Shown here: one piece after another, positions 1 through 64,000 of the stretch
Position numbering within the stretch: the first letter of the stretch is position 1
Layout: every line of letters begins with the position of its first letter
Position numbers and translations under genes: made by a program
NCBI RefSeq assembly: GCF_016903815.1
Contig: NZ_CP069973.1
Source: Escherichia coli
Lineage (GTDB): Bacteria; Pseudomonadota; Gammaproteobacteria; Enterobacterales; Enterobacteriaceae
Reading direction: 5' to 3' (one strand)
Length of the DNA stretch: 64,000 nt
The notes under the pieces: generated by a model
Seen by the model: the letters and a program-made list of their open reading frames with translations, nothing else
Databases searched by the model: none
What the model was told of the DNA's origin: nothing

Positions 1-1769
1 CACCACCGTACGTGCGGTTCCGCATACGGCGGTTCATGTTAACTCTGGAACTGCCTCTACTGTTCCAGCAGTGATATCAGACCCTGCCTCCTGAACCATG
101 CATTCTTTATCGCCTGATTCATATGGCTTGACCCTGAGTTCCACCATGGCCCGTGGTTGTTGTACGCAGAGATCATTGCCCTGTCCTTACTCAGTCCTGC
201 TCTTTGCAGATTCTTTGCCCGGGTTCGCGGTCTCTTCCACTGCCGCTACAACAAGCAACGCAGTTTCCGTTTGATCCAGCCATCCAGCTCCTCCAGCACT
301 CCTCTGACTTCCGTCAGCCTGAAGTAGCTTATCCATCCACACAGCACTGGTGTCAGAGCATTGATTGTCGCTTTCACTGATTTGCTCCGGTTTCCCGTCG
401 TCAGACTGTGGACTTTCTCCTTCAGCCTGTTCACGCTCGTCAGGGCTATCTTCAGCTTCGCCTGTTTGTGCCATGTCACACTGTACCCGAGGAACTTCCG
501 ATCCCACGGGCGCGCCACCGCGCTCTTCTTCTCATTCACCTTCAGTTTGTTCTCCACGAACGCCCTGATGTTCTTCAGCAGATGGTCGCCCGCTTTCCGG
601 CTGCTTACGTAGATGTTGCAGTCGTCTGCGTAGCGGCAGAAGCTGTGTCCACGACGCTCTAGTTCTTTATCCAGTTCATCCAGCAGGATGTTCGACAGTA
701 ACGGCGACAGTGGGCCGCCCTGCAGCATGCCCGCCTGCCGTTTCTCCCTTTGCCCGTCTTTAACCATTTCCACTTTCAGGTAGCGGCGTATCAGTCACAG
801 CACCCGCCTGTCCTTTATCGTTCTGGCCAGACGCGTCATCAGGAGTCTGTGATCCACCCGGTCGAAGAACTTCTCCAGATCCATATCCACCACCCACCGT
901 TTGCCACCCCGTATGTAACGCTGTGCCTGTTGCACCGCCTGCTGGATAAGCCTGTCCACCACCGTCGGGATGCCTGAGGTTCTCACGCCGCCATCCGGCT
1001 TCGGGATATCCATCCGGCGTATTGCCCGCGGCTGGTAGTTTCCGTCAATCAATGCCTGCCTGACGCTGCGCCAGTTCTTCTTCAGCCACGGTTTCAACTC
1101 CGCCACGCTGAGGTTATCCACCCCCGCCGTGCCTTTGTTTTCCAGCACGCGCTGATAAGCCAGCATCAGGTTTTCTCTCGTTATCACCGCTTCCATCGTC
1201 AGCGGCACTTCCGCTTTCGTTTGCCCACCCGCCGCCGTGCTGATTTCAGCGCCATCATGCAGCCCTGACGGATACTGTCCGTCTCCTCTGCCGCTGGTCG
1301 CAGTTGCCTGCGCTTGTGCTTCATTAATCATCATCGGGTTCGGATGTCCTAATCACAGTTAATCATGTTCGGCCCTTCATGCTGCCGGTTTTGCAGCACT
1401 ACTACGGCGTCGGCTGACTTCTGCCGCCCCATCCCGGCGCCTCACGGCGCCGGTAGCACACTGGCAGGGCGACAGATCTCCCGGGGTAATTCACGTGACT
1501 TTCCTGCTTATGCCTGTCGGCTTTACGTCACAGCGTTCCGTGTGAGTATCGGGCTTTGGTGATTTGTGCCACCTTACCCTGCTGCGCCGCCTTAACCGCT
1601 TCCTGTTCGTCAGGCCAGCATTTTGCATCCAGCTTCCTTCAGATTTCACCTCGCGATGAACACCCTTGCCTTCCGCTAACACTTCCCCTCACCGGGTGTG
1701 TGGAGGACTTTCACCTCTTAGTCGTTCTTCTGCCACCACAGTTGAAGAACAGCGCCAGTCACGGCGCAC
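1..1769 (-). mobile_element. Group II intron, bacterial class C-like, partial (3' end beyond window start)
   Basis: Minus strand begins GTGCG (plus 1765-1769) 10 nt after a terminator hairpin; RT ORF in domain IV position; domain V-like hairpin at 1-35. Confidence 0.6.
57..1334 (-). pseudogene. Group II intron-encoded reverse transcriptase/maturase, one frame, interrupted by two in-frame stop codons (near 795-797 and 246-248)
   Basis: RT motifs incl. YADD (CRYADD), PQGGPLSPLL, and maturase tail GPWWNSGSSHMNQA read in one frame across two stops; track ORFs 795..1334 and 246..773 share the frame. Confidence 0.6.
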
Positions 1770-1778
1770 ATAACAAAA

Positions 1779-1808
1779 AGCCAGCAGGCAGACACTGCTG
1801 GCTTTTTG
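1779..1808 (-). terminator. Rho-independent terminator hairpin after membrane-protein gene; also the 5' exon context of the intron
   Basis: GCCAGCAG-loop-CTGCTGGC stem followed by TTTTTGTT on minus strand. Confidence 0.5.
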
Positions 1809-1819
1809 TTATGGCGGGA

Positions 1820-2725
1820 TTAAAACAGGGGAACCAAGGTAAATAATCCAATGGTCGCCAACAGATTAATCATCGTGGTCATAATGGTGATGACCATCGC
1901 CGGCGGGTCAATATGTGTATCGCCGTGGATCAGGAAGATACGCGACATCAGTTCACCCAATATCGCGCAAATTATGCCAACGATAGCAGCCCAAATCAGG
2001 CTACCTGATGGCACCGCTACCAACGCGGCAGGCAGCGAAATATGATGTGACACCGGTACCTGAGTATTGAAATGCAGGAAAATCAGTGAGAACGCGGAAA
2101 TACCAAACGCCAGCAGCGCGCCGTTGCCGCCAAACTTCAGGCCTAAAAAGCCTGCCATCAAGCCAATACCCAAGCCCAGCACGGAAAGCTGCGGAATGCG
2201 GCTATGGTAAGGTATCCAGCACTTATCCTGCGGCGGATAGCAGTGACGAATTCCCTGCTCCGGTTTTCCAAACAGGCCAGTTTTACCGAAAACCAGACGC
2301 GAGACCACGCCAGAAATCACCACGGTTAGTGCCACGGTATCGGTCCAAGCATTGCCGGACGGGAAGGCCGGAATCTGGTTCAACCCCCAGGCGATGATGT
2401 AACCAACCGCCCCAAAAACCCCGCCTACCAGCAGCACATCGTAAGCCGCCAGACCGCTCAACCCGGCAGTGATATCACGCCCGGAACCCAGCTTGCCTTT
2501 CTTCGCTGCATACGCCGTCGCCGCAACCCCAGCGGCAAAGCCGCCGGTGTGCGGGCCAAACAGTCCAAACGGAAAAGTAATAAAGTCCGATGATGCTCCG
2601 GTAATAATTTGCACTACCGTCATGGCGATAACCAGAAGCCCAACGAATTCAAACGCCGCCAGCGCGCCAACAGCCGCACCAAATATGCCGCCGCCGAAGG
2701 CAACTACAATATCTAAGCTATTCAT
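1820..2725 (-). CDS. Glycine-rich multi-pass membrane protein, function unknown
   Basis: 301-aa ORF, hydrophobic Gly/Ala-rich segments throughout; last gene of the minus-strand cluster. Confidence 0.5.
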   Translation of the reverse strand: MNSLDIVVAFGGGIFGAAVGALAAFEFVGLLVIAMTVVQIITGASSDFITFPFGLFGPHTGGFAAGVAATAYAAKKGKLGSGRDITAGLSGLAAYDVLLVGGVFGAVGYIIAWGLNQIPAFPSGNAWTDTVALTVVISGVVSRLVFGKTGLFGKPEQGIRHCYPPQDKCWIPYHSRIPQLSVLGLGIGLMAGFLGLKFGGNGALLAFGISAFSLIFLHFNTQVPVSHHISLPAALVAVPSGSLIWAAIVGIICAILGELMSRIFLIHGDTHIDPPAMVITIMTTMINLLATIGLFTLVPLF

Positions 2726-2861
2726 CTAGCTTACCTCTGTAATTAAATCAAATGACAATATAAGTAATGCAGATTGCTCTATATTTTTAAAATTGAAATA
2801 GTATTCATGCGTAACAAATAAACAAGTGCAGCATTTTTTCGCACTCTTATTACATCTTTTA

Positions 2862-3779
2862 TTAACCGCCGATATGGCAGTTAAAACCTAAGGATTCAAC
2901 CATTGCTTTTAACTCTGCCATTTGGGCTTCTTCGATACTTTTTGTATCGCCCATCGGATACTGGCGACCAAGCAGATTATATTTATTTTCACCGAAGCTG
3001 TGATAAGGCAATAAGTGAATGGTATCGACGTTCTGCATCAGGCGGGCGAACTCCGCAATATTATGGATTTCCTGCGAATTGTCATTCACTCCTGGGATCA
3101 CAGGAATACGCACAACCACTTTGGTTAAAAAGGAGATGCGCAGCAGATTCTCCAGAATCACTCTGTTATTCACGCCGGTGTTGCGCTCATGGATTTCCGG
3201 ATCGATGGCTTTAATATCGGTCAGAGCAAGATCGACATAGGGAAATACCTCATCAATCACCGCTTTGGTGGTGAAGCCGCTTGTTTCAATAGCGGTGTGC
3301 CAGCCTTTGGCTTTACAGGCTTTAAGCAACTCGCGGGCAAATTCCGGCTGCGCCAGCGGTTCACCACCGGACAGGGTAATCCCGCCGCCTGAACGCCGGT
3401 ATAAATTCTCTTCTTTTTCCAGTTCGCGCATCACTGCCGTTACCGACATACGCTTGCCCTTCATTTCCAGCGCACGGGTAGGGCAAATCTCAGTACATTT
3501 CCCACACTGAATACAGCGGTCGCGATTGATAAACCAGGCATTAGTAATGGAAAGAGCCTGTTGTGGGCAAGCATCAATACATTTTCCACAGCGGATGCAA
3601 TCATTCTTTTTAAATAATAACTCTGGGCTGTGACGTTGTGATTCAGGATTACTACACCATTTGCAGGACAGCGGGCAGCCTTTAAAAAAAGGAATGGTTC
3701 GAATGCCTGGACCATCATGCAAAGAATAGCGTTGAATATTAAATATGACGCCTTCGGTTTCGTATTCAACTTTATTCAT
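2862..3779 (-). CDS. Glycyl-radical enzyme activating enzyme (radical SAM, PflA/CutD-like)
   Basis: CPLSCKWC radical-SAM cysteine motif plus two ferredoxin-like Cys clusters; directly downstream of the GRE gene. Confidence 0.8.
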   Translation of the reverse strand: MNKVEYETEGVIFNIQRYSLHDGPGIRTIPFFKGCPLSCKWCSNPESQRHSPELLFKKNDCIRCGKCIDACPQQALSITNAWFINRDRCIQCGKCTEICPTRALEMKGKRMSVTAVMRELEKEENLYRRSGGGITLSGGEPLAQPEFARELLKACKAKGWHTAIETSGFTTKAVIDEVFPYVDLALTDIKAIDPEIHERNTGVNNRVILENLLRISFLTKVVVRIPVIPGVNDNSQEIHNIAEFARLMQNVDTIHLLPYHSFGENKYNLLGRQYPMGDTKSIEEAQMAELKAMVESLGFNCHIGG

Positions 3780-3887
3780 AACATCACTCTATATTTACCA
3801 GATGAATTACCTTTTCAGATAAAAGTAACAACCAGAAGTCGTGGAGAAAGTAACGGGCTATATATTGATACATAGCCCGTCTGGTAT

Positions 3888-6440
3888 TTACGACAGTTGT
3901 TGCTCAGTACGGCTGATTATGTCGTCCTGAACTTCTTTCGCTAAAACTACCCACTGGGCGCTATAGCCCGCAACGCGTACCACCAGATCCTGATGTTGCT
4001 CAGGATTTTTCTGGGCTTCGATCAAAGTGTTGCGGTCGATAACGTTAAATTGAACGTGCATCCCTTTCTTATCGAAGTAGTGACGTATCAGGCCGCTGAA
4101 GTTGCGCAGACCGTTCTCGCCAGCCAAAGAAGACGGCAGGAATTTCTGATTATAGAGCGTACCGTTGGAGGCGATAAAGTGATCCAGTTTGGCAACTGAG
4201 TTGGCTGCGGCGGTTGGGCCAAGGGTGTCTTTACCCTGACGTGGAGATACGCCATCCGCCAACGGCTCTTTCGCCAGACGGCCATCCGGCAGTGCGGCAA
4301 CGTCTTTACCAAACAGCACGTTCGCAGACACCGGATAGATACCAGCCTGGAACTGGCCACCGCGCGGGTTGGTATATTTCTCAACTTCCTGGCAGTAGAT
4401 CAGCGCACATTTACGCGCTACTAAATCCACGTCATCGATGTCGTTACCGAAGCACGGTGTGTTTTCCAGAATACGACGGATCTCCTCGTGACGGGACATA
4501 GTGCCGGATTGCACCGGTGCTGCACTGCCGGAAGTCAGCTGGCGATAAACTTCGTTTTTAATCGCTGCCGGATCCAGAGCGCCATGCTGTTCAATGATGC
4601 GTTTCACCACATCGTAGATATCCTGCTCGTTGAGCGAGGATTTCGCCGCTGGAGTGTGCGGGTTCGCACCCACCGGATAACCGAAGTTGGCGTCCAGTGC
4701 GCTTTTCAGTTCGCTCAAAGACAGTTTACGATCTTCGAATACCTGTTTCTGGATGGCATAGACGGAGTCGCCGGTATCGGCTACGCCGAATGCTTGCGGC
4801 CCAGTAAAGTTGTAAATCGCCCCGCCTTCCTGGAGAGATTTACCACGGCCGATACAGTCGTCGACCAGTGCTGATAGGAACGGCAGCGGGCAGCGTTCGC
4901 CGTGGGCAATATCCACGCTGTTACAGGCTTCAACCAGTTGATGAACGAAGTGCGCCATCTGTTTCTGGAACGCGGTGTAGAAGTCCTCCATGCTGGTGAA
5001 CTGAGTCAGTTCGCCAGTCACTGGGCCTAGCTGTTTATTGCCAACGCGACCGTTGTTCAGGGTGATTTCCAGCACTTTTGCAACGTTAAAGAACGCGGCG
5101 TCATGCCAGCCCTCGGTGCGATGCGGTGCCTGCGGCTCTACGCAGCCGATGATACAGTAATCACGCGCATCACGCAGCGAAATGCCACGGTTCTGCAGCG
5201 CCGGGATGATTACTTCATCGTTGTACATTGCCGGAACGCCCAGGCCCATACGCACCAGCTCGCAAGCGCGATACAGAAACTCATCCGGAGTACCCTGCCA
5301 TACGCGGATTGAGAAGGATGGCTGCGGCAGACGCACATGGGCAGTCGCTTCCATACACATGTAGCTCAGATCGTTAGTTGCGTCGCGACCGTCTTCTGTC
5401 TGGCCGCCACAGCACAGGTTCTGGAACACTGCGTAACCGGCAAACGCCTGGGCAGAGACTTCGTCACGCGTTTTGTTAATGTCGTTAAGCTTGATCCAGC
5501 AGCAATCCACCAGTTCCTGCGCGAATTCACGCGAGATAGATTTGTCCGACTCCAGATACGGGTACATATACTGGTCGAAACGCCCCGGGGAGATAGAATG
5601 ACCGCTGGATTCAATCTGTAACATGCTCTGAATAAACCAGAATGTCTGGCATGCTTCCCAGAATGTGGTAGCACCGTATTCCGGCACGCGAGTACAGTTT
5701 TGAGCAATCTGCTCCAGTTCGCGTTTACGGGTCGGATTGCTCTCCTGCTGCGCCAGACGGGATGCTTCTTCAGCGTAACGATGGGCGAAACGGATCGCTG
5801 CGTTATAACTGATCAGCACCGCATTATAGAACTGTTCTTTCTTTATATATCCTGGTTCAGTGCGATCTAATGATTCCAAGGCACGGCTAACTTCATTAAT
5901 GATACCACGGAAACCAATTTTCAGCACTTTACCGTAGTCAACACTGACATGACCGACGCCCCCGAAGAAGTAGTTACCAACAGTGAATACACCGCTCGCC
6001 ATACTCTCTTTAGTGCCTTCTGACATGTAAGATGCCGCCAGAGCACTGGTAGTTTTACCCGGCCAGTATTTAAATGCTTCATGAAGCTCCTGAGCAGTCT
6101 TTTTCGGGATAACAAACGGGTCGGCAATACGGTGTTCCATAGTCTCAAACTCTTTTTCCACCCAGTCGTAGGAGAACTCAGGGCAGATTTCAGTTGAGCG
6201 AGGATTAATAGTTACCGCTCCAACGATTAATTCGTCTGGGCGAATTGTTACCGGTAATTGGTTAAAGATTTTTTCCACCACTTTAGCACGACGCATAATC
6301 GCGGGCAGTTGTTCTGTTTCTTTATATGCTTCGGTTGCTAACACCGCGCGTTCTGATTCCACATACGGCTTCGCCGTCAGGATCATATTTCTCAGTCTTA
6401 CAACACGGTCTGTCGGATTAGAAAAGCCTTTCTCTAACAT
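3888..6440 (-). CDS. Glycyl radical enzyme of the pyruvate formate-lyase family (choline TMA-lyase CutC-like or related eliminase/dehydratase)
   Basis: 850 aa; C-terminal glycyl radical motif RVAGYSAQ; Cys loop GCVEP; paired with an activase. Confidence 0.8.
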   Translation of the reverse strand: MLEKGFSNPTDRVVRLRNMILTAKPYVESERAVLATEAYKETEQLPAIMRRAKVVEKIFNQLPVTIRPDELIVGAVTINPRSTEICPEFSYDWVEKEFETMEHRIADPFVIPKKTAQELHEAFKYWPGKTTSALAASYMSEGTKESMASGVFTVGNYFFGGVGHVSVDYGKVLKIGFRGIINEVSRALESLDRTEPGYIKKEQFYNAVLISYNAAIRFAHRYAEEASRLAQQESNPTRKRELEQIAQNCTRVPEYGATTFWEACQTFWFIQSMLQIESSGHSISPGRFDQYMYPYLESDKSISREFAQELVDCCWIKLNDINKTRDEVSAQAFAGYAVFQNLCCGGQTEDGRDATNDLSYMCMEATAHVRLPQPSFSIRVWQGTPDEFLYRACELVRMGLGVPAMYNDEVIIPALQNRGISLRDARDYCIIGCVEPQAPHRTEGWHDAAFFNVAKVLEITLNNGRVGNKQLGPVTGELTQFTSMEDFYTAFQKQMAHFVHQLVEACNSVDIAHGERCPLPFLSALVDDCIGRGKSLQEGGAIYNFTGPQAFGVADTGDSVYAIQKQVFEDRKLSLSELKSALDANFGYPVGANPHTPAAKSSLNEQDIYDVVKRIIEQHGALDPAAIKNEVYRQLTSGSAAPVQSGTMSRHEEIRRILENTPCFGNDIDDVDLVARKCALIYCQEVEKYTNPRGGQFQAGIYPVSANVLFGKDVAALPDGRLAKEPLADGVSPRQGKDTLGPTAAANSVAKLDHFIASNGTLYNQKFLPSSLAGENGLRNFSGLIRHYFDKKGMHVQFNVIDRNTLIEAQKNPEQHQDLVVRVAGYSAQWVVLAKEVQDDIISRTEQQLS

Positions 6441-6488
6441 ATAAAACTCCCGAATATATTTTGTTAACCTTGCGGAGATGCCAGGGTA

Positions 6489-7064
6489 TTAATGAATAAT
6501 GCTAGTGCCCATTTGAGTAATAAAGTGACGTAATATTGCTGGATGCCCCATCCAGGTAGTCGCGGTTATTAAATTACCATCCACAATGGCTTCATCATCT
6601 GCGGCAGTGACCCACTGGCCACCCGCCATTTCCACTTCCGGTTTTACCGTAAAATATCCCGTCAGTTTCCGGCCTTTTAATACCCCAGCAGCGGCCAGAA
6701 TTTGTGGGCCATGACAAATTGCAGCAACAGGTAATGTTAAATTCATCGCGTAATGCACGATATCCAATACTGACTTATTTAATCGCAAGTATTCCGATGA
6801 ACGCCCACCAGAAATATAAACACCACTATATTCCTGTAACCTTATGTCATCAAATGATGCAGTTAATCTAAAAAGATGTCCGGGTTTTTCGGTGTAGGTC
6901 TGATCACCTTCAAAATCATGAATCGCGGTTTTAATAAACTCGCCGGTACGTTTTCCCGGACACACTACATCCACTCTGAAACCTAACATGTTTAATGCCT
7001 GCCATGGCACCATGACTTCATAGTCTTCAGAGAAATCGCCTGTGATAAGTAATATCTTCTTCAT
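6489..7064 (-). CDS. DJ-1/PfpI family protein
   Basis: Start taken at MKKILLITGDFSEDYEV; conserved AICHGPQIL nucleophile-elbow-like segment. Confidence 0.5.
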   Translation of the reverse strand: MKKILLITGDFSEDYEVMVPWQALNMLGFRVDVVCPGKRTGEFIKTAIHDFEGDQTYTEKPGHLFRLTASFDDIRLQEYSGVYISGGRSSEYLRLNKSVLDIVHYAMNLTLPVAAICHGPQILAAAGVLKGRKLTGYFTVKPEVEMAGGQWVTAADDEAIVDGNLITATTWMGHPAILRHFITQMGTSIIH

Positions 7065-7074
7065 AAGCGGACTC

Positions 7075-7374
7075 TCAAAACTGGTTATCGTCTTCCTCAA
7101 TGATTCGCATGGCTTCATGCACCGCCGCGACTTCGCCAAAAATGGCCAATGTGGTGATATGCTGAGGGCAACTGCCAAAGATTTCTGATACCACCACATT
7201 GGCGCTTTTACTGGCTACGTCGGCATAAAAATAGAGATCCGGAACCGGCAGTATTAACAAACCAATGGCGTCGATGCGAATCAAATCCAAACGCGAACGA
7301 AACTCCCCGGGCATACGCCGTTTCAACATAGCCAAAATATCCGGGGTCGGTGCGTTTATGATTCGTTTTTTCAT
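7075..7374 (-). CDS. BMC shell protein, PduU/EutS-like
   Basis: 99 aa; pattern resembles circularly permuted BMC domain. Confidence 0.55.
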   Translation of the reverse strand: MKKRIINAPTPDILAMLKRRMPGEFRSRLDLIRIDAIGLLILPVPDLYFYADVASKSANVVVSEIFGSCPQHITTLAIFGEVAAVHEAMRIIEEDDNQF

Positions 7375-7397
7375 CTTTAAGTCACCCTTCGCGATAG

Positions 7398-8915
7398 TTA
7401 GCGAATATTCAGCGCTTCAACCATTACACAGCGACGACGGCGTGCAAACGAACGCGCTGACGTAAGTCCCTCGCCGGTCGGTCCGGCAATCGTAAAGGTG
7501 GCATGCCCTTCACCGCCCACCCCCAGCCCTGCATAAGAGGGACCATTTTTAACAAAGATGGTGGTCTGGATCAGGCGCGCCATTTTGGTCAGCTTTTCGA
7601 CGTTGGTGGAGTGCATAACCGCGGTATGACGATTGCCGTGCTCCACTTTCACCGCCAGCTCAATGGCTTCATCAACATTGTCTACGCGCACCACCGGCAG
7701 GACCGGCATCATCAGCTCATGCACCACAAACGGATGTGTTTTCTCAGCCTCAATTAAGATGACTTTGATATCGTCGCCAACCTGGATTCCCAGTTGTTGC
7801 AGGATATAGCGCGCATCTTTGCCGACAAAGGCGGTATTCGGCCCAGTGCCTTTTTCATTAAGCACCAACGATTGCAGTTGTTGACTTAACTTCTTATCGC
7901 ACAACAGATAGGCACCGCTTTTCTTCATGCAGTGAATCAGATAGTCCGCTACCTGGTTCACAACAATCACCTCTTTTTCCGCCACGCACGGCAGGTTGTT
8001 GTCGAAGCTACAGCCCTTAATGATGTCGCGGGCTGCTTTTTCGATATCCGCCGTTTCATCTACCACAGCTGGCGGGTTACCTGCGCCTGCACCAATCGCT
8101 TTTTTACCTGATGACATCACGGTTTTCACGATGGCTGGACCGCCAGTCGCTACCAGCATGTTGATACGTGGGTCGTTGATCAGGACGTTGGTATTGTCGA
8201 TGGACGGTTTGGTCACCGTTACCACCATGTTAGCCGGTGCGCCCAACTGGGCAAGCTTGTTGTTGATCAGCTCAACCGCGTACAGCGACACTTTGCGCGA
8301 GCGCGGATGTGGACTGAACACCACAGTGTTGCCTGCCGCCAGCATGCCTATGCTGTTGTTGATAATGGTTTCGGTCGGGTTAGTCGTTGGTGTAATCGAA
8401 CCAATCACTCCGAACGCAGAGTATTCGATCAACGTTAAACCCCCGTCTCCGGAAACCGCGCTGGTGGTCAGATCTTCGATACCTGGCGTTTTCAGCGCTG
8501 CGACGCGGTTTTTGATCAGTTTGTCCTCGTAATTCCCCATGCCGGTCTCTTCCACCGCCATACGGGAAAGGGCACACAGCACATCTTCCTGCAGGAAGAC
8601 ATCGCGAATGCCATTGATAAACGAGGCGCGGTCTTGCATAGAACAGTGGCGATACTGCACTTGTGCCAAGACGGCGGCGGAAATCGCCTCATCCATGGTA
8701 TCGAATGCTCCAGTGCTAGCATTCGCTACCTTCGCTACCTGAGAGATCGCACTGGCGTCGCGCACGGAAGAGTGCTGCGCCAACGCCTTAGCGACAATTT
8801 CATCCAACCCGTCGACCCGCGCTGCTTCTGACGTGGCGGGAGCTTCATCCGGTGTTGCTTTGGTGAATTTGCTCAGAATGGTCGAGACAGCCTGAGCGAT
8901 TTCAATATCATTCAT
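7398..8915 (-). CDS. CoA-acylating aldehyde dehydrogenase (PduP/EutE-like)
   Basis: 505 aa ALDH-fold ORF in BMC operon context. Confidence 0.8.
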   Translation of the reverse strand: MNDIEIAQAVSTILSKFTKATPDEAPATSEAARVDGLDEIVAKALAQHSSVRDASAISQVAKVANASTGAFDTMDEAISAAVLAQVQYRHCSMQDRASFINGIRDVFLQEDVLCALSRMAVEETGMGNYEDKLIKNRVAALKTPGIEDLTTSAVSGDGGLTLIEYSAFGVIGSITPTTNPTETIINNSIGMLAAGNTVVFSPHPRSRKVSLYAVELINNKLAQLGAPANMVVTVTKPSIDNTNVLINDPRINMLVATGGPAIVKTVMSSGKKAIGAGAGNPPAVVDETADIEKAARDIIKGCSFDNNLPCVAEKEVIVVNQVADYLIHCMKKSGAYLLCDKKLSQQLQSLVLNEKGTGPNTAFVGKDARYILQQLGIQVGDDIKVILIEAEKTHPFVVHELMMPVLPVVRVDNVDEAIELAVKVEHGNRHTAVMHSTNVEKLTKMARLIQTTIFVKNGPSYAGLGVGGEGHATFTIAGPTGEGLTSARSFARRRRCVMVEALNIR

Positions 8916-8975
8916 CTTTAAATTCCTTACTACTCTTCATCTGCCGACCGCGCCGCGTGCATCGTCATCAGATGC

Positions 8976-9761
8976 TTAGATATATGGCGTCGTGGTGGAT
9001 TTAATTTCCACCGGATCTAACGTGGAGAGCAGTTGTAGACCGACTTCACGCGCGGCAATCACCGCCTGACGTACTGCACCGGAATCACCGGAGAAGGTGA
9101 AGATCACTTCGTTACTAAAGCTGGTGCCTTGCGACGGGCTGGCATAACCCACCGGGTCAATCACGGCGGATTTCGCCGCAGCGTCGGCAATCACCAGGCC
9201 AATCGCCGCAGGCGAGGCACAGGTCATCCCGAAGGATTTACCAATCGGCGCACCCAGCGCTTTATTCAGCGCGTAGCTGGCACGAGCGGTGTACTGGAAT
9301 TCAAGATGTCCGGCTGACGAGCCATAAACGTCACCCATGGTGCGTTCAATTTCAGACAGCGCCACTTCAACCGCACGCCTGACGTCGGAAACATCAGACG
9401 CACCGAAAATAATTAAGCAACCGTGTCCGCCACCTCCTTCGGTATCGCGGGCCAGCTCAATAGAAATAATTTCGCTGTTGGTTGCTTTAATCGCTTCGTC
9501 AGCCGCAAAAATTTGCGGGCCTGCGCCAGTACGTGCGCCAAGAATACCGATAGAGCGATATTTCTTGTCGATATTCATGACTTCATGCAATTGATTATCA
9601 ACATTGGCAATCACTAGGCCGATAGTGTGGCCCAACGCAGTGCCGACAAATTCCGTAATACCGCAACCAGCGAAATTCGCTGCTGTTTTAGCTTCCGGTG
9701 AGATATCGGTTTGTTTATTCATTACGTCAGATATAATCTGCTCAACAAGATTATCTCTCAT
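8976..9761 (-). CDS. BMC-T shell protein, PduB-like (tandem BMC domains)
   Basis: 261 aa; segments EFVGTALGHTIGLVIANVD, RSIGILGARTGAGP, TARASYAL, GDSGAVRQAV match my recollection of PduB. Confidence 0.7.
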   Translation of the reverse strand: MRDNLVEQIISDVMNKQTDISPEAKTAANFAGCGITEFVGTALGHTIGLVIANVDNQLHEVMNIDKKYRSIGILGARTGAGPQIFAADEAIKATNSEIISIELARDTEGGGGHGCLIIFGASDVSDVRRAVEVALSEIERTMGDVYGSSAGHLEFQYTARASYALNKALGAPIGKSFGMTCASPAAIGLVIADAAAKSAVIDPVGYASPSQGTSFSNEVIFTFSGDSGAVRQAVIAAREVGLQLLSTLDPVEIKSTTTPYI

Positions 9762-9782
9762 GATCAGTATCCTTTATTGTTA

Positions 9783-10064
9783 TTAACCGATAGCCTTCGG
9801 TAGAATTTTTTCCACCTCAATGTGTGGGCGTGGAATAACATGTACGGAGACCAGTTCTCCCACTTTACTCGCAGCAGCGGAGCCCGCATCTGTCGCGGCT
9901 TTCACTGCGCCAACGTCGCCGCGAACCATCACAGTCACCAAGCCGGAGCCGATTTTTTCATAACCCACTAGGGTCACGTTGGCAGATTTCACCATGGTAT
10001 CTGCAGCTTCAATTGCAGAAACCAGACCTTTCGTTTCAACCATTCCTAATGCTTCTTGTTGCAT
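9783..10064 (-). CDS. BMC-H shell protein, PduA/EutM-like
   Basis: Start taken at [14 protein letters not shown]; single BMC domain. Confidence 0.75.
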
Positions 10065-10348
10065 AACGACCTCAATATTTCCGATAGAAAGAAAACGTGC
10101 ACAGAGGAATAGCAATCTACGGATTCACCCATGTGCATTAATTATTTAATTATCATAATGCTAAGGTTATTCAGACAAAATGTTTTGCGCGTCAGTGGGA
10201 CTATCTTGCTTTTGCATTCCCGCAATTGACAATAAAATCCACCCGAGGTTTGTAATAAAAGATCTGCGTTTAAACTTCCTTGCAAAATAGCCCCGCTCTG
10301 AATAGCGATCATAATTACTGTTAAAACTGTCGTATTTTTGCCAATTAG

Positions 10349-11545
10349 TTATGCCGTGCGGGCAATCTCCGCTGCATCTATAGCAATCATTTTTTCTTCA
10401 TTGGTTGGGATGACCGCAATCTTCGTGGTGTCGGTTTTAGAAATCAGTCCGCTACGTCCGCCGAACAGCTGCTGGTTACGTTCTTTATCCAGTTCCAATC
10501 CCAGCGCCTGAAGGCGTTGCACGGTAAGTTCTCGAATTAACGCCGAGTTTTCGCCAATTCCACCGGTGAAAATCAGCGCATCGAAGCGTTTAAGCGAGGT
10601 CACGTGGCCGCCGATATGTCGTGCGAGACGATGTACTAACACGTCGATGGCTAACGCTGCCCGTTCGTGGCCCTCATCACGCGCCTGCTGAAGGGTGCGG
10701 CAATCGCTGGATAAGCCGGAAATCCCCATTAGGCCGGACTGGTTATTGAGCATTTTGTACAGCGTGTCGAATGTTTGACCTGTGCGTTTCGCCAGATATG
10801 CGACGACACCAAAATCAAGATCCCCGCAGCGCGTGCCCATTACCAGCCCTTCCAGCGGGGTCATACCCATTGAGGTGTCAATGCTCGTGCCGTTTTGCAC
10901 CGCACATAGCGATGAACCGTTGCCCAAGTGGGCAATCACGATGCCATGATCCGCCGGGTCGAGATCTAGTGATGCAAGCGCTTCTGCGGCAATATAGCGG
11001 TGAGATGTTCCGTGAAAGCCGTAACGTCGCACCATATAATCTTGCTGGAACTCCAGCGGGATCGCATAGGTGTAAGCAGCCGGAGACAAGGTCTGGTGGA
11101 ACGCAGTATCGAACACCGCAATATGCGGCAACGCGGGCAACAGAGCCCGAGCCGCTTCAATACCAATCAGGTTGGCAGGGTTATGCAAAGGGGCCAGCAC
11201 CGACAGCGCGCGGACTTTTTCGATCACATCATCGGTAACCAGTACTGATCTTTTGAAGTCGCTGCCGCCATGAGCCACGCGGTGCCCAACGGCGTTGATG
11301 GCTTCCAACAGTTGCTGTTCGTCGAGCTTCGCGAAGAGCACTTTGAGCGCATGCTGATGGCTGGCGTCATCCAGCGCGACAGTGGATTTATGGCCGTCTC
11401 GGTCTTTAAACGTTATGACAGCATGATCAATACCCAGTCGTTCCGCTAGGCCCGACAGCAACGGCTGATCTGCATCCTGAGGAATGACGGAGAATTTCAT
11501 TGATGAGGAACCACAATTAATCACTAATACACAAGCTAAAGACAT
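10349..11545 (-). CDS. Acetate/propionate kinase
   Basis: N-terminal VLVINCGSSSMKF motif; start taken at MSLACVLVIN to avoid overlap with upstream gene. Confidence 0.75.
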   Translation of the reverse strand: MSLACVLVINCGSSSMKFSVIPQDADQPLLSGLAERLGIDHAVITFKDRDGHKSTVALDDASHQHALKVLFAKLDEQQLLEAINAVGHRVAHGGSDFKRSVLVTDDVIEKVRALSVLAPLHNPANLIGIEAARALLPALPHIAVFDTAFHQTLSPAAYTYAIPLEFQQDYMVRRYGFHGTSHRYIAAEALASLDLDPADHGIVIAHLGNGSSLCAVQNGTSIDTSMGMTPLEGLVMGTRCGDLDFGVVAYLAKRTGQTFDTLYKMLNNQSGLMGISGLSSDCRTLQQARDEGHERAALAIDVLVHRLARHIGGHVTSLKRFDALIFTGGIGENSALIRELTVQRLQALGLELDKERNQQLFGGRSGLISKTDTTKIAVIPTNEEKMIAIDAAEIARTA

Positions 11546-11573
11546 GATGCCCCCTGAAATGGACTGCAAAAAA

Positions 11574-12071
11574 TTAACGGGTTGTTGTGAGGGGATAACG
11601 CAGAACGCTAAACTGCGCCATCGCCTGGCGGGCGATGAGCATATCTTCCTCAACACTGCCGCCGCTGATGCCGATGCCGCCTAGTAAGCGCCTGCCCGAC
11701 CAGCAGGGAAAACCACCGCCGAAGCAGCAGATATCTTTTTCTTTCTCAAGGCCGTACAAATCACCACCCGGCTGTACCAGCGTTGCCAGTTCGTGAGTTG
11801 GCATTTTGAGAGCTACCGCGGTCCAGGCCTTTTGTGGTGCCAAGGTATGGCTGACCAGCAGGGCGTTATCCATGCTGAAGAAAAAACGCTGCTGACCGCA
11901 GGCATCCACTAGGCTAAAAACGATCGATACATTGCTGGACTGTGCCATTTCCCGGGCCAACTTTGCCAGCAGTTCACTGTCCTCCAGGCTCAGCGACATC
12001 CGGAGTTCCGGTAACTGCGTGGCAATAGCCTCATTAATCCAGTTGTCGAGTGAAGCCTCATTCGCAGACAT
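11574..12071 (-). CDS. DUF336/GlcG-like (PduO C-terminal domain-like) protein
   Basis: 165 aa; GGIGISGG-type motif. Confidence 0.55.
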   Translation of the reverse strand: MSANEASLDNWINEAIATQLPELRMSLSLEDSELLAKLAREMAQSSNVSIVFSLVDACGQQRFFFSMDNALLVSHTLAPQKAWTAVALKMPTHELATLVQPGGDLYGLEKEKDICCFGGGFPCWSGRRLLGGIGISGGSVEEDMLIARQAMAQFSVLRYPLTTTR

Positions 12072-12098
12072 AAGTATTCCTCAGCGTACGCGCCGCTA

Positions 12099-12368
12099 TT
12101 AACCGTTAAGTTCGAGCGTGTCGACGATACCCACCACGGCAGCGTCAATCACCGAGTGATCTTTGTTGTTGCTCATACGCGCCGAACTGCCGGTGGTGAT
12201 GATCACAATCTCTCCATTGCCCGCGCCGACAGTATCAACTGCCACCTGGGCATGGACAGTCGGCTGATAGTTTTCATCGAGCCGCGCCACTATCAGCAGT
12301 TTTGAGCCATTCAGCGAGGCGTGTTTGGTGGTGGAAACCAATGCGCCAGTAACTTTAGCGAGGTACAT
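12099..12368 (-). CDS. BMC vertex protein, EutN/PduN/CcmL family
   Basis: 89 aa with typical BMC-P size and pattern. Confidence 0.7.
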   Translation of the reverse strand: MYLAKVTGALVSTTKHASLNGSKLLIVARLDENYQPTVHAQVAVDTVGAGNGEIVIITTGSSARMSNNKDHSVIDAAVVGIVDTLELNG

Positions 12369-12379
12369 ATTTCCTCCGG

Positions 12380-13105
12380 TTAACCATGGATAACAGTGAG
12401 ATTACGCCGCTGGATTTCATCTCTGGCAGCAGGGGTAATCAGCGTGTCGCTCTCAATGCGCAGCACTGTGCCAATGGTCAGTAGGCGGATATCGCTCTGG
12501 GTGATTAAACGTTTTTTACCGGCTACTGTCAGGGTGGATTGGCTTCCTTGCACCGACTTGACATGGGCTGCACGTTTACCGAAAAGCGTAATGCCATAGC
12601 TCTCTAGGACCTGAGCGTAACCTTCCAGACAAGACAGCAGTGGCATCGGTAATTCGCTATCGACGCATTGTTGATGCAGCGTGGCGATAATCTGTTTACG
12701 GTGCTGTAACGCCTGAAATACAGTTTCACAGGCCAGATTATCGCGAATGCCCAGCGCAATTTTGCTCATGCTGTTGACAGAGAGCGCAGGCAGATAGAGC
12801 ACCTCATAGTGAGGCGGCGATCTGTCAAATCCAGCACGAGAACCACGCTGAATTAGCGCATCCATGCAGACAGATTTCAGCGCCGACTGGCTGGCGCTGT
12901 GAGAAAAATTTACCCACAACTGATAGCCCGCCAGCTCAAGCGCCTCAAGGCAGTTCAGCGTTTCCGGCAGCGAGGAGATATCCTCACCAGTCACCACTAC
13001 GCAGACATTTTTCTGCGCGACGGATTGTGCCAACACTTCAGCGATGACCCGGTCCAGCAGTTGCGATAAGGTTTGATTGTCCATTGATTTACCCCTGGTC
13101 CGCAT
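12380..13105 (-). CDS. Hypothetical microcompartment-locus protein (possibly PduM-like)
   Basis: 241-aa ORF embedded in the operon; no motif I can place confidently. Confidence 0.35.
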   Translation of the reverse strand: MRTRGKSMDNQTLSQLLDRVIAEVLAQSVAQKNVCVVVTGEDISSLPETLNCLEALELAGYQLWVNFSHSASQSALKSVCMDALIQRGSRAGFDRSPPHYEVLYLPALSVNSMSKIALGIRDNLACETVFQALQHRKQIIATLHQQCVDSELPMPLLSCLEGYAQVLESYGITLFGKRAAHVKSVQGSQSTLTVAGKKRLITQSDIRLLTIGTVLRIESDTLITPAARDEIQRRNLTVIHG

Positions 13106-13847
13106 TCATGGCGATGCCTAATGGTGTGACCAATAGTGGCTCTGCCGAAGGAATCACATTTTTACCGGTTTGTTTACTGAACACGTTGGCAAACTGGCTG
13201 AAGCTGCTCGCGCCACCTACCAAATAAATATTTTTTACCTGCTGGGTAGCGAACCATCCCGACACCAAGCTGGCCATTTTCTGGGCCACCGGTAGCACCA
13301 GGGTAAAGACCTGCGCTTCCTGCCCGTTTTTTTTCATTTCTTCCGCCTCGGCATAAGGCAAGCCCAGCGCGCCAGCGATCACCAACTTCATATGGCTTCC
13401 ACCGGTGGGCTCATCGGCACTGAACGTCACTTTACCGCTTTTCAAAATGCTCATGCCGGTGGTGCCTCCTCCGACATCCACCACCGCCCCGTTTTTAATA
13501 TTCAGCGCGCTGGCAGCGGCTACCGGTTCATCTAGTACTTGGGTCACGATAAAACCCGCCAACTCCACTACGTTGACGATCACTTTTGTGTTGCCTTCAG
13601 AGATCCCCGGTGGGACTGCGATCGCCGCGCGCTCCAGCGTGCAGCCCTGTTTCTGTTCAAGAATTTGTTTGAGACGTGCTACTACCCGGCTGGCGGTCAG
13701 GTAATCCACCACCACGCCGTCTTTCACCACATTGGAGGGATACATTACCCCTGCCACCGGCTGGTTATCTTCATCCAGCACCACGATTGCGATATTGGCG
13801 GTACCGAGATCCCCCCCACCTTCAACGCGCCGGAGTAGGGCCGACAT
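13089..13847 (-). CDS. EutJ-like actin-fold ATPase/chaperone
   Basis: DLGT near N-terminus, VVDVGGGTTG, DEPTGGSH segments typical of EutJ. Confidence 0.7.
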   Translation of the reverse strand: MSALLRRVEGGGDLGTANIAIVVLDEDNQPVAGVMYPSNVVKDGVVVDYLTASRVVARLKQILEQKQGCTLERAAIAVPPGISEGNTKVIVNVVELAGFIVTQVLDEPVAAASALNIKNGAVVDVGGGTTGMSILKSGKVTFSADEPTGGSHMKLVIAGALGLPYAEAEEMKKNGQEAQVFTLVLPVAQKMASLVSGWFATQQVKNIYLVGGASSFSQFANVFSKQTGKNVIPSAEPLLVTPLGIAMNADQG

Positions 13848-13901
13848 TCGCCGCTGTCAATCAGCGCGGCCAATTCGTGAAATCGGCAGTTTTCGGGGCT
13901 G

Positions 13902-14588
13902 TTAGCCATGGCGCGCAGCCTGTTTTATGCCGCGAACGGTATCGCCATTACGCAGACCGACGCCGTTAGCTTCTTCCATATCAATATGCAGTTCCAGCAC
14001 TGCATCCGCCGTGACGCGTACCACTACATGGCTGAGCACACCACCGCGCGGACCGTTTGTTTGCACATCGATTTCCATTCCGTCATGCAGGCCGTGCAAT
14101 TCGGCTTCTTCGGGCGAGATATGGATATGGCGCCAGGCGACAATCATGCCGTTGTGTTTCACCACCCGCCCTTTCGGACCGATGATTTCAATGCCCGGCG
14201 AATCCAGCAGATCCCCCGACATGCGCACCGGAGCTTTAGTGCCCAGCGCAAAGCCGTCGGCCACAGAGATTTCCACCTGCGTGGCATTACGCAGTGGCCC
14301 TAACACGCGCACTTTGTTGAGCTCGCCTTTTGGCCCGCGCAGCGTCACCATCTCTTCGGCGGCATACTGACCGGGCTGTTTCAACGCTTTAGAACGGGTT
14401 AGCGTAGAGCCGTAGCCAAACAGAATGTCCATATCTTCACGGCACAGATGAACATGGCGGTTGGACACGCCCACCGGAATATTCAGCGCGACGGGCGCGG
14501 CAGCAGGCGCTGCCGTTTTTTTACTGGTGGCAAGTTCCTGCAAAATTTGTTGGGTAATCCACTCGGCTTGTTGTTCGGTGTAATTCAT
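13902..14588 (-). CDS. PduL-type phosphotransacylase
   Basis: 228 aa with two PduL-like repeats (HVHL...; HIHIS...). Confidence 0.7.
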   Translation of the reverse strand: MNYTEQQAEWITQQILQELATSKKTAAPAAAPVALNIPVGVSNRHVHLCREDMDILFGYGSTLTRSKALKQPGQYAAEEMVTLRGPKGELNKVRVLGPLRNATQVEISVADGFALGTKAPVRMSGDLLDSPGIEIIGPKGRVVKHNGMIVAWRHIHISPEEAELHGLHDGMEIDVQTNGPRGGVLSHVVVRVTADAVLELHIDMEEANGVGLRNGDTVRGIKQAARHG

Positions 14589-14727
14589 AATGGGTACGAC
14601 CTGATTATTGGGTTATCTTATGGGTAATGGGCGTCTAACGATCAGGATAGGGAGTAACGACGCCCGGTTTTTGTTTATCAGCAGGACTTTTTTGACTGCT
14701 TCACGGAGGCTGAACAAAGTTATCCAG

Positions 14728-15846
14728 CTAGCCGGTAATCAGGTCGATCAACCCTTCGACATCATGCGTCGTCACCTGCCGCGGGTTCGACGCGGTACAA
14801 CCGTCGGCCAGCGTCGAATTCACCAGTGCGCTGCGCAACTCGATGATTTTTGCACGGTCGATACCCAGTTCGCTGAGAGTGACGGGGATGCAGAAATGGC
14901 GATTGATCTGGCGGATCTCCTGAGTCATCAGCGCGATGGCCTGCTCCGGTACCGCATGGTCAATGCCTATGATTTGCGCGCAACGGTGATAGCGATCGCG
15001 GGTTTCAGTGCTGGCCCGTTTGCTGTTGAAGTCGATGACAATCGGCAGCAGCATGGCGTTAATTTTGCCATGAGGAATATGCAGCATCCCGCCGATGGCG
15101 TGTGCCATGCCGTGTACCAACCCCAGCCCGGCGGAGTTAAATGCCATGCCTGCCATACAGGAGGCATTGTGCATGTGGGTGCGCGCCGCAATGTCTTTTT
15201 CGTCGTTAAACACCTGCGGCAGATAGCGCCAGGTCAACGCGATGGCTTTTTCCGCCAGCGCATCGCTAAAGTCATTTGAGCCAGTAGAGACAAAGGCTTC
15301 AATGGCATGGGTCAGCACGTCCATGCCGGTATCTACCGCGACATGACGCGGCGCGGTTAACACTAGGTTAGGATCGAGAATGGCGATTTCCGGCACCAGT
15401 TGCCCGGAGATCAACGGATATTTGCGGCCATTTTGCGGATCAGAGATGATCGCGTAGGACGTCACTTCAGAGCCGGATCCGCTGGTTGTGGGAATAGCAA
15501 TGAGATCGATTTGATGATCTCCAAAATACTCTTCCAATGTGACTTTAATTCCTTTCGCAGCGTCCAGCGACGAGCCGCCGCCGAGGGCGATAATAACGTC
15601 GGGCTTAAAGGCTTTAAAACGCGCCGCGCCGGAAGTCAGAATATCAATATCTGGATCCGGAGTAACCTCGCCGAAAATGCATACCGATGCCTCAGGCATA
15701 TGGCTTATTAAATAACGAGTTTTACCTGATGACATCATAAAATCATCGGTGACAATACCGACTCGTTTATTATTAAATTGGCATAGAGAGGTTATTGCCT
15801 CTTCACCAAAATAAATTTTGGGGCACGAAAAATAATAGCGGGCCAT
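14728..15846 (-). CDS. Iron-containing alcohol dehydrogenase (PduQ/EutG-like)
   Basis: 372 aa; GGGSSLD and metal-binding His-rich segment; first gene of the minus-strand cluster. Confidence 0.8.
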   Translation of the reverse strand: MARYYFSCPKIYFGEEAITSLCQFNNKRVGIVTDDFMMSSGKTRYLISHMPEASVCIFGEVTPDPDIDILTSGAARFKAFKPDVIIALGGGSSLDAAKGIKVTLEEYFGDHQIDLIAIPTTSGSGSEVTSYAIISDPQNGRKYPLISGQLVPEIAILDPNLVLTAPRHVAVDTGMDVLTHAIEAFVSTGSNDFSDALAEKAIALTWRYLPQVFNDEKDIAARTHMHNASCMAGMAFNSAGLGLVHGMAHAIGGMLHIPHGKINAMLLPIVIDFNSKRASTETRDRYHRCAQIIGIDHAVPEQAIALMTQEIRQINRHFCIPVTLSELGIDRAKIIELRSALVNSTLADGCTASNPRQVTTHDVEGLIDLITG

Positions 15847-16064
15847 GTGTAACTACCTTAATCATGGTAAACGACCAAATTTGATGTCGTTAACCTAACA
15901 TGGCGATTTTTTTAATGGACTGAGGATGTTTGTGCAGGTGAAGGATTATTTTGCGGTATTGTTTTGCCTTGAGCAAAAAAGTCCTTTTCTAGGAAATACC
16001 TAAAATCTGATACAGTCAAACTCAATATTTATTGTCAGAGAATGAATAAAAGCGGGGTGTTTTT

Positions 16065-16703
16065 TTGCCGCTGCACTGCTTCAGGAATGTATTCACCCCT
16101 CATAAAGGCTTCAATGACTCTCCGCCATGGCAAACATGCCATAGGGGGAGATTTTCAGATAATGATAATAATGTTCGCCCACATCCGATTGTAAATGGAT
16201 CAGAAAAACGGCCGCGTATTGCCCTGCTGAATGTGGATTACGTCACCAGTTTTGAACTGCCTTTTCGCTTGCTGCTTACCCGGACACCACAACTGATTGC
16301 CGCGCTGCGTGAAGAATGGGGCATCAGCCAGAAAAATGTGGTGTTTAACGATAAACGGTTTGGTTGCGTGTACAGCCTGAAGGCCAGCCTTTCTGGTGTG
16401 CCGGATACATTCCGGTATCATCTGTCTCACCGTATTCGTCGCGTGGTTGGGAATGAAAACACATCATTGCCATATCAGCAGGTTGCCCGGGAAGTGAAAG
16501 CGCCCCGTGAACGGCTGAAGTATGCACTGGAGGCGGGTTTACTGGTGACTGCACTGGACGGCCTGTTCTGGTTTGGCAGTCAGCGTATTGCGGCTGATGT
16601 TCTGAGGCTGAGAAAGGCCGGAATGCCGGTGGTGACCACGACCGTGGAGGTGCACGATAACCTGACAGGAACAACCCGCAAAGTACCGGCATACCATCTC
16701 TGA
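16065..16703 (+). CDS. Hypothetical protein, start codon uncertain
   Basis: Long open frame with no internal ATG until near the end; likely a GTG/TTG start. Confidence 0.3.
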   Translation: MPLHCFRNVFTPHKGFNDSPPWQTCHRGRFSDNDNNVRPHPIVNGSEKRPRIALLNVDYVTSFELPFRLLLTRTPQLIAALREEWGISQKNVVFNDKRFGCVYSLKASLSGVPDTFRYHLSHRIRRVVGNENTSLPYQQVAREVKAPRERLKYALEAGLLVTALDGLFWFGSQRIAADVLRLRKAGMPVVTTTVEVHDNLTGTTRKVPAYHL

Positions 16704-16723
16704 TACAACCATCAAGGGGAATA

Positions 16724-17032
16724 TTGCTCTGGCAGCAGCAGTACGACATTCTTTATACTTTATCCCCGTGCCTGAAAATATGTGCTAAGGAAACGGGAAT
16801 GGCAAGGTCCGATTATGATATTATTAATCTGTCTCTGAAACATGAACTGAATGAGTGGCTGACAGAGAGAGGTTATGCCGGACTGGCGGATAACCGGAAC
16901 CGCTTGGCAGAGGTGGTTACCCGGAAATTGCAGGACAGCTTTTATATAAACGTTTCCTGGGATGCGCTGAACACGGCATACAGTGAACACCCTGAGTGGT
17001 TTTCAGGGCTTGTCTCCGGAGATGAGAATTAA
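16724..17032 (+). CDS. Hypothetical small protein (likely starts at MARSDYD)
   Basis: ORF track only. Confidence 0.3.
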   Translation: MLWQQQYDILYTLSPCLKICAKETGMARSDYDIINLSLKHELNEWLTERGYAGLADNRNRLAEVVTRKLQDSFYINVSWDALNTAYSEHPEWFSGLVSGDEN

Positions 17033-17084
17033 TAAGTGGATTATGCTGCCATCAGGCAGTGTGATTGCCGGCAGGGATTTCGTT

Positions 17085-17276
17085 TTATTCTGTTTCTTCC
17101 CGGGGGGCGGGTTTGAATTTTCCCAGAAAGTTGTACATCGGTCGCATGCAGGGATGCGGATAGCCGTCCCGCATAAACACCACCCGGGTTTCCTCAACAC
17201 TGGTCACGGTGACAAGCGCACCATGATCGTCTTTGTATCGCTGATTGACTTTCGGTAATGGAACATCTTCTGACAT
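17085..17276 (-). CDS. Hypothetical small protein
   Basis: 63-aa ORF; ORF track only. Confidence 0.25.
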   Translation of the reverse strand: MSEDVPLPKVNQRYKDDHGALVTVTSVEETRVVFMRDGYPHPCMRPMYNFLGKFKPAPREETE

Positions 17277-17899
17277 AAATTTTAGTACGGTAACAGTTAA
17301 CTAAATTTTCATGTGGTAGCACTGAATCAGGAGACTGCGTTTCCTGATGTGCGCTGTTAATTTTCTGTTTTTACGAAACATTTTCCCCTTCTTCCTGTAT
17401 ATTTTATTGCGCTCCTCCTTTCATGTCCTTCCCATATCCTGAAACTCACTTAAATGCTGTTGAATCGTCATGCATTGCAATTTTCAATGACTGAAATCAA
17501 AAATTGCTATTTTTTTAGCTAACCAACTGTATTAAAAGCATTCAGTGGAATAATTTTCTGCACTTTTCCATTAATTATGGTTATAAATTTTGCAATGTGC
17601 TGTTTTTGCGATATATGGCAGAATAAAGAACTGTTCATTTGTGTTATATCGATCGATAAATCTGTCACATTGCTGTAGTTCAGATCATTATTCTATAATG
17701 ATCAAAAATAAGTCAGCTAAAAATTGGCAGATTTATTGCTCAGCATTCTGGTACCGGTTGATGCGGGTAAATACCGGAAGGGCGGTAGCGTGCCATCGCA
17801 AAACATGGTGGGAGGTATCGTCAGGAGGCTGGTGATTGTTGGTATGACATGAATAAAAGGTTTTTCGTTTGACTGGAAAATTATGTTGCAGGAACGAGA

Positions 17900-18265
<366 letters not shown>

Positions 18266-18357
18266 GTTTTTTTATTTCTGAATAAAGCGACATCCACGAT
18301 ATAACGTCGTGGGTGTCGGTGATGATTCTTTTTTTGTTCGCAGATTAAGGTGCGTTT

Positions 18358-20145
<1,788 letters not shown>

Positions 20146-20538
20146 TACCGGACCATTTCTTTATTCCGGACTTTCCCCATACTGTTATTATCAGGTTTAT
20201 TTAATTCGCCATGAACCCGTTATTTAACGATATTCAGATGCGTCTTTTTCATCTGAACCACTCGCCGTACTCCTGGTACTGGAATGTAAGATTCATACCT
20301 CTGGAAGCCGTGTATATTGGCAACGATACCTGTCATATCACCATTACCTGTAATCAGTCCGGTTTTCACTGAGCGTTATATCAGAAACCTTAATGAGCTG
20401 TTACCGGTTCTGAAACGGCGGTGGGATGTGACACCGGCAATCATCTGCGCAGTGGAATACCTTTCCTGGGTAACGGTATCGCACTGACTCTCTCCCTATA
20501 ATTAACAATGGTTTAATACCTAAACACTGAATCTGCCG

Positions 20539-20979
20539 ATGACTTCTGAAGTGAAACTGAAAACCGGTGGTGACCCCCGGTCATTACCGGATTATGCTGC
20601 CCTGCGCGATGAAATCAGCAAACTGACCCACCCGGCACGCCCTGATGTGGACTGGCGTTACGTGGAAACGCTCTGCCTGCGTCTGTATGAACACAATGGC
20701 GTGGAATTACAGACGGCATCCTGGTACACCATTGCCCGGATGCATACAACAGGGTTAAGTGGTCTGAATGAAGGGCTGGCTCTGATTGCTGCGCTGACCC
20801 GGCATCACTGGTCAGTGATGTGGCCGCTGAATACACACTCCCGGCTGGAAATTATTACCGGTCTGTTCAACCGTCTGCAAAAAACGCTCCGGGCCATGCC
20901 TCCGGATAACCGTGACAACCTGCCCCTGCTGTATCAGACCGAAACATTCCTGAAGACACTGAGTGATCTCCTTCCATGA
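20539..20979 (+). CDS. ImpA_N-like domain protein (T6SS TssA/VasL N-terminal domain family)
   Basis: Pattern [13 protein letters not shown]...[15 protein letters not shown]...[13 protein letters not shown] resembles ImpA_N; stop lies 45 bp before IS2. Confidence 0.45.
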
Positions 20980-21114
20980 AAATACGCAGGCTTGGCACGA
21001 ACTTAAACAGAGCAGTAAAGTGGTAGACTGGCCCCCTGAATCTCCAGACAACCAATATCACTTAAATAAGTGATAGTCTTAATACTAGTTTTTAGACTAG
21101 TCATTGGAGAACAG

Positions 21115-21480
21115 ATGATTGATGTCTTAGGGCCGGAGAAACGCAGACGGCGTACCACACAGGAAAAGATCGCAATTGTTCAGCAGAGCTTTGAACCGGG
21201 GATGACGGTCTCCCTCGTTGCCCGGCAACATGGTGTAGCAGCCAGCCAGTTATTTCTCTGGCGTAAGCAATACCAGGAAGGAAGTCTTACTGCTGTCGCC
21301 GCCGGAGAACAGGTTGTTCCTGCCTCTGAACTTGCTGCTGCCATGAAGCAGATTAAAGAACTCCAGCGCCTGCTCGGCAAGAAAACGATGGAAAATGAAC
21401 TCCTCAAAGAAGCCGTTGAATATGGACGGGCAAAAAAGTGGATAGCGCACGCGCCCTTATTGCCCGGGGATGGGGAGTAA
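21115..21480 (+). CDS. insC: IS2 transposase OrfA (InsC)
   Basis: Starts [26 protein letters not shown]. Confidence 0.85.
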
Positions 21481-22343
21481 GCTTAGTCAGCCGTTGTCTC
21501 CGGGTGTCGCGTGCGCAGTTGCACGTCATTCTCAGACGAACCGATGACTGGATGGATGGCCGCCGCAGTCGTCACACTGATGATACGGATGTGCTTCTCC
21601 GTATACACCATGTTATCGGAGAGCTGCCCACGTATGGTTATCGTCGGGTATGGGCGCTGCTTCGCAGACAGGCAGAACTTGATGGTATGCCTGCGATCAA
21701 TGCCAAACGTGTTTACCGGATCATGCGCCAGAATGCGCTGTTGCTTGAGCGAAAACCTGCTGTACCGCCATCGAAACGGGCACATACAGGCAGAGTGGCC
21801 GTGAAAGAAAGCAATCAGCGATGGTGCTCTGACGGGTTCGAGTTCTGCTGTGATAACGGAGAGAGACTGCGTGTCACGTTCGCGCTGGACTGCTGTGATC
21901 GTGAGGCACTGCACTGGGCGGTCACTACCGGCGGCTTCAACAGTGAAACAGTACAGGACGTCATGCTGGGAGCGGTGGAACGCCGCTTCGGCAACGATCT
22001 TCCGTCGTCTCCAGTGGAGTGGCTGACGGATAATGGTTCATGCTACCGGGCTAATGAAACACGCCAGTTCGCCCGGATGTTGGGACTTGAACCGAAGAAC
22101 ACGGCGGTGCGGAGTCCGGAGAGTAACGGAATAGCAGAGAGCTTCGTGAAAACGATAAAGCGTGACTACATCAGTATCATGCCCAAACCAGACGGGTTAA
22201 CGGCAGCAAAGAACCTTGCAGAGGCGTTCGAGCATTATAACGAATGGCATCCGCATAGTGCGCTGGGTTATCGCTCGCCACGGGAATATCTGCGGCAGCG
22301 GGCTTGTAATGGGTTAAGTGATAACAGATGTCTGGAAATATAG
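21438..22343 (+). CDS. insD: IS2 transposase OrfB (InsD), DDE domain
   Basis: 301 aa overlapping OrfA in -1 frame. Confidence 0.85.
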
Positions 22344-22355
22344 GGGCAAATCCAA

Positions 22356-23084
22356 GTGGCTTTACCGGAAGCCATGGTGAAGGGATATATCACCCGCCTG
22401 GAGAACCAGCCTGTGCAGGGGGAAGTATCGTCTCCGGTAACGCTACTGGCGCAGGCACTCAGGCTTGAAGCTCCGGATGTGCAGGAACATCAGACCCTGC
22501 CGCACTCCCGTCTGGTGTATGTTGTTTCTGAAACAAAAACAGAGCCCACACTCTTCCTTCAAAAATCCCCGCTCACGTTTCTGAAAACGTTTGTTACAGG
22601 TGTCTGTACGGCATTGCTGGCGGTCTGCGTGGCCATTCCGGGATGGCAGTTTCTGACACAGCCATCACCGGCGGAGCAGCAACTCAGGGCGCTGCTGACA
22701 CCCTCACCGGATGTGCTTTCAGCAGACCAGATGATGCAGCTCAGCAGAACACTGTTAAATCATGCGTCAGAGTGGATAACCCTTTCCGGTCAGCAGATAA
22801 CGCGACTGACAGAATTCCCCCCGGCATACAACCTGCAACGCAGTGTGCAATTGCTGCAGCAACTGATGGTACTTTTCCCCGACAATCCTCGTGTTCAGGA
22901 AATGGTGGATAACTGGCAGAAGAGTGCAAGGAGTCGTGCGCTCCCGGAAGAGGCGATGACTGGCTGGAACGAAGGCATGACCCGCTTACAGCTGTTGGCT
23001 GAGCGCCTGAACCGTCCGGATGAACAGCGGGGAAAATACATGACGGTCAGTGAGCTGAAAACGGAGGTGTCTGGCATCATGTAG
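22356..23084 (+). CDS. Hypothetical membrane protein immediately downstream of IS2 (start ambiguous: GTG at 22356 or ATG at 22374; frame stays open upstream across the IS2 site)
   Basis: One predicted TM helix (FVTGVCTALLAVCVAIPGW); possibly C-terminal part of the ImpA_N gene. Confidence 0.4.
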   Translation: MALPEAMVKGYITRLENQPVQGEVSSPVTLLAQALRLEAPDVQEHQTLPHSRLVYVVSETKTEPTLFLQKSPLTFLKTFVTGVCTALLAVCVAIPGWQFLTQPSPAEQQLRALLTPSPDVLSADQMMQLSRTLLNHASEWITLSGQQITRLTEFPPAYNLQRSVQLLQQLMVLFPDNPRVQEMVDNWQKSARSRALPEEAMTGWNEGMTRLQLLAERLNRPDEQRGKYMTVSELKTEVSGIM

Positions 23085-23275
23085 GCTTTTAACCGGCATA
23101 TCCTGGCAGAAGAACAGTTGTGTCACTATGGTGAAGTCCGCAACCAGAATGGAAGCGAGCAGCAGCAAAAACAAATGAAAGATGCATTTGTTAAGCTGAT
23201 TCACGTTTACTGTTTTATATAAAGCCTTTAGGATGTGGGGGAAGGGGAGTGTTGCAATTTATTCGGTGAGATAGT

Positions 23276-23983
23276 TTGTTTGTGGAGTGTTTAAGCGCTT
23301 TTGGATGTTCGTCTGTTGTTTCGAATAGTATGGTGAATATGAATGGTAAATATAATGTCAGGAGTGAATTGTTAGCTCGTTGTATCGGAACTGGTAGATT
23401 GAAAGGAGATGTGAGAAGTGATTTTATTGGGTTTAATGGTAGTAAACAGGTAGGTTATGTTTTATTAACTTTGTTCTTAACGAAAGTAATAAATTCTGAT
23501 TTGCTCTCTCATTATCGTATATTTAATCGTTTTTTGCATTATGAGAGAAAAGTTATGGACATATATAATTCTTTGAGTGATATAGAAGTTGATTGTATTT
23601 GCCAGGAAGTGATGGCTATATATGAACATACTCAGCGATGCTGCAACGAAAAGAAAATCACAACTATCCAGTTAGGCAGGAAACTTAATGGCAGGTATGC
23701 AGATACGATTGCTGAGTTAAAAGAAACAGCAGAGATAAGAGGGGAGGATGTGATTTCTTTTGAGATGGATATATTGAATTCTTTTAATGATGCGGATGAA
23801 TATCACGGACGTGTTAAACTGGAGTTGGATATACCTGCTTCAGATATATTATATTGCCATGATTTTATTGATTCAAAACATGTAAACTCCTGGTTGGTTG
23901 AACCACATGAGTGGGTGGTTATAAATCGTTCTCTCAATGGGATTGTTACAGTGCCAGTATCATCAATAAAGATTCTTTATTGA
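23276..23983 (+). CDS. Hypothetical protein in AT-rich segment, start uncertain
   Basis: 235-aa ORF with visibly low GC compared with neighbours. Confidence 0.35.
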   Translation: MFVECLSAFGCSSVVSNSMVNMNGKYNVRSELLARCIGTGRLKGDVRSDFIGFNGSKQVGYVLLTLFLTKVINSDLLSHYRIFNRFLHYERKVMDIYNSLSDIEVDCICQEVMAIYEHTQRCCNEKKITTIQLGRKLNGRYADTIAELKETAEIRGEDVISFEMDILNSFNDADEYHGRVKLELDIPASDILYCHDFIDSKHVNSWLVEPHEWVVINRSLNGIVTVPVSSIKILY

Positions 23984-24123
23984 TAAATATGTTTGTAATA
24001 TGTTTTATATGTTCATCAGGATGAAAGTAAGCAATTTTAGTAGTGGCTAATTAAACGTCATTTAATGTTTGTTGCTATATGTTGAAAGCATAAACAGGTT
24101 TCTTTTGCATAAAGTAAAAATAA

Positions 24124-25356
24124 ATGAATGATAATTTTTTAACGGAGAAAGTCCTTACTGGAGAGAATGTTCTGCGTGCAGCAATTGCTCGTATTGAGTG
24201 GATTTTTGAAATATTTCCATCAGTTTGTCTCTCTTTTTCCGGTGGTAAAGATTCCACCGTGCTTTTCCATCTTGTGGCTGATGTGGCCCGCAGGAAAAGA
24301 CGTCGTTTCTCTGTACTGTTCATTGACTGGGAGGCTCAGTACCAGTGCACCATTGAACATATTCAGAAGATGCGGGAAATGTACCATGATGTGACGGAAA
24401 CCTTTTACTGGGTGGCGCTTCCCCTGACCACGGTAAACGGTGTCTCGCAGTTTCAACCGGAGTGGATATGCTGGGAGCCTCGTGTGACCTGGGTTCGCCA
24501 GCCACCGGAAGAGGCCATTACGGATATGGCGTATTTTCCCTTTTACCGGTATGCCATGACGTTTGAAGAATTTGTTCCGGCATTTTCTTCCTGGTTTGCT
24601 GGCAACCGGTGTGGAGTGGCAGTGCTGACCGGTGTCCGGGCGGATGAATCCCTCAACCGCTTTATGGGACTGGTGTCCCAGCGCAAACTGAGATATGCCG
24701 ATGATAAGCCTTGGACCACGGCATCGCCTGAAGGGTTTTACTACACTATGTATCCGCTGTATGACTGGAAAACTCGTGATATCTGGATATATCACACCAG
24801 AACCCGTGCCATCTACAATCCCCTGTATGATCTGATGTACCGTGCCGGCGTACCGTTACGCAACATGCGTGTCTGTGAACCTTTTGGTCCTGAACAACGT
24901 AAGGGACTGTGGCTTTACCATGTTCTGGAACCGGAAACCTGGGCCAGGATGTGTGAGCGGGTGTCAGGGGCTGCCAGCGGGGCACTTTATGCCAATGAAA
25001 GCGGGGCTTATTTTGCCCTGCGTAAGCGCATATCAAAACCAGCCCATCATACCTGGCGCAGCTATGCGATGTTTCTGCTGGATGTGATGCCGGAAAGAAC
25101 GGCAGAACATTACCGCAACAAGATAGCTGTCTATCTGCGCTGGTATCAGACGCGGGGCTTCCCGGATGACATCCCGGATGAACAGGAGAATGACCTGGGG
25201 AGCCGGGATATTCCGTCCTGGCGACGTATCTGTAAGACTCTCATAAAGAATGATTTCTGGTGCCGTACCCTCTCCTTCAGTCCGAACAAACCCCGGCACT
25301 ATGAACGTTATCTGCAGCGTATGAAAGAAAGGAGGAAGGAATGGGGGATTCTGTGA
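24124..25356 (+). CDS. ibrA: IbrA-like PAPS-reductase/DndC-like ATP pyrophosphatase family protein
   Basis: PP-loop SFSGGKDS near N-terminus; 410 aa; overlaps downstream ParB-like gene by 16 bp. Confidence 0.7.
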   Translation: MNDNFLTEKVLTGENVLRAAIARIEWIFEIFPSVCLSFSGGKDSTVLFHLVADVARRKRRRFSVLFIDWEAQYQCTIEHIQKMREMYHDVTETFYWVALPLTTVNGVSQFQPEWICWEPRVTWVRQPPEEAITDMAYFPFYRYAMTFEEFVPAFSSWFAGNRCGVAVLTGVRADESLNRFMGLVSQRKLRYADDKPWTTASPEGFYYTMYPLYDWKTRDIWIYHTRTRAIYNPLYDLMYRAGVPLRNMRVCEPFGPEQRKGLWLYHVLEPETWARMCERVSGAASGALYANESGAYFALRKRISKPAHHTWRSYAMFLLDVMPERTAEHYRNKIAVYLRWYQTRGFPDDIPDEQENDLGSRDIPSWRRICKTLIKNDFWCRTLSFSPNKPRHYERYLQRMKERRKEWGIL

Positions 25357-25979
25357 CACCGGAGATACTGAGCAACATGATTCGTCAGTACTTCAGCCAG
25401 GAACGACCAGAAGAAGAGGCCATACAGGCCCTGAATCATCTGCGCAGGGTGCTTCATGAGGTCAGTCCATTTGCACAGGAGCCTGTGGACTGTGTGCTGT
25501 GGGTGAAAGCAGATGAGGTGGTGGCCAACGATTATAACCCCAATGTCATGGCGCCGGGTGAGAAGAAACTGCTGAAACATTCACTGGAGCAGGATGGGTT
25601 CACGCAGCCTGTGGTTGTCTCGGAAGAGAAGGAGCATTATCTGGTCGTGGATGGTTTTCATCGTCAATTACTGGGCAGGGAAGCAGGTACGGGAAAACGC
25701 CTGAAGGGCTGGTTGCCAGTGACCTGTATTAATCCGGAAAGAAAGGGACAGGCCTCACGTATTGCTGCAACCATTAGACATAACCGGGCCAGGGGGAAGC
25801 ACCAGATAACTTCAATGTCTGATATTGTCAGGGACCTGTCGCGGCTGGGCTGGACGGATGAACGTATTGGTACGGAGCTGGGTATGGACCAGGATGAAGT
25901 TCTCAGGTTGAAACAGATTAGCGGGCTGACGGAGCTGTTTCTGGAAGAGGATTTCAGTCCGGCATGGACGATTCGCTGA
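25341..25979 (+). CDS. ibrB: IbrB-like ParB/sulfiredoxin-fold (DGQHR-like) protein
   Basis: VVDGFHRQ motif (DGQHR-like) in a 212-aa ORF. Confidence 0.65.
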   Translation: MGDSVTPEILSNMIRQYFSQERPEEEAIQALNHLRRVLHEVSPFAQEPVDCVLWVKADEVVANDYNPNVMAPGEKKLLKHSLEQDGFTQPVVVSEEKEHYLVVDGFHRQLLGREAGTGKRLKGWLPVTCINPERKGQASRIAATIRHNRARGKHQITSMSDIVRDLSRLGWTDERIGTELGMDQDEVLRLKQISGLTELFLEEDFSPAWTIR

Positions 25980-26018
25980 GACCGTCATATATGTATATTA
26001 TTTCAGTGAGTTAATGTT

Positions 26019-26327
26019 TTGAGCAGGAAAAAGAGTACCCCGGAAGTCGTGGAATACATGGTTGCACAGAAGCTGGAGGCTGCGGGTTGCTGGCGCAGAG
26101 CTTCCGCCCGCTGGCTTTTTGTTATGGGAAATGTTGAATGTACAGAAGCACAACGGGAGTGGTTGTTGTTGCGCAGGAATTATTGCCTGGCGCAGATATC
26201 GTCCCCGCCGCTACCTGAAAAGCTGGATATCAGCGAAGTGGCGAAAGCTGCAGATGCCACGCTGAGGCGAATGGGGATTGCCAGTCCGTCCGGGGAGGTA
26301 TTCAGAAAAGGTACACCGGTCTGTTGA
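26019..26327 (+). CDS. PerC-family transcriptional regulator homolog
   Basis: LEAAGCWRRASARW segment resembles PerC/Pch family. Confidence 0.5.
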   Translation: MSRKKSTPEVVEYMVAQKLEAAGCWRRASARWLFVMGNVECTEAQREWLLLRRNYCLAQISSPPLPEKLDISEVAKAADATLRRMGIASPSGEVFRKGTPVC

Positions 26328-26347
26328 TATTCAGGTAACAGGTATTA

Positions 26348-26992
26348 ATGATGAAGAAAGGAATGGCAAACAGTATATCAATGACATGGCAACTTTTATG
26401 CGATGATCATGGTTTTACCCGGGAGCACTACAATCAGCTGAAGAAATTCAGCCCGGAGGCATTACGTGAAATTATTGCTGAAATAGCCTGCTGCCATCCG
26501 TCAACCAGTATATTGCTCAGGAATAAGTGGCTGACACTGCCGGAGGATATTCCGGAGCAGGTTACCCGTGAATACGAACGAAGAATACAGAACTGTCCAT
26601 CTTTCAGGAGCGAGAAAGAGGCGGAATCCTGGCTAAATGAACTGTTTTTTGCTGTGATTGCGCCGCTATACCGGGTTGTCCCCGGACAATCAGAACAGGT
26701 TGAATCCTTTGTTCTGCAGCTTATTGCCGAACAGGAGCGGGTTTGGGAGCTTATTCTAACCAATGATGGTTATTCATGGCATTGCGCACTTTATGATATA
26801 TTATTTCATCTGGTTTTACGAAATATGGAAGACCAGCCTGAACATCAGAGACAGCGAATAACAAAAATACTTAATGAGTCCGATACAAGGCGGGTTGCAG
26901 AAGAGATTAAATTCCGGATTCAATATCTTCAGGATGAAGAACAAAAGAGAGTTTTAAGTGAGTTGGTAAATGTCCTGATTTCAAAAAGATAA
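26348..26992 (+). CDS. Hypothetical protein
   Basis: 214-aa ORF 20 bp downstream of the PerC-like gene. Confidence 0.4.
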   Translation: MMKKGMANSISMTWQLLCDDHGFTREHYNQLKKFSPEALREIIAEIACCHPSTSILLRNKWLTLPEDIPEQVTREYERRIQNCPSFRSEKEAESWLNELFFAVIAPLYRVVPGQSEQVESFVLQLIAEQERVWELILTNDGYSWHCALYDILFHLVLRNMEDQPEHQRQRITKILNESDTRRVAEEIKFRIQYLQDEEQKRVLSELVNVLISKR

Positions 26993-27427
26993 AACATGTC
27001 GGAGTAATTTTTCTATATATTAAAAAAACAGGTTTGTATTACCATAAAGGAGATCGGTGAATAACCGTTATTGGATGATCTCCTTCCATAAAAATACGCG
27101 CAATCTAACGGTTCGCTCTGTGCCAAAAAAAGACATTGCTCACAATATCGAGTTAATCATTCGGCCGTTGAACATTCCCATTGAAAAATTTCTCAGTATA
27201 GAATATACCAATGTTGAGGGCATTCCTCTTACATCTCGAAGGATAACTATCATGGGTCTAAAACCAGGTCCAAAACCAATTGCTAAGTCAACAGGAAAAC
27301 CGGATCAACGCCGACGCGATAATAAAGATACTCCTGGCAATACTCCGGGATTAAAGCCAAGTAAGTCCACAGGTAAGTAAAAAATAAGGGTATAAATACT
27401 TATTTATACCCTGACTACATATCCAGT

Positions 27428-28252
27428 CTACTGAAGGTGTTTCTGCAGCCAGATGCACGTTCCTTCTATATCATACGCCTGTGCCCCATACCCTTTAGCA
27501 AGCAAAGTCTCTGGTAAATACTCGTCATATTTATCCAGATACTTGTCGGGAACAACTGCAGCAAGCTCAAACTCTGAAGGTAGCCCCGACAATAGCATTT
27601 TCTTAAGTGCACGCTGGACAGAGGCAACGCCTGAGTCCTCTACCTCTATCACACCTGCAAATGAACTGGCTTTAAAGCCACAACGTATAATCAGGGACGT
27701 AATTGTATTGACAATTTTATCCCCCATCCACGGGATCACGTAGCAGTTCTGACCACTGGCAATAAAACAGTCATTTTGTAGATTGTAGCGTTGGAAGTTG
27801 TCACTTCCTTCCGCGAAGAGGCTTCTGGCTGCGGCATCAGCATAATCGACTCTCTTGTTGCCTACCGCGATACGGTAATCATTTTCCCTGTAGATAGTGA
27901 GCATTTCCTGGCGAACAACATCATGAACAGACATCCCGGTACCACTGAATAGTGGCGGCTGACCGCCTTTAGTCGTCTCAACATAGATAACCTTTTTTTC
28001 AACCTCGATCTCTGTCACTTTCCAGCGCCGTCCGCCGAAGATGATGTGCTGCTCCGGCAAAAGTGGGGAGTCTACAGGCACTGTGCCAAGAGTTCGGTTT
28101 CCCGTTACAATGCGAAACTCCTCAGGTGTATTGAATACGGCATAAAACGTGTAGTGATTAGTCAGCTTCTCCCCCTCAGCCCCGACAACTATTTCACCGC
28201 TGGTTAGTTGAGTGAGCAGTACGGGGTCGGACCGGTATGCAGCGAACTGCAT
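27428..28252 (-). CDS. Hypothetical protein abutting an IS junction (possibly N-terminally truncated)
   Basis: 274-aa ORF whose 5' end overlaps the start of the IS3-family OrfB frame on the opposite strand. Confidence 0.4.
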   Translation of the reverse strand: MQFAAYRSDPVLLTQLTSGEIVVGAEGEKLTNHYTFYAVFNTPEEFRIVTGNRTLGTVPVDSPLLPEQHIIFGGRRWKVTEIEVEKKVIYVETTKGGQPPLFSGTGMSVHDVVRQEMLTIYRENDYRIAVGNKRVDYADAAARSLFAEGSDNFQRYNLQNDCFIASGQNCYVIPWMGDKIVNTITSLIIRCGFKASSFAGVIEVEDSGVASVQRALKKMLLSGLPSEFELAAVVPDKYLDKYDEYLPETLLAKGYGAQAYDIEGTCIWLQKHLQ

Positions 28253-28604
28253 ATTGCCCCGTCAACGTATTACCATTGTCAGCAACAGCGACATCATCCG
28301 GATAAACGCAGTGCCCGTGTGCAGCACGATGACTGGCTGAAGAGAGAGATACAGCGCGTATACGATGAAAATCATCAGGTGTACGGTGTGCGTAAAGTCT
28401 GGCGTCAGTTGTTACGGGAAGGAATCAGGGTGGCCAGATGTACAGTGGCGCGCCTCATGGCGGTTATGGGACTTGCCGGTGTTCTCCGGGGTAAAAAGGT
28501 CCGTACGACCATCAGCCGGAAAGCCGTTGCCGCAGGCGACCGCGTAAACCGTCAGTTCGTGGCAGAACGTCCTGACCAGTTGTGGGTGGCTGATTTTACT
28601 TACG
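28208..28604 (+). CDS. IS3-family transposase OrfB, 5' exon
   Basis: Ends ...ERPDQLWVADFTY just before GTGTG. Confidence 0.6.
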
Positions 28605-31347
<2,743 letters not shown>

Positions 31348-31389
31348 GTTCACAGATAAAACACTCTCCAGGAAACCCGGGGCGGTTCA

Positions 31390-31539
31390 TTCCTAAAAAG
31401 ACATGTCTTGCCCAATATACTCAACATGAACTAGATCTGGTTGCTGCTCAGCTAAACAACAGACCGAGAAAGACACTGAAATTCAAAACACCGAAAGAGA
31501 TAATTGAAAGGGGTGTTGCATTGACAGATTGAATCTACA
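31390..31539 (+). mobile_element. IS30 3'-terminal fragment
   Basis: Encodes ...[34 protein letters not shown] and ends in terminal repeat ...TTGACAGATTGAATCTACA. Confidence 0.5.
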
Positions 31540-31874
31540 GTAGCCTTTTTTAATATTTCATTCTCCATTTCAATGCGTTGTAGCTTTTTCCTCAGCTTAC
31601 GTATTTCGATTTGTTCTGGTGTTATCGGAGAGGCTTTTGGTGTTTTGCCCTGATGCTCATCACGCAGTTGTTTGACCCATCTTGTCATTGTGGAAAGGCC
31701 AACATCCATAGCTTTGGCGGCATCTGCCACCGTGTATTTCTGGTCAACAACCAGTTGAGCGGATTCGCGTTTAAACTCTGCGCTAAAATTTCTTTTTTTC
31801 ATTGGAGCACCTGTGTTGTTCTGAGGTGAGCATATCACCTCTGTTCAGGTGGCCAAATTCAGTGTGCCACTTCA
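31540..31874 (-). mobile_element. IS911 5' fragment (left inverted repeat plus most of OrfA), truncated by the IS30 fragment
   Basis: Orf[22 protein letters not shown]...EILKKAT then divergence; IRL TGAAGTGGCACACTGAATTTGGCC at 31851-31874. Confidence 0.6.
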
Positions 31875-32219
31875 AGCCGGGAGCGGCGTCAGCCAGTCTC
31901 CCTTTACCCGCGCTTTTTCGGAAAGCCCACCCCAATGTTTTTCTCCTACACCCCAGCCGGTCAGCAGGACCTTATCCCCGGTCTGATATTCAGGATGTGA
32001 GCTGGCGGACACTGTACCGGCAAAATCAATGCCTGGCACCATTGGAAAGTGCCGGACGATAGGCCCGCGGCCCGTAATAGCCAGTGCGTCTTTGTAGTTG
32101 ATAGATGAACAGTCGACATTGACCTCCACATCCCCCTGTGGCAGCTCGCTTTCAGCGATTTCAGCAATTTGGGCACTGTGGCGGTCATCCATCTTACTGA
32201 TTAATAATGATTTAAACAT
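31872..32219 (-). pseudogene. N-terminal fragment of a YhdH/AcuI-like zinc-type oxidoreductase, truncated by IS911
   Basis: 115-aa ORF (...[33 protein letters not shown]...) runs directly into the IS911 end. Confidence 0.5.
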
Positions 32220-32823
32220 TTTTTTTCTCGTCTTTCTGGTTTGATGTCATTGAGCTATAAAGTAGTCAATAAACAATATTGACCGATCGTCTAATAATCA
32301 ACGCTGATATCCCAGTGTTTGTCAGAAAACAAGAATTGCTTTTCTTTTCATCAGGTTAAATCTATCTTTTTTGATTTATATCAAACCAGATTCGGTCTTC
32401 AATTATATAGGCATCAATGTTAGCGGTCCTACAAGATACGCAGTCGATGCTTCAGGGCGTACTGATGAAATAAAACAAGTAGGCTGAGATTAGTTGGTCT
32501 GCTCATCGCTCACAGCGGACCTTCAGCTTCGTTAGCCAAGCGCTGACATAGTTACCGATGTAGCGTGTTAATCTGTCGGGAGCATAGCCGAAATCACTTA
32601 ATCCATTAGACTTCACCTAAAACTGCAAAAATTACCGTCTTTGTCACACTCACCGAGTTTAATCAAACTAACACTGTACATAGTGCGAACAAGAGCCAAC
32701 CAGAAAGACTGTTCAGCATCAACAGTGAAGTTTTTCCCCGCCACTTCCCCGCAATTCCTCCGCAGTTTTCCCACTAGAGAGTTCGACACATCCCTTGCAT
32801 ACCAACGCTTTGATTCAAATCTC

Positions 32824-33588
32824 GGTAGTGCATCCAATTAGTAGAATATGTGTTTTTCGATAAATGCTCCGATCACTTTTTCGTGGATCTCAACTGAGCG
32901 TGAGAAGCAGATTGTTTACGAGCCAACCGCTTAATGTGGGTGCGTAGCGTCAGATTATTACGCTCAATGCGTTGGGTGAATATTTTGCCGGTCAGATGCT
33001 TATTCTTCGGCACCACCCGGCCATAGCTGTCCCAGTCATCGCTGGTGAGCATGCCGATGTTGAAGGGTGTAAGCAGTGCCAGTAGCTCCCGGCACGTTTG
33101 ATTGGTTCGGGGACCAAAAGTGTAGGCCAGTACACCGCCTGTTTTGGTGTTGTACGCGTACCAGAGCCAGTGTAGCCGGGCTTTACTGCCAACGTAGCTC
33201 CATTGCTCATCAAGCTCGCAGATAAGCGCCACATCAGCATGGGCAACAGGCGAAGAAGTTATTTGCGTTGGCGCGAGTTTTTTAAAGTCCGGATGATGGT
33301 GTTAATACCAATTTTCAGTGTCCTGGCGGTATCGCGAACCCCGGCACCATTAAAGGCCATTTCAGTGATCATCTCTTTCATACCCGGCTTACGTGCTTGA
33401 TAAGTATAAGTGAGCTGAAACACACGGTGGCAGTCACGGCAGCGAAATCTGTCACGGCCTTTAGGGTTCTGACCATGGCGGTAAACCTGAGCTGACTGAC
33501 AACGGGGACAATGAATATTAACGCTGGCCATGAGATAACCTCAAAAGCCCGTATTATACATCAGATTCAACCAATTAGAGGCATCACC
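32824..33588 (-). mobile_element. IS1-family insertion sequence, divergent isoform (InsA-like 33259-33531, InsB-like 32873-33232)
   Basis: InsA-like zinc-finger ORF and InsB-like ORF; terminal repeats GGTAGTGCATCC... and ...GGCATCACC. Confidence 0.7.
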
Positions 33589-33783
33589 CTTTCCTACATT
33601 CGTAGGACTTTGATTACATATAGCAAGGGTTAATTCTTATATACATAGAATAAATTAGGAATATAATGAATTTTATCGTGACGACCTTATTTATAATTAA
33701 TTTATATCGTCAGAGAAATTAGTGTCCACAACATGAAGCCTTACAAAGAGATTCTATGATTTAAAAAAAATAAGAGCCAGCTT

Positions 33784-35253
33784 ATGCATATCGATTCGAC
33801 TGAAAAAAATAATAAACAAAAGTTGGGCTTGCTTGCGCTAACATCCATTGTCGTGAGCTCGATGATCGGCAGCGGCGTTGACGGACTCCCCCAGAATATG
33901 GCGGAGAATTCTGCCGTGGGCCCGGTGGCGATAGCATGGATAGTCTGTGGTATCGGCATGTTTTTCATCTCCAGAACTTTTATCGTGCTGTCAAACATTA
34001 GACCTGATCTCCAGTCAGGAGTTTATATGTATGCCCGGGAAGGGTTCGGCCGATTTACGGCATTTAACGTCGCCTGGGGCTACTGGCTGATGACTATATT
34101 CAGCAACGTCGCCTTTGCCATTATGGTGATGGATACGCTGAATTATTTCTTACCAGGTGATTTCAAGGGAGGGAACAATATTCCTTCCGTTATCGGTGCC
34201 TCTTTGCTGATATGGGGATTCAACTTTTTAGTCCTCTCCGGTACCCGCATTGCCGGGTCGATTAACATCGTCGGCACGCTGGCCAAACTGATCCCGCTGG
34301 TGGCCTTTATTATTATTCTCATGCTGTTTATGAAGTACACCACGTTCGCAGATAACGTCTGGGGGCACAGCGCGAGTAAGGCCAGTCAGGACCTAGGCTC
34401 TATTTTCTCACAGGTAACTTCACCGCTTAGCGTGGCACTCTGGAGCTTCATCGGCGTTGAGGGGGCTGTCGCTCTTTCCGGTCGGGCCAAAAATAAACGC
34501 GACGTGGGTAAAGCCACATTCATTGGCTTCGTTGTATCACTGATTATCTGTCTGCTGGTCTCCATCCTGCCGTTTGGCGTGCTGACTCAACATGAGCTCA
34601 GCGCAATTCCAACCCCATCCACCGCCGGTATTCTGAAGATTGTTGTCGGTGAATGGGGGAAGATTATGATTATCTTGGGGGTGCTGATTTCGGTGCTTAC
34701 CAGCTGGCTGGCGTGGACCATCATCTGCGCCGAACTGCCTATGGTGGCCGCGCAGAACGGCACATTCCCGAAACCGTTCAGCAAAAAAAATGTGAAGGGT
34801 TCGGCCTCGGTTTCGCTTTATATAAGCAGTGCGTTTATGCAAATCGTCGTACTTCTGGTCTACTTTTCTAACGATGCCTGGCTTGCAATGCTGGCTATCT
34901 CTACCCTGACCGTTTTACCTGCGTATTTAATGACCACGGCATACCTGTTTAAACTATGTATTAGCGGCGAGTATGCCAGCTATACCACGAATCACAGCCG
35001 CAGCGCCGCGCTGGTCAGCAGTATTATCGGCTTTGTATTCTGCCTGTTTATGTTCTACGCCAGTGAAATCAAATATCTGGCGATGGTTCCGGTGCTGCTT
35101 ACGCTGGGCGTGCCCCTGTTTATCTGGGCAAGAAAAAAAGACGATCGCGCAGATAAAATATTTACGCTACGCGAACTGGCATTTTTTATTTTACTGCTGG
35201 TCCTCGACATCATTGTTTTTATTCTACTGCATTATAAAACGATACATTTTTAG
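33784..35253 (+). CDS. APC-superfamily amino acid/polyamine antiporter (CadB/PotE/AdiC-like), copy 1
   Basis: 489 aa, about 12 TM segments; N-terminal SMIGSGV-type motif. Confidence 0.8.
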   Translation: MHIDSTEKNNKQKLGLLALTSIVVSSMIGSGVDGLPQNMAENSAVGPVAIAWIVCGIGMFFISRTFIVLSNIRPDLQSGVYMYAREGFGRFTAFNVAWGYWLMTIFSNVAFAIMVMDTLNYFLPGDFKGGNNIPSVIGASLLIWGFNFLVLSGTRIAGSINIVGTLAKLIPLVAFIIILMLFMKYTTFADNVWGHSASKASQDLGSIFSQVTSPLSVALWSFIGVEGAVALSGRAKNKRDVGKATFIGFVVSLIICLLVSILPFGVLTQHELSAIPTPSTAGILKIVVGEWGKIMIILGVLISVLTSWLAWTIICAELPMVAAQNGTFPKPFSKKNVKGSASVSLYISSAFMQIVVLLVYFSNDAWLAMLAISTLTVLPAYLMTTAYLFKLCISGEYASYTTNHSRSAALVSSIIGFVFCLFMFYASEIKYLAMVPVLLTLGVPLFIWARKKDDRADKIFTLRELAFFILLLVLDIIVFILLHYKTIHF

Positions 35254-35357
35254 TCCAGATTAATTCACAGCAAGTTAAGGTGACGATAATGTCTGTTTCT
35301 TGGGCATGACATCCTCACAGTTAAATACTATCTGAACAGTAACAGTGGAGACACCTA

Positions 35358-37727
35358 ATGAAATTTAACCACAATCTTTTATTTATTTCCTCACAATATC
35401 TTGATGGCGACAACCCTTCGCAGCAGGTACTGGAAGAGCTTCAAACCGAACTCGCGGAACGCGGTTTTAAAATTCATATCACGCACCAGATCTCTGATGG
35501 ATTAAAAATCATCGAAAAAAGCCCCCAATACAGCGGGATTGGTTTTTACTGGGAGCCAGACAATCCGACCTTTGCAGAAGAGCTACAGCACTTTATCAGC
35601 ATATTCCGCAAAAGAAATGCCACGACGCCGCTGATAATTTTCTCAGAACAGAATATTACCGATCGTATCCCACTCGACGTCTTAAAAGAGGTCAGCGAAT
35701 ATGTTTATCTGTTCTCTGAATCCGCAGCCTTCACTGCCAATCGACTGTACTCCTTAGTCCACCGCTATGCGGATAAGCTTCTTCCTCCCTACTTTAAAAC
35801 CCTTAAGGACTTTACCGAGGACGGTGACTATTACTGGGACTGCCCGGGGCATATGGGGGGAATGGCCTATCTGAAACATCCTGTTGGCATTGAGTTCATT
35901 AACTTCTTTGGCGAAAACATGATGCGCGCTGATATTGGCGTGGCTACCGCGGAGATGGGGGATTATCTGATCCACGCCGGACCGCCTAAAAAATCGGAAG
36001 AAATTGCGGCCCGACTGTTTGGCTCTGATTGGACCTTCTACGGTGTTTCCGGCTCATCGGGGTCGAACCGTATTGTGGCCCAGGCTGCGGTTGGCGCAGA
36101 TGAAATTGCCATTATTGACCGAAATTGCCACAAGTCACTTAATCATGGCCTGACCTTGTCTCAGGCAAGGCCGGTTTACCTGAAACCTACCCGCAACGCG
36201 TGGGGGCTGATTGGGCCTATCCCGACCGGACGCCTGAAGAAGGCCAGTATTGATGCGCTGGTGGCAAACAGCCGACTGGCATCTGGTGCGGTCAGCCAGT
36301 CCCCGTCCTACGCCGTGGTAACCAACTGCACCTATGATGGCTTCTGTTATAACGTGAACGATGTAGTCAGACACCTGGGTGAAAGCGCACCGCGCATCCA
36401 TTTTGATGAAGCATGGTATGCCTATGCGCGTTTCCATCCGCTATACCAGAGTCGCTATGCAATGGACGCGGAGGAAACGCCAAATCGTCCAACCCTATTC
36501 GCCGTACAGTCCACCCATAAAATGCTGCCCTCACTCTCCATGGCCTCAATGATTCATGTGAAGAAAAGCGATCGCGCGCCGCTTAATTTCGATGACTTTA
36601 ACGATGCCTTTATGATGCACGGCACGACCTCACCCTACTACCCGATCATTGCATCAATTGATGTGGCAGTAAGCATGATGGAGGGTGAATCCGGTTATTC
36701 GCTTGTGCAGGAGTCAATTGAAGAAGCGATTGCCTTCCGTAAAGCCGTGGTCAGCGTCAAGCGCCAGCTCCAGGAGCAGGAAGGTGGTGACGCCTGGTTC
36801 TTCGATGTGCTTCAGCCAACCGAAGTGCAGGACAGCGATTCTGGGCAGCGATACAGTTTTGAAGAGGCACCCGTATCGCTGCTGAGCCACAGCGCCGACT
36901 GCTGGTCGCTGCGCTCCGGTGAGCGCTGGCACGGTTTTGCCGATGATGATCTGGTCGAAACCAACAGTATGCTCGATCCAGTAAAAGTGACCCTGACTTG
37001 TCCAGGGATCGGCCCGAAGGGAGAATACCAGAAAAACGGTATTCCGGGATATTTGCTGACCCGTTTTCTCGATGACCGTCGCATTGAAATTGCCCGTACT
37101 GGTGACTACACCGTGCTGATCCTGTTCTCCGTCGGCATCACCAAAGGCAAATGGGGAACTCTGATTGAAAGCCTGCTGGCCTTTAAAAAGCATTACGACA
37201 ATGACGATCTGGCCACAGATGCTATCCCGTCGCTGAAAGCGCATTCTCCACACTACGACACGCTAACCCTCAAGGAGCTATGTCAGATAATGCATGAAAA
37301 AATGGATGAGCTGGAGCTGATGTCGCATATCAACGACGCGGTAAACACCGATCCGGAACCAGTTATGACCCCGGCAGAAGCCTATCAGAAAGTCGTACGC
37401 TACAAAACCGAGCATATCCGGCTGGATGATTTTAGCGGCAGAATTGCCGCCAGCATGCTCGTCCCATATCCCCCAGGCATTCCTGTACTGATGCCGGGCG
37501 AACGGATGCCGCAAGGTAACAAGGGCATTATTGGCTATCTGCGCGCCCTGCAGGAATTCGATAAGCAATTCCCAGGTTTTGAACATGAGATCCAGGGCGT
37601 TAACGTCGATGAAGACGGGGACTTCTGGGTCAGAGCGATTGTGGAAGAAGAACGCGATGGGCAGTCGCTACCCGGCCACATAACCTTTAAACGCCAGGTC
37701 TCTGGTATTAAAAAGGGCCGCCAGTAG
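35358..37727 (+). CDS. Orn/Lys/Arg decarboxylase family protein (fold-I PLP, wing domain), substrate unknown
   Basis: 789 aa; PLP-lysine motif QSTHKMLP; N-terminal wing domain; overall similarity to AdiA/SpeF/CadA. Confidence 0.85.
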   Translation: MKFNHNLLFISSQYLDGDNPSQQVLEELQTELAERGFKIHITHQISDGLKIIEKSPQYSGIGFYWEPDNPTFAEELQHFISIFRKRNATTPLIIFSEQNITDRIPLDVLKEVSEYVYLFSESAAFTANRLYSLVHRYADKLLPPYFKTLKDFTEDGDYYWDCPGHMGGMAYLKHPVGIEFINFFGENMMRADIGVATAEMGDYLIHAGPPKKSEEIAARLFGSDWTFYGVSGSSGSNRIVAQAAVGADEIAIIDRNCHKSLNHGLTLSQARPVYLKPTRNAWGLIGPIPTGRLKKASIDALVANSRLASGAVSQSPSYAVVTNCTYDGFCYNVNDVVRHLGESAPRIHFDEAWYAYARFHPLYQSRYAMDAEETPNRPTLFAVQSTHKMLPSLSMASMIHVKKSDRAPLNFDDFNDAFMMHGTTSPYYPIIASIDVAVSMMEGESGYSLVQESIEEAIAFRKAVVSVKRQLQEQEGGDAWFFDVLQPTEVQDSDSGQRYSFEEAPVSLLSHSADCWSLRSGERWHGFADDDLVETNSMLDPVKVTLTCPGIGPKGEYQKNGIPGYLLTRFLDDRRIEIARTGDYTVLILFSVGITKGKWGTLIESLLAFKKHYDNDDLATDAIPSLKAHSPHYDTLTLKELCQIMHEKMDELELMSHINDAVNTDPEPVMTPAEAYQKVVRYKTEHIRLDDFSGRIAASMLVPYPPGIPVLMPGERMPQGNKGIIGYLRALQEFDKQFPGFEHEIQGVNVDEDGDFWVRAIVEEERDGQSLPGHITFKRQVSGIKKGRQ

Positions 37728-37801
37728 GCGGGGGAAAGAACAATACCGTCGGATCGCCTGCAATCCGACGGCAATATTATAGAATAGCTGAGGGAAACGT
37801 T

Positions 37802-39301
37802 ATGGCAGAGCAATCTTCAGATGTAAAAAATAGTGACAATAGCGCCGGAGGACATAAGCTGGGGCTTATATCCCTCATCGCTATTGTCGTTAGCTCCATG
37901 CTGGGAGGCGGCGTTTTCAGTCTGCCGCAAAACACGGCGGCCTCTTCTGCACTAGGGCCAGTAATCATTGCATGGATTATTGCCGGGATCGGTATTTATT
38001 TTATCGCAAACTCCTTTCGCGTACTATCAGATCTGCGCCCGGACCTTCAGGCTGGAGTGTATATGTATGCCCAGGAAGGTTTTGGTTCCTTTATTGGCTT
38101 TAACGTCGCCTGGGGCTACTGGCTGATGACCGCATTTGGCAACGTTGCCTTTGCGGTAATTTTAATGGATGCTTTTAATCAGTTTATGCCGGGGGTTTTT
38201 ACGGATGGTAATAATCTGAACTCCATTATCTGCGGCTCAGTGCTGATCTGGGGCTATAATTTTCTTGTTCTGTCCGGGACGAAAGTGGCCGGATTTGTTA
38301 ACACCTTGGGAACCATCGCCAAGCTCGTCCCTCTGATCCTATTCGTATTACTGCTGGGTGTGCTGATCGATTATTCGGACCTGTTTAAAAACTTTTGGGG
38401 AGAATCACCCGCGATCCTCAGTGGCAACGGAAATGACGCCGCACCAGTATCGCTGCTGTCTCAGATTCTGGCACCGATGACCGTAACGCTCTGGGCCTTT
38501 ATTGGCGTCGAGGGAGCGGTTGTTCTATCCGGACGTGCCAAAAATAAACAGGACGTAGGGAAAGCCACACTGATCGGCTTTCTGCTGGCGCTAATTATTT
38601 ATATGTTAATGTCCATTCTGCCGTTCGGTGTAATGCCTCAGGCAGAACTAGCGCAGGTCAGTAACCCCTCTACCGCAGGCGTGCTCGCCCACGTTGTCGG
38701 TCAGTGGGGCGACTGGCTGATGAGCGCGGGGCTGATTATTTCTGTTCTGGCCGGCTGGCTTGCCTGGACCATGCTATGCGCTGAAATACCGATGGTAGCA
38801 GGACAGAAAGGCGCTTTCCCGCGCGCGTTTGCCCGAACGAACAGTAAACAGGCGGCCAATGTGTCACTGTGGGTTAGTAGCTTTGTGATGCAGGCGGCCA
38901 TGTTACTTGTTTATTTTTCAAATAATGCTTGGACCACCATGTATAATATCAGTGCGCTGATGGTTGTTCCGGCCTATATTACCACCACGCTGTATCTGAC
39001 CAGTATTTGCAGAAACGGAAAATATGATCAGTATGCAAAAAAAGGCCGCAGGCTGGCTTTGTCCAGCGGTGTTTTAGGCTCGCTATTCTGTCTGTTTATT
39101 CTTTACGCCAGCCAGATTGAGTATGTTGCATTAATTCCTATCCTGTTGACCTGTGGTCTGCCGGTCTTTATCTGGTCAAGAAAAGAAAAAAATGATGGTC
39201 AGCCGATATTTACCAAAAAAGAGCTGATTTATCTGATTATGCTGTTGCTGTGCGATATTATCGTCGTTGCCCTGTTTATTGGTGGATATTTAAAGGTATA
39301 A
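37802..39301 (+). CDS. APC-superfamily amino acid/polyamine antiporter, copy 2 (paralog of 33784-35253)
   Basis: 499 aa; collinear with copy 1 (e.g. RPDLQAGVYMYAQEGFG vs RPDLQSGVYMYAREGFG). Confidence 0.8.
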   Translation: MAEQSSDVKNSDNSAGGHKLGLISLIAIVVSSMLGGGVFSLPQNTAASSALGPVIIAWIIAGIGIYFIANSFRVLSDLRPDLQAGVYMYAQEGFGSFIGFNVAWGYWLMTAFGNVAFAVILMDAFNQFMPGVFTDGNNLNSIICGSVLIWGYNFLVLSGTKVAGFVNTLGTIAKLVPLILFVLLLGVLIDYSDLFKNFWGESPAILSGNGNDAAPVSLLSQILAPMTVTLWAFIGVEGAVVLSGRAKNKQDVGKATLIGFLLALIIYMLMSILPFGVMPQAELAQVSNPSTAGVLAHVVGQWGDWLMSAGLIISVLAGWLAWTMLCAEIPMVAGQKGAFPRAFARTNSKQAANVSLWVSSFVMQAAMLLVYFSNNAWTTMYNISALMVVPAYITTTLYLTSICRNGKYDQYAKKGRRLALSSGVLGSLFCLFILYASQIEYVALIPILLTCGLPVFIWSRKEKNDGQPIFTKKELIYLIMLLLCDIIVVALFIGGYLKV

Positions 39302-39443
39302 GTCCGAGTTAAATCTTTACTGGGCTAGTAATGCCGCCTTTTAAACAAGAAGGGCGGCAATCTTACTGAAATTAGTATGCTGCAAATCGGTAATGCTGCC
39401 AACTTACTGATTTAGTGTATGATGGTGATTTTAAGGTGCTTGC

Positions 39444-39719
39444 GTGGCTTCCATTTCCATCAGATGTCCTTCCTGCTCCGCTACTGAAGGCGTGGTGCGT
39501 AACGGCAAAAGCACTGCCGGACATCAGCGCTATCTCTGCTCTCACTGCCGTAAAACATGGCAACTGCAGTTCACTTACACCGCTTCTCAACCCGGTACGC
39601 ACCAGAAAATCATTGATATGGCCATGAATGGCGTTGGATGCCGGGCAACTGCCCGCATTATGGGCGTTGGCCTCAACACGATTTTACGTCACTTAAAAAA
39701 CTCAGGCCGCAGTCGGTAA
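39444..39719 (+). CDS. insA: IS1 InsA
   Basis: [40 protein letters not shown]. Confidence 0.9.
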
Positions 39720-40141
39720 CCTCGCGCATACAGCCGGGCAGTGACGTCATCGTCTGCGCGGAAATGGGCGAACAGTGGGGCTATGTCGGGGCTAAATCGC
39801 GCCAGCGCTGGCTGTTTTACGCGTATGACAGGCTCCGGAAGACGGTTGTTGCGCACGTATTCGGTGAACGCACGATGGCGACGCTGGGGCGTCTTATGAG
39901 CCTGCTGTCACCCTTTGACGTGGTGATATGGATGACGGATGGCTGGCCGCTGTATGAATCCCGCCTGAAGGGAAAGCTGCACGTAATCAGCAAGCGATAT
40001 ACGCAGCGAATTGAGCGGCATAACCTGAATCTGAGGCAGCACCTGGCACGGCTGGGACGGAAGTCGCTGTCGTTCTCAAAATCGGTGGAGCTGCATGACA
40101 AAGTCATCGGGCATTATCTGAACATAAAACACTATCAATAA
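39638..40141 (+). CDS. insB: IS1 InsB
   Basis: 167-aa ORF identical to the InsB of copy B. Confidence 0.9.
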
Positions 40142-40142
40142 G

Positions 40143-40949
40143 TTGGAGTCATTATCTAACCGTAGCGTTTATTACGCGCAGGTGACGCGTCCTGTTAATG
40201 TGCAAAGAATTGACTTACGAAGTCGGGTGAGGGCTTTCCATGCTCTCAGTCGTGGCGCAGCCGGTAGCCGTGCAATCAGTCAGATGTTGCGCCAGAGTAG
40301 CGTTGATGCAGGCCGGTGGCTGGCACGACGACTGATGCGGGAATGCGGGCTGACAAGTCGACAGATGGTTAAACATCACTACCGGGTCAACGAAGACAAA
40401 AGTCCGCCATTGCCAAATTTACTGAACCGGCAATTTCACCCCGCCGCACCAGACCGCGTCTGGTGCGGCGACATCAGTTTTATTCGCCTGCATGACAAAT
40501 GGTGTTAGCTCGCGCTCGTTGTTGATTTATATTCACGGCGGATTACCGGTTCAGCCCTCTCATTAACCGCTGATGCTGAGTTGGTGTGTAGGGCTTTGCG
40601 TAATGCACTGGAAACACGATCACGTGATGGCCGTCTGCTGTTTCATTCAGATCAAGGTGTTCAGTATAAAAGCAATAAATACAGAAAGTTACTCTGGCGT
40701 TATGGGGTAATGCAAAGTATGAGTTGCAGAGGGAATGGCCTGGATAATTCGCCGATGGAAAGAGTCTTTCGCAGCCTTAAAAATGAATGGCTTCCGAAAG
40801 GTGGTTATGGTGATTTTATCCATGCGGTACGTGATATAAACCAGTGGATTAATGGTTATTACAACGTTTATCGACCTCACACGAACAACGATGGTTTACC
40901 GCCTTGCTTACATGAAGAAAAGTGGAAACAGGTTATTCCGGTGTCCTGA
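40143..40949 (+). pseudogene. IS3-family transposase remnants (two ORF fragments)
   Basis: Fragments ...RVWCGDISFIRL and ...[20 protein letters not shown]...YNVYRPH in different frames. Confidence 0.5.
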
Positions 40950-41151
40950 TTTTGTGAACCACTACAATAATCCTTTTTCACAGACTTGTCAGCAGCCAGC
41001 ATTTATGTTCTTTTACCTGCGGGAATTTATCCGTCTGCCTGTCGGGACTACTCTGTCATACAGAAATCAGGTAGGAATAAATTGTAGTGGAAAGTCGATG
41101 TTTACCGGATGACTGATGCGCGCTTGTACACAGACAGTGTGTTTCAGTAAT

Positions 41152-41667
41152 ATGGAGAATAATGAAATGAATAACACAGACACATTAGAAAAAATAATCA
41201 GACACCAAAAAAACAAAGACCCCGCATATCCCTTTCGGGAACATTTGTTGATGCAGCTCTGTATTCGCACAAATAAAAGAATGCAGGATAATATATCTGA
41301 ATTTCTGGGGGCGTATGGAATAAATCACTCAGCATATATGGTTCTCACCACATTATTCGCAGCGGAGAACCATTGTCTGTCACCTTCAGAGATAAGCCAG
41401 AAACTTCAGTTTACCAGAACTAATATTACCCGCATTACAGATTTTTTAGAAAAAGCCGGATATGTAAAAAGGACGGATAGCAGGGAGGATCGCCGTGCTA
41501 AAAAAATCAGTCTGACATCTGAAGGTATGTTTTTTATTCAGAGGCTCACTCTTGCACAAAGCATGTATCTGAAAGAAATCTGGGATTATCTGACTCATGA
41601 TGAACAGGAACTGTTTGAAGTCATTAATAAAAAATTACTGGCACATTTTTCTGATGCCAGCTCATAA
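41152..41667 (+). CDS. MarR-family transcriptional regulator (PapX/SfaX/FocX-like)
   Basis: Winged-helix MarR pattern; start taken at MENNEMNNTDT; resembles fimbrial-operon-associated regulators from memory. Confidence 0.55.
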   Translation: MENNEMNNTDTLEKIIRHQKNKDPAYPFREHLLMQLCIRTNKRMQDNISEFLGAYGINHSAYMVLTTLFAAENHCLSPSEISQKLQFTRTNITRITDFLEKAGYVKRTDSREDRRAKKISLTSEGMFFIQRLTLAQSMYLKEIWDYLTHDEQELFEVINKKLLAHFSDASS

Positions 41668-42133
41668 AGTGCGAAATATCTGAGGATGCTGGATAGCTTC
41701 AGGCAAGAGAATAATGATTCTTGCAGATGTGTTTTTCCGGATACAAAAACAAAAGTAAAAAATTGCAGCGCCAGGCCACCTTTCAAAGCAGGGAGGCTTG
41801 TACCGCGTCGAAAATTTCAGCCAGTTAATGTAATTGTCTGAACCAGGCACTTCGCCCGGGCAGGAGAAGGAGCGTGGTTGCGGTCATCCTGTATACTGAA
41901 GTCGTTATGAAGGAATAATACAAATAATTGCCCGTTTTCTCTGTACGATAGAGGCAGGTGTGTATGATTGCATCACTATGTTTTTGTGATATAAAAAACT
42001 AAATGGTGAGATATGCATTTTAAAATATAACAAAAATCACCATGAAATAAGAATAATTATCCACGGAGAACATAAACTGCAGACTGTTACAATGCATGCT
42101 GTTCATCTTGACAATGTCGGTAATGACTCCAAC

Positions 42134-42637
42134 TTATTGATAGTGTTTTATGTTCAGATAATGCCCGATGACTTTGTCATGCAGCTCCACCGATTTTGAG
42201 AACGACAGCGACTTCCGTCCCAGCCGTGCCAGGTGCTGCCTCAGATTCAGGTTATGCCGCTCAATTCGCTGCGTATATCGCTTGCTGATTACGTGCAGCT
42301 TTCCCTTCAGGCGGGATTCATACAGCGGCCAGCCATCCGTCATCCATATCACCACGTCAAAGGGTGACAGCAGGCTCATAAGACGCCCCAGCGTCGCCAT
42401 CGTGCGTTCACCGAATACGTGCGCAACAACCGTCTTCCGGAGCCTGTCATACGCGTAAAACAGCCAGCGCTGGCGCGATTTAGCCCCGACATAGCCCCAC
42501 TGTTCGCCCATTTCCGCGCAGACGATGACGTCACTGCCCGGCTGTATGCGCGAGGTTACCGACTGCGGCCTGAGTTTTTTAAGTGACGTAAAATCGTGTT
42601 GAGGCCAACGCCCATAATGCGGGCAGTTGCCCGGCAT
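42134..42637 (-). CDS. insB: IS1 InsB
   Basis: Identical translation to copy A InsB. Confidence 0.9.
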
Positions 42638-42831
42638 CCAACGCCATTCATGGCCATATCAATGATTTTCTGGTGCGTACCGGGTTGAGAAGCGGTGTAA
42701 GTGAACTGCAGTTGCCATGTTTTACGGCAGTGAGAGCAGAGATAGCGCTGATGTCCGGCAGTGCTTTTGCCGTTACGCACCACGCCTTCAGTAGCTGAAC
42801 AGGAGGGACAGCTGATAGAAACAGAAGCCAC
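42556..42831 (-). CDS. insA: IS1 InsA
   Basis: Near-identical to copy A InsA. Confidence 0.9.
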
Positions 42832-43360
42832 TGGAGCACCTCAAAAACACCATCATACACTAAATCAGTAAGTTGGCAGCATCACCCAATCTGCTGACAG
42901 ACGAAGATAATGAACCCGTTATGGTTTTTAACGGAGAGAGGAATGTACTGGCAGACAGTCTGAAACCACAGCCTCTGATTCTTCCGGTCAAGGGAAAATA
43001 AGCGTAATGTTCATCACCAGATTATGTACGATGAGTTTTCCACTGTTTATAGCAATTATCTTGCTAATAACCAGACAGGAGTAACCAGACCAACCGAAAA
43101 CACCGGGAAGGTGATTACCCGCTGGCAGAGGAAATCCGGTTTTTTTTGATGTCAGCCATAACGTGTTTGACAATAAAGCATCATGAAAGGGTGTTAATGA
43201 GTCCATGGGATAATTCATAAAAATAATTTACTGTGTTATCCTTTTCAAAAGAAATATTCAGAAGATAACCCCTGGCTGACAACCAGGGGAAGGGGGCATT
43301 AACAGTGTTATTATTGGTGAATAAATTATTACTTGTGTGCAGGATACACTAATGCAATAT

Positions 43361-44434
43361 CTACTGATACTGTATGCCAGTATGTTTCATGCCTGCCGCT
43401 GAAAACGGCAATATCCAGGGCCAGACATATTCACCATTCATATTTCTGCATTTCTGTACAATTTTCTCAGAAAGCGTCTCATCAATTCTTTCACGCAACT
43501 TCTCCTGCTGTCTTAAAATACTTTCGCATATTTCGAAATCATCTTCCTGCATCAGCATTTCGGCGCATTTAATGATTTCTGCCCGTTCATGCAGCACAGA
43601 GGAATGATTATAGAGCCAGTTTACAAACAGCAATGCTTCCGGATATTGCCCCCATAACGGGTGGTATGTGGCATAATAATCTTCGGCAGTATCCGGACCG
43701 CCTGAAAAGTTATGCCATACAGCAAGTGGAAATGGATGCAGATTTCCGCACAGTATTTCTGCGATGTAAGTATTTGCCGCAAAGCCGCGACGAAATGCAG
43801 TTGCAGCTTTTACCAGTTCCCCATTAAGAAAATGCAGAAGGCCGAGTTCATACCAGTAAGGTGAAAATTCATCTGCATGTTCCTGCAGTATATGGCGTGC
43901 CTGTTCATGAGCGCCAGTGCGTAACAGTTCCGGTCCCAGTAGCCAGCGTGCACCATGATTATCTTCGGGATTGTAATCCAGTATTTTTTCAATGAGCATG
44001 ATGGCATCCTGATGACGCCGTAAATGTGCATTTGCCAGGATTGCCGCATAGAGGGCACGAAGAAAAGGTCGGTTGTCAGGATGTATCCAGATGATTCTGC
44101 CACTGAAACCTTCAGGGATAAGACGATTGCCAACTGCCAGCCCTTTAAGGGCAGCATTCAGCGCCTTACGCGGGGCATTCTGCTCCAGAAATACGTATGC
44201 CAAGTGAGCGTGTACATCAATAAAGTCATTCTCCTGTCGGGCAAGGCGCCTGAGTTTGTTGATGTAACTTGTTTCGCTGATTTCATCCGCATCGTATGCA
44301 TCAATCAGTTCTTCAAACTCATCCAGCAACGAGCCAAACCAGGTTTCCGGAAATATGAAACAGCCCTGGTTATCGTTCACTTCAAAGCGTAATTTGCCAG
44401 TCATATTCTGAACCTGTAAAAAAGGATGGACCAT
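43361..44434 (-). CDS. Hypothetical protein, possibly TPR-like helical repeats
   Basis: 357-aa ORF between IS1 copy B and the integrase gene. Confidence 0.4.
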   Translation of the reverse strand: MVHPFLQVQNMTGKLRFEVNDNQGCFIFPETWFGSLLDEFEELIDAYDADEISETSYINKLRRLARQENDFIDVHAHLAYVFLEQNAPRKALNAALKGLAVGNRLIPEGFSGRIIWIHPDNRPFLRALYAAILANAHLRRHQDAIMLIEKILDYNPEDNHGARWLLGPELLRTGAHEQARHILQEHADEFSPYWYELGLLHFLNGELVKAATAFRRGFAANTYIAEILCGNLHPFPLAVWHNFSGGPDTAEDYYATYHPLWGQYPEALLFVNWLYNHSSVLHERAEIIKCAEMLMQEDDFEICESILRQQEKLRERIDETLSEKIVQKCRNMNGEYVWPWILPFSAAGMKHTGIQYQ

Positions 44435-44659
44435 AACCTGCAGGCTATAAAAATTGTGATGCCTGGCATCGGTGTCCTTTTATTGTCCGGGATTAACGTT
44501 GCCCATGATAATACAGTGAATTCTGTTCTGTGGTAAGACGTTGAGTTATTGAATGAGAACCTCAGCCTGGCTGATGGTTCCGCCGGCATAAAAAAGAAAT
44601 TGATTGAGGCGGGTGCTCTTCCCCTTAAGAGGAAGAGCATGTGTGTAAATGGCGTTCAG

Positions 44660-45925
44660 TCACCTTTTCAGTGGATTGTTAACTTTTGCATATTCAAACG
44701 GACTGATACACTCCTCCCTGTTTGCATCCAGAAAATCTGCCCACCATTGCAGCATAAGCCGACGTTCTTCCAGATGTTCTGCTTTATGAATATACGCGGC
44801 ACGTACTCCGTTGCGCTCCTGATGACTCATCTGACGTTCAACCGCATCTCTTGACCATAAGCCGGATTCAATCAATGCACTGCACGCCATCGCCCGGAAT
44901 CCATGGCCACAGACTTCCTTGGTTGTGTCATACCCCATCACCCTCAGGGCTTTATTTACAGTATTTTCACTGATTGGTTTACGCGGGTCATGTGCACCCG
45001 TAAATATCAGACCATTTTCACCTGCCCATGTCTGAAGTTCTGTCAGTATGGCTACAGCCTGTTTACTGAGTGGCACAAGATGTGGTGTCCGCATCTTGGA
45101 GCCCCGGTGTGAGAATTTTACGCCAGGCAGAGGTTCGCGTTCGGCTGGAATAGTCCACATGGCATTGTCAATATCAATTTCAGACCAGCGGGCATATCTG
45201 AGTTCACTGGAACGAATAAAAACCAGTAAATTCAGCATAACGGCAAGCCGGGTGACAGGCTGGCCTTTATAACCGTCAATACGCGACAGAAGTTCAGGCA
45301 GGCGTGAAAGATTCAGAGCGGGGCGATGCTGGCGTTTTACCGTGGTCAATGCACCAGCCATATCCAGAGCCGGGTTATATCTGATGATGCCAGACTGTAC
45401 GGCGTAACGCATTACAGCAGATATTCTTTGCTGCAGACGACTAGCGATTTCATAAATTTGTTTTGCTTCTGCAGCACGAACAGGGATAAGCAGGTCCGGG
45501 GTATTGAGTGTTGTGATATCCCGGTTGCCGATAAAGGGGAAAACGTGTGTCTCGAGGCTTTTGAGTACTTTATCGCTGTGTGATTGTGCCCATTGTTTAT
45601 TACTGGCATGCCAGCGTCGTGCAATATGTTCAAAAGAGAGCTGTAAATCAGGGACTACTTTTTTAACTCTTTTCTGTTCGCAAGGGTCAATCCCCTCTGA
45701 AATCAGTTTTCGGGCCTCATCCCGTTTTGTACGAGCTTCGGAGAGAGAAACTTCTGGATACACACCAAGTGCCAGAGTCTTCTCCTTACCCAGAATACGA
45801 TAACGGAGACGCCAGTAACGGGAACCATTAGGATGAACCAGCAGGAACATGCCGGCCCCGTCAGTGAGTTTATAAGCCTTGTCAGTGGGCTTTGCAGCCC
45901 GGATTTTTGCGTCAGTCAGTGCCAT
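44660..45925 (-). CDS. int: P4-type tyrosine integrase
   Basis: 421 aa; C-terminal catalytic segment HGFRAMA...RQMSHQERNGVRAAYIH; sits about 200 bp from the 3' end of tRNA-Phe. Confidence 0.9.
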   Translation of the reverse strand: MALTDAKIRAAKPTDKAYKLTDGAGMFLLVHPNGSRYWRLRYRILGKEKTLALGVYPEVSLSEARTKRDEARKLISEGIDPCEQKRVKKVVPDLQLSFEHIARRWHASNKQWAQSHSDKVLKSLETHVFPFIGNRDITTLNTPDLLIPVRAAEAKQIYEIASRLQQRISAVMRYAVQSGIIRYNPALDMAGALTTVKRQHRPALNLSRLPELLSRIDGYKGQPVTRLAVMLNLLVFIRSSELRYARWSEIDIDNAMWTIPAEREPLPGVKFSHRGSKMRTPHLVPLSKQAVAILTELQTWAGENGLIFTGAHDPRKPISENTVNKALRVMGYDTTKEVCGHGFRAMACSALIESGLWSRDAVERQMSHQERNGVRAAYIHKAEHLEERRLMLQWWADFLDANREECISPFEYAKVNNPLKR

Positions 45926-46085
45926 AGTTCAGCCTTCTGAATGCGTTAAAGAGGGTATAAATTCTGTCGAACTGGGGTATGCCCACAATTATACCCACAC
46001 AATGAGGTTGATGTGGGGGGAATCTGGTTGAGTTCGGTAGAATTGATTTGGAGGCAGGACGCTTAAATCGTGGCGTCCTGGAATG

Positions 46086-46113
46086 AAAAACGGACCTCCG
46101 TGGAGGTCCGTTG
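46086..46113 (-). terminator. Hairpin terminator downstream of pheU
   Basis: CGGACCTCC-ACG-GAGGTCCG followed by T-run on minus strand. Confidence 0.5.
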
Positions 46114-46122
46114 ATATGAATT

Positions 46123-46198
46123 TGGTGCCCGGACTCGGAATCGAACCAAGGACACGGGGATTTTCAATCCCCTGCTCTACCGACTGAGCTATCCGGGC
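46123..46198 (-). tRNA. pheU: tRNA-Phe (anticodon GAA)
   Basis: Reverse complement reads GCCCGGATAGCTCAGTCGGTAGAGCAGGGGATTGAAAATCCCC...GGGCACCA, 76 nt. Confidence 0.9.
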
Positions 46199-46304
46199 AA
46201 CGGGGCGCATTAAACCGTAATCTGCACATCTCGTCAACCTAATTTCAGTAAAAGCGATTCAACTGCTTAAGATTGCGGCAAATCGCTTCTTTTCTGTGTT
46301 TCTG

Positions 46305-46880
46305 TCAGGTCAAAGCACCACCCTGGCGGCAGCGGGCGAAGCGCAGGATATCTTCCGCCAGCCGATGTGCGGTGTCGACATCCGCCTGGCTACGATTCAC
46401 CAGCATTCGGCTTAAACAGCCTTCCAGCACCAGTTCCATCTGCTTTGCTACCATCGCCGGATCGTCAACTTCCAGTGTGGTTAACAGTTCGTGGGTGAAA
46501 TCGTAGGCCGCGCTTTTTTGCTGATCGGCCAGTTGATGAATAGGGTGGCCAGGATCGGGATAAAACGTACAGGCAGCGATAAACAGACAGCCCGGATAGC
46601 GGTTGTTTTTAACGCACTCCGATAACGCCTGATAACGTGCCAGCAACTTTTGTTCGGCGGTTTGCGTTTCGTCCAGCATCAGCTGACGACGCCAGACATC
46701 TATCTGTTGGCTAAGATAACGCAGCGCATCGTAGAGGATTGCCTCTTTGTCTGGCCAGAAGCGGCGTAGCTCGTCCAGTGGATAATCCACACGTTCAGCA
46801 ACCATCTCCAGCGTGGTGTTGGCAATCCCTTGTAATTCTAATAATTTCAGGGCTTCTCCCAGTACATCTTCACGTTGCAC
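46305..46880 (-). CDS. yjdC: TetR-family transcriptional regulator YjdC
   Basis: GTG start with GAGGA Shine-Dalgarno gives 191 aa beginning (M)[17 protein letters not shown]. Confidence 0.75.
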
Positions 46881-46916
46881 GCTATTTTCCTCCGTCTTTC
46901 CCACTGCAAGTGTCGT

Positions 46917-48614
46917 TCACGGTTGGCGATCGCGCAAATGTGCGCTGAAGGTTTCAGCATCCATAAAGCCCGTGACGCGTGCTTGTGGATGCTCCTGGCC
47001 TTGTCCGTCAAAAAAGAGAATTGTCGGTAGGCCAAGGACATTAAGATGCTTTAACAGCGCCACATCTTGTGCGTCGTTGGCAGTGACGTTGGCCTGAAGT
47101 AATACCGTGTCTGCTAACGCTTTTTGCACCTGCGGGTCGCTGAAGGTGTATTTCTCAAACTCTTTACAGGCGACGCACCAGTCGGCATAGAGATCTAACA
47201 TCACTGGTTTGCCTTTGGCTTCAACGAGCGCCTGATTTAACTCATCTACCGTTTTGATTTGTGTAAAGTTGAGATGCGTCTGAGTTTGCGCGGTATGCGT
47301 CGCACCAAATGCCCAATCCTGAAGTGGGCGCACGCTAACCAATGCCGCTGCCAGCAGGATTATTTGCACCACGCGCATCCAGCCGCGTTTGGCCTGTAGG
47401 CTGGTGATAAAGGCCCAGCCAAAGAATGCGACACCAAGCGCCGACCACAAGCGTAATCCCCATATATCACCAATCACTCGCTCCAGCAGGAAGACCGGCA
47501 GTGCGAGGATCACAAAACCAAACGCGGTTTTGACTTGTTCCATCCACGGGCCGCTTTTCGGCAGCAAGCGGTTACCAAAGACGGTAATTAGCATCAGCGG
47601 CAGGCCCATGCCCAACGCATAGAGATAAAGCGTGCCGCCCCCCAGCCACATGTTCCCGCTTTGGGCGATATACAGCAGAATCGCGCTAAGCGGTGCGGTG
47701 GTGCATGGTGAACAGATCAGTCCGGCAATCGCCCCCATAACAAACACACCGCCAGGTGAGCCGCCCTGTTGGCGATTGCTCATCAGCGTGAGACGTGTTT
47801 GCAGCGAAGAGGGGAGTTGCAGAGTAAACAAGCCAAACATTGACATCGCCAGCAAGGTAAAGACGATAGCGAGGCCAATGAGCACGTATGGGTGCTGTAG
47901 CGCCGCCTGGAACTGTAACCCTGCGGCGGCAACCACCAGACCCAGTGCCGTGTAAGTCAGCGCCATCCCCTGCACATAAATAAAGGTCAGCAACAATGCT
48001 CTGGCAGTGGAGAGCCGCTGTTTACCGCCCAGCACGATACCAGAAATCAGTGGGTACATTGGCAGCACGCATGGCGTAAAGGCGATACCAATACCGATCA
48101 ACAACGCCCAGAGCGCGGAAAAGGGCAATTGCGCGGTGGGCTGCTCTTGCTGCGGAACAGACACAGGCTGTGACGCTGCGTTGTTGGCGACCACTTCGCT
48201 TAACGGAACGGTTTTGGTTTCTGGCGGATAACAGAAACCGGCATCAGCACAGCCCTGGTAGGTGATAGTTAACGTCGCTCCCGCACTCGCCTGGTTGATG
48301 GTGACGGGAAGCGTCAGCCGATCGCGGTAAATCTCGCTTTTGCCGTAAAACTCATCTTCATGCCAGACGCCTTGCGGCAGCTGCACGTCGGCAATTTTCG
48401 CGTGTTCCGGCGTAATGCGGATCTGTTTACGGTAGAGGTAGTAACCGTCTTTGATCTGCCAGGTCAGATTCAGGTCATGTTGGTTTTGCTGAAAATCAAA
48501 AGCAAAGGCTTGATCCGCGGGGACAAATTGTGAACGTCCCGGCGCGTCGAATAATCCGGCAAAAACGGAAGTGCTGCAAAGTAGCAGGATCAGCGTAAAG
48601 ATGCGTTGAGCCAT
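46917..48614 (-). CDS. dsbD: Thiol:disulfide interchange protein DsbD
   Basis: 565 aa from [12 protein letters not shown]; CVAC thioredoxin-like motif; overlaps cutA. Confidence 0.9.
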
Positions 48615-48928
48615 GAGAGGTAATCTGTGTCTCCGTGTGTAACAGGTAAAACCAGAAGTTCCGGGGTTTGATATGGATGATGAGACTTCAGGCATTCCAG
48701 CAGTGCCTGCTGGTGAGATACGGTAGTTTTTAAAATCATCTGCACTTCGTATTCTTGCTCCAGCTTACCTTCCCAGTAATAGAGAGAGGTAGCGCCGGGG
48801 ATCAAGGTCGCGCAGGCCGCCAGTTTTTCCGCCAGCACTTTGGCGGCTAAATCCTGGGCTGTCGCTTCATCCGGTGCCGTACATAGCACCACGACAGACG
48901 CGGTATTCGAACTTTTTTCATCAAGCAT
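48590..48928 (-). CDS. cutA: Divalent-cation tolerance protein CutA
   Basis: 112 aa from [21 protein letters not shown]. Confidence 0.9.
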
Positions 48929-49042
48929 AAACACCTCGCAAGAACAGATGGAACCGCAAGAGAGAGGTCACTATACAACGGACGGGGGAAGGATGTTAGT
49001 CGGCGGGAAAGAAAGCGGGGCCTGAAGCCCCGCGATTGGTCA

Positions 49043-50344
49043 TTACAGCATGAAGCTACCCAGCACGAAGCCGAAGCAAACGGCAAGGGCAACACCCAGA
49101 GTACCCGGGATGAAGAACGGATGGTTGAAGACGAATTTACCGATACGGGTAGTACCCGTGTCATCCATCTGTACCGCAGCAACCAGCGTCGGGTAGGTTG
49201 GCAGAATGAACAGACCAGACACCGCAGCGAAAGAAGCAACAGCGGTCAGCGGAGAAACGTTCAGTGCCAGAGCCATCGGCATCAGTGCTTTTGCGGTTGC
49301 AGCCTGAGAGTACAGCAGAGCAGAAGCAAAGAAGAAGATGACGGCCAGCAGCCACGGATGACCCTGAATCACTTCACCAGCGGTATCTTTGATCCAGTCG
49401 ATGTTGTTGGAAACGAAAGTATCGCCCAGCCATGCAACACCCAGGATACAAATACAGGCGCTCATACCTGCTTTGAAGGTGCTGGAGTTGAGGATGTTGT
49501 CGGTATCGACTTTACAGATAACGGTGGTCAGAGTTGCAACGCTGAGCATGATGATCAGGATTGCGTTGGTGGTGTTCATCAGCGGTTTTTCAACCAGACC
49601 CATGCTTGGGCTGTTGATGATTGCATAGATAACAACGCCAACTACGCCCAGCAGGAACAGCCAGACGGACGTTTTTGCACCGGATTTGATTTCAATCTGC
49701 TTTTCACCGCGCAGTTCAACCAGGCCTTCTTCCAGACGCTTGCGATAAATCGGATCGTCAGAGAGTTTGGAGTTGAACAGCATAGTGACCAGGAAGGACA
49801 TCACCAGAACCGCCAGCAGGGTGGACGGGATGACCACGGAGAGCAGATGGAGGTAGCTGATGCCATGACCTTCCATTACGGAAGACATGTAAACCACTGC
49901 CGCTGAGATTGGCGATGCGGTGATCGCAATCTGCGCGGATACCACTGCAGTAGACAGCGGACGGCAAGGTTTAACGCCTTGTTCCTTCGCAACTTCAGCG
50001 ATAACTGGCAGTGTCGCCAGAGAGATGTTGCCAGTACCAGCAAAGATAGTCAGGAAATAGGTCACGATCGGTGCGAGGATCGTGATGTATTTCGGGTTAC
50101 GGCGCAGCAGCTTTTCTGTCTGATGAACCAGATAGTCCAGACCGCCAGCAACCTGCATGGCAGAAATAGCGGCGATAACCGCCATGATAATGGAAATGAC
50201 ATCGAACGGGATGTTACCGGGTTTAACGCCAATAGCGGCAAGAACCAGCACCCCCAATCCGCCTGCAAAACCAATACCTATTCCCCCCAATCTGGCGCCC
50301 AAGAAGATCGCCAGCAAAACTATGATGAGTTCTACAACTAGCAT
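49043..50344 (-). CDS. dcuA: Anaerobic C4-dicarboxylate transporter DcuA
   Basis: 433-aa membrane protein MLVVELIIVLLAIFLGARLGG. Confidence 0.9.
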   Translation of the reverse strand: MLVVELIIVLLAIFLGARLGGIGIGFAGGLGVLVLAAIGVKPGNIPFDVISIIMAVIAAISAMQVAGGLDYLVHQTEKLLRRNPKYITILAPIVTYFLTIFAGTGNISLATLPVIAEVAKEQGVKPCRPLSTAVVSAQIAITASPISAAVVYMSSVMEGHGISYLHLLSVVIPSTLLAVLVMSFLVTMLFNSKLSDDPIYRKRLEEGLVELRGEKQIEIKSGAKTSVWLFLLGVVGVVIYAIINSPSMGLVEKPLMNTTNAILIIMLSVATLTTVICKVDTDNILNSSTFKAGMSACICILGVAWLGDTFVSNNIDWIKDTAGEVIQGHPWLLAVIFFFASALLYSQAATAKALMPMALALNVSPLTAVASFAAVSGLFILPTYPTLVAAVQMDDTGTTRIGKFVFNHPFFIPGTLGVALAVCFGFVLGSFML

Positions 50345-50461
50345 ATTAGCCTTCCTTGTTTTTTAACAAGTTGATATTAGATTGTTATTTTTAAGTTACT
50401 GCTCACAAGAAAAAAGGCACGTCATCTGACGTGCCTTTTTTATTTGTACTACCCTGTACGA

Positions 50462-51898
50462 TTACTGTTCGCTTTCATCAGTATAGCGTTTTGCTTTGTA
50501 AGCCGGGTGCATCAGATTCTGTACGGAGAAAATATCGTCAAGTTCCGCTTCAGTCAACAGACCGCGTTCCAGAACGACTTCACGTACACTCTTACCGGTT
50601 TCGGCACAGATTTTACCCACGATGTCACCGTTGTGGTGACCGATGAACGGGTTCAGGTAAGTAACGATACCGATAGAGTTGTAAACGTAACCTTCGCACA
50701 CTTCTTTGTTAGCAGTGATGCCGTTAATGCATTTTTCCAGCAGGTTGTAGCAAGCGTTGGTCAGAATGTGAACGGATTCGAACATAGCCTGGCCAATGAC
50801 CGGCTCCATAACGTTCAACTGCAGCTGACCTGCTTCTGCTGCCATGGTAACAGTGGTGTCGTTACCGATGACTTTGAAGCATACCTGGTTAACCACTTCC
50901 GGAACAACCGGGTTTACTTTAGCTGGCATGATGGAAGAGCCCGCCTGCAGTTCCGGCAGGTTGATCTCGTTCAGGCCGGCACGTGGACCAGAAGAGAGCA
51001 AGCGCAGGTCGTTACAGATTTTGGACATCTTCACAGCCAGGCGTTTCAGCGCGCCGTGAACCATTACATAAGCGCCGCAGTCAGAGGTCGCTTCGATCAG
51101 GTCTTCAGCCGGTACGCATGGGAAGCCAGTGACTTCAGCCAGTTTTTTCACTGCCAGCGGAGAGTACTCTTTCGGCGTGTTCAGACCAGTACCGATTGCT
51201 GTTGCGCCAAGGTTAACTTCCAGCAGCAGTTCAGCGGTACGTTGGATATTTTTCACTTCTTCTTTCAGCAGGATGCTGAAAGCGCGGAATTCCTGACCGA
51301 GGGTCATCGGTACTGCGTCCTGCAGCTGGGTACGACCCATTTTCAGGATGTCCTGGAATTCGACAGCTTTACGTTCAAAGCCTTCACGCAGTTGGTTAAT
51401 CGCATCTACCAGCTTAATCAGGGAAGAGTAAACTGCGATACGGAAACCGGTCGGGTAGGCGTCGTTAGTGGACTGACATTTGTTAACATGGTCGTTCGGG
51501 TTCAGGTACTGATATTCACCTTTCTGGTGACCCATCAGTTCCAGACCGATATTGGCCAGCACTTCGTTGGTGTTCATGTTTACGGAAGTACCTGCGCCGC
51601 CCTGGTAGACGTCTACCGGGAACTGATCCATGCATTTTCCGTTGTTCAGGACTTCATCACATGCGGCAATGATGGCATTCGCTACACTTTTAGGAATGGT
51701 TTGCAGCTCTTTGTTTGCCATAGCTGCGGCTTTTTTAACCATTACCATACCGCGAACAAATTCAGGAATATCACTGATTTTGTTGTTGCTGATATAGAAG
51801 TTTTCAATCGCTCTCAGAGTGTGAACACCATAGTAGGCATCAGCTGGAACTTCCCTGGTACCCAACAGATCTTCTTCGATACGAATGTTGTTTGACAT
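50462..51898 (-). CDS. aspA: Aspartate ammonia-lyase
   Basis: 478 aa from [18 protein letters not shown]; fumarase/aspartase signature [10 protein letters not shown]. Confidence 0.9.
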
Positions 51899-52234
51899 GT
51901 GAACCTTCTTTTTCAAGCTGCCAATGATTTGCTTTAAACACACAGAATATATGTGGTTTCGAATGTTTTTCGACCGACGATTATCCCCTGCATCGACCGA
52001 ATACCCGAGATCATATGCTGCTTGAGGATTTCTACCGTAATCTGGATCACTTTAAGTGTCGGTTTTTACCCCTTAATTATTAATTTGTGAAATAGATCAC
52101 CGCTTTGGGATTACTACCAAAAATAGTTGCGCAAACATCTTGAAATTTTGCTAATGACCACAATATAAGCTGAACGCGATTCGCAACCCATTCAGGTAGC
52201 CGGGGTTAACCGGCTGCTATTACAGGAGAAACCT

Positions 52235-52711
52235 TTGCGCTGGTTACCTTTTATTGCCATTTTCCTTTATGTCTATATTGAGATTTCAATCTTTATTCAG
52301 GTTGCCCATGTATTGGGGGTATTGCTGACCCTCGTGCTGGTTATATTCACGTCAGTTATCGGTATGTCACTGGTACGTAACCAGGGCTTTAAGAATTTCG
52401 TGCTGATGCAGCAAAAAATGGCGGCGGGTGAAAACCCAGCGGCGGAGATGATTAAAAGTGTTTCGCTGATCATTGCCGGTTTGCTGCTTTTATTACCGGG
52501 CTTTTTCACCGACTTCCTTGGTCTTCTGCTTTTATTACCGCCGGTGCAAAAGCATCTGACAGTGAAGTTGATGCCACATTTGCGCTTTTCTCGCATGCCA
52601 GGCGGCGGTTTTAGCGCCGGGACCGGTGGCGGTAATACTTTTGATGGTGAGTACCAGCGAAAGGATGATGACCGCGACCGCCTTGATCATAAAGACGATC
52701 GCCAGGATTAA
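52235..52711 (+). CDS. fxsA: FxsA (F exclusion suppressor) inner membrane protein
   Basis: 158 aa MRWLPFIAIFLYVYIEISIF with acidic C-terminal tail. Confidence 0.9.
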   Translation: MRWLPFIAIFLYVYIEISIFIQVAHVLGVLLTLVLVIFTSVIGMSLVRNQGFKNFVLMQQKMAAGENPAAEMIKSVSLIIAGLLLLLPGFFTDFLGLLLLLPPVQKHLTVKLMPHLRFSRMPGGGFSAGTGGGNTFDGEYQRKDDDRDRLDHKDDRQD

Positions 52712-52726
52712 TGTCGAAACGCCGGA

Positions 52727-53983
52727 TTATGTGGTTATGCCATTTTCCGGCGTTTTTCGTTTTGGCAGAAACAGCCATAACCCCGCCAGCATGATCAGCG
52801 CATAGAGACTTTTCCAGCCGACCATTGCCAGTAACAGAACGCATAACAGCCCGCCAACCACCGCCAGTAGTCGATAACGTCCTTGCAATAATTTACAGCC
52901 TGCCAGCATGCATAACAGATAAATCATAATAAAGATGCCATTGGCATAGATGATAAGTGCGTCCAGATTGATCTCTAAAGCATGAATCACCAACGTGCTC
53001 ACCACGCAGCAGCCGAGCACCGCATTGAGGGCATTATTCGGGATATGACGAGAAGAGAGGCGTGCCAGGTAGTGGTCAGGATTATGTTGCGCCTGCGACC
53101 AGACCAGGCGGGCGAAGCTCTGTATATAAATGTTGAGGCTGGCAAAGCAGGCCAGATAGCCAATCACGCAGGCAATCCATAACGCTCCTACACCGAACAA
53201 CTGCACTACAATTTTTGGAAGCGATGCTGCTGCCGCCATTTGTTCACCATAGGCGTCGAAGTGTAAGACGACTACCGTACAGCCCCAGTAGACTAATCCT
53301 GCCAGCAGCAGACCAATCATCAAAGCACGAGGAAAATCACGCTCTGGATTTTTAAATTCCGAGGCAAGATGGGCAAATGCTTCCAGACCGACAAAGCACC
53401 AGAACATCACTGATAACGCAGCAAATAACCCGGTAAGTTCGATATTACCAGGTGCAGGGAAGGGGATATTCGCAGGTTTGATATCGCCCGCCCACCAGAT
53501 AGCGACAATCAGCGCGACGATAAGTCCGGCAATAACTGTTTGTAGATTAGCACTGGAACTAGCACCGCGAGTACCGATATACCACACCAGCGCCAGCGTA
53601 CCGAGTTCTGCCAACAACAGTTGCCAGCTATGCCAGCCAAACATTGCCTGGCCGAACCCGGCGGCAATTTGTAGCGCGGCAGGCAAACCCACGGGAATGA
53701 CCGATAAAAACAACCAGCCGGTGACTCGCTCAAGCCGCGAACCAAACGCCATACCGACGAAGTGCGCGACACCGCCTGCGCTGGGATAGTGGCGACCCAG
53801 AATCGCAAACACAATCGCAATCGGGAACACTAAGATAATCAAAACGGGCCACGCCCACAGGCTGTTATTGCCCGCTACCAGCGCAGCTAACGCAGGAACG
53901 GCAAACACGCCAGTGCCTAATAATGACGTCGATAGCAGGCCAATGCCCTGGGCCAGCCCCAGTTCTTGTTTGAGTCTACTCAT
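52727..53983 (-). CDS. yjeH: Amino acid exporter YjeH (APC superfamily)
   Basis: 418 aa from MSRLKQELGLAQGIGLLS. Confidence 0.85.
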   Translation of the reverse strand: MSRLKQELGLAQGIGLLSTSLLGTGVFAVPALAALVAGNNSLWAWPVLIILVFPIAIVFAILGRHYPSAGGVAHFVGMAFGSRLERVTGWLFLSVIPVGLPAALQIAAGFGQAMFGWHSWQLLLAELGTLALVWYIGTRGASSSANLQTVIAGLIVALIVAIWWAGDIKPANIPFPAPGNIELTGLFAALSVMFWCFVGLEAFAHLASEFKNPERDFPRALMIGLLLAGLVYWGCTVVVLHFDAYGEQMAAAASLPKIVVQLFGVGALWIACVIGYLACFASLNIYIQSFARLVWSQAQHNPDHYLARLSSRHIPNNALNAVLGCCVVSTLVIHALEINLDALIIYANGIFIMIYLLCMLAGCKLLQGRYRLLAVVGGLLCVLLLAMVGWKSLYALIMLAGLWLFLPKRKTPENGITT

Positions 53984-54145
53984 GGGTTGATGTCCGATTG
54001 CGCCCAAATTATGGGCAACTGCGTAGATTTTCGATGGTAGCACAATCAGATTCGCTTATGACGGTGATGAAGAAATTGCGATGAAATGTGAGGTGAATCA
54101 GGGTTTTCACCCGATTTTGTGCTGATCAGAATTTTTTTTCTTTTT

Positions 54146-54180
54146 CCCCCTTGAAGGGGCGAAGCCTCATCCCCATTTCT
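54146..54180 (+). promoter_or_regulatory. groE heat-shock (sigma-32) promoter
   Basis: CCCCCTTGAAGG (-35) and CCCCATTTC (-10) about 80 bp upstream of groS. Confidence 0.7.
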
Positions 54181-54207
54181 CTGGTCACCAGCCGGGAAAC
54201 CACGTAA

Positions 54208-54552
<345 letters not shown>

Positions 54553-54583
54553 TCCGCGCACGACACTGAACATACGAATTTAA

Positions 54584-56242
<1,659 letters not shown>

Positions 56243-56269
56243 TTGCCCTGCACCTCGCAGAAATAAACA

Positions 56270-56300
56270 AACCCCCGGGCAGAAATGTCTGGGGGTTTTT
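56270..56300 (+). terminator. groEL rho-independent terminator
   Basis: CCCCCGGGCAG...CTGGGGG hairpin followed by TTTTTCTTTT. Confidence 0.6.
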
Positions 56301-56379
56301 CTTTTGGTCATCTTTCTAGTATAAGATTCAGACACGGACGACGCGAGTGGCGTCCAGCTCATTGATTATGGGGAATAAC

Positions 56380-56733
56380 ATGCACGTAAAATACTTAGCA
56401 GGGATTGTCGGTGCCGCGCTACTGATGGCGGGTTGTAGCTCCAGCAACGAATTGAGTGCTGCCGGTCAGAGTGTACGCATTGTGGACGAGCAGCCAGGCG
56501 CAGAGTGCCAGCTGATTGGTACTGCGACAGGTAAGCAAAGCAACTGGCTTTCCGGGCAACACGGTGAAGAGGGCGGTTCTATGCGCGGCGCAGCAAACGA
56601 TCTGCGCAACCAGGCGGCTGCAATGGGCGGTAACGTGATTTATGGCATCAGCAGCCCGTCGCAGGGGATGTTGTCCAGTTTTGTCCCGACGGATAGCCAG
56701 ATTATCGGCCAGGTATATAAGTGCCCGAACTGA
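56380..56733 (+). CDS. yjeI: Lipoprotein YjeI
   Basis: 117 aa from MHVKYLAGIVGAALLMAGCSS (lipobox). Confidence 0.8.
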   Translation: MHVKYLAGIVGAALLMAGCSSSNELSAAGQSVRIVDEQPGAECQLIGTATGKQSNWLSGQHGEEGGSMRGAANDLRNQAAAMGGNVIYGISSPSQGMLSSFVPTDSQIIGQVYKCPN

Positions 56734-56782
56734 TGGGATCCAGAGGCTGGATACTTCCAGCCTCGTAGTAAAACAGATGGGA

Positions 56783-57652
56783 TTATTTCGCCTGTGGTGC
56801 AGTTTTGCTGGTGGATTGAACACGTAAGTGATGCAGCGCGCGTAAGCATTGATCCTGGGTTAGCGGTTGGGCGTTATTTGCCGCTACGGTGCGAACATAG
56901 ACCTGACATGGTACACCCGCGAGTTTTTTCAGTCGTGGGCTGAAATCAAGCATTCGGCGAGTGATCGCCTCCACTTCTTTACCCGGCGTTGCTTCACGCG
57001 TTTTCACCACTGCGCCGCTAAATTGTTCTTTGCCACTTTCATCTTTAAAGCGGTAAAGCACCGCCAGATAATGGTTGAACAAGTTATGTTTCCATTCCGG
57101 TTGGGAATAGGTGTCATATTCCAGATTGCCATTGTCCTGGCAGTCAACGTCGTATAACGGCAGGAAATCTAACAGTGAAGTAATACGTAATGCCAGTTCA
57201 CGCATTTCCGCATTATTAATTGCATGAATGATTGCTCGCGCCAGCATTTCAATCTGCAATTCATTGATGACTAACTCACATTTGCTACTGTCATGTAGCG
57301 TTAATACGAAGGTAAGATTTTCACCCTGATTATCGGTAAGTTCCAGCGTGTTAACCCGACGATTAATATCGGCATTTTTAAGCTCATCAACCAGAATTTC
57401 TGGTATATTTTCTGCCATTTTCTTAATGACTTTATCGCGAGCTTGCTCATACTGAAGGCGTGCAGCAGCATCCAGTTTATGCTTTTGATGCAGACGGCTT
57501 TCCAGCGCAATCAGAAGGTCGCGCAGTTCCATGACAGACAGAAAGAACAACGATTCTTTATTGCGAGGCTCTTTAATTTTCAGCGCCAGTGCAATGAAAT
57601 TATTACTCTTGCGAATAACACCGGTATTAACACCCTTGATGCTTATGGCCAT
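56783..57652 (-). CDS. yjeJ: Uncharacterised protein YjeJ
   Basis: 289-aa ORF in conserved position between yjeI and epmB. Confidence 0.75.
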   Translation of the reverse strand: MAISIKGVNTGVIRKSNNFIALALKIKEPRNKESLFFLSVMELRDLLIALESRLHQKHKLDAAARLQYEQARDKVIKKMAENIPEILVDELKNADINRRVNTLELTDNQGENLTFVLTLHDSSKCELVINELQIEMLARAIIHAINNAEMRELALRITSLLDFLPLYDVDCQDNGNLEYDTYSQPEWKHNLFNHYLAVLYRFKDESGKEQFSGAVVKTREATPGKEVEAITRRMLDFSPRLKKLAGVPCQVYVRTVAANNAQPLTQDQCLRALHHLRVQSTSKTAPQAK

Positions 57653-57886
57653 GTAGGTTCTCCCTAACCATTTCTCAATTCAATAATTAATTTTAATTTA
57701 TAAGCCAGATAAATGGGCTTGGTAGTAATAGTTGTTAAAATAACATAAATAGCCGTGCTCACTCTATATAAACAGAAAAGAAAGGTTAATTATTGGTGTT
57801 GGTTATATAAAAAGTAATAACAGCAATGTATATGAATAATTAAAGGTTATGCAACGTGCAAAGATTAAACTTCCCTGTTTAATCAG

Positions 57887-58915
57887 TTACTGCTGGCGTA
57901 GCTGGAGATCCAGCGGCGTTTTGCTGGGTTCGCCGCCAATTTCTCGCGCCAGTTTAGGCACCAGATATCCCGACACCAGTGTCAGCAACTCACGCATAAT
58001 CTGCCGTGCTTCGTCATCACTCACCATAAAATGCGCCGCGCCCTGTACTTTATCGAGCACATGCAGGTAATACGGCATCACGCCGGCATCGAACAACGCA
58101 TTACTCAGGTTTGCCAGCGTTTGTGCGTTATCGTTCACGCCACGTAACAGAACGCTCTGGTTGAGCAAAGTAACGCCTACCCGGCGCAACTTAGCCATCG
58201 CCTGACGGAATGTTTCATCTATCTCATTGGCATGGTTGATGTGATTCACCAGCAAGATTTGCAGCGTAGAATGTGAAAAGCGTTCAACCAGCGCATCTGT
58301 GATGCGTGCCGGGATCACAATCGGCAGACGGCTGTGAATCCGCAGACGTTTGATATGCGGGATGGCTTCCAGTTGTGTGAGCAACCAGTCCAGCTCGTGA
58401 TCTTTCGCCATCAGCGGATCGCCGCCGGAGAAAATCATCTCGTCCAGTTCCGGATGCGCAGCAACATACTCAAGTGCAGTCTGCCAGTTACGCTTGTTGC
58501 CCTGATTTTCGGCATAGGGGAAGTGGCGACGGAAGCAATAGCGGCAATTTACCGCGCAGCCGCCTTTGACCAGCAAAAGCGCCCGGTTGTGGTATTTATG
58601 CAACAAACCTGGCACTACGCTGTGCTGTTCTTCCAGCGGGTCGGTGGAGAATCCGGGCGCGACGACAAACTCATCTTGCGAGGTAATTACCTGACGCAAA
58701 AGCGGATCGTTCGGATTGCCTTTCTCCATGCGATCGATAAATGAGCGGGGCACACGCAGGGCAAACAGCTTTTTGGCGCTGCATCCGGCCAACAGTTTTT
58801 CGTCCGCGTCTATATTCAAAAGACGCAGAAGTTCATCAGGATCGGTCACAACATCGGCAAGTTGCGTTAACCAATCTTCTCTGGATGGGGTATTTAGGGT
58901 TACAATATGCGCCAT
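57887..58915 (-). CDS. epmB: EF-P beta-lysylation enzyme EpmB (lysine 2,3-aminomutase family, radical SAM)
   Basis: 342 aa; CAVNCRYCFRR radical SAM motif. Confidence 0.9.
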   Translation of the reverse strand: MAHIVTLNTPSREDWLTQLADVVTDPDELLRLLNIDADEKLLAGCSAKKLFALRVPRSFIDRMEKGNPNDPLLRQVITSQDEFVVAPGFSTDPLEEQHSVVPGLLHKYHNRALLLVKGGCAVNCRYCFRRHFPYAENQGNKRNWQTALEYVAAHPELDEMIFSGGDPLMAKDHELDWLLTQLEAIPHIKRLRIHSRLPIVIPARITDALVERFSHSTLQILLVNHINHANEIDETFRQAMAKLRRVGVTLLNQSVLLRGVNDNAQTLANLSNALFDAGVMPYYLHVLDKVQGAAHFMVSDDEARQIMRELLTLVSGYLVPKLAREIGGEPSKTPLDLQLRQQ

Positions 58916-58956
58916 TTTGTGGCTTAGCTACCAATTAACAAATTTCAGAGGGCCTT

Positions 58957-59523
58957 ATGGCAACGTACTATAGCAACGATTTTCGTGCTGGTCTTAAAAT
59001 CATGTTAGACGGCGAACCTTACGCGGTTGAAGCGAGTGAATTCGTAAAACCGGGTAAAGGCCAGGCATTTGCTCGCGTTAAACTGCGTCGTCTGCTGACC
59101 GGTACTCGCGTAGAAAAAACCTTCAAATCTACTGATTCCGCTGAAGGTGCTGATGTTGTCGATATGAACCTGACTTACCTGTACAACGACGGTGAGTTCT
59201 GGCACTTCATGAACAACGAAACTTTCGAGCAGCTGTCTGCTGATGCAAAAGCAATTGGCGACAACGCCAAATGGTTGCTGGATCAGGCAGAGTGTATCGT
59301 AACTCTGTGGAATGGTCAGCCGATCTCCGTTACTCCGCCGAACTTCGTTGAACTGGAAATCGTGGATACCGATCCGGGCCTGAAAGGTGATACCGCAGGT
59401 ACTGGCGGCAAACCGGCTACCCTGTCTACTGGCGCTGTGGTTAAAGTTCCGCTGTTTGTACAAATCGGCGAAGTCATCAAAGTGGATACCCGCTCTGGTG
59501 AATACGTCTCTCGCGTGAAGTAA
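58957..59523 (+). CDS. efp: Elongation factor P
   Basis: 188 aa [42 protein letters not shown]. Confidence 0.95.
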
Positions 59524-59574
59524 TGCGGTTGTGGTGCGGCCTGCAGGCTGCACCATCACTTATTCAGGTCAGAG

Positions 59575-59700
59575 ATGATGAAACGCCTTATCGTTCTTGT
59601 TTTGCTTGCCAGTGCGCTGCTCACGGGCTGTAACACCGCTCGCGGTTTTGGTGAAGACATTAAACATCTCGGTAATTCCATCTCCCGCGCTGCCAGCTAA
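59575..59700 (+). CDS. ecnA: Entericidin A lipoprotein
   Basis: 41 aa MMKRLIVLVLLASALLTGCNTARGFGEDIKHLGNSISRAAS. Confidence 0.8.
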   Translation: MMKRLIVLVLLASALLTGCNTARGFGEDIKHLGNSISRAAS

Positions 59701-59810
59701 TTTTTCTTCTCTTCCGAAAAATCATCAGATTTCCATCATTTTTGGTGATGTTGTCTATTATTAATTTGCTATAGGCAAACATAAATAACATTACCTAAAA
59801 GGAAGACGTT

Positions 59811-59957
59811 ATGGTGAAGAAGACAATTGCAGCGATCTTTTCTGTTCTGGTGCTTTCAACAGTATTAACTGCCTGCAACACCACGCGTGGCGTTGGTGAA
59901 GACATTTCTGATGGCGGTAACGCGATTTCTGGCGCAGCAACGAAAGCGCAGCAGTAA
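59811..59957 (+). CDS. ecnB: Entericidin B lipoprotein
   Basis: 48 aa [48 protein letters not shown]. Confidence 0.8.
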
Positions 59958-59962
59958 GCAAT

Positions 59963-59996
59963 AACGGTACGACAGTTATGTCGTGCCGTTTGTTGT
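59963..59996 (+). terminator. ecnB terminator hairpin
   Basis: CGGTACGACA-GTTA-TGTCGTGCCG followed by TTTGTTGT. Confidence 0.5.
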
Positions 59997-59997
59997 G

Positions 59998-60710
59998 CAC
60001 AGAAAACCCCCAGCTAGGCTGGGGGTTCCGGAAAGCTTTCAGCTTTGAGCCAGTTATTAAAACCCCTTTTGATTTGTTAAAACACCTTGCGGTCTGGCAA
60101 CTGCAAGTGTCAAACAAGAAATCAAAAGGGGGTCCCAATGGGGAACGAAAAGAGCTTAGCGCACACCCGATGGAACTGTAAATATCACATAGTTTTTGCG
60201 CCAAAATACCGAAGACAGGTGTTCTACAGAGAGAAGCGTAGAGCAATAGGCAGTATTTTGAGAAAGCTGTGTGAGTGGAAAAGCGTACGGATTCTGGAAG
60301 CTGAATGCTGTGCAGATCATATCCATATGCTTGTGGAGATCCCGCCCAAAATGAGCGTATCCGGGTTTATGGGATATCTGAAAGGGAAAAGCAGTCTGAT
60401 GCTTTACGAGCAGTTTGGTGATTTGAAATTCAAATACAGGAACAGGGAGTTCTGGTGCAGAGGGTACTACGTCGATACAGTGGGTAAGAACACGGCGAAG
60501 ATACAGGATTACATAAAGCACCAGCTTGAAGAGGATAAAATGGGAGAGCAGTTATCGATTCCCTATCCGGGCAGCCCGTTTACGGGCCGTAAGTAACGAA
60601 GTTGGATGCAAATGTCAGATCGTGTGCGCCTGTTAGGGCGCGGCTGGTAAGAGAGCCTTATAGGCGCATTTGAAAAACCTCCGGCTATGCCGGAGGATAT
60701 TTATTTTTTT
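59998..60710 (+). mobile_element. IS200-like element (IS200/IS605 family), ends approximate
   Basis: 5' hairpin CCCCCAGC-TAGG-GCTGGGGG; Y1 transposase gene; 3' hairpin CCTCCGGC-TAT-GCCGGAGG plus T-run. Confidence 0.65.
60138..60596 (+). CDS. tnpA: IS200 TnpA (HUH/Y1 transposase)
   Basis: 152 aa MGNEKSLAHTRWNCKYHIVFAPKYRRQVFY ... HIHMLVEIPP (HUH motif). Confidence 0.9.
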   Translation: MGNEKSLAHTRWNCKYHIVFAPKYRRQVFYREKRRAIGSILRKLCEWKSVRILEAECCADHIHMLVEIPPKMSVSGFMGYLKGKSSLMLYEQFGDLKFKYRNREFWCRGYYVDTVGKNTAKIQDYIKHQLEEDKMGEQLSIPYPGSPFTGRK

Positions 60711-60778
60711 GCGATAGTCACAAAGGTAATAGTTGAAATTCCCCTGCCACCTGGCAAAATATCCGTTCAACCATCAGC

Positions 60779-60826
60779 TTTGCAGGACGACCTGCAAACG
60801 CCTCTTTTCACCGGGGACGGCCCCAA
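60779..60826 (+). ncRNA. Guanidine-II riboswitch (mini-ykkC) in the gdx leader
   Basis: Two hairpins with ACGR loops: TTGCAGG-ACGA-CCTGCAA and GGGG-ACGG-CCCC, 14-nt linker, second hairpin about 8 nt from the GGAG Shine-Dalgarno. Confidence 0.7.
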
Positions 60827-60842
60827 TTCTCCGGAGCCTGAT

Positions 60843-61160
60843 ATGTCCTGGATTATCTTAGTTATTGCTGGTCTGCTGGAAGTGGTATGGGCCGTTGGCC
60901 TGAAATATACCCACGGCTTTAGTCGTTTGACGCCAAGTGTTATTACCGTGACGGCGATGATTGTCAGTATGGCGCTACTTGCCTGGGCGATGAAATCGTT
61001 ACCAGTAGGGACGGCTTATGCCGTGTGGACGGGTATTGGCGCAGTCGGCGCGGCCATCACCGGCATTGTGCTGCTCGGCGAGTCCGCTAACCCGATGCGC
61101 CTGGCGAGTCTGGCGTTAATCGTATTGGGGATTATTGGTCTGAAACTCAGCACTCACTAA
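60843..61160 (+). CDS. gdx: SMR-family guanidinium exporter Gdx (SugE)
   Basis: 105 aa [26 protein letters not shown]. Confidence 0.9.
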
Positions 61161-61690
61161 CTACCGGGCTGCTGTACCCAAATAAACTTACTGACATCAA
61201 ACCCTTCCTGGGTCGCGACTGCCAGCATCTCCTGTTTCACTTCGTCAGAAATGGTTGGTGTGCGGGAGAGTATCCACAGGTAGTCGCGGTCCGGGCCGCA
61301 AACCAGCGCATGGCGGTATTCCCGATCGAGTGCAATAACGTTATAACCGCCATAGAAAGGACCAAAGAATGACACTTTCAGCGCAGCGCGAGTTGGTGCG
61401 CCGGTAAAGTACGCTTTCCCTTCACTCTGCTGCCACATTTCTCTGTCAGGGTTATAGCCTTTATTAATGACATTCAGGCCGCCGTCATCCCGCAGGCTGT
61501 ATGTTGCGGTGACTTTTTCCAGTCCACGTTCAAAGCGGTGATCAAAACGGGCAATCTCATACCAGGTACCGAGATAGCGTTTAGCATCGAAATTATTCAC
61601 TACGGTCACGCCACGGGGCGGCGTAGGAGAACTGCAGGCAACGACCAGAAATGCAGCTGTCGCTGCGGCAACGAGAGGGAGCAGGCGCAT
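61157..61690 (-). CDS. blc: Outer membrane lipocalin Blc
   Basis: 177 aa [21 protein letters not shown] (lipobox); overlaps gdx stop. Confidence 0.9.
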
Positions 61691-61777
61691 AAATGTTTCC
61701 TTACTGGTTTTTTCTAAGTGTAGATGACAGCAAGGAAAAGCGCAGAAAAGGTCCGAAAATTCGGACCCGATGAAATT

Positions 61778-63333
<1,556 letters not shown>

Positions 63334-63343
63334 CTCAGGCTCC

Positions 63344-64000
<657 letters not shown>

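Follow-up and report, generated by a model that had tools for sequence, protein, structure and literature searches.

What disrupted the oxidoreductase gene that stops after 115 codons in a genomic island of Escherichia coli, and in which order were the insertion sequences (ISs) beside it laid down? We studied this locus within a window of 64,000 nucleotides, i.e. the whole 64-kb stretch of DNA that was analysed, which is 100% identical to positions 4744618-4808617 of the chromosome of E. coli 7/2 (NZ_CP023820.1). The first-pass annotation, made from the sequence alone, had described nested IS scars that truncate a yhdH/acuI-like gene. Our analysis suggests, with a probability of roughly 80%, that the region is a non-functional stack of IS junctions in the pheU island that inactivated an accessory acuI gene. 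Such a scar is ordinary IS-driven decay in a tRNA-linked island, a known kind of change that matters little in itself, and RefSeq/PGAP already annotates all four fragments as pseudogenes. Our analysis adds to the earlier description a fourth element, the ancestral locus in its intact form, a junction census across genomes, and evidence for recombination between IS copies besides nested insertion.

The island site is pheU, by the tRNA-Phe gene at window positions 46123-46198, which bounds the island, and the adjoining dicD-dsbD-cutA genes. According to the annotation the island carries a Grp propanediol microcompartment operon, type VI secretion fragments, ibrAB/perC and several IS elements, along with an IS1-flanked decarboxylase/antiporter block. 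The Grp (glycyl-radical propanediol) operon is complete from grpA to grpO and lies on the minus strand at 1820-15846. Three IS1 copies are seen at 32838-33531, 39444-40141 and 42134-42831, and the first two bracket an antiporter, an Orn/Lys/Arg decarboxylase and a second antiporter (33784-39301), with the look of a composite transposon. This block travels with acuI in all comparator islands. The features of the scar are the following.

28195-31389, plus strand: IS1203/IS629-like element of the IS3 family without its first 385 nt (98.97% identical to the copy on plasmid L004)
about 28605 to 30874: group II intron in the IS1203-like element, bracketed by the uninterrupted copies of L008
31390-31539, plus strand: IS30 tail, nt 1072-1221 (149/150 identical to IS30A of K-12)
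31452-31838, minus strand: chimeric open frame from the ORF list, 87 full OrfA codons and 29 codons of antisense IS30
31874 to 31540, minus strand: IS911 head, nt 1-335 (334/335 identical to the full-length IS911 of L010)
32219 to 31875, minus strand: acuI-like 5' remnant, codons 1-115 (ORF list and alignment to the intact gene)
32220-32837, no strand: acuI upstream sequence that aligns collinearly with the intact TUM14664 locus up to the neighbouring IS1

The truncated gene matches the N-terminus of an intact orthologue of 327 aa at 112 of its 115 residues, and the homology to the intact gene ends exactly at 31875. The IS911 repeat supplies the stop codon TGA (31874-31872) with its own first three bases, in agreement with the earlier claim that this repeat cuts the oxidoreductase gene after 115 codons. 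The remnant aligns to positions 1-114 of the 325 in the NCBIfam model for AcuI (NF051456) and reaches 176.6 bits, below the equivalog cut-off of 440 bits, while the intact orthologue scores 478.6 bits and its neighbour scores 266.6 bits against AcuR (cut-off 247 bits). Only the ADH_N (GroES-like) domain of Pfam is kept in the remnant; ADH_zinc_N is restricted to the intact orthologue, and the NADPH-binding Rossmann domain is missing from the remnant. The AcuI family is known for acrylyl-CoA reduction and acrylate tolerance (PMC3338564).

A search of related genomes for the intact oxidoreductase, which the first-pass annotation had proposed as a check, located it on the Enterobacter plasmid pE76_001 (the 327-aa orthologue, 94% nucleotide identity) and in TUM14664. 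The latter has the same island context with all members intact, i.e. BCCT transporter, DUF2254, acuR, acuI, IS1, antiporter, decarboxylase, antiporter, IS1 and integrase; PGAP names the intact pair acuI and acuR, the product of acuR being a TetR regulator of the AcuR type. The intact island protein is 51% identical to the core YhdH/AcuI of K-12. By these alignments we take the window gene to be the remnant of an accessory acuI-like gene, a paralogue predicted to encode an acrylyl-CoA reductase, and not yhdH itself. The earlier name yhdH/acuI-like is correct, with the refinement that the gene is an accessory paralogue.

The stretch at 32220-32837 is the side of the scar that was left undisturbed, and the IS1 beside acuI is annotated at the matching place in L001, L006, L014 and L020. 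Two small differences were seen near the gene start: upstream of acuI, at about 32737-32747, the window carries 11 bp (TTCCCCGCCAC) that are inserted relative to TUM14664, and it differs from CFT073, L014 and L015 by 1 bp in the length of a T-run just upstream of the acuI start codon (32225).

Some part of the acuI module is found in 1277 of the 5426 complete E. coli genomes, and four genomes have it intact. The accessory acuI-acuR module is therefore nearly always broken in E. coli, with 4 of the 1277 carriers of any part keeping it whole. We observed at least four ways of breakage, namely IS911 at codon 115, insertion of IS100 (the interrupted allele of L007), a common 3'-only remnant that keeps acuR (L016) and truncations of acuR; the comparators are L006 (7484-9181), L007, L016 and L008.

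To place the IS junctions we used as references the IS30A copy of K-12 (L003 2542-3762, 1221 bp) and the full-length IS911 copy on a pINV plasmid (L010 1501-2749), and every junction was found where the first-pass annotation had put it. The 150-bp IS30 tail (BLAST E-value 1e-74) does end in a terminal repeat as claimed: the right repeat GTTGCATTGACAGATTGAATCTACA is exact at 31515-31539, with 0 chance matches expected from 100 shuffles, and the inverted repeat ends in ...GAATCTACA, consistent with the 26-bp terminal repeat of IS30 (...TCTACA). The tail codes for the last 46 transposase codons, with the stop codon at 31530-31532, and matches positions 241-267 of the 267 in the NCBIfam model transpos_IS30. 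These 150 bp are all the IS30 sequence found in the window, so that the element is incomplete and keeps one end; the comparators K-12 and plasmid L005 show a duplication of AC at the same target.

The IS911 head (E-value 1e-173) is 100% identical to the CFT073 copy. Its left repeat TGAAGTGGCACACTGAATTTGGCCACC is exact at 31848-31874 with the tip at 31874 (0 chance matches expected), and it begins with TGAAGTGG..., which together with the near-identity marks the element as IS911. The orfA gene starts at 31802 and is broken within codon 88, just as the earlier reading of an OrfA cut after ...EILKKAT implies. The A-AAA-AAG frameshift heptamer lies at 31546-31552 and the cut is 6 nt beyond it. Pfam recognizes HTH_Tnp_1 in the head (2e-14), while orfB with the DDE domain, the right repeat and the 3-bp target duplication are missing, nt 336-1250 being absent from the site. 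The chimeric frame of 128 codons reads through ...EILKKAT into antisense IS30; PGAP labels it an incomplete transposase pseudogene, and most likely it is a by-product of the join and no gene.

A separate 3' fragment of IS911 (nt 979-1249, 98.5% identical) lies at 17995-18265 on the plus strand and ends in the right repeat, which immediately precedes a 3'-5' exonuclease gene. We asked if this fragment could be the reciprocal half of the head, but neither its strand, opposite to that of the head, nor its flank (GTTTTTTTATTT), which has no relation to acuI, supports this.

At the left edge of the IS30 tail we found an element missed by the first-pass annotation, the right end of an IS1203/IS629-like IS. 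Its right inverted repeat ends in ...CCCGGGGCGGTTCA at 31389 and cuts IS30 at 31389/31390. The whole stretch at 28195-31389 aligns to positions 386-3581 of a complete intron-bearing copy on plasmid L004, and its tail shares 95-96% identity with the multi-copy IS1203/IS629 found in O157 strains. In L011, another genome, the right end seen in the window adjoins unrelated DNA. On its left side the window element breaks off at its own nt 385/386, where it abuts a helicase pseudogene.

The intron of this element has a reverse transcriptase ORF at 29261-30784 and group II domains V-VI at 30788-30874, which are the sole match in the Rfam scan. It is located within orfB of the IS1203-like element. Further copies of this intron-bearing element are found on plasmids (L004) and elsewhere in chromosomes (L011), through either mobility of the unit or homing of the intron into the IS. 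The 5' part of the intron matches K-12 DNA directly downstream of IS911A-1 at 95.5% (L003 4164-4387, in CP4-6 near eyeA/ykfC), so that K-12 has a remnant of the same intron beside its own IS911::IS30 scar. The tip of the right repeat, GGCGGTTCA (31381-31389), agrees at 6 of 9 bases with the IS30 nt 1063-1071 that it replaces, GGCAGTACT. A related intron-bearing element inserted independently in L004 (1500-1515 and 5088-5095), 11 bp away, in the same orientation and with a duplication of ACA. The tip match and this nearby insertion may reflect a regional target preference.

Three junctions define the scar: J1 joins the right end of the IS1203-like element to IS30 nt 1072, J2 joins the IS30 right end to IS911 nt 335, and J3 joins the IS911 left end to acuI codon 115. 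We found J3 in 354 genomes, J2 together with J3 in 158 and J1 with J2 in 147, and the full arrangement of the window would be present in about 147. An intermediate with the acuI remnant, IS911 1-335 and a complete IS30 is seen in CFT073 and about 8 other records, and the gap of about 11 between 158 and 147 corresponds to it. All compared J3 alleles are identical over 31875-32173, in a SNP comparison that used positions up to 32225, beyond which a 1-bp indel shifts the alignment, and this fits a single origin of J3. Private SNPs of the window lineage are at 31481, 31654, 32184-32185 and 32208. The three exact junctions provide lineage markers for pheU-island variants, with 354, 158 and 147 genomes, respectively.

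The J3 genomes without IS30 carry a full-length element at the junction. Plain IS911 was considered for this element, and the alignment gave a hybrid (L014) or a mosaic (L015) instead. A hybrid that fuses IS911 nt 1-332 to the tail of a different IS3-family member (L014 7753-9000) occupies the junction in 189 genomes; in a few others, e.g. M114, an IS911/ISEc52-type mosaic leads into yjhV-fecE of the KpLE2 region. The census adds up (158 + 189 + about 7 = 354). We also asked if the hybrid could be a multi-copy IS, and it is single-copy in both full-length examples listed. As its count (189) roughly accounts for the J3 genomes without IS30, we read it as a local recombination product. Its frameshift site looks intact and PGAP labels it a functional IS3-family transposase.

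In total we count three IS joins, the insertion of an intron and one or more deletions or recombinations, so the earlier count of at least three successive events is a safe minimum. We infer the order J3, J2, J1 from the nested counts and the one intermediate. The ancestral module was a BCCT transporter, DUF2254, acuR, acuI, IS1 and the antiporter/decarboxylase genes. IS911 would have transposed into acuI first and only once, between codons 115 and 116, as the exact IS end at J3 suggests, and the insertion would then have been inherited or spread. IS30 would have followed by insertion at a preferred target in IS911, a stage with complete IS30 that CFT073 may retain, though J2 could instead have come in from an IS911::IS30 copy that already existed, e.g. 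IS911B::IS30D of the K-12 type, through recombination with it. The IS1203-like element would have entered IS30 last, in the window lineage, at nt 1071/1072.

Simple insertion is not the whole story, since the 3' part of acuI is absent from the 7/2 chromosome, where the gene has a single matching place. The reciprocal junction would be the IS911 right end followed by GCT and acuI codon 116 (GGCGCAAATAGC...). No genome class ending at this reciprocal breakpoint was found among the genomes searched, nor any genome in which IS911 has an acuI half on either side and a 3-bp duplication. The sequences missing from the site are IS30 nt 1-1071, IS911 nt 336-1250, the acuI 3' part, acuR, DUF2254 and the BCCT gene. 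Events between IS copies, either homologous recombination or deletion, would have taken them out, and the missing halves were probably lost in this manner and not by the insertions themselves. Because the IS1203-like element of the window is itself truncated, the sequence to its left must have been replaced later.

The comparators show what such exchanges look like. In CFT073 (within L020 5384-7856) the two flanks of IS30 do not match, with ...GGCTAC (AC, from the IS911 head) on one side and GCGGCGTAC... (GC, from another IS3-family tail) on the other, so this IS30 is a recombinant of two IS30 copies in different IS3-family hosts. An exchange of this kind would remove all that lies between the two copies, provided that they were directly oriented. 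The hybrid of the 189 genomes equals the CFT073 structure minus IS30 plus 5 bp, across a GC microhomology. For members of the IS30 family, near-precise loss has been documented (bioRxiv 10.1101/2023.06.07.543989), and the hybrid could be formed either by such a loss or by direct exchange at the shared 20-bp frameshift motif, with the same product. In M114 the crossover is inside the IS911 head, at about nt 190-210.

The simplest history would be strict nesting in situ, with IS911 in acuI, IS30 in IS911, the IS1203-like element in IS30 and one later leftward deletion, and we consider it possible though doubtful. It would explain why CFT073 has a complete IS30 beside the same IS911 head and acuI remnant and why the J1+J2 count (147) is nested within that of J2+J3 (158), and fully nested copies with target duplications do exist on plasmids. 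However the CFT073 IS30 is already recombinant (AC vs GC and a different IS3-family tail), the truncation of the IS1203-like element at nt 385/386 against unrelated DNA needs at least one more event, and an IS911 tail or acuI 3' part beyond the nest was seen in no genome. Each host in the window is represented by one half only, whereas both halves are present in L005, L004 and K-12. Of the nested scars described by the first-pass annotation the junctions hold, and strict nesting in situ is less probable than a history with recombination.

An alternative hypothesis could be that the block of the IS1203-like element, IS30 tail and IS911 head was formed elsewhere, e.g. on an F-type plasmid, and recombined through the 335-bp head onto an IS911 borne by acuI. 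Plasmids of Shigella flexneri (NZ_CP058791) and E. coli (NZ_CP097214) do carry a nearly identical triple block (97%), and recombination of the acuI-borne IS911 head with other copies is demonstrated. Yet the IS1203-like element on these plasmids sits 11 bp further in (IS30 nt 1083-1085, not 1071/1072), the elements of the plasmid block differ by about 1%, and the exact J1 of the window is on no PLSDB plasmid, which make import as one block unlikely.

We regard it as very improbable that the remnants are kept for a function, be it the truncated OrfA (HTH and most of the leucine zipper) acting in trans as an IS911 regulator or a residual role of the acuI N-domain. OrfA is described as a modulator of IS911 target choice (Loot 2002, as cited in PMC9333248), which would suit the former role, as would the open frame of 128 codons and the 100% conservation of the block in many genomes. 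Against this, recent common descent accounts for the conservation, PGAP calls all four pieces pseudogenes, the promoter/terminator scan gave nothing above the shuffled expectation, and the acuI remnant is without its nucleotide-binding domain. Judged by content, none of the pieces would be expected to work, as acuI lacks the NADPH-binding domain and the three IS fragments have neither a transposase nor two ends. An assembly artefact or chance resemblance can be dismissed, as the 1.1 kb around the scar is 100% identical in the 7/2 chromosome (NZ_CP023820.1) and many other independent complete genomes, well over 100 independently finished genomes sharing the identical sequence, and the terminal-repeat matches have zero chance expectation.

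The reading that we prefer is a dead stack of IS junctions reshaped by recombination between IS copies. The IS30-in-IS911 join is widespread and recurrent and not private to the window locus. The J2 target is the dinucleotide AC at IS911 nt 334-335, 6 nt past the frameshift heptamer. A junction of the window type with a largely complete IS30 is found in 1120 genomes, and the K-12 IS911A::IS30A type, with IS30 in the opposite orientation, in 1025. Plasmid L005 has a complete IS911(334-823) - IS30 - IS911(335-1) with a duplication of AC, and plasmid L004 has the complete nest of IS911::IS30::IS1203-like with a duplication of ACA. A different IS3-family tail adjoins the left end of IS30 in both TUM14664 and CFT073, with the join shifted 3 bp upstream and the flank GC. 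Two orientations and a shifted site in another host require three or more independent IS30 insertions.

IS30 is known to prefer hot-spot sequences and to make 2-bp duplications (PMC9333248), and the recurrent insertion in IS911 fits both properties. The IS911 target was also aligned to LHS, the IS30 hot spot of lambda; the best of about 530 placements is 14/26 identical with its centre at lambda 33290/33291, which is the end of the published LHS left half (PMC9333248). This resemblance is no more than suggestive. We speculate, at somewhat less than even odds, that the IS911 frameshift window (TTAAAAAAGGCT-AC-CGCG) is a natural IS30 hot spot where IS30 copies swap the heads and tails of IS3-family elements. 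Near-precise IS30 loss would then leave intact-looking hybrids like that of the 189 genomes, and the window scar would be one branch. From the comparison of K-12, CFT073 and the plasmids, IS30 is seen to target IS911 nt 334-335 recurrently, and the heads of ISs act as recombination hinges between islands.

Known systems resemble the locus in part. The solved structures closest to the intact orthologue are those of YhdH/AcuI (MDR012 family; E. coli YhdH, PDB 1O89), while the window gene is an island- and plasmid-borne paralogue of which residues 1-115 are left. Two K-12 loci carry related joins. In IS911B::IS30D (KpLE2, 4.507 Mb) the right end of an inverted IS30 directly adjoins an IS911 head (334 bp in the annotation), as in the window, but IS30D is complete, an IS600 fragment and the rest of IS911B come next, and the head adjoins yjhE. 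In IS911A::IS30A (CP4-6, 0.27 Mb) IS30 is at the same AC (nt 334-335) with a 2-bp duplication, but its left end is against the head, and IS30 sits in a variant of about 90% identity to IS911, called ISEc52-like by PGAP; the interruption of IS911A by IS30A has been described (PMC9333248, Fig. 3 legend). The pheU island of CFT073 (4.291-4.293 Mb) has identical junctions of acuI codon 115 with IS911 and of IS911 nt 335 with the IS30 right end. It differs in that IS30 is complete and followed by another IS3-family tail, the IS1203-like insertion is absent, and Qat and SLATT defence genes lie further left. The F-type plasmid NZ_CP058791.1 of Shigella flexneri has IS911::IS30::(IS1203-like + group II intron) in the same relative orientations as the window. 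Unlike the window, it retains all halves with duplications AC and ACA, has a different flank past the IS911 left end, and received its IS1203-like element 11 bp from the window's site, at IS30 nt 1083-1085.

Follow-up and report, generated by a model that had tools for sequence, protein, structure and literature searches.

A predicted decarboxylation-antiport operon between two different IS1-family elements in a tRNA-Phe island of Escherichia coli

Results

An intact antiporter-decarboxylase-antiporter operon

The window analyzed here is a 64,000-nucleotide stretch of the Escherichia coli contig NZ_CP069973.1 (assembly GCF_016903815.1). Three genes follow one another on its plus strand between positions 33784 and 39301: antA (33784-35253), a 489-residue reading frame for an APC-superfamily basic amino acid/amine antiporter of the ArcD/YdgI lineage; dec (35358-37727), encoding a 789-residue wing-domain, AAT-fold, PLP-dependent decarboxylase of the group called clade X below; and antB (37802-39301), a 499-residue reading frame for the downstream antiporter. 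The list of open reading frames bears out the gene content, order and single strand given in a preliminary description of this DNA. The two antiporters are paralogous, as had been claimed, being 55% identical and collinear over 483 residues. The STHK motif noted earlier corresponds to S385-T386-H387-K388 of the decarboxylase, and this PLP-lysine motif is intact.

Of 5426 complete E. coli genomes, 494 (about 9%), among them that of the uropathogen CFT073, share the 5.8-kb interior with an identity of 99% or higher, and for this reason the features are regarded as genuine and not as products of chance. The antA, dec, and antB reading frames are intact across the 494 carriers. Comparison with the divergent allele of strain 600029 gave pN/pS values of 0.09 for antA, 0.17 for dec, and 0.19 for antB; the operon genes are under purifying selection.

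The surrounding island is rich in IS fragments and pseudogenes. A tRNA-Phe gene is located at 46123-46198 of the window, and the neighborhood is the pheU side of dicD-dsbD. In K-12 this site carries cadCBA. The claim that the unit is not cadBA holds.

Two different IS1-family elements flank the operon

The elements to the left (32824-33588, minus strand) and right (39389-40156, plus strand) of the operon both belong to the IS1 family: each encodes InsA and InsB, all four reading frames matching the IS1 transposase model NF033558, and each has terminal inverted repeats. The reading frames of the left element occupy 33259-33531 and 32873-33232, and its 23-bp ends agree at 17 of 23 positions when compared by eye; in an identical genome it is annotated as 'IS1 family transposase, frameshifted'. 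In the right element the terminal inverted repeats occupy 39391-39411 and 40134-40154; the annotation of the identical genome gives it an intact programmed frameshift, and a third IS1, at 42121-42886, matches it with 98.3% identity. No DNA alignment was obtained between the left and right elements, and their InsA and InsB proteins are only 44-45% identical, so the left element is correctly labeled a divergent IS1-family element. It faces a canonical IS1 in the opposite orientation, in agreement with the preliminary description.

The same description likened the bracketed unit to a composite transposon, in which the two elements would mobilize the operon between sites. Besides the inverted IS1-family brackets themselves, this reading can draw on the presence of the bracketed unit in islands at three places, namely pheU, pheV, and one further site in CFT073, and on the right IS1 adjoining antB in 445 of the 494 carriers. 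The properties of the elements argue against it. The operon is not bracketed by two copies of the same IS, and the left transposase is frameshifted in the window. No 9-bp target duplication was found around the left element (flanked by TCAAATCTC and CTTTCCTAC), the right IS1 (CTGCAAATC and TAACCGTAG), or the whole unit (TCAAATCTC left, TAACCGTAG right). The outer-left flank was identical in 399 of 399 E. coli genomes with the left IS-module junction, whereas the outer-right flank of the window was found in only 89 of the genomes; no copy of the unit was seen at a different site with both outer flanks altered, the variation being confined to the outer right. An alcohol-dehydrogenase fragment beyond the left IS is common to the window, 600029, and CFT073, which together with the constant outer-left flank indicates that the inherited block extends past this element. 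The pattern fits one ancestral arrangement that was later reshaped at the right IS1 and is unlike repeated composite transposition. Moreover, of the 1478 places in E. coli that match, only 3 are plasmid-borne, and no close copy was found in the plasmid collection. A search for the unit elsewhere returned IS1 flanks in E. coli but not in other genera.

The composite-transposon reading is thereby already largely refuted: it is very unlikely that the pair of elements mobilizes the operon between sites, and we are highly confident that the unit is not an active composite transposon. The IS1-family elements would be independent later insertions that trimmed the surroundings of the operon inside the tRNA-Phe island. 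They may drive rearrangement on the right side and would not mobilize the operon in the manner of a composite transposon.

The decarboxylase groups in a separate clade of wing-domain enzymes

The N-terminal wing (PF03709), major PLP (PF01276), and C-terminal (PF03711) domains were all found on the 99%-identical protein P0001. These three domains and the S-x-H-K lysine place the enzyme among the wing-domain AAT-fold Orn/Lys/Arg decarboxylases (LAOdc). Among solved structures, those of AdiA (7p9b and 2vyc, E 4e-191) are closest; the alignment spans decarboxylase residues 8 to 761, with S385-T386-H387-K388 aligned to STHK in the PLP-lysine K386 region of AdiA. The S-T-H-K motif is invariant in 17 homologues. 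The best NCBIfam models for the 789-residue protein were AdiA, LdcC, CadA, and SpeF, and every curated cutoff was missed. The AdiA model NF011603 gave 740.3 bits against an equivalog cutoff of 1167; the CadA/LdcC and SpeF/SpeC models gave 561.7, 621.9, 425.4, and 429.4 bits against cutoffs of 1056, 968, 1310, and 794, so that the Ldc and Odc model scores are lower than that of AdiA. Global identity was 39% to AdiA, 37-39% to CadA and LdcC, and 31% to SpeC and SpeF.

In the phylogeny that had been proposed as a check, the enzyme lay outside every characterized E. coli clade (AdiA, CadA, LdcC, SpeC, and SpeF). It groups in a separate clade, labeled clade X here, that includes the Photobacterium 'hdc2'-type enzyme. 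Clade X was recovered in 197 of 200 bootstraps and clade X plus its sister group Y in 200 of 200, with the AdiA group apart in 172 of 200. The enzyme is thus none of AdiA, CadA, LdcC, SpeC, and SpeF. Clade X has 246 clade-invariant columns, and 15 invariant residues differ from the AdiA, Ldc, and Odc groups. Judged by its sequence, the decarboxylase is a member of a distinct group of wing-domain decarboxylases that has been widely transferred.

The likeness to AdiA raises the alternative of a second arginine-dependent acid-resistance system, with an arginine decarboxylase paralogue and with AntA and AntB swapping arginine for agmatine or ornithine. AdiA is the top match among curated models as well as solved structures, and homologues are named 'arginine decarboxylase' in many sources. 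However, the AdiA cutoff is missed by a protein only 39% identical to AdiA, the clade is separated from AdiA with strong support, and E. coli already has AdiA-AdiC. An AdiA-like paralogue adjoins the clade X or Y gene in Dyella (L084) and in the MAG L019, which argues for different substrates of the two enzymes. The gene is also carried by genomes of Proteus vulgaris, a species that gives negative Moeller reactions for arginine, lysine, and ornithine.

Alternatively, the enzyme could decarboxylate lysine, ornithine, or basic amino acids broadly, with the two antiporters serving different substrate/product pairs; the three-component lysine/ornithine system of Lactobacillus saerimneri, where one antiporter serves two decarboxylases, invites comparison (PMC6257575). 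Substrate switches are documented in the family, a Burkholderia lysine decarboxylase branching within the Adc cluster (PMC6257575). The low Ldc and Odc scores argue against this alternative. So does position 579, which is alanine throughout the clade and, in CadA, LdcC, SpeC, and SpeF, a glutamate that we take to be the distal-amine-binding residue.

Two antiporters of the ArcD/YdgI lineage

AntA and AntB scored 486.7 and 493 bits on the basic amino acid/polyamine antiporter subfamily model TIGR00905 (cutoff 409) and missed the cutoffs of the ArcD, HdcP, AdiC, CadB, and PotE models. AntA gave 441 and AntB 450 bits on the ArcD arginine-ornithine model TIGR03810 (cutoff 591), and 437 and 416 bits on the HdcP-type histidine-histamine model NF040512 (cutoff 725), so the two proteins score equally on arginine-ornithine and histidine-histamine models. 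Scores on the AdiC model were 145-155 bits (cutoff 574), at 27% identity to AdiC. In the tree both are sister to YdgI, with 38-40% identity. This lineage speaks for an arginine system, but the ArcD cutoff is missed by both proteins, and we consider the arginine alternative unlikely. For paired paralogous exchangers within a single pathway cluster, the ArcD1/ArcD2 pair of Lactococcus is a precedent; AntA and AntB differ in being linked to a decarboxylase and not to the arginine deiminase pathway.

Upstream-position AntA orthologues form one clade (100/100 bootstraps). A downstream AntB orthologue, 58-84% identical, is present in every clade X locus but Photobacterium, and an AntB orthologue is the sole antiporter in Victivallis, Lentisphaeria, an alphaproteobacterial MAG, and a Salmonella plasmid. 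Independent antiporter duplications were also found in locus L093 and in Ignatzschineria. The best explanation is that antB would be the conserved, ancestral partner of the decarboxylase and antA the product of an old duplication, presumably kept because its affinity, pH range, or substrate/product pair differs. The retention of two divergent antiporters under purifying selection, like the recurrence of such duplications, would also suit a lysine, ornithine, or broad-specificity enzyme; given the residue at 579 and the model scores, that alternative is rather improbable.

The three-gene operon antA-dec-antB was found in Citrobacter, Klebsiella, Proteus, Providencia (chromosome and plasmid), a Hafnia-like genome, Commensalibacter, Alcaligenes, and Bordetella, as well as in an 83%-identical metagenomic relative; Victivallis, Lentisphaeria, and a Salmonella plasmid have dec-antB without antA. 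None of these loci outside E. coli contains IS1, and hisS is absent beside all examined clade members other than Photobacterium. The operon is best read as self-contained and horizontally acquired.

A Photobacterium relative suggests histidine as a candidate substrate

The preliminary description had left the substrate unknown. It can now be narrowed: clade X holds the Photobacterium enzyme of a cluster with a histidine/histamine-type antiporter and hisS. The Photobacterium phosphoreum/kishitanii homologue is 62% identical to the E. coli decarboxylase and is nested in core clade X (200/200 bootstraps). Its gene is flanked on one side by an antiporter gene, whose product reaches 738 bits on the histidine-histamine model TIGR04298 (cutoff 750), and on the other by hisS, whose product scores 449 bits (cutoff 287). 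P. phosphoreum has the identical antiporter-decarboxylase-hisS layout. The 90%-identity cluster of this enzyme comprises P. phosphoreum strains and one P. carnosum entry. A gene named hdc2 has been described together with a histidine-histamine antiporter in 11 P. phosphoreum genomes and one P. carnosum genome without classical hdc (PMC8671102). From gene context and species distribution we infer that this published hdc2 is the Orn/Lys/Arg-family gene seen at L091, L097, and L098. Its histidine decarboxylase activity is attributed, for P. phosphoreum only, to Bjornsdottir-Butler et al. (2020, Int J Food Microbiol 334:108815), as cited in PMC8671102.

The hdc2 of P. phosphoreum is apparently the only clade X member to have been tested, and this nearest such relative makes histamine in a fish-spoilage Photobacterium. 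An hdc2 with histidine decarboxylase activity within clade X makes the conversion of histidine to histamine the leading candidate reaction. The Photobacterium enzyme shares the 15 clade signatures and has six private changes among the 246 clade-invariant columns. Two of these changes, W225K and F381I, are close to PLP-site motifs, so a substrate switch on the Photobacterium branch is possible. It also lacks the basic C-terminal tail of about 20 residues (...IKKGRQ) that is conserved elsewhere. The Photobacterium antiporter is of another lineage, 25% identical to AntA and AntB, and the cluster of a TIGR04298-type antiporter with hisS is absent in E. coli, which has ArcD-lineage antiporters instead. 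Histidine may be the substrate of the E. coli decarboxylase, a proposal from sequence comparison to which we give somewhat less than even confidence, with arginine as the runner-up.

Comparison with known systems

The operon resembles Photobacterium hdc2 in its decarboxylase clade, the shared signatures, and an operon that includes an antiporter; the latter has a single AdiC/PotE-like, HdcT-type antiporter and hisS, whereas the E. coli operon is without hisS. The reason for two antiporters was stated earlier to be unknown, and a precedent for the layout has now been found in the classical hdcT1-hdc-hdcT2-hisRS cluster of Morganella, Klebsiella/Raoultella, and Photobacterium, which likewise has an antiporter-decarboxylase-antiporter order on one strand (PMC12072131). 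In that cluster, however, hdc belongs to another PLP family (about 380 residues), the antiporters are TIGR04298-type, and hisRS is present. With AdiA-AdiC-AdiY the operon shares a wing-domain PLP AAT-fold enzyme and the same decarboxylation-antiport logic, but it lacks AdiY, and its two antiporters are of the ArcD lineage; a C-terminal extension of 28 residues is a further difference. CadC-CadB-CadA and SpeF-PotE involve the same enzyme superfamily and antiport principle; identity is 37% to CadA and 31% to SpeF, and the gene order differs. Unlike the Cad system, the E. coli module has no CadC and lies in an island at a tRNA gene, not in the core genome.

From knowledge of these families we infer how transport and proton consumption would be coupled in the operon. 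An antiporter would import a basic amino acid, and the cytoplasmic PLP decarboxylase would remove its carboxyl group with the consumption of one proton. The amine product would leave in exchange for fresh substrate. The net effect would be to raise internal and external pH and to increase the proton-motive force. That the genes form a decarboxylation-antiport module is very probable. The fuller account, in which such an operon was acquired, histidine is the leading substrate, and the IS1 elements are later insertions, is the one we favor, with moderate confidence.

Signals around the operon

The best sigma-70-like promoter match in the AT-rich 195-bp spacer upstream of antA is at 33640-33667 on the plus strand (TATACA-16-TATAAT, 10 of 12 positions); it is a match to consensus only, and sites of this kind are no more numerous in the region than in shuffled sequence. 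A candidate 18-codon leader ORF, MNFIVTTLFIINLYRQRN, is weakly indicated at 33666-33722 on the plus strand. In Citrobacter (L005) and Klebsiella (L008), short ORFs that end in ...LNLYI or ...LNLYL are found equally far 5' of antA, and related ...N(R)LY... frames occur upstream in Proteus, Hafnia, and locus L099. The best -10 hexamer overlaps the ATG of the candidate leader ORF.

Neither the ORF list nor the annotation contains a dedicated regulator gene next to the E. coli operon, including any AraC-type neighbor. This, together with the upstream IS insertion that left just 195 bp before antA and the many IS fragments and pseudogenes of the island, could mean that the operon is silent, decaying island cargo, functionless in E. 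coli today. There is very little chance of this, as three frames intact in 494 genomes at no less than 99% identity and the low pN/pS values between divergent alleles argue against decay, and a promoter-like site remains.

The terminator scan returned an inverted repeat with a 13-bp stem in the dec-antB spacer (37744-37773), which has no Rfam match. Downstream, 3' of the antB stop codon, a GC-rich hairpin (GCCGCCTTT, 8-nt loop, AAGGGCGGC) occupies 39333-39358 on the plus strand; it has no T-run and is absent from the terminator-scan list. The right IS1 starts 31 bp past this hairpin.

A decarboxylase gene between two paralogous antiporter genes

The operon consists of three genes on the plus strand in the ORF list: antA (33784-35253, 489 aa), the decarboxylase gene dec (35358-37727, 789 aa), and antB (37802-39301, 499 aa). 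AntA and AntB are 55% identical across 483 residues and score 487 and 493 bits, respectively, on the NCBIfam model for a basic amino acid/polyamine antiporter subfamily (cutoff 409). The 789-residue protein is grouped with the wing-domain Orn/Lys/Arg decarboxylases, and its PLP motif, S385-T386-H387-K388, lines up with the motif of solved AdiA. The ORFs, NCBIfam scores, and alignment thus confirm the gene content given in the preliminary description, a decarboxylase with an STHK motif between two paralogous antiporters, all on the plus strand. A pseudogenized remnant was rejected because antA, dec, and antB are each under purifying selection in E. coli (pN/pS 0.09-0.19, window compared with the 98.8%-identical allele of strain 600029).

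E. coli acid resistance is commonly described by the Gad, Adi, Cad, and SpeF-PotE systems; antA-dec-antB is a further, strain-variable decarboxylase/antiporter system of this species. A cycle of import, decarboxylation, and amine exchange is established for the Adi, Cad, SpeF-PotE, and Hdc families. By analogy, an antiporter would bring in an amino acid, the wing-domain enzyme, probably decameric, would decarboxylate it and use up a proton, and the amine would be exported in exchange for new substrate. Literature searches found no experimental characterization of the E. coli operon; systems of this kind are well known, and a member of the decarboxylase clade described below (clade X) has apparently been characterized.

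The decarboxylase belongs to a separate clade

The 789-residue protein scores below every curated NCBIfam cutoff (AdiA 740/1167 bits, LdcC 622/968, CadA 562/1056, SpeF 425/1310) and is 39% identical to AdiA, 37-39% to CadA/LdcC, and 31% to SpeC/F. Its database homologues form a continuum of ~790-aa proteins, 53-87% identical, with generic names throughout. In a neighbor-joining (not maximum-likelihood) tree built from Kimura distances over 756 columns, with AdiA, CadA, LdcC, and SpeF of K-12 and SpeC of E. coli strain 1303 as references, the E. coli protein was placed in clade X, together with the enzyme of Photobacterium, in 197 of 200 bootstraps. The sister of clade X is group Y, composed of acidobacterial, Methanosarcina, and Dyella sequences (X+Y, 200/200), and the AdiA group stands apart (172/200). 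The phylogeny that the preliminary description had proposed therefore puts the decarboxylase outside CadA, AdiA, SpeF, and LdcC, and membership in any of these four families was rejected on both the subthreshold scores and the separate clade.

Histidine as a candidate substrate

A Photobacterium kishitanii homologue, 62% identical to the E. coli decarboxylase, is encoded between an antiporter gene and a histidine-tRNA ligase gene (449 bits; cutoff 287), and the antiporter scores 738 bits on the histidine-histamine model TIGR04298 (cutoff 750). The same three genes are present in P. phosphoreum, whose 90%-identity cluster has entries from P. phosphoreum, P. kishitanii, and P. toruni and one from P. 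carnosum. According to PMC8671102, these Photobacterium genomes are without classical hdc. We infer that hdc2, the P. phosphoreum histidine decarboxylase gene of a 2020 paper, is very probably this Orn/Lys/Arg-family gene; papers citing the hdc2 paper give no sequence details. The Photobacterium enzyme branches within core clade X in 200 of 200 neighbor-joining bootstraps and, like other divergent members, has few private substitutions, only 6 in 246 clade-invariant columns.

An aminoacyl-tRNA synthetase paralogue adjoining a decarboxylase usually marks its substrate; lysU is near cadBA and hisRS is in hdc clusters, as hisS is beside the Photobacterium gene. The simplest account of how a decarboxylase came to be recruited into an HdcT/hisS cluster is that histidine was its substrate beforehand. 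The E. coli operon also resembles the classical hdcT1-hdc-hdcT2-hisRS cluster (PMC12072131) in having a decarboxylase gene between two antiporter genes. The substrate of the E. coli decarboxylase is quite possibly histidine, at a little short of an even chance; the fuller reading, in which the 789-residue protein is a wing-domain histidine decarboxylase served by AntA and AntB as histidine/histamine exchangers, is somewhat more tentative.

Several observations count against histidine. The Photobacterium antiporter is of a different lineage (25% identity), and the Photobacterium enzyme lacks a C-terminal tail and carries W225K and F381I near the PLP-site motifs. Among the other clade X members examined, none has hisS nearby, and neither hisS nor lysU paralogues were found next to them. 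The ArcD and HdcP models give equal scores to AntA and AntB. The closest curated relatives of the decarboxylase are arginine enzymes, which would fit arginine as the substrate; with the AdiA group apart from clade X in the tree, we consider arginine unlikely.

Fifteen alignment positions are invariant in clade X and different from all three reference groups. One of them is A579, at which the lysine and ornithine enzymes have glutamate, and the clade-specific E577 is located two residues upstream. The literature search returned no naming of substrate-pocket residues of AdiA, LdcI, or ODC, and the argument from the clade X residues is therefore comparative only. The A579 difference speaks against a lysine or ornithine substrate or a broad specificity, which we judge somewhat less probable than arginine.

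Tandem wing-domain decarboxylases, one of clade X or Y and one AdiA-like, were observed in Dyella japonica (locus L084, 2997-13048) and in a MAG (locus L019, 5368-11815), those of Dyella being flanked by two AdiC-like antiporters. The tandems look like two-substrate acid-resistance clusters, and the position of a clade X/Y gene beside an AdiA-like paralogue argues for different substrates. They match the 'hidden paralogy' described for the Adc group (PMC6257575). In Methanosarcina spelaei (locus L022, 3764-9442), an archaeal group Y homologue, 53% identical, comes after genes for a PepD-like beta-Ala-His dipeptidase (under its cutoff) and a glutamate decarboxylase. This neighborhood is a weak hint of a link to histidine, and the locus suggests inter-domain transfer of an acid-resistance cluster.

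If histidine is the substrate, about 1 in 11 E. coli strains (about 9%), including the uropathogen CFT073, would be able to make and export histamine, as would many strains of Proteus, Providencia, Hafnia, Citrobacter, Bordetella, and Victivallis. Such a pathway would be hidden from hdc-PCR and from surveys for only the two classical histidine decarboxylase types, could explain why histamine formation by enteric bacteria varies among strains or is 'hdc-negative', and would make the carriers unrecognized histamine producers in the gut and urinary tract. Bacterial histamine acts on host immunity and pain signaling. Histamine-secreting bacteria have been surveyed by the classical pyruvoyl and PLP histidine decarboxylases (e.g., PMC8465708), and surveys of this kind would have missed the entire clade X.

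Conservation of the operon and its antiporters in other genera

Species-representative genomes were scanned and contigs were looked up for the operon outside E. coli. The antA-dec-antB order was found in Citrobacter, a Klebsiella sp., Proteus faecis, P. terrae, Providencia rustigianii, a P. rettgeri plasmid, a Hafnia-like genome, Commensalibacter intestini, Alcaligenes endophyticus, two Bordetella species plus B. avium, and an 83%-identical metagenomic relative. In more distant members, dec is accompanied by antB alone (Victivallis, Lentisphaeria, an alphaproteobacterial MAG, Amphritea, and a Salmonella IncF plasmid), and in Ignatzschineria and contig L093 it is followed by two antiporter genes. 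IS1 was absent from all these non-E. coli loci examined; the same three-gene order thus occurs without the IS1 flanks that had been described as bounding the unit. DNA homology to other genera is confined to the coding regions, at ~70% identity, and no donor or ancestral boundary of the operon could be defined from this comparison. No regulator gene adjoins the operon in any genus examined. In the Hafnia-like genome (loci L088/L089, 13758-17931), the operon lies ~1.8 kb upstream of a CoA_transf_3, TPP enzyme, CoA_transf_3 trio of the formyl-CoA transferase/oxalyl-CoA decarboxylase type, with a ZinT gene in between, which suggests an oxalate-linked acid-tolerance neighborhood.

The antiporter tree unites all the operon transporters in a single lineage whose sister is E. 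coli YdgI/ArcD (38-40% identity). Copies in the upstream, antA position are a clade in 100 of 100 bootstraps, and the tandem pairs of L093 and Ignatzschineria have independent origins. By the locus layouts and this tree, antB is the ancestral partner and antA an old duplicate, and the two-antiporter state evolved more than once.

Most clade X enzymes reach ~28 residues beyond the AdiA end, and most terminate in a basic ...(I/V)KKGRQ; in the window this extension comprises residues 763-789 of the decarboxylase (37644-37727). The motif spans gamma-, beta-, and alphaproteobacteria and Victivallis. It is present in nearly all examined members with a linked ArcD-lineage antiporter, with a divergent form in Ignatzschineria (...IRTAR). 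The extension is missing from the Shewanella as well as the Photobacterium enzyme, and the partner of the latter is an HdcT-type antiporter, not one of the ArcD lineage. A possible role of the tail is to anchor the enzyme to the membrane or to AntB. Whatever the substrate, the repeated independent gain of two antiporters and the conserved tail pose a concrete transport question.

The 195-bp AT-rich spacer 5' of antA contains one good promoter-like site and a candidate 18-codon ORF, MNFIVTTLFIINLYRQRN (33666-33722, plus strand), 118 nt ahead of antA; the best -10 hexamer overlaps the ATG of this ORF. ORFs at an equal distance from antA end in ...LNLYI in Citrobacter and ...LNLYL in Klebsiella (loci L005, L008), and the N-L-Y codon differences among these ORFs are synonymous. 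Related ...N(R)LY... frames were present in Proteus, Hafnia, and L099 (loci L007, L088, and L099 among those compared). The window ORF may encode a leader peptide with a regulatory role like that of SpeFL or TnaC. An Rfam scan of 32000-41000 returned no riboswitch or leader RNA. An inverted repeat with a 13-bp stem (37744-37773), likewise without an Rfam match, lies in the 74-bp dec-antB spacer and could be an intra-operon attenuator or stabilizer.

Island position and flanking IS elements in E. coli

A tRNA-Phe gene (46123-46198) adjoins dicD-dsbD, and the operon-bearing island is therefore at pheU, the site that carries cadCBA in K-12. The operon is distinct from K-12 cadBA, as had been proposed, and its decarboxylase is under the CadA cutoff. 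The 5.8-kb operon interior was found at at least 99% identity in 494 of 5426 complete E. coli genomes, including CFT073. Almost all E. coli copies are chromosomal, and no close copy of the interior was found in the plasmid collection searched. The contexts include pheU (window, strain 600029), pheV (strain 1303), and a third island (CFT073).

The borders were accurately described as a divergent IS1-family element on the left (32824-33588, minus strand; frameshifted in the window strain) and a canonical IS1 on the right (39389-40156, plus strand). The likeness to a composite transposon did not hold. The two elements give no DNA alignment and have InsA and InsB proteins of 44-45% identity, and no 9-bp direct repeats could be read from the sequence flanking the pair or each element singly. 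Among the carriers, antB is joined directly to the right IS1 in 445 genomes and antA to the left element in 399, and the same 399 have a common outer-left flank; the outer-right flank of the window was found in only 89 carriers. An alcohol-dehydrogenase fragment beyond the left element is common to the window, strain 600029, and CFT073. An active composite transposon was rejected on the dissimilar IS pair, the constant outer-left flank, and the lack of direct repeats; a gene set is not made a transposon merely by having an IS element on each side. Taken together, the junction counts, recurring left fragment, dissimilar IS pair, left frameshift, and lack of direct repeats indicate that the E. 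coli copies represent one ancestral arrangement, in which the inherited block reaches past the left element, with the right IS1 as a breakpoint in subsequent rearrangements.

A third IS1 (42121-42886, minus strand) lies 2 kb from the right-flank IS1 in inverted orientation and is 98.3% identical to it. Between these two IS1 copies are an IS3-family fragment and a MarR-family regulator gene (41116-41667). They come closer to a composite element than the pair originally named and are the probable cause of the variable right flank.

For the rest of the island, the annotation of comparison locus L001 lists grp genes for propanediol utilization (annotated grpA-D), remnants of a type VI secretion system, a 3'-5' exonuclease, and a PAPS-reductase/IbrB-like pair accompanied by a PerC-family regulator. 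These features correspond to approximately window 12500-27400 by coordinate offset from L001 1-14881, L001 having been compared with window 32500-40500 only; window 1-12500 falls outside L001. A group II intron reverse transcriptase/maturase gene (ltrA; 29276-30784, plus strand) is located inside an IS3-family remnant 2 kb to the left of the operon.

Follow-up and report, generated by a model that had tools for sequence, protein, structure and literature searches.

How does an intact regulator gene come to stand alone between two IS1 copies, beside the fragments of another transposase, and what might it still do there? We examined this question for a locus in a 64,000-nucleotide stretch of Escherichia coli DNA (hereafter, the window). 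A first-pass annotation had described two 768-bp IS1 copies in opposite orientation with identical InsB proteins, enclosing about 2 kb with transposase fragments and one intact MarR-family gene. The repeat search and the ORFs agree on the IS1 pair, and the enclosed DNA proved to be 1,962 bp long, holding what is left of the 3′ part of an IS3-family element together with an intact MarR-type gene for a 183-aa product. The features of the locus are as follows.

39389..40156, plus strand: IS1 on the antiporter side, 768 bp, with IRL at its outer (left) end; insA 39444-39719 and insB′ 39638-40141, both plus strand (repeat search, ends, ORFs, RefSeq)
40157..40966, plus strand: IS3-family element, 3′ remnant of 810 bp (NCBIfam transpos_IS3, RefSeq pseudogene)
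40967..41115, plus strand: native papX upstream region with the predicted proximal promoter (alignment to the F11, CFSAN061771, and B36 upstream regions)
41116..41667, plus strand: papX, MarR-type winged-helix regulator, 183 aa, RefSeq WP_001447126.1
41668..42118, plus strand: DNA downstream of papX, ending at the IS1 junction (homologous to intact pap/sfa loci up to 41872 or 41951)
42119..42886, minus strand: IS1 on the integrase side, 768 bp, with IRL at its outer (right) end (repeat search, ends, RefSeq)
42887..43001, plus strand: ept′, the final ~115 bp of a phosphoethanolamine transferase gene carried by the island, cut by IS1 (alignment to YP3)
42988..46198, minus strand: conserved integrase-proximal end of the island (ORFs, profiles, RefSeq, Rfam), made up of the following four features
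42988-43218, minus strand: hypothetical ORF, 76 aa
43361-44404, minus strand: TPR-like protein, 347 aa
44660-45925, minus strand: P4-type tyrosine integrase
46123-46198, minus strand: tRNA-Phe, pheU

The repeat search returned a single inverted pair with arms at 39389-40154 and 42121-42886 (766 nt, 98% complementary, spacing 1,966 nt), and the full 768-bp limits were set by reading the ends against the IS1 terminal repeats. A repeat of this length and identity is a multicopy IS, far beyond what chance would produce. The IS1 length, terminal inverted repeats of ~23 bp, and a frameshifted insA/insB′ arrangement are present in both copies; IRL and IRR match in each, with the IRL ends pointing outward. 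RefSeq describes the left copy as "IS1 family transposase, programmed frameshift" and the right copy as "IS1-like element IS1A family transposase". The InsB ORFs (167 aa) are identical and the InsA ORFs differ at 2 residues. At the nucleotide level, the copies are identical over IS1 positions 92-766 (~675 bp) and show 13 differences grouped at the IRL end, the left copy carrying a divergent IRL-proximal haplotype at positions 4-91. A frameshifted "IS1 family" gene at ~32.8-33.5 kb displayed no nucleotide similarity to these copies by megablast and is therefore not a third recombination partner.

The enclosed regulator carries a MarR domain (Pfam PF01047, E 2.1e-11; MarR_2, E 1.5e-10, residues 67-128). 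RefSeq names this allele merely "MarR family transcriptional regulator", and the best curated NCBIfam match of the protein is the MprA equivalog, at 120.7 bits and thus under the 157-bit cutoff. Its suspected resemblance to fimbrial-operon regulators was borne out by direct comparison: the protein is identical at 182/183 residues to ST131 (EC958/B36) PapX, with A66V as the sole change, at 175/183 to F11 PapX (8 aa different), and at 173/183 to an SfaX (10 aa different), and the DNA is 99.6% identical to loci that RefSeq names papX. Judged from these alignments, the MarR gene is papX, a member of the PapX/SfaX/FocX family. Lys54 and Arg127, which we take to be DNA-binding residues, are both present in the window protein (183-aa numbering).

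We then placed the locus in its island. E. coli strain 7/2 matches the window with 1 mismatch over the 44.6 kb compared and identifies the site as the pheU (tRNA-Phe) island; an Rfam scan of 36-47.5 kb likewise gave tRNA-Phe as its sole match. The left neighbor of the cassette is an amino-acid decarboxylase/antiporter cluster. No fimbrial structural genes are annotated from cadC to frdC in the strain 7/2 record, a span that covers the whole window, in agreement with the earlier remark that none adjoin the regulator, and the inner segment matches only one place in this record, leaving no second X gene. A large pheU–pheV chromosomal inversion ending in IS1 was considered because the module lies at pheV in MS14385 and at pheU in the window; it was rejected, as the strain 7/2 island is continuous from cadC to pheU and is a normal pheU island.

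The first-pass annotation had suggested a deleted or rearranged operon, and comparison of islands found the missing operon intact at pheU in YP3. This strain carries a complete papI/papBAHCDJKEFG-III operon ending in papX, with an identical PapX protein accession. The operon reads toward the tRNA and adjoins the same TPR gene, integrase, and tRNA-Phe as in the window, in the order pap operon, ~4 kb, TPR gene, integrase, and tRNA-Phe; the ~4 kb after papX hold a GTPase pseudogene, a hypothetical gene, an outer-membrane protein gene, and a phosphoethanolamine transferase gene. YP3 and the window are 97% identical over 40967-41872 and 98.6% identical from 42887 onward. Window position 42887 aligns to position 18158 of the YP3 locus, within the ept coding sequence (16770-18272), and partial phosphoethanolamine transferase annotations occur at the ept′ matches in many genomes; by this alignment, the window has lost ~4 kb at the ept′ truncation compared with the intact locus. 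Because in YP3 the identical protein is encoded last in an intact pap operon that occupies this chromosomal site, papX here is a family member by descent, without its operon. Together, and taken jointly with the explanation as a whole, these comparisons make it highly probable that what remains here is the eroded terminus of a class-III P-fimbrial (pap) operon carried on the genomic island at pheU.

The IS3-family remnant records part of this decay. Two ORFs (E 1.6e-22 and 8.3e-34) align with the last two thirds of the IS3-family transposase profile, covering positions 113-232 and 259-365 of the 369 in transpos_IS3, and RefSeq joins both into one N-terminally truncated pseudogene with an internal stop. 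Only the C-terminal two thirds of OrfB are left; the OrfB N-terminus was removed by IS1, and the left end of the element and OrfA are also missing. IS3-family elements have an OrfA/OrfB transposase with a DDE domain and termini of the form TG...CA; the right end of the remnant (...CACTACA at 40966) closes with CA and abuts native papX upstream DNA. An ancestor arranged as in YP3, with papI/papBAHCDJKEFG-papX reading toward the tRNA, would have received an IS3-family element ~57 bp upstream of the papX transcription start. Deletions associated with IS1 would then have taken away, on the upstream side, the structural genes of pap and the 5′ portion of the IS3 element, as well as ~4 kb downstream of papX, leaving papX and its own promoter between two inverted IS1 copies. 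This order of events (IS3 insertion, then IS1 deletions) is the one we infer. Orphan papX and IS decay at this locus is known, ordinary, and already-annotated mobile-element decay.

A related orphan is present on GI-pheV of ST131 (EC958_3259), where the order is papI-papB-papA′-IS1-papX-IS1-ept′-TPR-int-pheV. In one orientation of the ST131 form, the phase-variable papBA promoter is collinear with papX across IS1; in the window, the decarboxylase/antiporter operon is collinear with it. The IS1-papX-IS1 module could also be read as a composite transposon, that is, a mobile regulator cassette like Tn1681, an enterotoxin transposon with inverted IS1. Two complete outward-facing IS1 copies with intact terminal repeats and insA/insB′ would suit this reading, as would the presence of the module at both pheU and pheV beside differing outer DNA (the antiporter cluster; papA′ in ST131). 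However, with 9-bp flanks of CTGCAAATC / TAACCGTAG and GACAATGTC / CAATCTGCT, no 9-bp target-site duplication was found in any direct or reverse-complement pairing of the four flanks, in the window or in the ST131 form, as expected after adjacent deletions or inter-IS recombination. Furthermore, the truncated ept/TPR/integrase junction recurs on one side in every case, always broken at the same position, 1,815 of the 1,818 places matching the inner segment are chromosomal (3 plasmid), and the inner segment starts at 40157 in the window and at what corresponds to window position 40860 in ST131, a difference that fits adjacent deletions and not unit transposition. A composite transposon is, in our judgment, scarcely credible, and decay of a resident operon is the reading we retain.

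We next considered whether papX kept its promoter. Homology to intact pap/sfa loci starts at 40967 and is near-identical to the F11 and SfaX loci onward; at the other end, the last ~170 bp before the right IS1 (~41952-42118) had no match in the comparison loci. The papX transcription start lies 144 bp upstream of the ATG used in the published mapping (PMC6246914). The residue numbering of that study corresponds to Met18 (41167), which is probably the experimentally used start, so that the published transcription start would map to an A at about 41024, preceded by putative −35 (TTGTCA, 40986-40991) and −10 (TTTTAC, 41011-41016) hexamers. Since the IS3 end lies ~57 bp upstream of the mapped start, the predicted papX promoter is kept. 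A simple scan for sigma-70 consensus promoters and terminators missed the published papX promoter and gave about as many matches as chance would.

PapX-type regulators repress flhDC transcription and motility via a 29-bp palindrome about 410 bp upstream of flhDC, whose promoter does not fall within the window. Repression of flhD by PapX and FocX, and a promoter from which papX is transcribed independently, are described in PMC6246914; in addition, EC958 papX scored (logFC 8.76) when transposon mutants were screened for enhanced motility (PMC5425062). By analogy with CFT073 and EC958, the window PapX may still be functional as a motility repressor, acting as a MarR-type dimer that would bind upstream of flhDC and repress flagellar motility, uncoupled from fimbriae. 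Retention of its own predicted promoter and the score of its ST131 counterpart as a motility repressor argue, by the same analogy, that papX is not merely a relic. The sub-cutoff MprA match, the generic RefSeq name, and the loss of the operon that the gene served could instead suggest that the gene is inert, or a non-fimbrial paralogue resembling MprA/EmrR, and plays no part in motility. This is very unlikely, as the protein matches the PapX of the intact YP3 operon residue for residue and is one residue away from the EC958 protein that scored in the screen, the ORF is intact, the inner segment is found at at least 99% identity in 941 genomes, and the promoter region is still in place. A lone MarR regulator in a pheU or pheV island can be read as papX left behind by IS-mediated loss of P-fimbriae; such an orphan keeps its promoter region and, by analogy with EC958, probably still represses motility, and virulence-gene screens that use papX as a marker of P-fimbriae would miscall such strains.

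The inverted IS1 pair had also been proposed to be capable of inverting the enclosed DNA, and both orientations do occur in complete genomes, including two near-isogenic pairs set apart by nothing but the flip. A census of 5,426 complete genomes found the window-type junction in 686, the inverted long type in 176, and the inverted ST131 type in 38. The long cassette was found 130 times in the window orientation (whole arrangement) versus 176 times inverted, and the ST131 short form ~556 versus 38 times. Between MB1341 and EC958, the flanks have 1 mismatch in 8,892 and 1 in 5,858 positions, and the 2,795-bp module, inverted between the two, shows 100% identity; between AH21I008 and MS20673, which also have opposite orientations, flank mismatches are 3 in 4,000 and 1 in 8,268. 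Both isomers have the same four 12-bp junction sequences, joined to swapped partners, which fits homologous recombination between the IS1 copies. Such recombination would flip the 1,962-bp cassette, and we infer that the flips arise by a RecA-type process within the ~675 bp of identical IS1, not by transposition. IRL-proximal IS1 polymorphisms stay with the outer flank, and the remainder is homogenised to an extent that differs between genomes. Clean reciprocal crossover points were rejected as an account of these polymorphisms, whose patterns fit gene conversion or repeated exchange; with IS1 mosaics that resemble gene conversion, a single exchange is too simple a recombination history.

The two orientations might alternatively be assembly artefacts, a 2-kb segment having been oriented arbitrarily in some "complete" genomes. 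The segment is short, its 768-bp repeats exceed Illumina inserts, and bubbles of this kind can be misresolved in hybrid assembly. However, the orientation ratio in the ST131 form is non-random, and a single orientation is shared by all listed genomes whose pheU flank is of the MS20673 type (S88, APEC O1, and MS7163 among them). Orientation also appears consistent in similarly named isolates (439/446/447/463, MSB1_7A/MSB1_3B, and three strain 405 assemblies), which have near-identical genome sizes and are grouped here by name and size. Since the IS1 haplotype differences between genomes need real recombination as well, we regard an artefact as very unlikely. Transposition of IS1 is replicative, with adjacent deletions and inversions as familiar by-products, and the second IS1 copy and the inversion could have arisen together by intramolecular replicative transposition; the 100% identity of the ST131 copies would suit such a recent copy. 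Yet the reverse-complement 9-bp targets expected at corresponding flanks are absent, the 13 IRL-end differences indicate that neither window copy is a fresh copy of the other, and the isomers share exactly the same four junctions, which a new event would not reproduce. Joint origin by replicative transposition is highly improbable, and as the cause of the flips between isomers it is refuted; homologous recombination between the copies remains our explanation of the flips.

Switches of the fimS or shufflon type have short inverted repeats and a dedicated site-specific recombinase, and they switch a promoter or a coding end. A programmed invertible switch of this type was rejected for papX: the repeats are whole IS1 copies, no invertase gene lies in or beside the cassette, and the papX promoter region is inside it. 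We also find it very improbable that the cassette is a slow recombinational switch with a phenotype, in which a flip would alter transcription into papX and selection would keep both isomers; were this the case, motility repression would be coupled to or released from neighboring promoters, with isomers selected in ST131 and in S88/APEC O1-type clones. The orientation polymorphism nevertheless offers a clean, countable IS1 micro-inversion within clones (~300 long-type and ~600 ST131-type genomes) and is a warning for pangenome and synteny analyses.

Finally, we compared the locus with known systems. With PapX, FocX, and SfaX of CFT073 and other uropathogenic strains, the window protein shares 94.5-95.6% identity, the MarR winged helix, and a conserved region at the predicted proximal promoter; in contrast, its allele combines PapX-type T52 and A114 with FocX/SfaX-type T120, has C-terminal variants of its own, and has no attached fimbrial operon. 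The intact class-III operon of YP3 shares the identical PapX, the upstream promoter region, the TPR gene, the integrase, and the tRNA-Phe–dicD neighborhood, whereas it keeps papI, papB to papG-III, and the ~4 kb between papX and the TPR gene, and lacks the IS3 and IS1 insertions; F11 has a layout similar to YP3 but at leuX. Inverted identical repeats, swapped but unchanged junctions, and partly homogenised copies are shared with inter-IS inversions in E. coli in general. Most reported ST131 inversions are large and origin- or terminus-centred (PMC11739808), whereas the papX flip involves a single-gene cassette of 1.3-2 kb; this flip is unmentioned in PMC5425062, PMC6246914, and PMC11739808. 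The ST131 orphan shares with the window the right IS1/ept′ junction, the IS3 tail upstream of papX, the inverted IS1 pair, the downstream end of the papX segment (..CTTGACAATGTC directly followed by IS1), and the occurrence of both orientations, and the two proteins differ by A66V alone. It differs in its pheV instead of pheU site, in its outer left flank, which is a truncated papA with papB and papI present where the window has the decarboxylase/antiporter cluster and papX as the sole pap gene, and in its fully identical IS1 copies, whereas those of the window pair differ.

A repeat search of the 36–46 kb region returned a single long inverted repeat, whose 766-nt arms (39389-40154 and 42121-42886) were 98% complementary. 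Comparison of their ends with the IS1 terminal repeats revealed two complete copies with IRL ends pointing outward. Their InsB ORFs were identical, as the first-pass annotation had stated for these opposed elements, and their InsA ORFs differed at 2 residues. The features were as follows:

39389-40156, + strand: left (antiporter-side) IS1 copy, 768 bp, complete
41116-41667: MarR-type gene, intact 183-aa ORF, MarR domain PF01047 (E 2e-11)
42119-42886, - strand: right (integrase-side) IS1 copy, 768 bp, complete
42887-43001, + strand: ept', last ~115 bp of a phosphoethanolamine transferase gene

The interior between the copies (the cassette) had been described as about 2 kb of transposase fragments with one intact MarR gene; it measured 1,962 bp and held, besides the 183-aa ORF, two ORFs that hit a 369-position IS3-family transposase profile at positions 113-232 and 259-365, a pair that RefSeq annotates as a single truncated pseudogene with an internal stop.

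The inner segment 40960-42120 had matches covering 80% or more of it in 1,034 complete E. coli genomes, many annotated as papX at 99.6% identity or as sfaX at about 94-95%. The window protein differed from ST131 PapX (EC958, B36) at 1 residue (A66V), from F11 PapX, whose accession is also the one annotated for papX in ATCC 25922, at 8, and from an SfaX/FocX-type protein at 10. Because of these matches and differences of 1-10 residues, clustering with non-fimbrial MarR proteins does not hold; judged by sequence comparison, the gene is papX, bearing out the PapX/SfaX-like regulator proposed initially. The curated NCBIfam library contains no PapX model, which probably explains the bare "MarR family" label in RefSeq, and its top match for the papX product was MprA, under its cutoff. 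Another lone X gene was observed in CFSAN061771 (2587-4702 of the fetched locus), where sfaX lies directly 3' of an IS2-like element, next to mchF and a colicin V-family gene, both microcin genes, and no sfa/foc structural genes occur close by; X regulators have thus been orphaned repeatedly by different IS events.

The finding lies at the integrase-proximal end of a ~75-kb island that reaches back to cadC, 3.2 kb from the tRNA-Phe gene pheU, beyond which lie dicD-dsbD-cutA; strain 7/2 (NZ_CP023820.1) showed 1 mismatch with the window over the 44.6 kb compared. No fimbrial structural genes were annotated from cadC to frdC, a stretch covering the whole window, consistent with the earlier remark that none were adjacent. 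At the same pheU site, YP3 carries papI, papB, papA, papH, papC, papD, papJ, papK, papE, papF, and papG-III, followed by an X gene whose product shares one RefSeq accession with the window protein, so that the deleted or rearranged fimbrial operon suspected at first can be named as pap. Downstream in YP3 come a GTPase pseudogene and genes for a hypothetical protein, an outer-membrane protein, and the phosphoethanolamine transferase, and then, as in the window, a 76-aa ORF, a TPR protein, an integrase, tRNA-Phe, and dicD. Identity between the window and YP3 was 97% over 40967-41872 and 98.6% from 42887 onward. Since only the last ~115 bp of the transferase gene are left beyond the right IS1, this copy marks a ~4-kb deletion. 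Homology 5' of papX ends at 40967, where the IS3-family remnant finishes (...CACTACA); an IS3-family element would thus have inserted between papG and papX, and all DNA further upstream, including the element's own 5' part, was probably removed later, up to the left IS1. Since the pap operons of ATCC 25922 (pheV) and F11 (leuX), which have a similar general layout, read towards the tRNA, the window orientation, with papX reading towards the tRNA, is the ancestral one. The feature is an ordinary, already-annotated result of IS-mediated operon decay. The 76-aa hypothetical ORF (42988-43218, - strand) overlaps the 3' end of ept' on the opposite strand, an overlap with the transferase gene also seen in ATCC 25922 and YP3, which lack this IS1, and may be a spurious call.

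The same island also holds other modules. Directly left of the finding (33784-39301) is a cluster in which the gene for a 789-aa Orn/Lys/Arg-type decarboxylase stands between two antiporter genes, the first of the basic amino acid/polyamine type; a frameshifted divergent IS1-family gene (about 32838-33531) bounds the cluster on one side and the left IS1 on the other. In its arrangement it is reminiscent of an acid-resistance module carried on an island; the decarboxylase scored far under the curated thresholds for AdiA (740 vs 1167 bits), LdcC/CadA, and SpeF, and was therefore assigned no substrate. The glycyl-radical propanediol-utilisation microcompartment (grp) locus occupies 1-16700 (4744618-4761320 of the strain 7/2 record), with grpA to grpO within the window and grpP, Q, R, and S just upstream of position 1, beyond a hypothetical gene and a small reverse-transcriptase-domain gene that break the locus between grpO and grpP. 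In the stretch from about 20500 to 27400, IS2-interrupted type VI secretion remnants (ImpA N-terminal fragment, VasL domain, POTRA fragment) are followed by ibrA/ibrB-like genes (PAPS reductase-like, IbrB-like) and a PerC-family regulator. At about 27400-31400, debris of IS30 and other transposases surrounds an IS3-family transposase pseudogene that harbours a group II intron (ltrA reverse transcriptase/maturase). Strain 7/2 also has an IS200C tnpA between ecnB and sugE (about 60100-60600) that is missing in YP3, whose alignment breaks at 59994-60700.

The cassette occurred in both orientations, in a long form starting at 40157 and in an ST131 short form starting at 40860. With A as the antiporter flank, H as the ept'/TPR/integrase flank, and the cassette in brackets, the arrangements were:

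Window: A-IS1-[IS3'>papX>]-IS1-H
MS14385, FDAARGOS_497: H-IS1-[IS3'>papX>]-IS1-A, interior inverted
ST131 B36, EC958: papA'-IS1-[40860..papX>]-IS1-H
ST131 SaT040, MB1341: inverted version of the B36/EC958 form

We searched 5,426 complete genomes with 1-kb queries, half outer flank and half interior (500 bp each) with IS1 left out, so that a full-length match demands a specific flank/interior pairing across one IS1. The window-type right junction was present in 686 genomes, the inverted long form in 176, the inverted ST131 form in 38, and the entire 4.6-kb window arrangement in 130; subtraction left about 556 genomes with the ST131 form in collinear orientation. When the flanks were specific to pheU, the window orientation was seen in 55 genomes, in two bands of identity to the window (100-99.8% and 99.2-99.0%), and the inverted form in 73, including S88, APEC O1, and MS7163.

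Near-isogenic pairs also differed in orientation. Between ST131 MB1341 and EC958, the flanks had 1 mismatch in 8,892 bp and 1 in 5,858 bp, and the 2,795-bp IS1-papX-IS1 module was 100% identical and reversed; between AH21I008 and MS20673 at pheU, the flanks had 3 mismatches in 4,000 bp and 1 in 8,268 bp, and the cassettes were opposite. Both pairs differ by the flip only, so the inversion attributed to the IS1 pair in the first-pass annotation has occurred. The 12 bases either side of each IS1 were the same in both isomers with partners merely swapped, indicating recombination within the repeats rather than new transposition; intramolecular replicative transposition of IS1 was rejected, its inversion signature being missing. 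Misassembly of individual genomes could possibly produce such a difference, but the orientation ratios were skewed, and orientation was apparently consistent among isolates with alike names and near-identical genome sizes. Nor do the IS1 mosaics fit misassembly: polymorphisms at IS1 positions 4-91 always travelled with the outer flank, and the rest of the integrase-side IS1 was converted to the other copy's sequence after position 127, 91, or 4, depending on the genome, which indicates repeated exchange or gene conversion.

In several fetched loci, located at pheU or pheV or, in 21AR0173, in tandem behind a further island, the module and antiporter cluster (>99.9% identical) were joined to varying tRNA-Phe-proximal ends, about 1.3-1.5% divergent from window 42119-46246. 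This makes the island a mosaic, and the alignments suggest that island backbones have recombined at the integrase-side IS1. At pheV, SaT040 differed from EC958/B36 by 72 mismatches in 9 kb on one side and by only 4 in 8 kb on the island side. Differing nupG, speC, and yqgA protein accessions suggest that the former is the chromosomal side, and thus a recombined chromosomal segment adjoining pheV within genomes carrying the ST131-type island.

The papX and focX transcription start has been mapped 144 bp 5' of the ATG, and an additional promoter independent of the fimbrial operon was concluded (Luterbach et al., PMC6246914). Residues T35, A97, and M103 of that study are residues 52, 114, and 120 of the 183-aa annotation; this probably puts its ATG at Met18 (41167) and the start at an A near 41024, about 57 bp inside the kept native DNA. 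TTGTCA at 40986 and TTTTAC at 41011, 19 bp apart, would fit the published promoter description, and a simple consensus promoter scan did not call this pair. EC958 carries the same IS1-flanked orphan papX, and in a transposon screen papX was one of the genes of that strain that raised motility when disrupted (logFC 8.76; PMC5425062); by analogy, the window papX probably encodes an active repressor of flhDC, whose promoter lies beyond the window. The only reading with some novelty, in which read-through from neighbouring promoters makes papX expression depend on the orientation of the cassette, we consider very improbable.

Published accounts exist of what PapX does (PMC6246914), of the EC958 orphan papX and its effect on motility (PMC5425062), of how pheV islands have evolved in modules shaped by IS elements (PMC11537424), and of IS1 activity in ST131 (PMC11739808). 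The literature examined did not mention the orientation polymorphism of the papX cassette, which may be a small unreported detail. The module does not behave as a composite transposon, because no pairing of IS1 flanks showed 9-bp target duplications, the integrase-side junction was invariant, and the module was hardly ever on plasmids. Nor is it a programmed fimS-type switch, since no invertase gene is present in or next to the cassette and the putative papX promoter lies within it. Inversion between inverted IS copies is a known mechanism.

Follow-up and report, generated by a model that had tools for sequence, protein, structure and literature searches.

How does an integrase gene come to lie directly downstream of an intact tRNA-Phe gene in this Escherichia coli chromosome, does their junction mark the edge of an integrated island and, if so, where is the other edge? 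We addressed these questions in a window of 64,000 nucleotides (the whole stretch of contig NZ_CP069973.1 that was analysed), in which both genes lie within positions 44660-46198. Altogether, the evidence makes it very likely that this interval is the attL junction of a 74.9-kb island of the PAI-pheU/GI-pheV family. The features of the window are as follows.

1 to 44659, no strand assigned: cargo in the window (RefSeq annotation of a near-identical genome; segment distribution; GC).
44660 to 45925, minus strand: gene for a P4-type tyrosine integrase (intP4), 421 aa, apparently intact (Pfam; P4 Int alignment; PHROG_1 integrase).
45926 to 46122, minus strand: integrase-proximal att arm (P arm), 197 bp, ~90% identical to the yjdQ relic arm downstream of K-12 pheU.
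45977 to 46000, minus strand: tandem arm-type repeats GTGTGGGTATAA TTGTGGGCATAC, like the P4 attP repeats TTGGGGGCATAA TTGGGGGCATCT in sequence and position.
46084 to 46111, minus strand: GC-rich hairpin GGACCTCCACGGAGGTCC and then a T-run, right after the CCA end of pheU (read from the sequence; conserved in alignments).
46123 to 46145, minus strand: attL core, the last 23 nt of pheU, TTCGATTCCGAGTCCGGGCACCA, with one exact match in the window.
46123 to 46198, minus strand: pheU, tRNA-Phe(GAA) gene, the integration target, intact (ARAGORN; Rfam; identical to K-12 pheU in alignment).
46199 to 64000, no strand assigned: conserved chromosomal flank in K-12 order, dicD/yjdC, dsbD, cutA, dcuA onwards (annotation; K-12 alignment).

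A sequence-only reading of this DNA had described the integrase beside pheU as P4-type, and the protein bears this out. The Pfam matches (Arm-DNA-bind_3 at residues 3-86, 1.9e-29; Phage_int_M at 98-192, 2.4e-27; Phage_integrase at 211-383) supply N-terminal arm-binding (Arm-DNA-bind_3/DUF4102) and SAM-like domains together with the catalytic domain. Similarity to P4 Int is full-length (55% identity over 97% of the query length, E = 3e-152, tblastn against phage genomes), and in a pairwise alignment the catalytic residues R238, H341-x-x-R344 and H368 and the nucleophile Y378 are identical to those of P4 Int. The open reading frame contains no frameshift and no truncation, and its product matches the PAI-pheU integrase of strain CFT073 at 410 of 420 residues (98%). 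A full-length match to the NCBIfam model PRK09692 scores 252 bits against a cut-off of 434; this model is narrow and derives from a different integrase subgroup, and we treat the sub-threshold score as uninformative. Of 5,426 complete E. coli genomes, at least 3,183 have an integrase gene 90-97% identical in nucleotide sequence next to tRNA-Phe, where a match that includes dicD denotes the pheU copy and a match without dicD its identical paralogue pheV.

The tRNA-Phe(GAA) gene, placed by ARAGORN at 46123-46198 on the minus strand and by the Rfam tRNA model at 46126-46198 on the same strand (68 bits), is the sole tRNA gene in the window. The integrase gene (44660-45925) lies directly downstream of it in the same orientation, and the measured gap of 197 bp between the integrase open reading frame and the tRNA 3′ end agrees with the distance of about 200 bp first estimated. 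On the other side of pheU, the genes at higher coordinates (dicD, also called yjdC, followed by dsbD, cutA and dcuA) are core genes in the order found in K-12. The hairpin and T-run that follow pheU lie on the integrase-side arm of the island and are present too in the K-12 relic and at attR; they resemble a terminator and may function as one. Searches of the window found no second copy of the 23-nt pheU 3′ end, either with up to three mismatches or with up to four edits including indels.

The far edge was found in a closely related chromosome. The window differs from that of strain 7/2 (NZ_CP023820.1) at 2 of 50,000 positions and, over stretches of 22-24 kb, is 100% identical to several E. 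coli chromosomes from human clinical isolates; the far-edge and attR coordinates given here are those of NZ_CP023820.1, a near-identical complete genome, and not of the genome from which the window derives. There the island ends 28.8 kb beyond the window start, beside cadC, which itself lies ~29 kb beyond the start. At this distal boundary stands a direct repeat of the tRNA 3′ end: 22 of the 23 nucleotides, with one G deleted (TTCGATTCCGAGTCCGG-CACCA, L002:21195-21216), so that the cadC-side interval reads TGGTG-CCGGACTCGGAATCGAA, the last 23 nt of pheU minus one G/C pair. An indel-tolerant search of 114 kb turned up no copy of the pheU 3′ end besides this one and pheU itself. The sequence-only reading had correctly placed the other edge and its repeat outside the window, and had proposed an upstream search for a direct repeat of the pheU end. 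The repeat does exist in the near-identical genome, but it is imperfect (22/23 nt), and an exact or ungapped search misses it because of the one-base deletion: an ungapped search with up to three mismatches through 50 kb upstream in that genome found no copy of the pheU end, a false negative. With both edges in hand, the island measures 74,906 bp, and the window contains its pheU-proximal 46,122 bp.

The locus thus carries the signature of site-specific integration, with an integrase gene beside the tRNA gene on the same strand, a direct repeat, P4-like arm repeats at each end and a site that stands empty in most genomes. Very probably, the P4-type integrase recombined the attP core of an element in circular form with the 23 terminal nucleotides of pheU. 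A replacement 3′ end came with the island, the tRNA gene staying intact beside int, and the displaced tRNA end is now the far-edge marker beside cadC. What the sequence displays of recombination between attP and the tRNA 3′ end is the signature of a past event.

The DNA between these two edges is a patchwork. The cargo in the window comprises grpA-grpO of a glycyl-radical propanediol microcompartment operon (grpA-grpS, which crosses the window start) and a decarboxylase with two antiporters; it also includes fragments of type VI secretion and two-partner-secretion genes, interrupted by IS2, as well as ibrA/ibrB/PerC, a MarR regulator, a TPR-like open reading frame, an IS3-family element that harbours a group II intron, and three IS1 copies. 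Further out, beyond the window, the island holds pseudouridine and nucleoside genes and a yee-type module of GTPase, DUF932, antirestriction protein, RadC/JAB, YeeU/CbtA and DUF4942. Its mobile parts include three copies of IS1, two group II introns, and IS2, IS3 and IS30 fragments. Of the 51 coding sequences annotated in the window part, 13 are pseudogenes (RefSeq annotation, near-identical genome), and transposase and intron reverse-transcriptase coding sequences occupy ~8.2 kb (18%). The region had been taken for a decayed mosaic with a heavy IS load, a description that fits the cargo but not the integration module, which looks intact. GC content varies in blocks between 42 and 55%, and mobility genes are accompanied by a distinct base composition, although the overall shift is modest (48.2% in the island against 50.4% in the core flank). 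Two segments of the window also differ in distribution: at a presence threshold of at least 80% coverage, positions 1-24000 are found in 333 of the 5,426 genomes and positions 26000-48000 in 54 (1-6%). Annotation and comparison with CFT073 indicate that IS elements, group II introns and deletions, along with one or more inversions, remodelled the cargo after integration.

Such a patchwork raises the question of whether the region is composite, the product of successive events in which the pheU-side integrase belongs to the newest or proximal module while the far repeat and the yee/DUF4942 genes are older. Two inovirus-Gp2/YfjJ-like genes duplicated in the backbone, an AlpA-like gene in mid-island, module distributions as far apart as 333 and 54 of 5,426 genomes, an ibrAB/PerC block that is inverted relative to CFT073 and the presence at pheU of yjdQ, left behind by a related element that came before, would all be in keeping with this history. 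However, neither the 74.9-kb island nor the K-12 relic contains an internal copy of the pheU 3′ end at up to four edits, and the island therefore has no tandem att scar of the kind that would point to serial insertion. CFT073 PAI-pheU and other pheU islands are, moreover, framed by the same int, yee end and attR, and a fixed frame whose cargo is swapped by IS-mediated and homologous recombination fits better than serial site-specific integrations. We therefore regard a composite origin as improbable for the island as a whole. It is nonetheless largely compatible with the reading of the junction as the attL of a single framed island, and for the cargo, module exchange is likely to be true.

A different question is whether the accessory DNA came to this site at all. 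In K-12 the distance from cadC to pheU is 616 bp, and the interval holds only the pseudogene yjdQ. In a three-way alignment, the far junction follows K-12 sequence through the repeat and island sequence thereafter, and at the near junction island sequence gives way, at the repeat, to that of K-12 (pheU, dicD). The claim that 46123 is an island edge is upheld by this comparison: K-12 joins cadC-yjdQ to pheU, and window positions 1-46122 all lie inside the island. As a probe for occupancy we used the 1,101-bp K-12 segment that spans cadC-yjdQ-pheU-dicD. An uninterrupted K-12-type site is present in 3,693 of the 5,426 complete E. coli genomes (~68%), and in two sampled occupied genomes the match to the probe ends at position 825, nucleotide 23 from the pheU 3′ end. 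The island is accordingly found in some strains and an intact empty site in others.

The sequence-only reading had pointed to the cadC-pheU-yjdC interval of K-12 as the place to compare. The interval does indicate insertion at the pheU 3′ end, but it is not virgin, since it holds the yjdQ relic. Similarity between the 197-bp spacer and the K-12 sequence downstream of pheU extends into the first codons of int and yjdQ. The K-12 relic belongs to the same integrase and arm family and differs in being a remnant of ~600 bp from which most of int is gone and one arm repeat has been removed by a 12-bp gap. Occupied genomes have it too, to the cadC side of attR; its presence in occupied and empty genomes alike indicates that it predates the present island. 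On these alignments, yjdQ is what is left of an earlier related integrase together with its arm. K-12 pheV diverges into unrelated sequence straight after CCA, and the relic arm is thus a feature specific to pheU.

The comparison with K-12 favours insertion here over the view that the accessory genes are ancestral, that K-12-like genomes lost them and that 46123 corresponds to a deletion scar elsewhere. Precise excision by the integrase would restore a K-12-type site, and presence or absence alone gives no direction to the change; an integrase relic stands at pheU even in "empty" genomes. But most genomes (3,693 of 5,426) have an uninterrupted site, the pheU-proximal content occurs in 54 genomes only, and other occupied genomes carry different cargo in the same frame. 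The junction furthermore has all the hallmarks of site-specific insertion (int, core repeat, arm sites), and the relic, which occupied genomes also carry, between attR and cadC, is older than the island. Ancestral accessory genes are in our view highly improbable.

Insertion of the island by its own integrase finds further backing in the att arms, which resemble those of phage P4. The arm pattern at 45980-45996, 127 nt from the core, has one match in the window against 0.01 expected by chance. At the far end, the arm repeats CTGCGGGTATAA TTGAGGGTACAT carry the pattern 55 nt inside attR, and the joint pattern matches once per junction, against 0.01-0.02 expected by chance. The annotated attP of P4 has tandem 12-nt repeats (TTGGGGGCATAA-like) at distances from the core of 113 nt (int side) and 54 nt (opposite side), and the arm repeats of the island align with them. 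The island and P4 thus share tandem 12-nt arm repeats on both sides of the core at near-equal distances, a core that lies at the very 3′ terminus of a tRNA gene and ends in GGCACCA, and an integrase with the same architecture and catalytic residues at 55% identity. P4 itself integrates at leuX, not at a tRNA-Phe gene. A counterpart of the P4 Vis protein is present as well: outside the window and ~54 kb from int, the island encodes a Phage_AlpA-family protein of 77 aa (Pfam 2.5e-10) that is 36% identical to P4 ORF88/Vis.

With a P4-like integrase, a P4-like att architecture and a Vis/ORF88 homologue, the element might be thought a P4-like satellite prophage or an ICE instead of a non-self-mobile island; this is the least probable of the alternatives. 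The satellite form is excluded, since only Int and ORF88/Vis, of 14 P4 proteins searched by tblastn against the 74.9-kb island, have matches there (alpha primase, sid, delta, psu, epsilon, cI, gop and beta have none). Among the genes that RefSeq annotates across the island there is no capsid gene and, which makes an ICE very improbable, no relaxase or type IV secretion/mating-pair gene. The P4 functions of replication, immunity and helper exploitation are likewise absent from the island, which at 75 kb is about six times larger than the 11.6-kb P4 genome.

The recombination module, made up of int, arm sites at both ends and the Vis/AlpA homologue, is structurally complete and may be active. 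Excision may still be possible, int, the arm sites and the Vis/AlpA-like gene all being apparently intact, but attR is one base short of attL. The same one-base-deleted attR occurs in two other, divergent pheU islands (junctions 89-93% identical), and the commonest attR listed for GI-pheV is also TTCGATTCCGAGTCCGG-CACCA (PMC11537424, PLoS Genet 2024). Its recurrence in divergent pheU islands and in GI-pheV marks the deletion as a trait of the family and not as decay specific to this strain. One mismatch in the repeats can cut the frequency of island deletion by orders of magnitude (PMC11537424). It is conceivable, though doubtful, that the island is active and mobilisable between the identical pheU and pheV, with the deleted attR corresponding to the attP of the family and strand exchange taking place at the very end of the tRNA, within CACCA or beyond it. 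With a crossover 5′ of the deletion, on the other hand, the tRNA-Phe gene that remained after excision would be defective, a built-in brake on loss of the island. For those who look for such elements there is a lesson of method: with a one-base-deleted repeat that is typical of the family, exact or ungapped searches for the tRNA end would wrongly imply that there is no attR.

Some caution in this reading is called for by the imperfect repeat, the modest GC shift and the distance of ~54 kb between the AlpA-like gene and int.

The closest known relative is PAI-pheU of CFT073 (PAI II CFT073). It occupies the same site, with pheU between cadC-yjdQ and dicD, and shares the near-identical integrase noted above, the same 197-bp spacer and arm repeats and the yjdQ relic. 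Its far end likewise carries DUF4942, DUF957, CbtA/YeeU, RadC/JAB, antirestriction protein, DUF932 and GTPase genes, and both islands encode an identical AlpA-like protein (WP_000958492.1) and a PerC/IbrB/IbrA block, which is in the opposite orientation in CFT073. The loads are different. The CFT073 island has pap (papG-II), ireA and pgt in 52 kb, whereas the 74.9 kb of the present one hold the grp operon, which is absent from CFT073 PAI-pheU, together with two group II introns, type VI secretion remnants, a decarboxylase/antiporter module and genes for pseudouridine and nucleosides.

A second relative is GI-pheV, in which intP4 is the sole conserved gene, IS elements border a modular cargo, the att repeats measure 23 bp or 19 bp and the attL core is the 23-bp tRNA-Phe 3′ end (PMC11537424). 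GI-pheV and the present island have in common a P4-type int, the 23-bp attL core and the deleted attR. Unlike GI-pheV, the island described here sits at the paralogous gene pheU, downstream of which lies the relic arm, and the homology between attL and attR runs ~190 bp past the core. pheU has been described as an integration hotspot, with PAI-pheU catalogued in CFT073, CE10, S88 and ED1a and with LEE and SHI-3 variants also at this gene (PMC7545054).

The junction is therefore a correctly identified example of an element of a kind already known, which is annotated in dozens of RefSeq genomes. It marks the boundary between core and island in a human clinical E. coli lineage and has little import beyond annotation. 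What sets this island apart is a PAI-pheU frame with a different load, consisting of a vitamin-B12-independent propanediol microcompartment, a decarboxylase/antiporter module and candidate defence genes. No paper came up in a literature search that combined pheU with microcompartment. Classical adhesin, toxin or siderophore genes do not figure in the RefSeq annotation of the island, and the element is better called a metabolic or fitness island than a pathogenicity island. The island does carry grpP/grpQ, a two-component system that is reported, in the title of PMC11724981, to promote CFT073 pathogenicity. Among ten hypothetical proteins screened with PADLOC, the one strong defence candidate is a NERD+UvrD protein (C3a187).

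The 'empty' pheU site of E. coli K-12, in which yjdQ lies between cadC and pheU, is the remnant of an earlier related island. When this cadC-pheU interval (L003:2436-3051, in the K-12 region) is compared with window 45700-46122, yjdQ aligns with the start of the present island's integrase gene, and a 12-bp gap in the relic arm corresponds to the loss of one of two arm-type repeats. Owing to this relic, attL and attR of the present island share ~190 bp of additional homology beyond the 23-nt core.

Positions 1-50000 of the window differ from E. coli strain 7/2 (NZ_CP023820.1) only at 12869 and 49199, which places the window in a very close relative, though not necessarily in strain 7/2 itself. 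The far repeat, attR, located in a region of strain 7/2 beside cadC (L002), carries a one-base deletion (GG-CACCA) that is identical in three divergent pheU islands:

L002:21195-21216 (NZ_CP023820.1 4715812-4715833), attR of the present island in strain 7/2
L005:3296-3317, attR of a second pheU island
L006:3296-3317, attR of a third pheU island

The commonest attR of GI-pheV, the sister island family at the paralogous pheV, likewise has this deletion (PMC11537424). attR is rebuilt at each integration, yet the indel is common to these islands, which leaves one of two explanations: either attP itself carries the deletion and crossover occurs 3' of it, or the island ends have spread via homologous recombination.

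Two group II introns lie within the island:

246-1660, minus strand, degenerate group II intron between grpP and grpO of the glycyl-radical propanediol microcompartment operon
28214-31347, plus strand, second group II intron, apparently intact, inside an IS3-family transposase gene

The reverse transcriptase/maturase of the degenerate intron is broken into two open reading frames, with 246-773 matching the C-terminal half of TIGR04416 and 795-1334 the N-terminal half, and group-II D1-D4 RNA domains are found by Rfam at 1372-1660. In the second intron, ltrA occupies 29276-30784 and the Intron_gpII model of Rfam matches at 30788-30874, with fragments of the transposase gene on either side (28214-28603 and 30868-31347).

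Further accessory cargo includes a candidate defence gene, secretion remnants and a decarboxylase/antiporter module:

18358-20145, plus strand, 595-aa protein with NERD and UvrD-like helicase domains, matched by PADLOC
20539-23084, a two-partner-secretion gene with a POTRA domain, together with type VI secretion gene fragments (ImpA N-terminal and VasL domains)
32838-40141, Orn/Lys/Arg-family decarboxylase and two antiporters, with inverted IS1 copies on both sides

The PADLOC match is full length, to the candidate defence family C3a187 (4.2e-140); RefSeq names this protein a 3'-5' exonuclease. The secretion fragments are split by a complete IS2 at ~21024-22354. The ibrA (PAPS reductase-like)/ibrB/PerC block at 24124-26327 has a counterpart in the CFT073 PAI-pheU (L008:46855-49065); the two are in opposite orientations relative to pheU, and ibrB, intact here, is frameshifted in CFT073. 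The 789-aa decarboxylase, flanked by two paralogous basic amino acid/polyamine antiporters, misses all NCBIfam equivalog cut-offs, scoring 740 bits against the 1167 required for the AdiA-type model and lower still for LdcC, CadA and SpeF. The native cadCBA acid-resistance locus directly adjoins the island that carries this module.

Two RNA elements in the core flank, without relation to the island, were identified with Rfam:

60005-60128, plus strand, Hfq-binding sRNA STnc490 (146 bits)
60779-60825, plus strand, guanidine-II (mini-ykkC) riboswitch (50 bits)

What the first reader, a model, noticed from the sequence alone, without database searches (positions are those of the whole stretch)
59998..60826. 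IS200 copy between ecnB and the guanidine-II riboswitch of gdx
An IS200-like element with intact TnpA occupies the ecnB-gdx intergenic region, ending about 70 bp upstream of the two ACGR-loop hairpins. It does not disrupt the hairpins but replaces the native upstream promoter context of gdx. Its terminal hairpins could insulate or alter gdx transcription.
Basis: partly seen in the sequence, partly recalled or inferred. Interest (0 to 1): 0.45.

Follow-up and report, generated by a model that had tools for sequence, protein, structure and literature searches.

The report
IS200C inserted in the ecnB terminator
An intact 711-bp IS200C mobile element sits in the T-run of the ecnB transcription terminator, 63 bp upstream of the start of gdx transcription. 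It leaves the gdx promoter and guanidine riboswitch untouched, so it is an ordinary, probably neutral, lineage-specific insertion.

Summary
Window 59995-60705 (+/-2 nt) is a complete IS200C, with an intact 152-aa Y1 transposase and both subterminal hairpins. It lies between ecnB and gdx/sugE, 73 bp upstream of a bona fide guanidine-II riboswitch (Rfam 50.4 bits, threshold 32).

Comparison with IS-free E. coli shows a clean 711-bp insertion with no target duplication. It sits in the T-tract of the ecnB intrinsic terminator, at the nucleotide where the K-12 ecnB transcript ends.

Only 68-69 of 5,426 complete E. coli genomes carry it. At least 60 of them have a 100% identical left junction, and the 60 listed carriers are all IS200C-rich (16-35 hits per chromosome). 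That suggests one inherited event.

The gdx core promoter (TTGAAA-16-TGgCAAAAT) and the published TSS (about 60768) lie wholly downstream of the element, and 60710-60860 is 100% identical to K-12. The IS therefore replaces only what lay beyond about -63, namely a terminator, and supplies a terminator-like right-end hairpin of its own. A regulatory effect on gdx is unlikely.

By-product: of 125 independent IS200/IS1541-type insertions from many bacteria, 78% (more by eye) directly abut a terminator hairpin plus T-tract ending in TTNTT. Controls gave 0-15%.

The parts
59811..59957 (+). ecnB (entericidin B lipoprotein), the upstream neighbour
   Evidence: NF007487 121.9 bits, cut-off 94; annotated ecnB in the identical RefSeq stretch
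59963..59994 (+). ecnB intrinsic terminator: 12-bp hairpin (59963-59990) plus the retained proximal T-tract ...GCCGTTTGTT. The IS is inserted immediately 3' of 59994.
   Evidence: Fold -19.2 kcal/mol, z -3.9, the same hairpin as K-12. The K-12 Term-seq ecnB 3' end 4376736 maps to the last T of GCCGTTTGTT (PMC7815308 supplementary file 1).
59995..60705 (+). IS200C, 711 bp, complete. No terminal inverted repeats and no target-site duplication. Boundaries are ambiguous by 2 nt because T precedes the element and T ends it.
   Evidence: Empty-site comparison with K-12 (L001) and 2013C-3033 (L003). Six other E. coli copies with both flanks are 711 bp with the same ends GTGCACAG...ATATTTATT, one having ATATTTTTT at its right end. 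100% identical copies occur in many genomes.
60005..60027 (+). IS200 left-end subterminal hairpin (AACCCCCAGCTAGGCTGGGGGTT). It equals nts 12-34 of Salmonella IS200, a bidirectional terminator that blocks impinging transcription and the presumed TnpA binding hairpin.
   Evidence: Rfam STnc490 structure; fold -18.7 kcal/mol; function from PMC4513863
60062..60131 (+). [quoted passage not shown]
   Evidence: Second long helix of the Rfam STnc490 alignment; role from PMC4513863. Coordinates transferred by homology.
60057..60147 (-). art200 antisense sRNA gene (about 90 nt, 5' ends at IS nts 153/154), inferred by homology
   Evidence: PMC4513863. The numbering is anchored on the hairpin at nts 12-34. 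Not measured in this strain.
60138..60596 (+). tnpA, an intact 152-aa Y1 (HUH) transposase. It has H61-I-H63 and a C-terminal Tyr in QDYIKHQ (Y125, by analogy with IS608 Y127).
   Evidence: NF033573 147.7 bits, profile 2-126 of 126. The identical stretch is annotated WP_000526135.1, as are copies at other loci. Assignment of the catalytic residues is inference.
60678..60705 (+). IS200 right-end hairpin CCTCCGGCTATGCCGGAGG (19 nt, the same architecture as the left-end hairpin core CCCCCAGCTAGGCTGGGGG) plus the 9-nt tail ATATTTATT. With the flanking T-run it is terminator-like on both strands.
   Evidence: Terminator scan hits on + and -; fold -15.9 kcal/mol, z -4.3. The weak Ysr202 Rfam hit here (26 bits against 315) is only this hairpin.
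60706..60710 (+). Remainder of the ecnB terminator T-tract (TTTTT), displaced 711 bp by the insertion
   Evidence: Empty site GCCGTTTGTT|TTTTTGCGATAG in L003
60733..60768 (+). Native gdx/sugE promoter: -35 TTGAAA (60733-60738), 16-nt spacer, extended -10 TGgCAAAAT (60752-60760), TSS about 60768. A CCTGG Dcm site at 60750-60754 abuts the -10.
   Evidence: The only promoter-like hit in 59500-61300. TSS derived from PMC7815308. PMC4924334 states that sugE has a CCWGG site near its -10. Identical to K-12.
60779..60825 (+). Guanidine-II (mini-ykkC) riboswitch: P1 60779-60798 (loop ACGA), P2 60813-60824 (loop ACGG)
   Evidence: RF01068 50.4 bits, threshold 32
60843..61160 (+). gdx (sugE) guanidinium/QAC SMR exporter; Shine-Dalgarno GGAG at 60833-60836
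   Evidence: NF008512 193.5 bits, cut-off 126; annotated sugE WP_000118482.1

Best explanation
Window 59995-60705 is a complete and potentially mobile copy of IS200C. IS200C belongs to the IS200 group of the IS200/IS605 family, which move as single-stranded DNA by a 'peel-and-paste' mechanism using a Y1 HUH transposase. The copy inserted, without duplication, into the T-tract of the ecnB Rho-independent terminator. The insertion point is immediately 3' of ...GCCGTTTGTT, the nucleotide where the ecnB mRNA ends in K-12. The element points the same way as ecnB and gdx. This placement is typical of the element: IS200/IS1541-type copies almost always lie just after a terminator hairpin and T-run ending in TTNTT. 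The insertion is a lineage-specific polymorphism, found in about 1.3% of complete E. coli genomes, all of them IS200C-rich. It is most likely neutral for its neighbours. ecnB keeps its hairpin and the proximal 6 nt of its U-tract, and any read-through meets the IS200 left-end terminator hairpin. tnpA transcription meets the right-end hairpin and T-run. gdx keeps its own promoter, TSS, guanidine-II riboswitch, Shine-Dalgarno and coding sequence unchanged. Shown here: the identity, boundaries, intactness, insertion point, population frequency and sequence identity of the gdx control region. Inferred: transcriptional neutrality, the activity of the copy, and the art200 and 5'UTR regulation (by homology with Salmonella IS200).
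For: Identity: the Rfam STnc490 match is 146 bits, the NCBIfam IS200 transposase equivalog matches over its full length, and RefSeq annotates the identical stretch as IS200C.

Insertion point: K-12 and 2013C-3033 have GCCGTTTGTT|TTTTTGCG uninterrupted, so the window carries 711 extra bases with no duplication. The K-12 ecnB Term-seq 3' end coincides with the insertion point.

Frequency: 69 of 5,426 genomes hold the full ecnB-IS-sugE arrangement and 68 hold the left junction. The 60 listed are 100% identical and have 16-35 IS200C hits per chromosome. IS200C itself occurs in 3,096 of 5,426 genomes.

gdx control region: there is a single promoter-like site, at 60733-60760, and it matches the published TSS. 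The stretch 60710-60860 is 100% identical to K-12. The riboswitch scores above the Rfam threshold.

Insulation: the left-end hairpin is reported as a bidirectional Rho-independent terminator (PMC4513863). The right-end hairpin with its T-run is flagged as terminator-like and folds at -15.9 kcal/mol.

Typical target: 7 of 7 independent E. coli copies follow the terminator of a co-oriented gene (ecnB, icd, rpoS, carB, plaP, potE, sseA). Of 125 unique left flanks from many taxa, 97 have a perfect hairpin plus T-tail ending at the IS. Controls gave 0/125, 0/590 and 1/625. The background at TTNTT sites in non-ORF DNA is 14-15%.
Against: No expression data exist for a strain that carries the insertion, so neutrality for gdx and ecnB is inferred from sequence only. 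The distal U-tract of the ecnB terminator is replaced (UUUGUU|GUGCAC instead of UUUGUUUUUU), which could lower its efficiency. DNA upstream of -63 can still influence a promoter through curvature, nucleoid-protein binding or supercoiling, and 711 bp of new DNA with an antisense promoter (art200) now lies there. Fixation in one successful clinical lineage is compatible with hitch-hiking but does not exclude a selective effect. The TSS position was derived indirectly, from the text '76 nt downstream' plus a supplementary table, and is good to about +/-1-2 nt.
Confidence: 0.9

Rival explanations
1. The insertion is a regulatory mutation. By replacing the sequence upstream of gdx, or through outward transcription or its hairpins, the IS raises or lowers gdx expression, and it was selected for guanidine or QAC tolerance in this lineage.
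For: The IS lies only 63 bp upstream of the gdx TSS and in the same orientation. All carriers listed belong to an apparently successful, mostly human-associated group. IS insertions upstream of efflux genes are a known route to resistance (general knowledge).
Against: The -35, the -10, the TSS, the region down to -58 and the whole leader are identical to K-12. No additional promoter-like site reads out of the right end. The right end carries a strong hairpin and T-run that should stop tnpA transcripts. tnpA has an intrinsically weak promoter (PMC4513863). The site is the generic IS200 target, a terminator T-tract, as at icd, rpoS, carB and others, so no locus-specific selection is needed to explain it.
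Confidence: 0.07
2. The copy is a dead relic: an immobile IS200 remnant kept only by descent.
For: IS200 transposes very rarely in the laboratory and is described as mostly dormant (PMC4513863).
Against: The transposase ORF is full length and matches the family profile end to end. Both end hairpins and the 5'UTR structure are intact. The copy is 100% identical over 723 bp to copies in at least 30 other genomes listed (many at this same locus, so partly inherited), and the same transposase protein, WP_000526135.1, is encoded at other loci (icd, rpoS). Carrier chromosomes hold 16-35 copies, which indicates expansion in this lineage.
Confidence: 0.1
3. The IS-bearing arrangement is ancestral, and IS-free genomes arose by repeated precise excision.
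For: IS200/IS605 elements do excise precisely and seamlessly (family mechanism, PMC5027513), so an empty site carries no scar.
Against: About 98.7% of genomes across the species have the empty site, including K-12, O157-like, O111 and O55 strains. The carriers listed share an identical junction and a very high IS200C load. Many independent precise excisions would be needed, against one insertion.
Confidence: 0.02

Closest known systems
IS200 of Salmonella enterica and IS200C of E. coli (IS200 group, IS200/IS605 family)
   Same: Similar size (711 bp here, 707 bp in Salmonella). A single tnpA encodes a Y1 HUH transposase. The left-end terminator hairpin is at nts 12-34 and the 5'UTR stem-loop hides the Shine-Dalgarno sequence. 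The art200/STnc490 region is present. There are no inverted repeats and no target duplication.
   Different: Nothing of substance. This is simply one more chromosomal copy at a locus (ecnB-gdx) occupied in only about 1.3% of complete E. coli genomes.
IS1541 of Yersinia pestis / Y. pseudotuberculosis
   Same: The left-end hairpin 23-mer is identical and the right-end hairpin and tail ATATTTATT are near-identical. The element is 710 bp. It shows the same placement directly after terminator hairpins and T-tracts.
   Different: The 10 nt between the left boundary and the hairpin differ by one base (GTGCCCAGAA against GTGCACAGAA). The Y. pestis genome scanned holds dozens of copies, including tandem pairs.
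E. coli sugE/gdx guanidine-II (mini-ykkC) riboswitch
   Same: The leader is 100% identical to the K-12 leader that is the reference example: P1 and P2 have ACGR loops and the Shine-Dalgarno sequence follows directly. The K-12 leader is also subject to Rho-dependent premature termination (PMC7815308).
   Different: None in the riboswitch itself. Only the DNA beyond -63 differs.
Bacterial group IIC introns (retroelements that insert after intrinsic terminators); REP-targeting IS such as ISPpu9
   Same: These are mobile elements that choose a structured, transcriptionally 'safe' intergenic motif, a stem-loop upstream of the insertion point (PMC7923331; PMC8450116 abstract). The IS200 pattern seen here resembles this in outcome.
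   Different: The mechanism is entirely different: RNA-guided retrohoming or DDE/DEDD transposition, against Y1 HUH single-strand DNA transposition. Whether IS200 TnpA reads the hairpin at all is untested.

Membership tests
IS200/IS605 family, IS200 group (IS200C) | Encodes a Y1 HUH tyrosine transposase (TnpA) | tested here: met
   NF033573 equivalog 147.7 bits (cut-off 55) over profile 2-126 of 126. HIH is at residues 61-63 and the Tyr lies in QDYIKHQ, both read directly from the translation.
IS200/IS605 family, IS200 group (IS200C) | tnpA only, no tnpB (distinguishes the IS200 group from the IS605 and IS1341 groups) | tested here: met
   tnpA is the only ORF in the 711-bp element that matches a protein family; the other long ORFs overlap it on other frames or the opposite strand, and there is no room for a tnpB.
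IS200/IS605 family, IS200 group (IS200C) | Subterminal hairpins at both ends instead of terminal inverted repeats | tested here: met
   The left-end hairpin is at 60005-60027 (-18.7 kcal/mol) and the right-end hairpin at 60678-60696 (-15.9 kcal/mol). Both cores are 19 nt with similar sequence.
IS200/IS605 family, IS200 group (IS200C) | Insertion without target-site duplication, with the left end 3' of a short specific target sequence | tested here: met
   The empty site is GCCGTTTGTT|TTTTTGCG, with no duplicated bases. The left flank ends in T-T-N-T-T in nearly all of 125 independent copies: T at -1 in 124/125, at -2 in 123/125 and at -5 in 120/125. The family rule is stated in PMC5027513.
IS200/IS605 family, IS200 group (IS200C) | Near-identity to the catalogued IS200C sequence | tested here: met
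   100% identity over 723 bp to stretches that RefSeq/PGAP annotates as 'IS200/IS605-like element IS200C family transposase'. ISfinder itself could not be queried.
IS200/IS605 family, IS200 group (IS200C) | Single-strand 'peel and paste' transposition activity | not testable with these tools
   Needs excision and integration assays. Carrier chromosomes hold 16-35 copies, which is indirect evidence of activity in the lineage.
Guanidine-II riboswitch (mini-ykkC, RF01068) | Two hairpins, each with an ACGR tetraloop, joined by a short linker, scoring above the Rfam gathering threshold | tested here: met
   50.4 bits against 32. The loops are ACGA and ACGG and the linker is 14 nt.
Guanidine-II riboswitch (mini-ykkC, RF01068) | Located in the 5' leader of a guanidine-related gene (an SMR exporter of the Gdx type), with the Shine-Dalgarno sequence just downstream | tested here: met
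   The riboswitch starts 11 nt after the inferred TSS. GGAG lies 8 nt after P2. The downstream ORF matches SugE/Gdx NF008512 at 193.5 bits.
Guanidine-II riboswitch (mini-ykkC, RF01068) | Guanidinium binding and ligand-dependent gene activation | not testable with these tools
   The sequence is identical to the K-12 leader studied in the literature (PMC9300104 and PMC12117010, listed).

The most novel reading that the evidence does not exclude
IS200/IS1541-type elements may not merely need a T-rich pentanucleotide. They may actively home to intrinsic transcription terminators, recognising the hairpin plus T-tract in single-stranded lagging-strand template DNA. That structure mimics the element's own right end, which is a hairpin with a 9-nt tail ATATTTATT. 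Terminators would then serve as 'safe harbours', by analogy with group IIC introns. The copy after ecnB would be one instance, inserted at the very nucleotide where the ecnB RNA ends.
Probability: 0.3. Interest if true: 0.5.

Novelty: already known. Interest (0 to 1): 0.15.

Why it matters
For the finding as stated, it matters very little. IS200C, the gdx guanidine-II riboswitch and this very arrangement are already annotated in dozens of RefSeq genomes. The gdx control region is untouched, so there is no reason to expect a phenotype. It is useful as a clonal marker of an IS200C-rich E. coli lineage. It also gives a clean natural example of how this element parks itself: in the T-tract of a terminator, bracketed by its own terminator-like hairpins, so that neither neighbour is disturbed. 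The wider pattern is of moderate interest for transposon biology and for annotation. Most IS200/IS1541-type copies abut terminators at a TTNTT. If the hairpin is truly part of the target, this would be a new kind of target recognition for a Y1 HUH transposase, and it would help explain why a near-dormant element reaches high copy numbers without harm.

Tried and rejected
1. A MAFFT pairwise alignment of the window against K-12 misplaced the left flank. I defined the junctions by anchoring on exact motifs instead.

2. I looked for a primary description of the sugE promoter (Greener 1993, PMC413287) and of IS1541 and IS200 insertion sites (Odaert 1998, PMC106867; Beuzon and Casadesus 1997, PMC146608). 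None is held. The TSS had to be derived from Adams et al. 2021 and its supplementary table.

3. Literature searches for an explicit statement that IS200 targets terminators found only the 2025-26 preprint on IS 'niches'. Searches found nothing more specific, and the hits read did not mention it.

4. The Rfam Ysr202 hit at 60673-60724 (-) scores 26 bits against a threshold of 315. It is only the right-end terminator hairpin, so I rejected it.

5. I considered an outward-reading or hybrid promoter at the IS right end. None was found by the consensus scan.

6. I considered that TTNTT alone explains the terminator association. Only 14-15% of TTNTT sites in non-ORF DNA of the same loci have such a hairpin, against 78% at real insertion sites. 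This does not separate targeting from selection after insertion.

7. GC skew is only weakly positive here (+0.03). It is compatible with the IS top strand being on the lagging-strand template but is not decisive.

Full report
**What is there**

The interval between ecnB (59811-59957) and gdx/sugE (60843-61160) holds a complete IS200 element. Rfam matches the IS200 left end and tnpA leader (STnc490, RF01405) at 60005-60128 with 146.4 bits. It matches the guanidine-II riboswitch (RF01068) at 60779-60825 with 50.4 bits, against a gathering score of 32. The 152-aa ORF at 60138-60596 matches the NCBIfam equivalog for IS200/IS605 transposases over the whole profile (147.7 bits, cut-off 55). The flanking ORFs are entericidin B and SugE/Gdx by the same test. 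An identical 1.2-kb stretch in E. coli strain 7/2 is annotated ecnB, 'IS200C family transposase' and sugE. The left-end hairpin 23-mer occurs once in the window (the second listed match is the same palindromic site on the other strand), with none expected by chance.

**Boundaries and insertion point**

K-12 (L001) and strain 2013C-3033 (L003) have the uninterrupted sequence ...GTCGTGCCGTTTGTT|TTTTTGCGATAG... (K-12 differs slightly in the T-run). The window has GCCGTTTGTT, then GTGCACAGAAAACCCCC...GGAGGATATTTATT, then TTTTTGCGATAG. The element is thus 59995-60705, 711 bp, with no duplicated target bases and no terminal inverted repeats. A T/T overlap leaves 2 nt of ambiguity.

Six other E. coli copies for which both flanks were recovered are also 711 bp and begin GTGCACAG; five end ATATTTATT and one ATATTTTTT. 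Forty-two of the 43 complete Yersinia IS1541 copies recovered are 710 bp and one is 729 bp. The left-end hairpin (core CCCCCAGCTAGGCTGGGGG) and the right-end hairpin (CCTCCGGCTATGCCGGAGG) are both 19 nt and similar in sequence, as expected for the two TnpA-bound subterminal hairpins of this family.

**The site is the ecnB terminator**

The 12-bp hairpin at 59963-59990 (-19.2 kcal/mol, the same as in K-12) followed by TTTGTTTTTTT is the ecnB intrinsic terminator. In the Term-seq table of Adams et al. 2021 (PMC7815308, supplementary file 1), the ecnB 3' end is at K-12 position 4376736. I checked the row format against three other rows and against the sugE start codon. This maps the 3' end to the last T of GCCGTTTGTT, which is the base immediately before the IS. 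The IS therefore split the U-tract-encoding T-run. Six bases stay with the hairpin, and five Ts now lie 711 bp away at 60706-60710.

**Population frequency**

Of 5,426 complete E. coli genomes, 69 hold the whole ecnB-IS-sugE arrangement and 68 hold the left junction. The 60 listed are 100% identical, and their chromosomes carry 16-35 IS200C hits each. Essentially all other genomes have the empty site. IS200C as such is present in 3,096 of the 5,426 genomes. The simplest reading is one insertion event inherited within an IS200C-rich lineage. The lineage's sequence type was not determined.

**Does it touch gdx regulation?**

The consensus scan finds a single sigma-70-like promoter in 59500-61300: TTGAAA (60733-60738), a 16-nt spacer and CAAAAT (60755-60760) preceded by TG.

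[quoted passage not shown] 2015. Their table places that 3' end at 4376876, the second base of the start codon. The TSS is therefore 75 nt upstream of the ATG, which is window ~60768 and 8 nt after the predicted -10. Militello and colleagues note a CCWGG site near the sugE -10 (PMC4924334), and CCTGG is indeed at 60750-60754.

The promoter, TSS, riboswitch, Shine-Dalgarno sequence (GGAG, 60833-60836) and start codon thus all lie downstream of the IS, whose last base is at about -63. The stretch 60710-60860 is 100% identical to K-12. What the IS displaced from the position upstream of -63 is a terminator, not a promoter.

In its place the IS supplies its own right-end hairpin followed by ATATTTATT and TTTTT. 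This is flagged as terminator-like on both strands and folds at -15.9 kcal/mol. At the other end, any read-through from ecnB meets the left-end hairpin. In Salmonella IS200 this hairpin is described as a bidirectional Rho-independent terminator that protects against impinging transcription (PMC4513863).

The idea that the hairpins insulate is reasonable, but it amounts to swapping one terminator for another. I rate a real regulatory effect on gdx as unlikely (about 0.07). This is inference from sequence, because no expression data exist for a carrier strain.

**How the element works (by homology)**

The coordinates below are transferred from Salmonella IS200 using the hairpin at nts 12-34 as anchor (PMC4513863).
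- tnpA transcription starts at about nt 40, from a weak promoter.
- The 5'UTR stem-loop (60062-60131) sequesters the Shine-Dalgarno sequence.
- The tnpA 5'UTR can also be processed into trans-acting RNAs (PMC5435999).

[quoted passage not shown] Here the top strand is the + strand. Local GC skew is weakly positive, and ecnB and sugE lie on the clockwise replichore in K-12. Both are compatible with the lagging-strand template, but this evidence is weak.

**Why there? A family-wide pattern**

All seven independent E. coli IS200C sites I examined lie directly after a hairpin and T-run at the 3' end of a co-oriented gene: ecnB, icd, rpoS, carB, plaP, potE and sseA.

They came from Yersinia pestis, several Vibrio species, Brenneria, Dickeya, Edwardsiella, Pluralibacter and Budvicia, and from MAGs assigned to Oxalobacter, Mailhella/Desulfovibrio, Bacillota, Peptococcaceae, Elusimicrobiaceae and Saccharibacteria.

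Results for the 125 unique left flanks:
- 97 have a perfect-stem GC-rich hairpin (at least 5 bp) with a T-rich tail ending exactly at the IS boundary.
- The controls gave 0/125 for the reverse complement, 0/590 for boundaries shifted 100-300 nt, and 1/625 for shuffles.
- Most of the 28 misses are imperfect hairpins by eye.
- The last five flank bases are T-T-N-T-T: T at -1 in 124/125, at -2 in 123/125 and at -5 in 120/125.

TTNTT alone does not explain the association. In non-ORF DNA of the same loci, only 14-15% of TTNTT sites have such a hairpin. Tandem IS1541 pairs show a new copy sitting right after the hairpin and ATATTTATT of another copy, so the element's own right end looks like a target.

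Whether TnpA reads the hairpin, or whether insertions elsewhere are simply purged, cannot be decided from genomes.

**Verdict**

This is a correctly spotted but ordinary feature: a known IS at a typical IS200 target, already annotated in RefSeq and leaving a textbook riboswitch and its promoter intact. I rate novelty as 'already known' and interest as low (0.15). The only part that might repay further work is the general terminator association of IS200-type elements. I give it about 0.3 probability of being both a true targeting mechanism and not yet properly described, with moderate interest if so.

Noticed in passing
L004-L129 (left flanks of IS200/IS1541-type copies); window 59963-59994: Of 125 independent IS200/IS1541-type insertions from diverse bacteria, 97 by a strict test (more by eye) lie immediately 3' of a GC-rich hairpin and T-tract, that is, an intrinsic terminator. 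The flank ends in T-T-N-T-T. Controls gave 0-1 hits, and the background at TTNTT sites in non-ORF DNA is 14-15%.
   Followed up: partly
L075, L076, L078, L092, L122 (Yersinia pestis NCTC5923): There are tandem IS1541 copies. The second copy starts directly after the right-end hairpin and ATATTTATT(T) of the first, so the element's own right end behaves like a target site.
   Followed up: partly
window 60005-60128 (+): The Rfam STnc490 model matches the + (tnpA-sense) strand and covers the left-end hairpin and the tnpA 5'UTR stem-loop. Ellis et al. 2015 describe STnc490/art200 as the RNA antisense to that 5'UTR. The Rfam hit therefore marks the region, not the strand of the sRNA.
   Followed up: partly
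window 60750-60754; L001 841-845 (K-12): A Dcm site (CCTGG) abuts the -10 hexamer of the gdx/sugE promoter in the window and also in K-12. This agrees with Militello et al. (PMC4924334). It contradicts the statement in PMC11741368 that MG1655 has no Dcm site proximal to sugE.
   Followed up: partly
window about 28900-30900 (+): An apparently intact group II intron. Rfam finds intron domain V/VI at 30788-30874, just after a 507-aa ORF (29261-30784) annotated ltrA reverse transcriptase/maturase in strain 7/2. It lies between two pieces of an IS3-family transposase pseudogene in a region full of IS remnants.
   Followed up: partly
window 246-1660 (-): A second, probably degenerate, group II intron. 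Rfam D1-D4 hits lie at 1372-1456 and 1491-1660. They are followed by two short ORFs (795-1334 and 246-773), one annotated 'reverse transcriptase domain-containing protein'. The intron sits next to the grp (glycyl-radical propanediol) gene cluster.
   Followed up: no
L010-L070 (MAG contigs): The exact 23-nt IS200 left-end hairpin is present in MAGs assigned to very distant phyla (Bacillota, Desulfovibrionaceae, Elusimicrobiaceae, Saccharibacteria bins), often at contig ends. Each lineage has its own 10-11 nt between the boundary and the hairpin (for example GTGAAACGAA, GGTTAAAAGAA). This means either wide horizontal spread of a very conserved hairpin or some binning contamination.
   Followed up: no
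window 60673-60724 (-): A weak Rfam hit to Yersinia sRNA Ysr202 (26 bits, threshold 315) covers only the IS right-end hairpin read on the minus strand. It probably arises because that Yersinia sRNA model includes a terminator hairpin similar to the IS right end.
   Followed up: no
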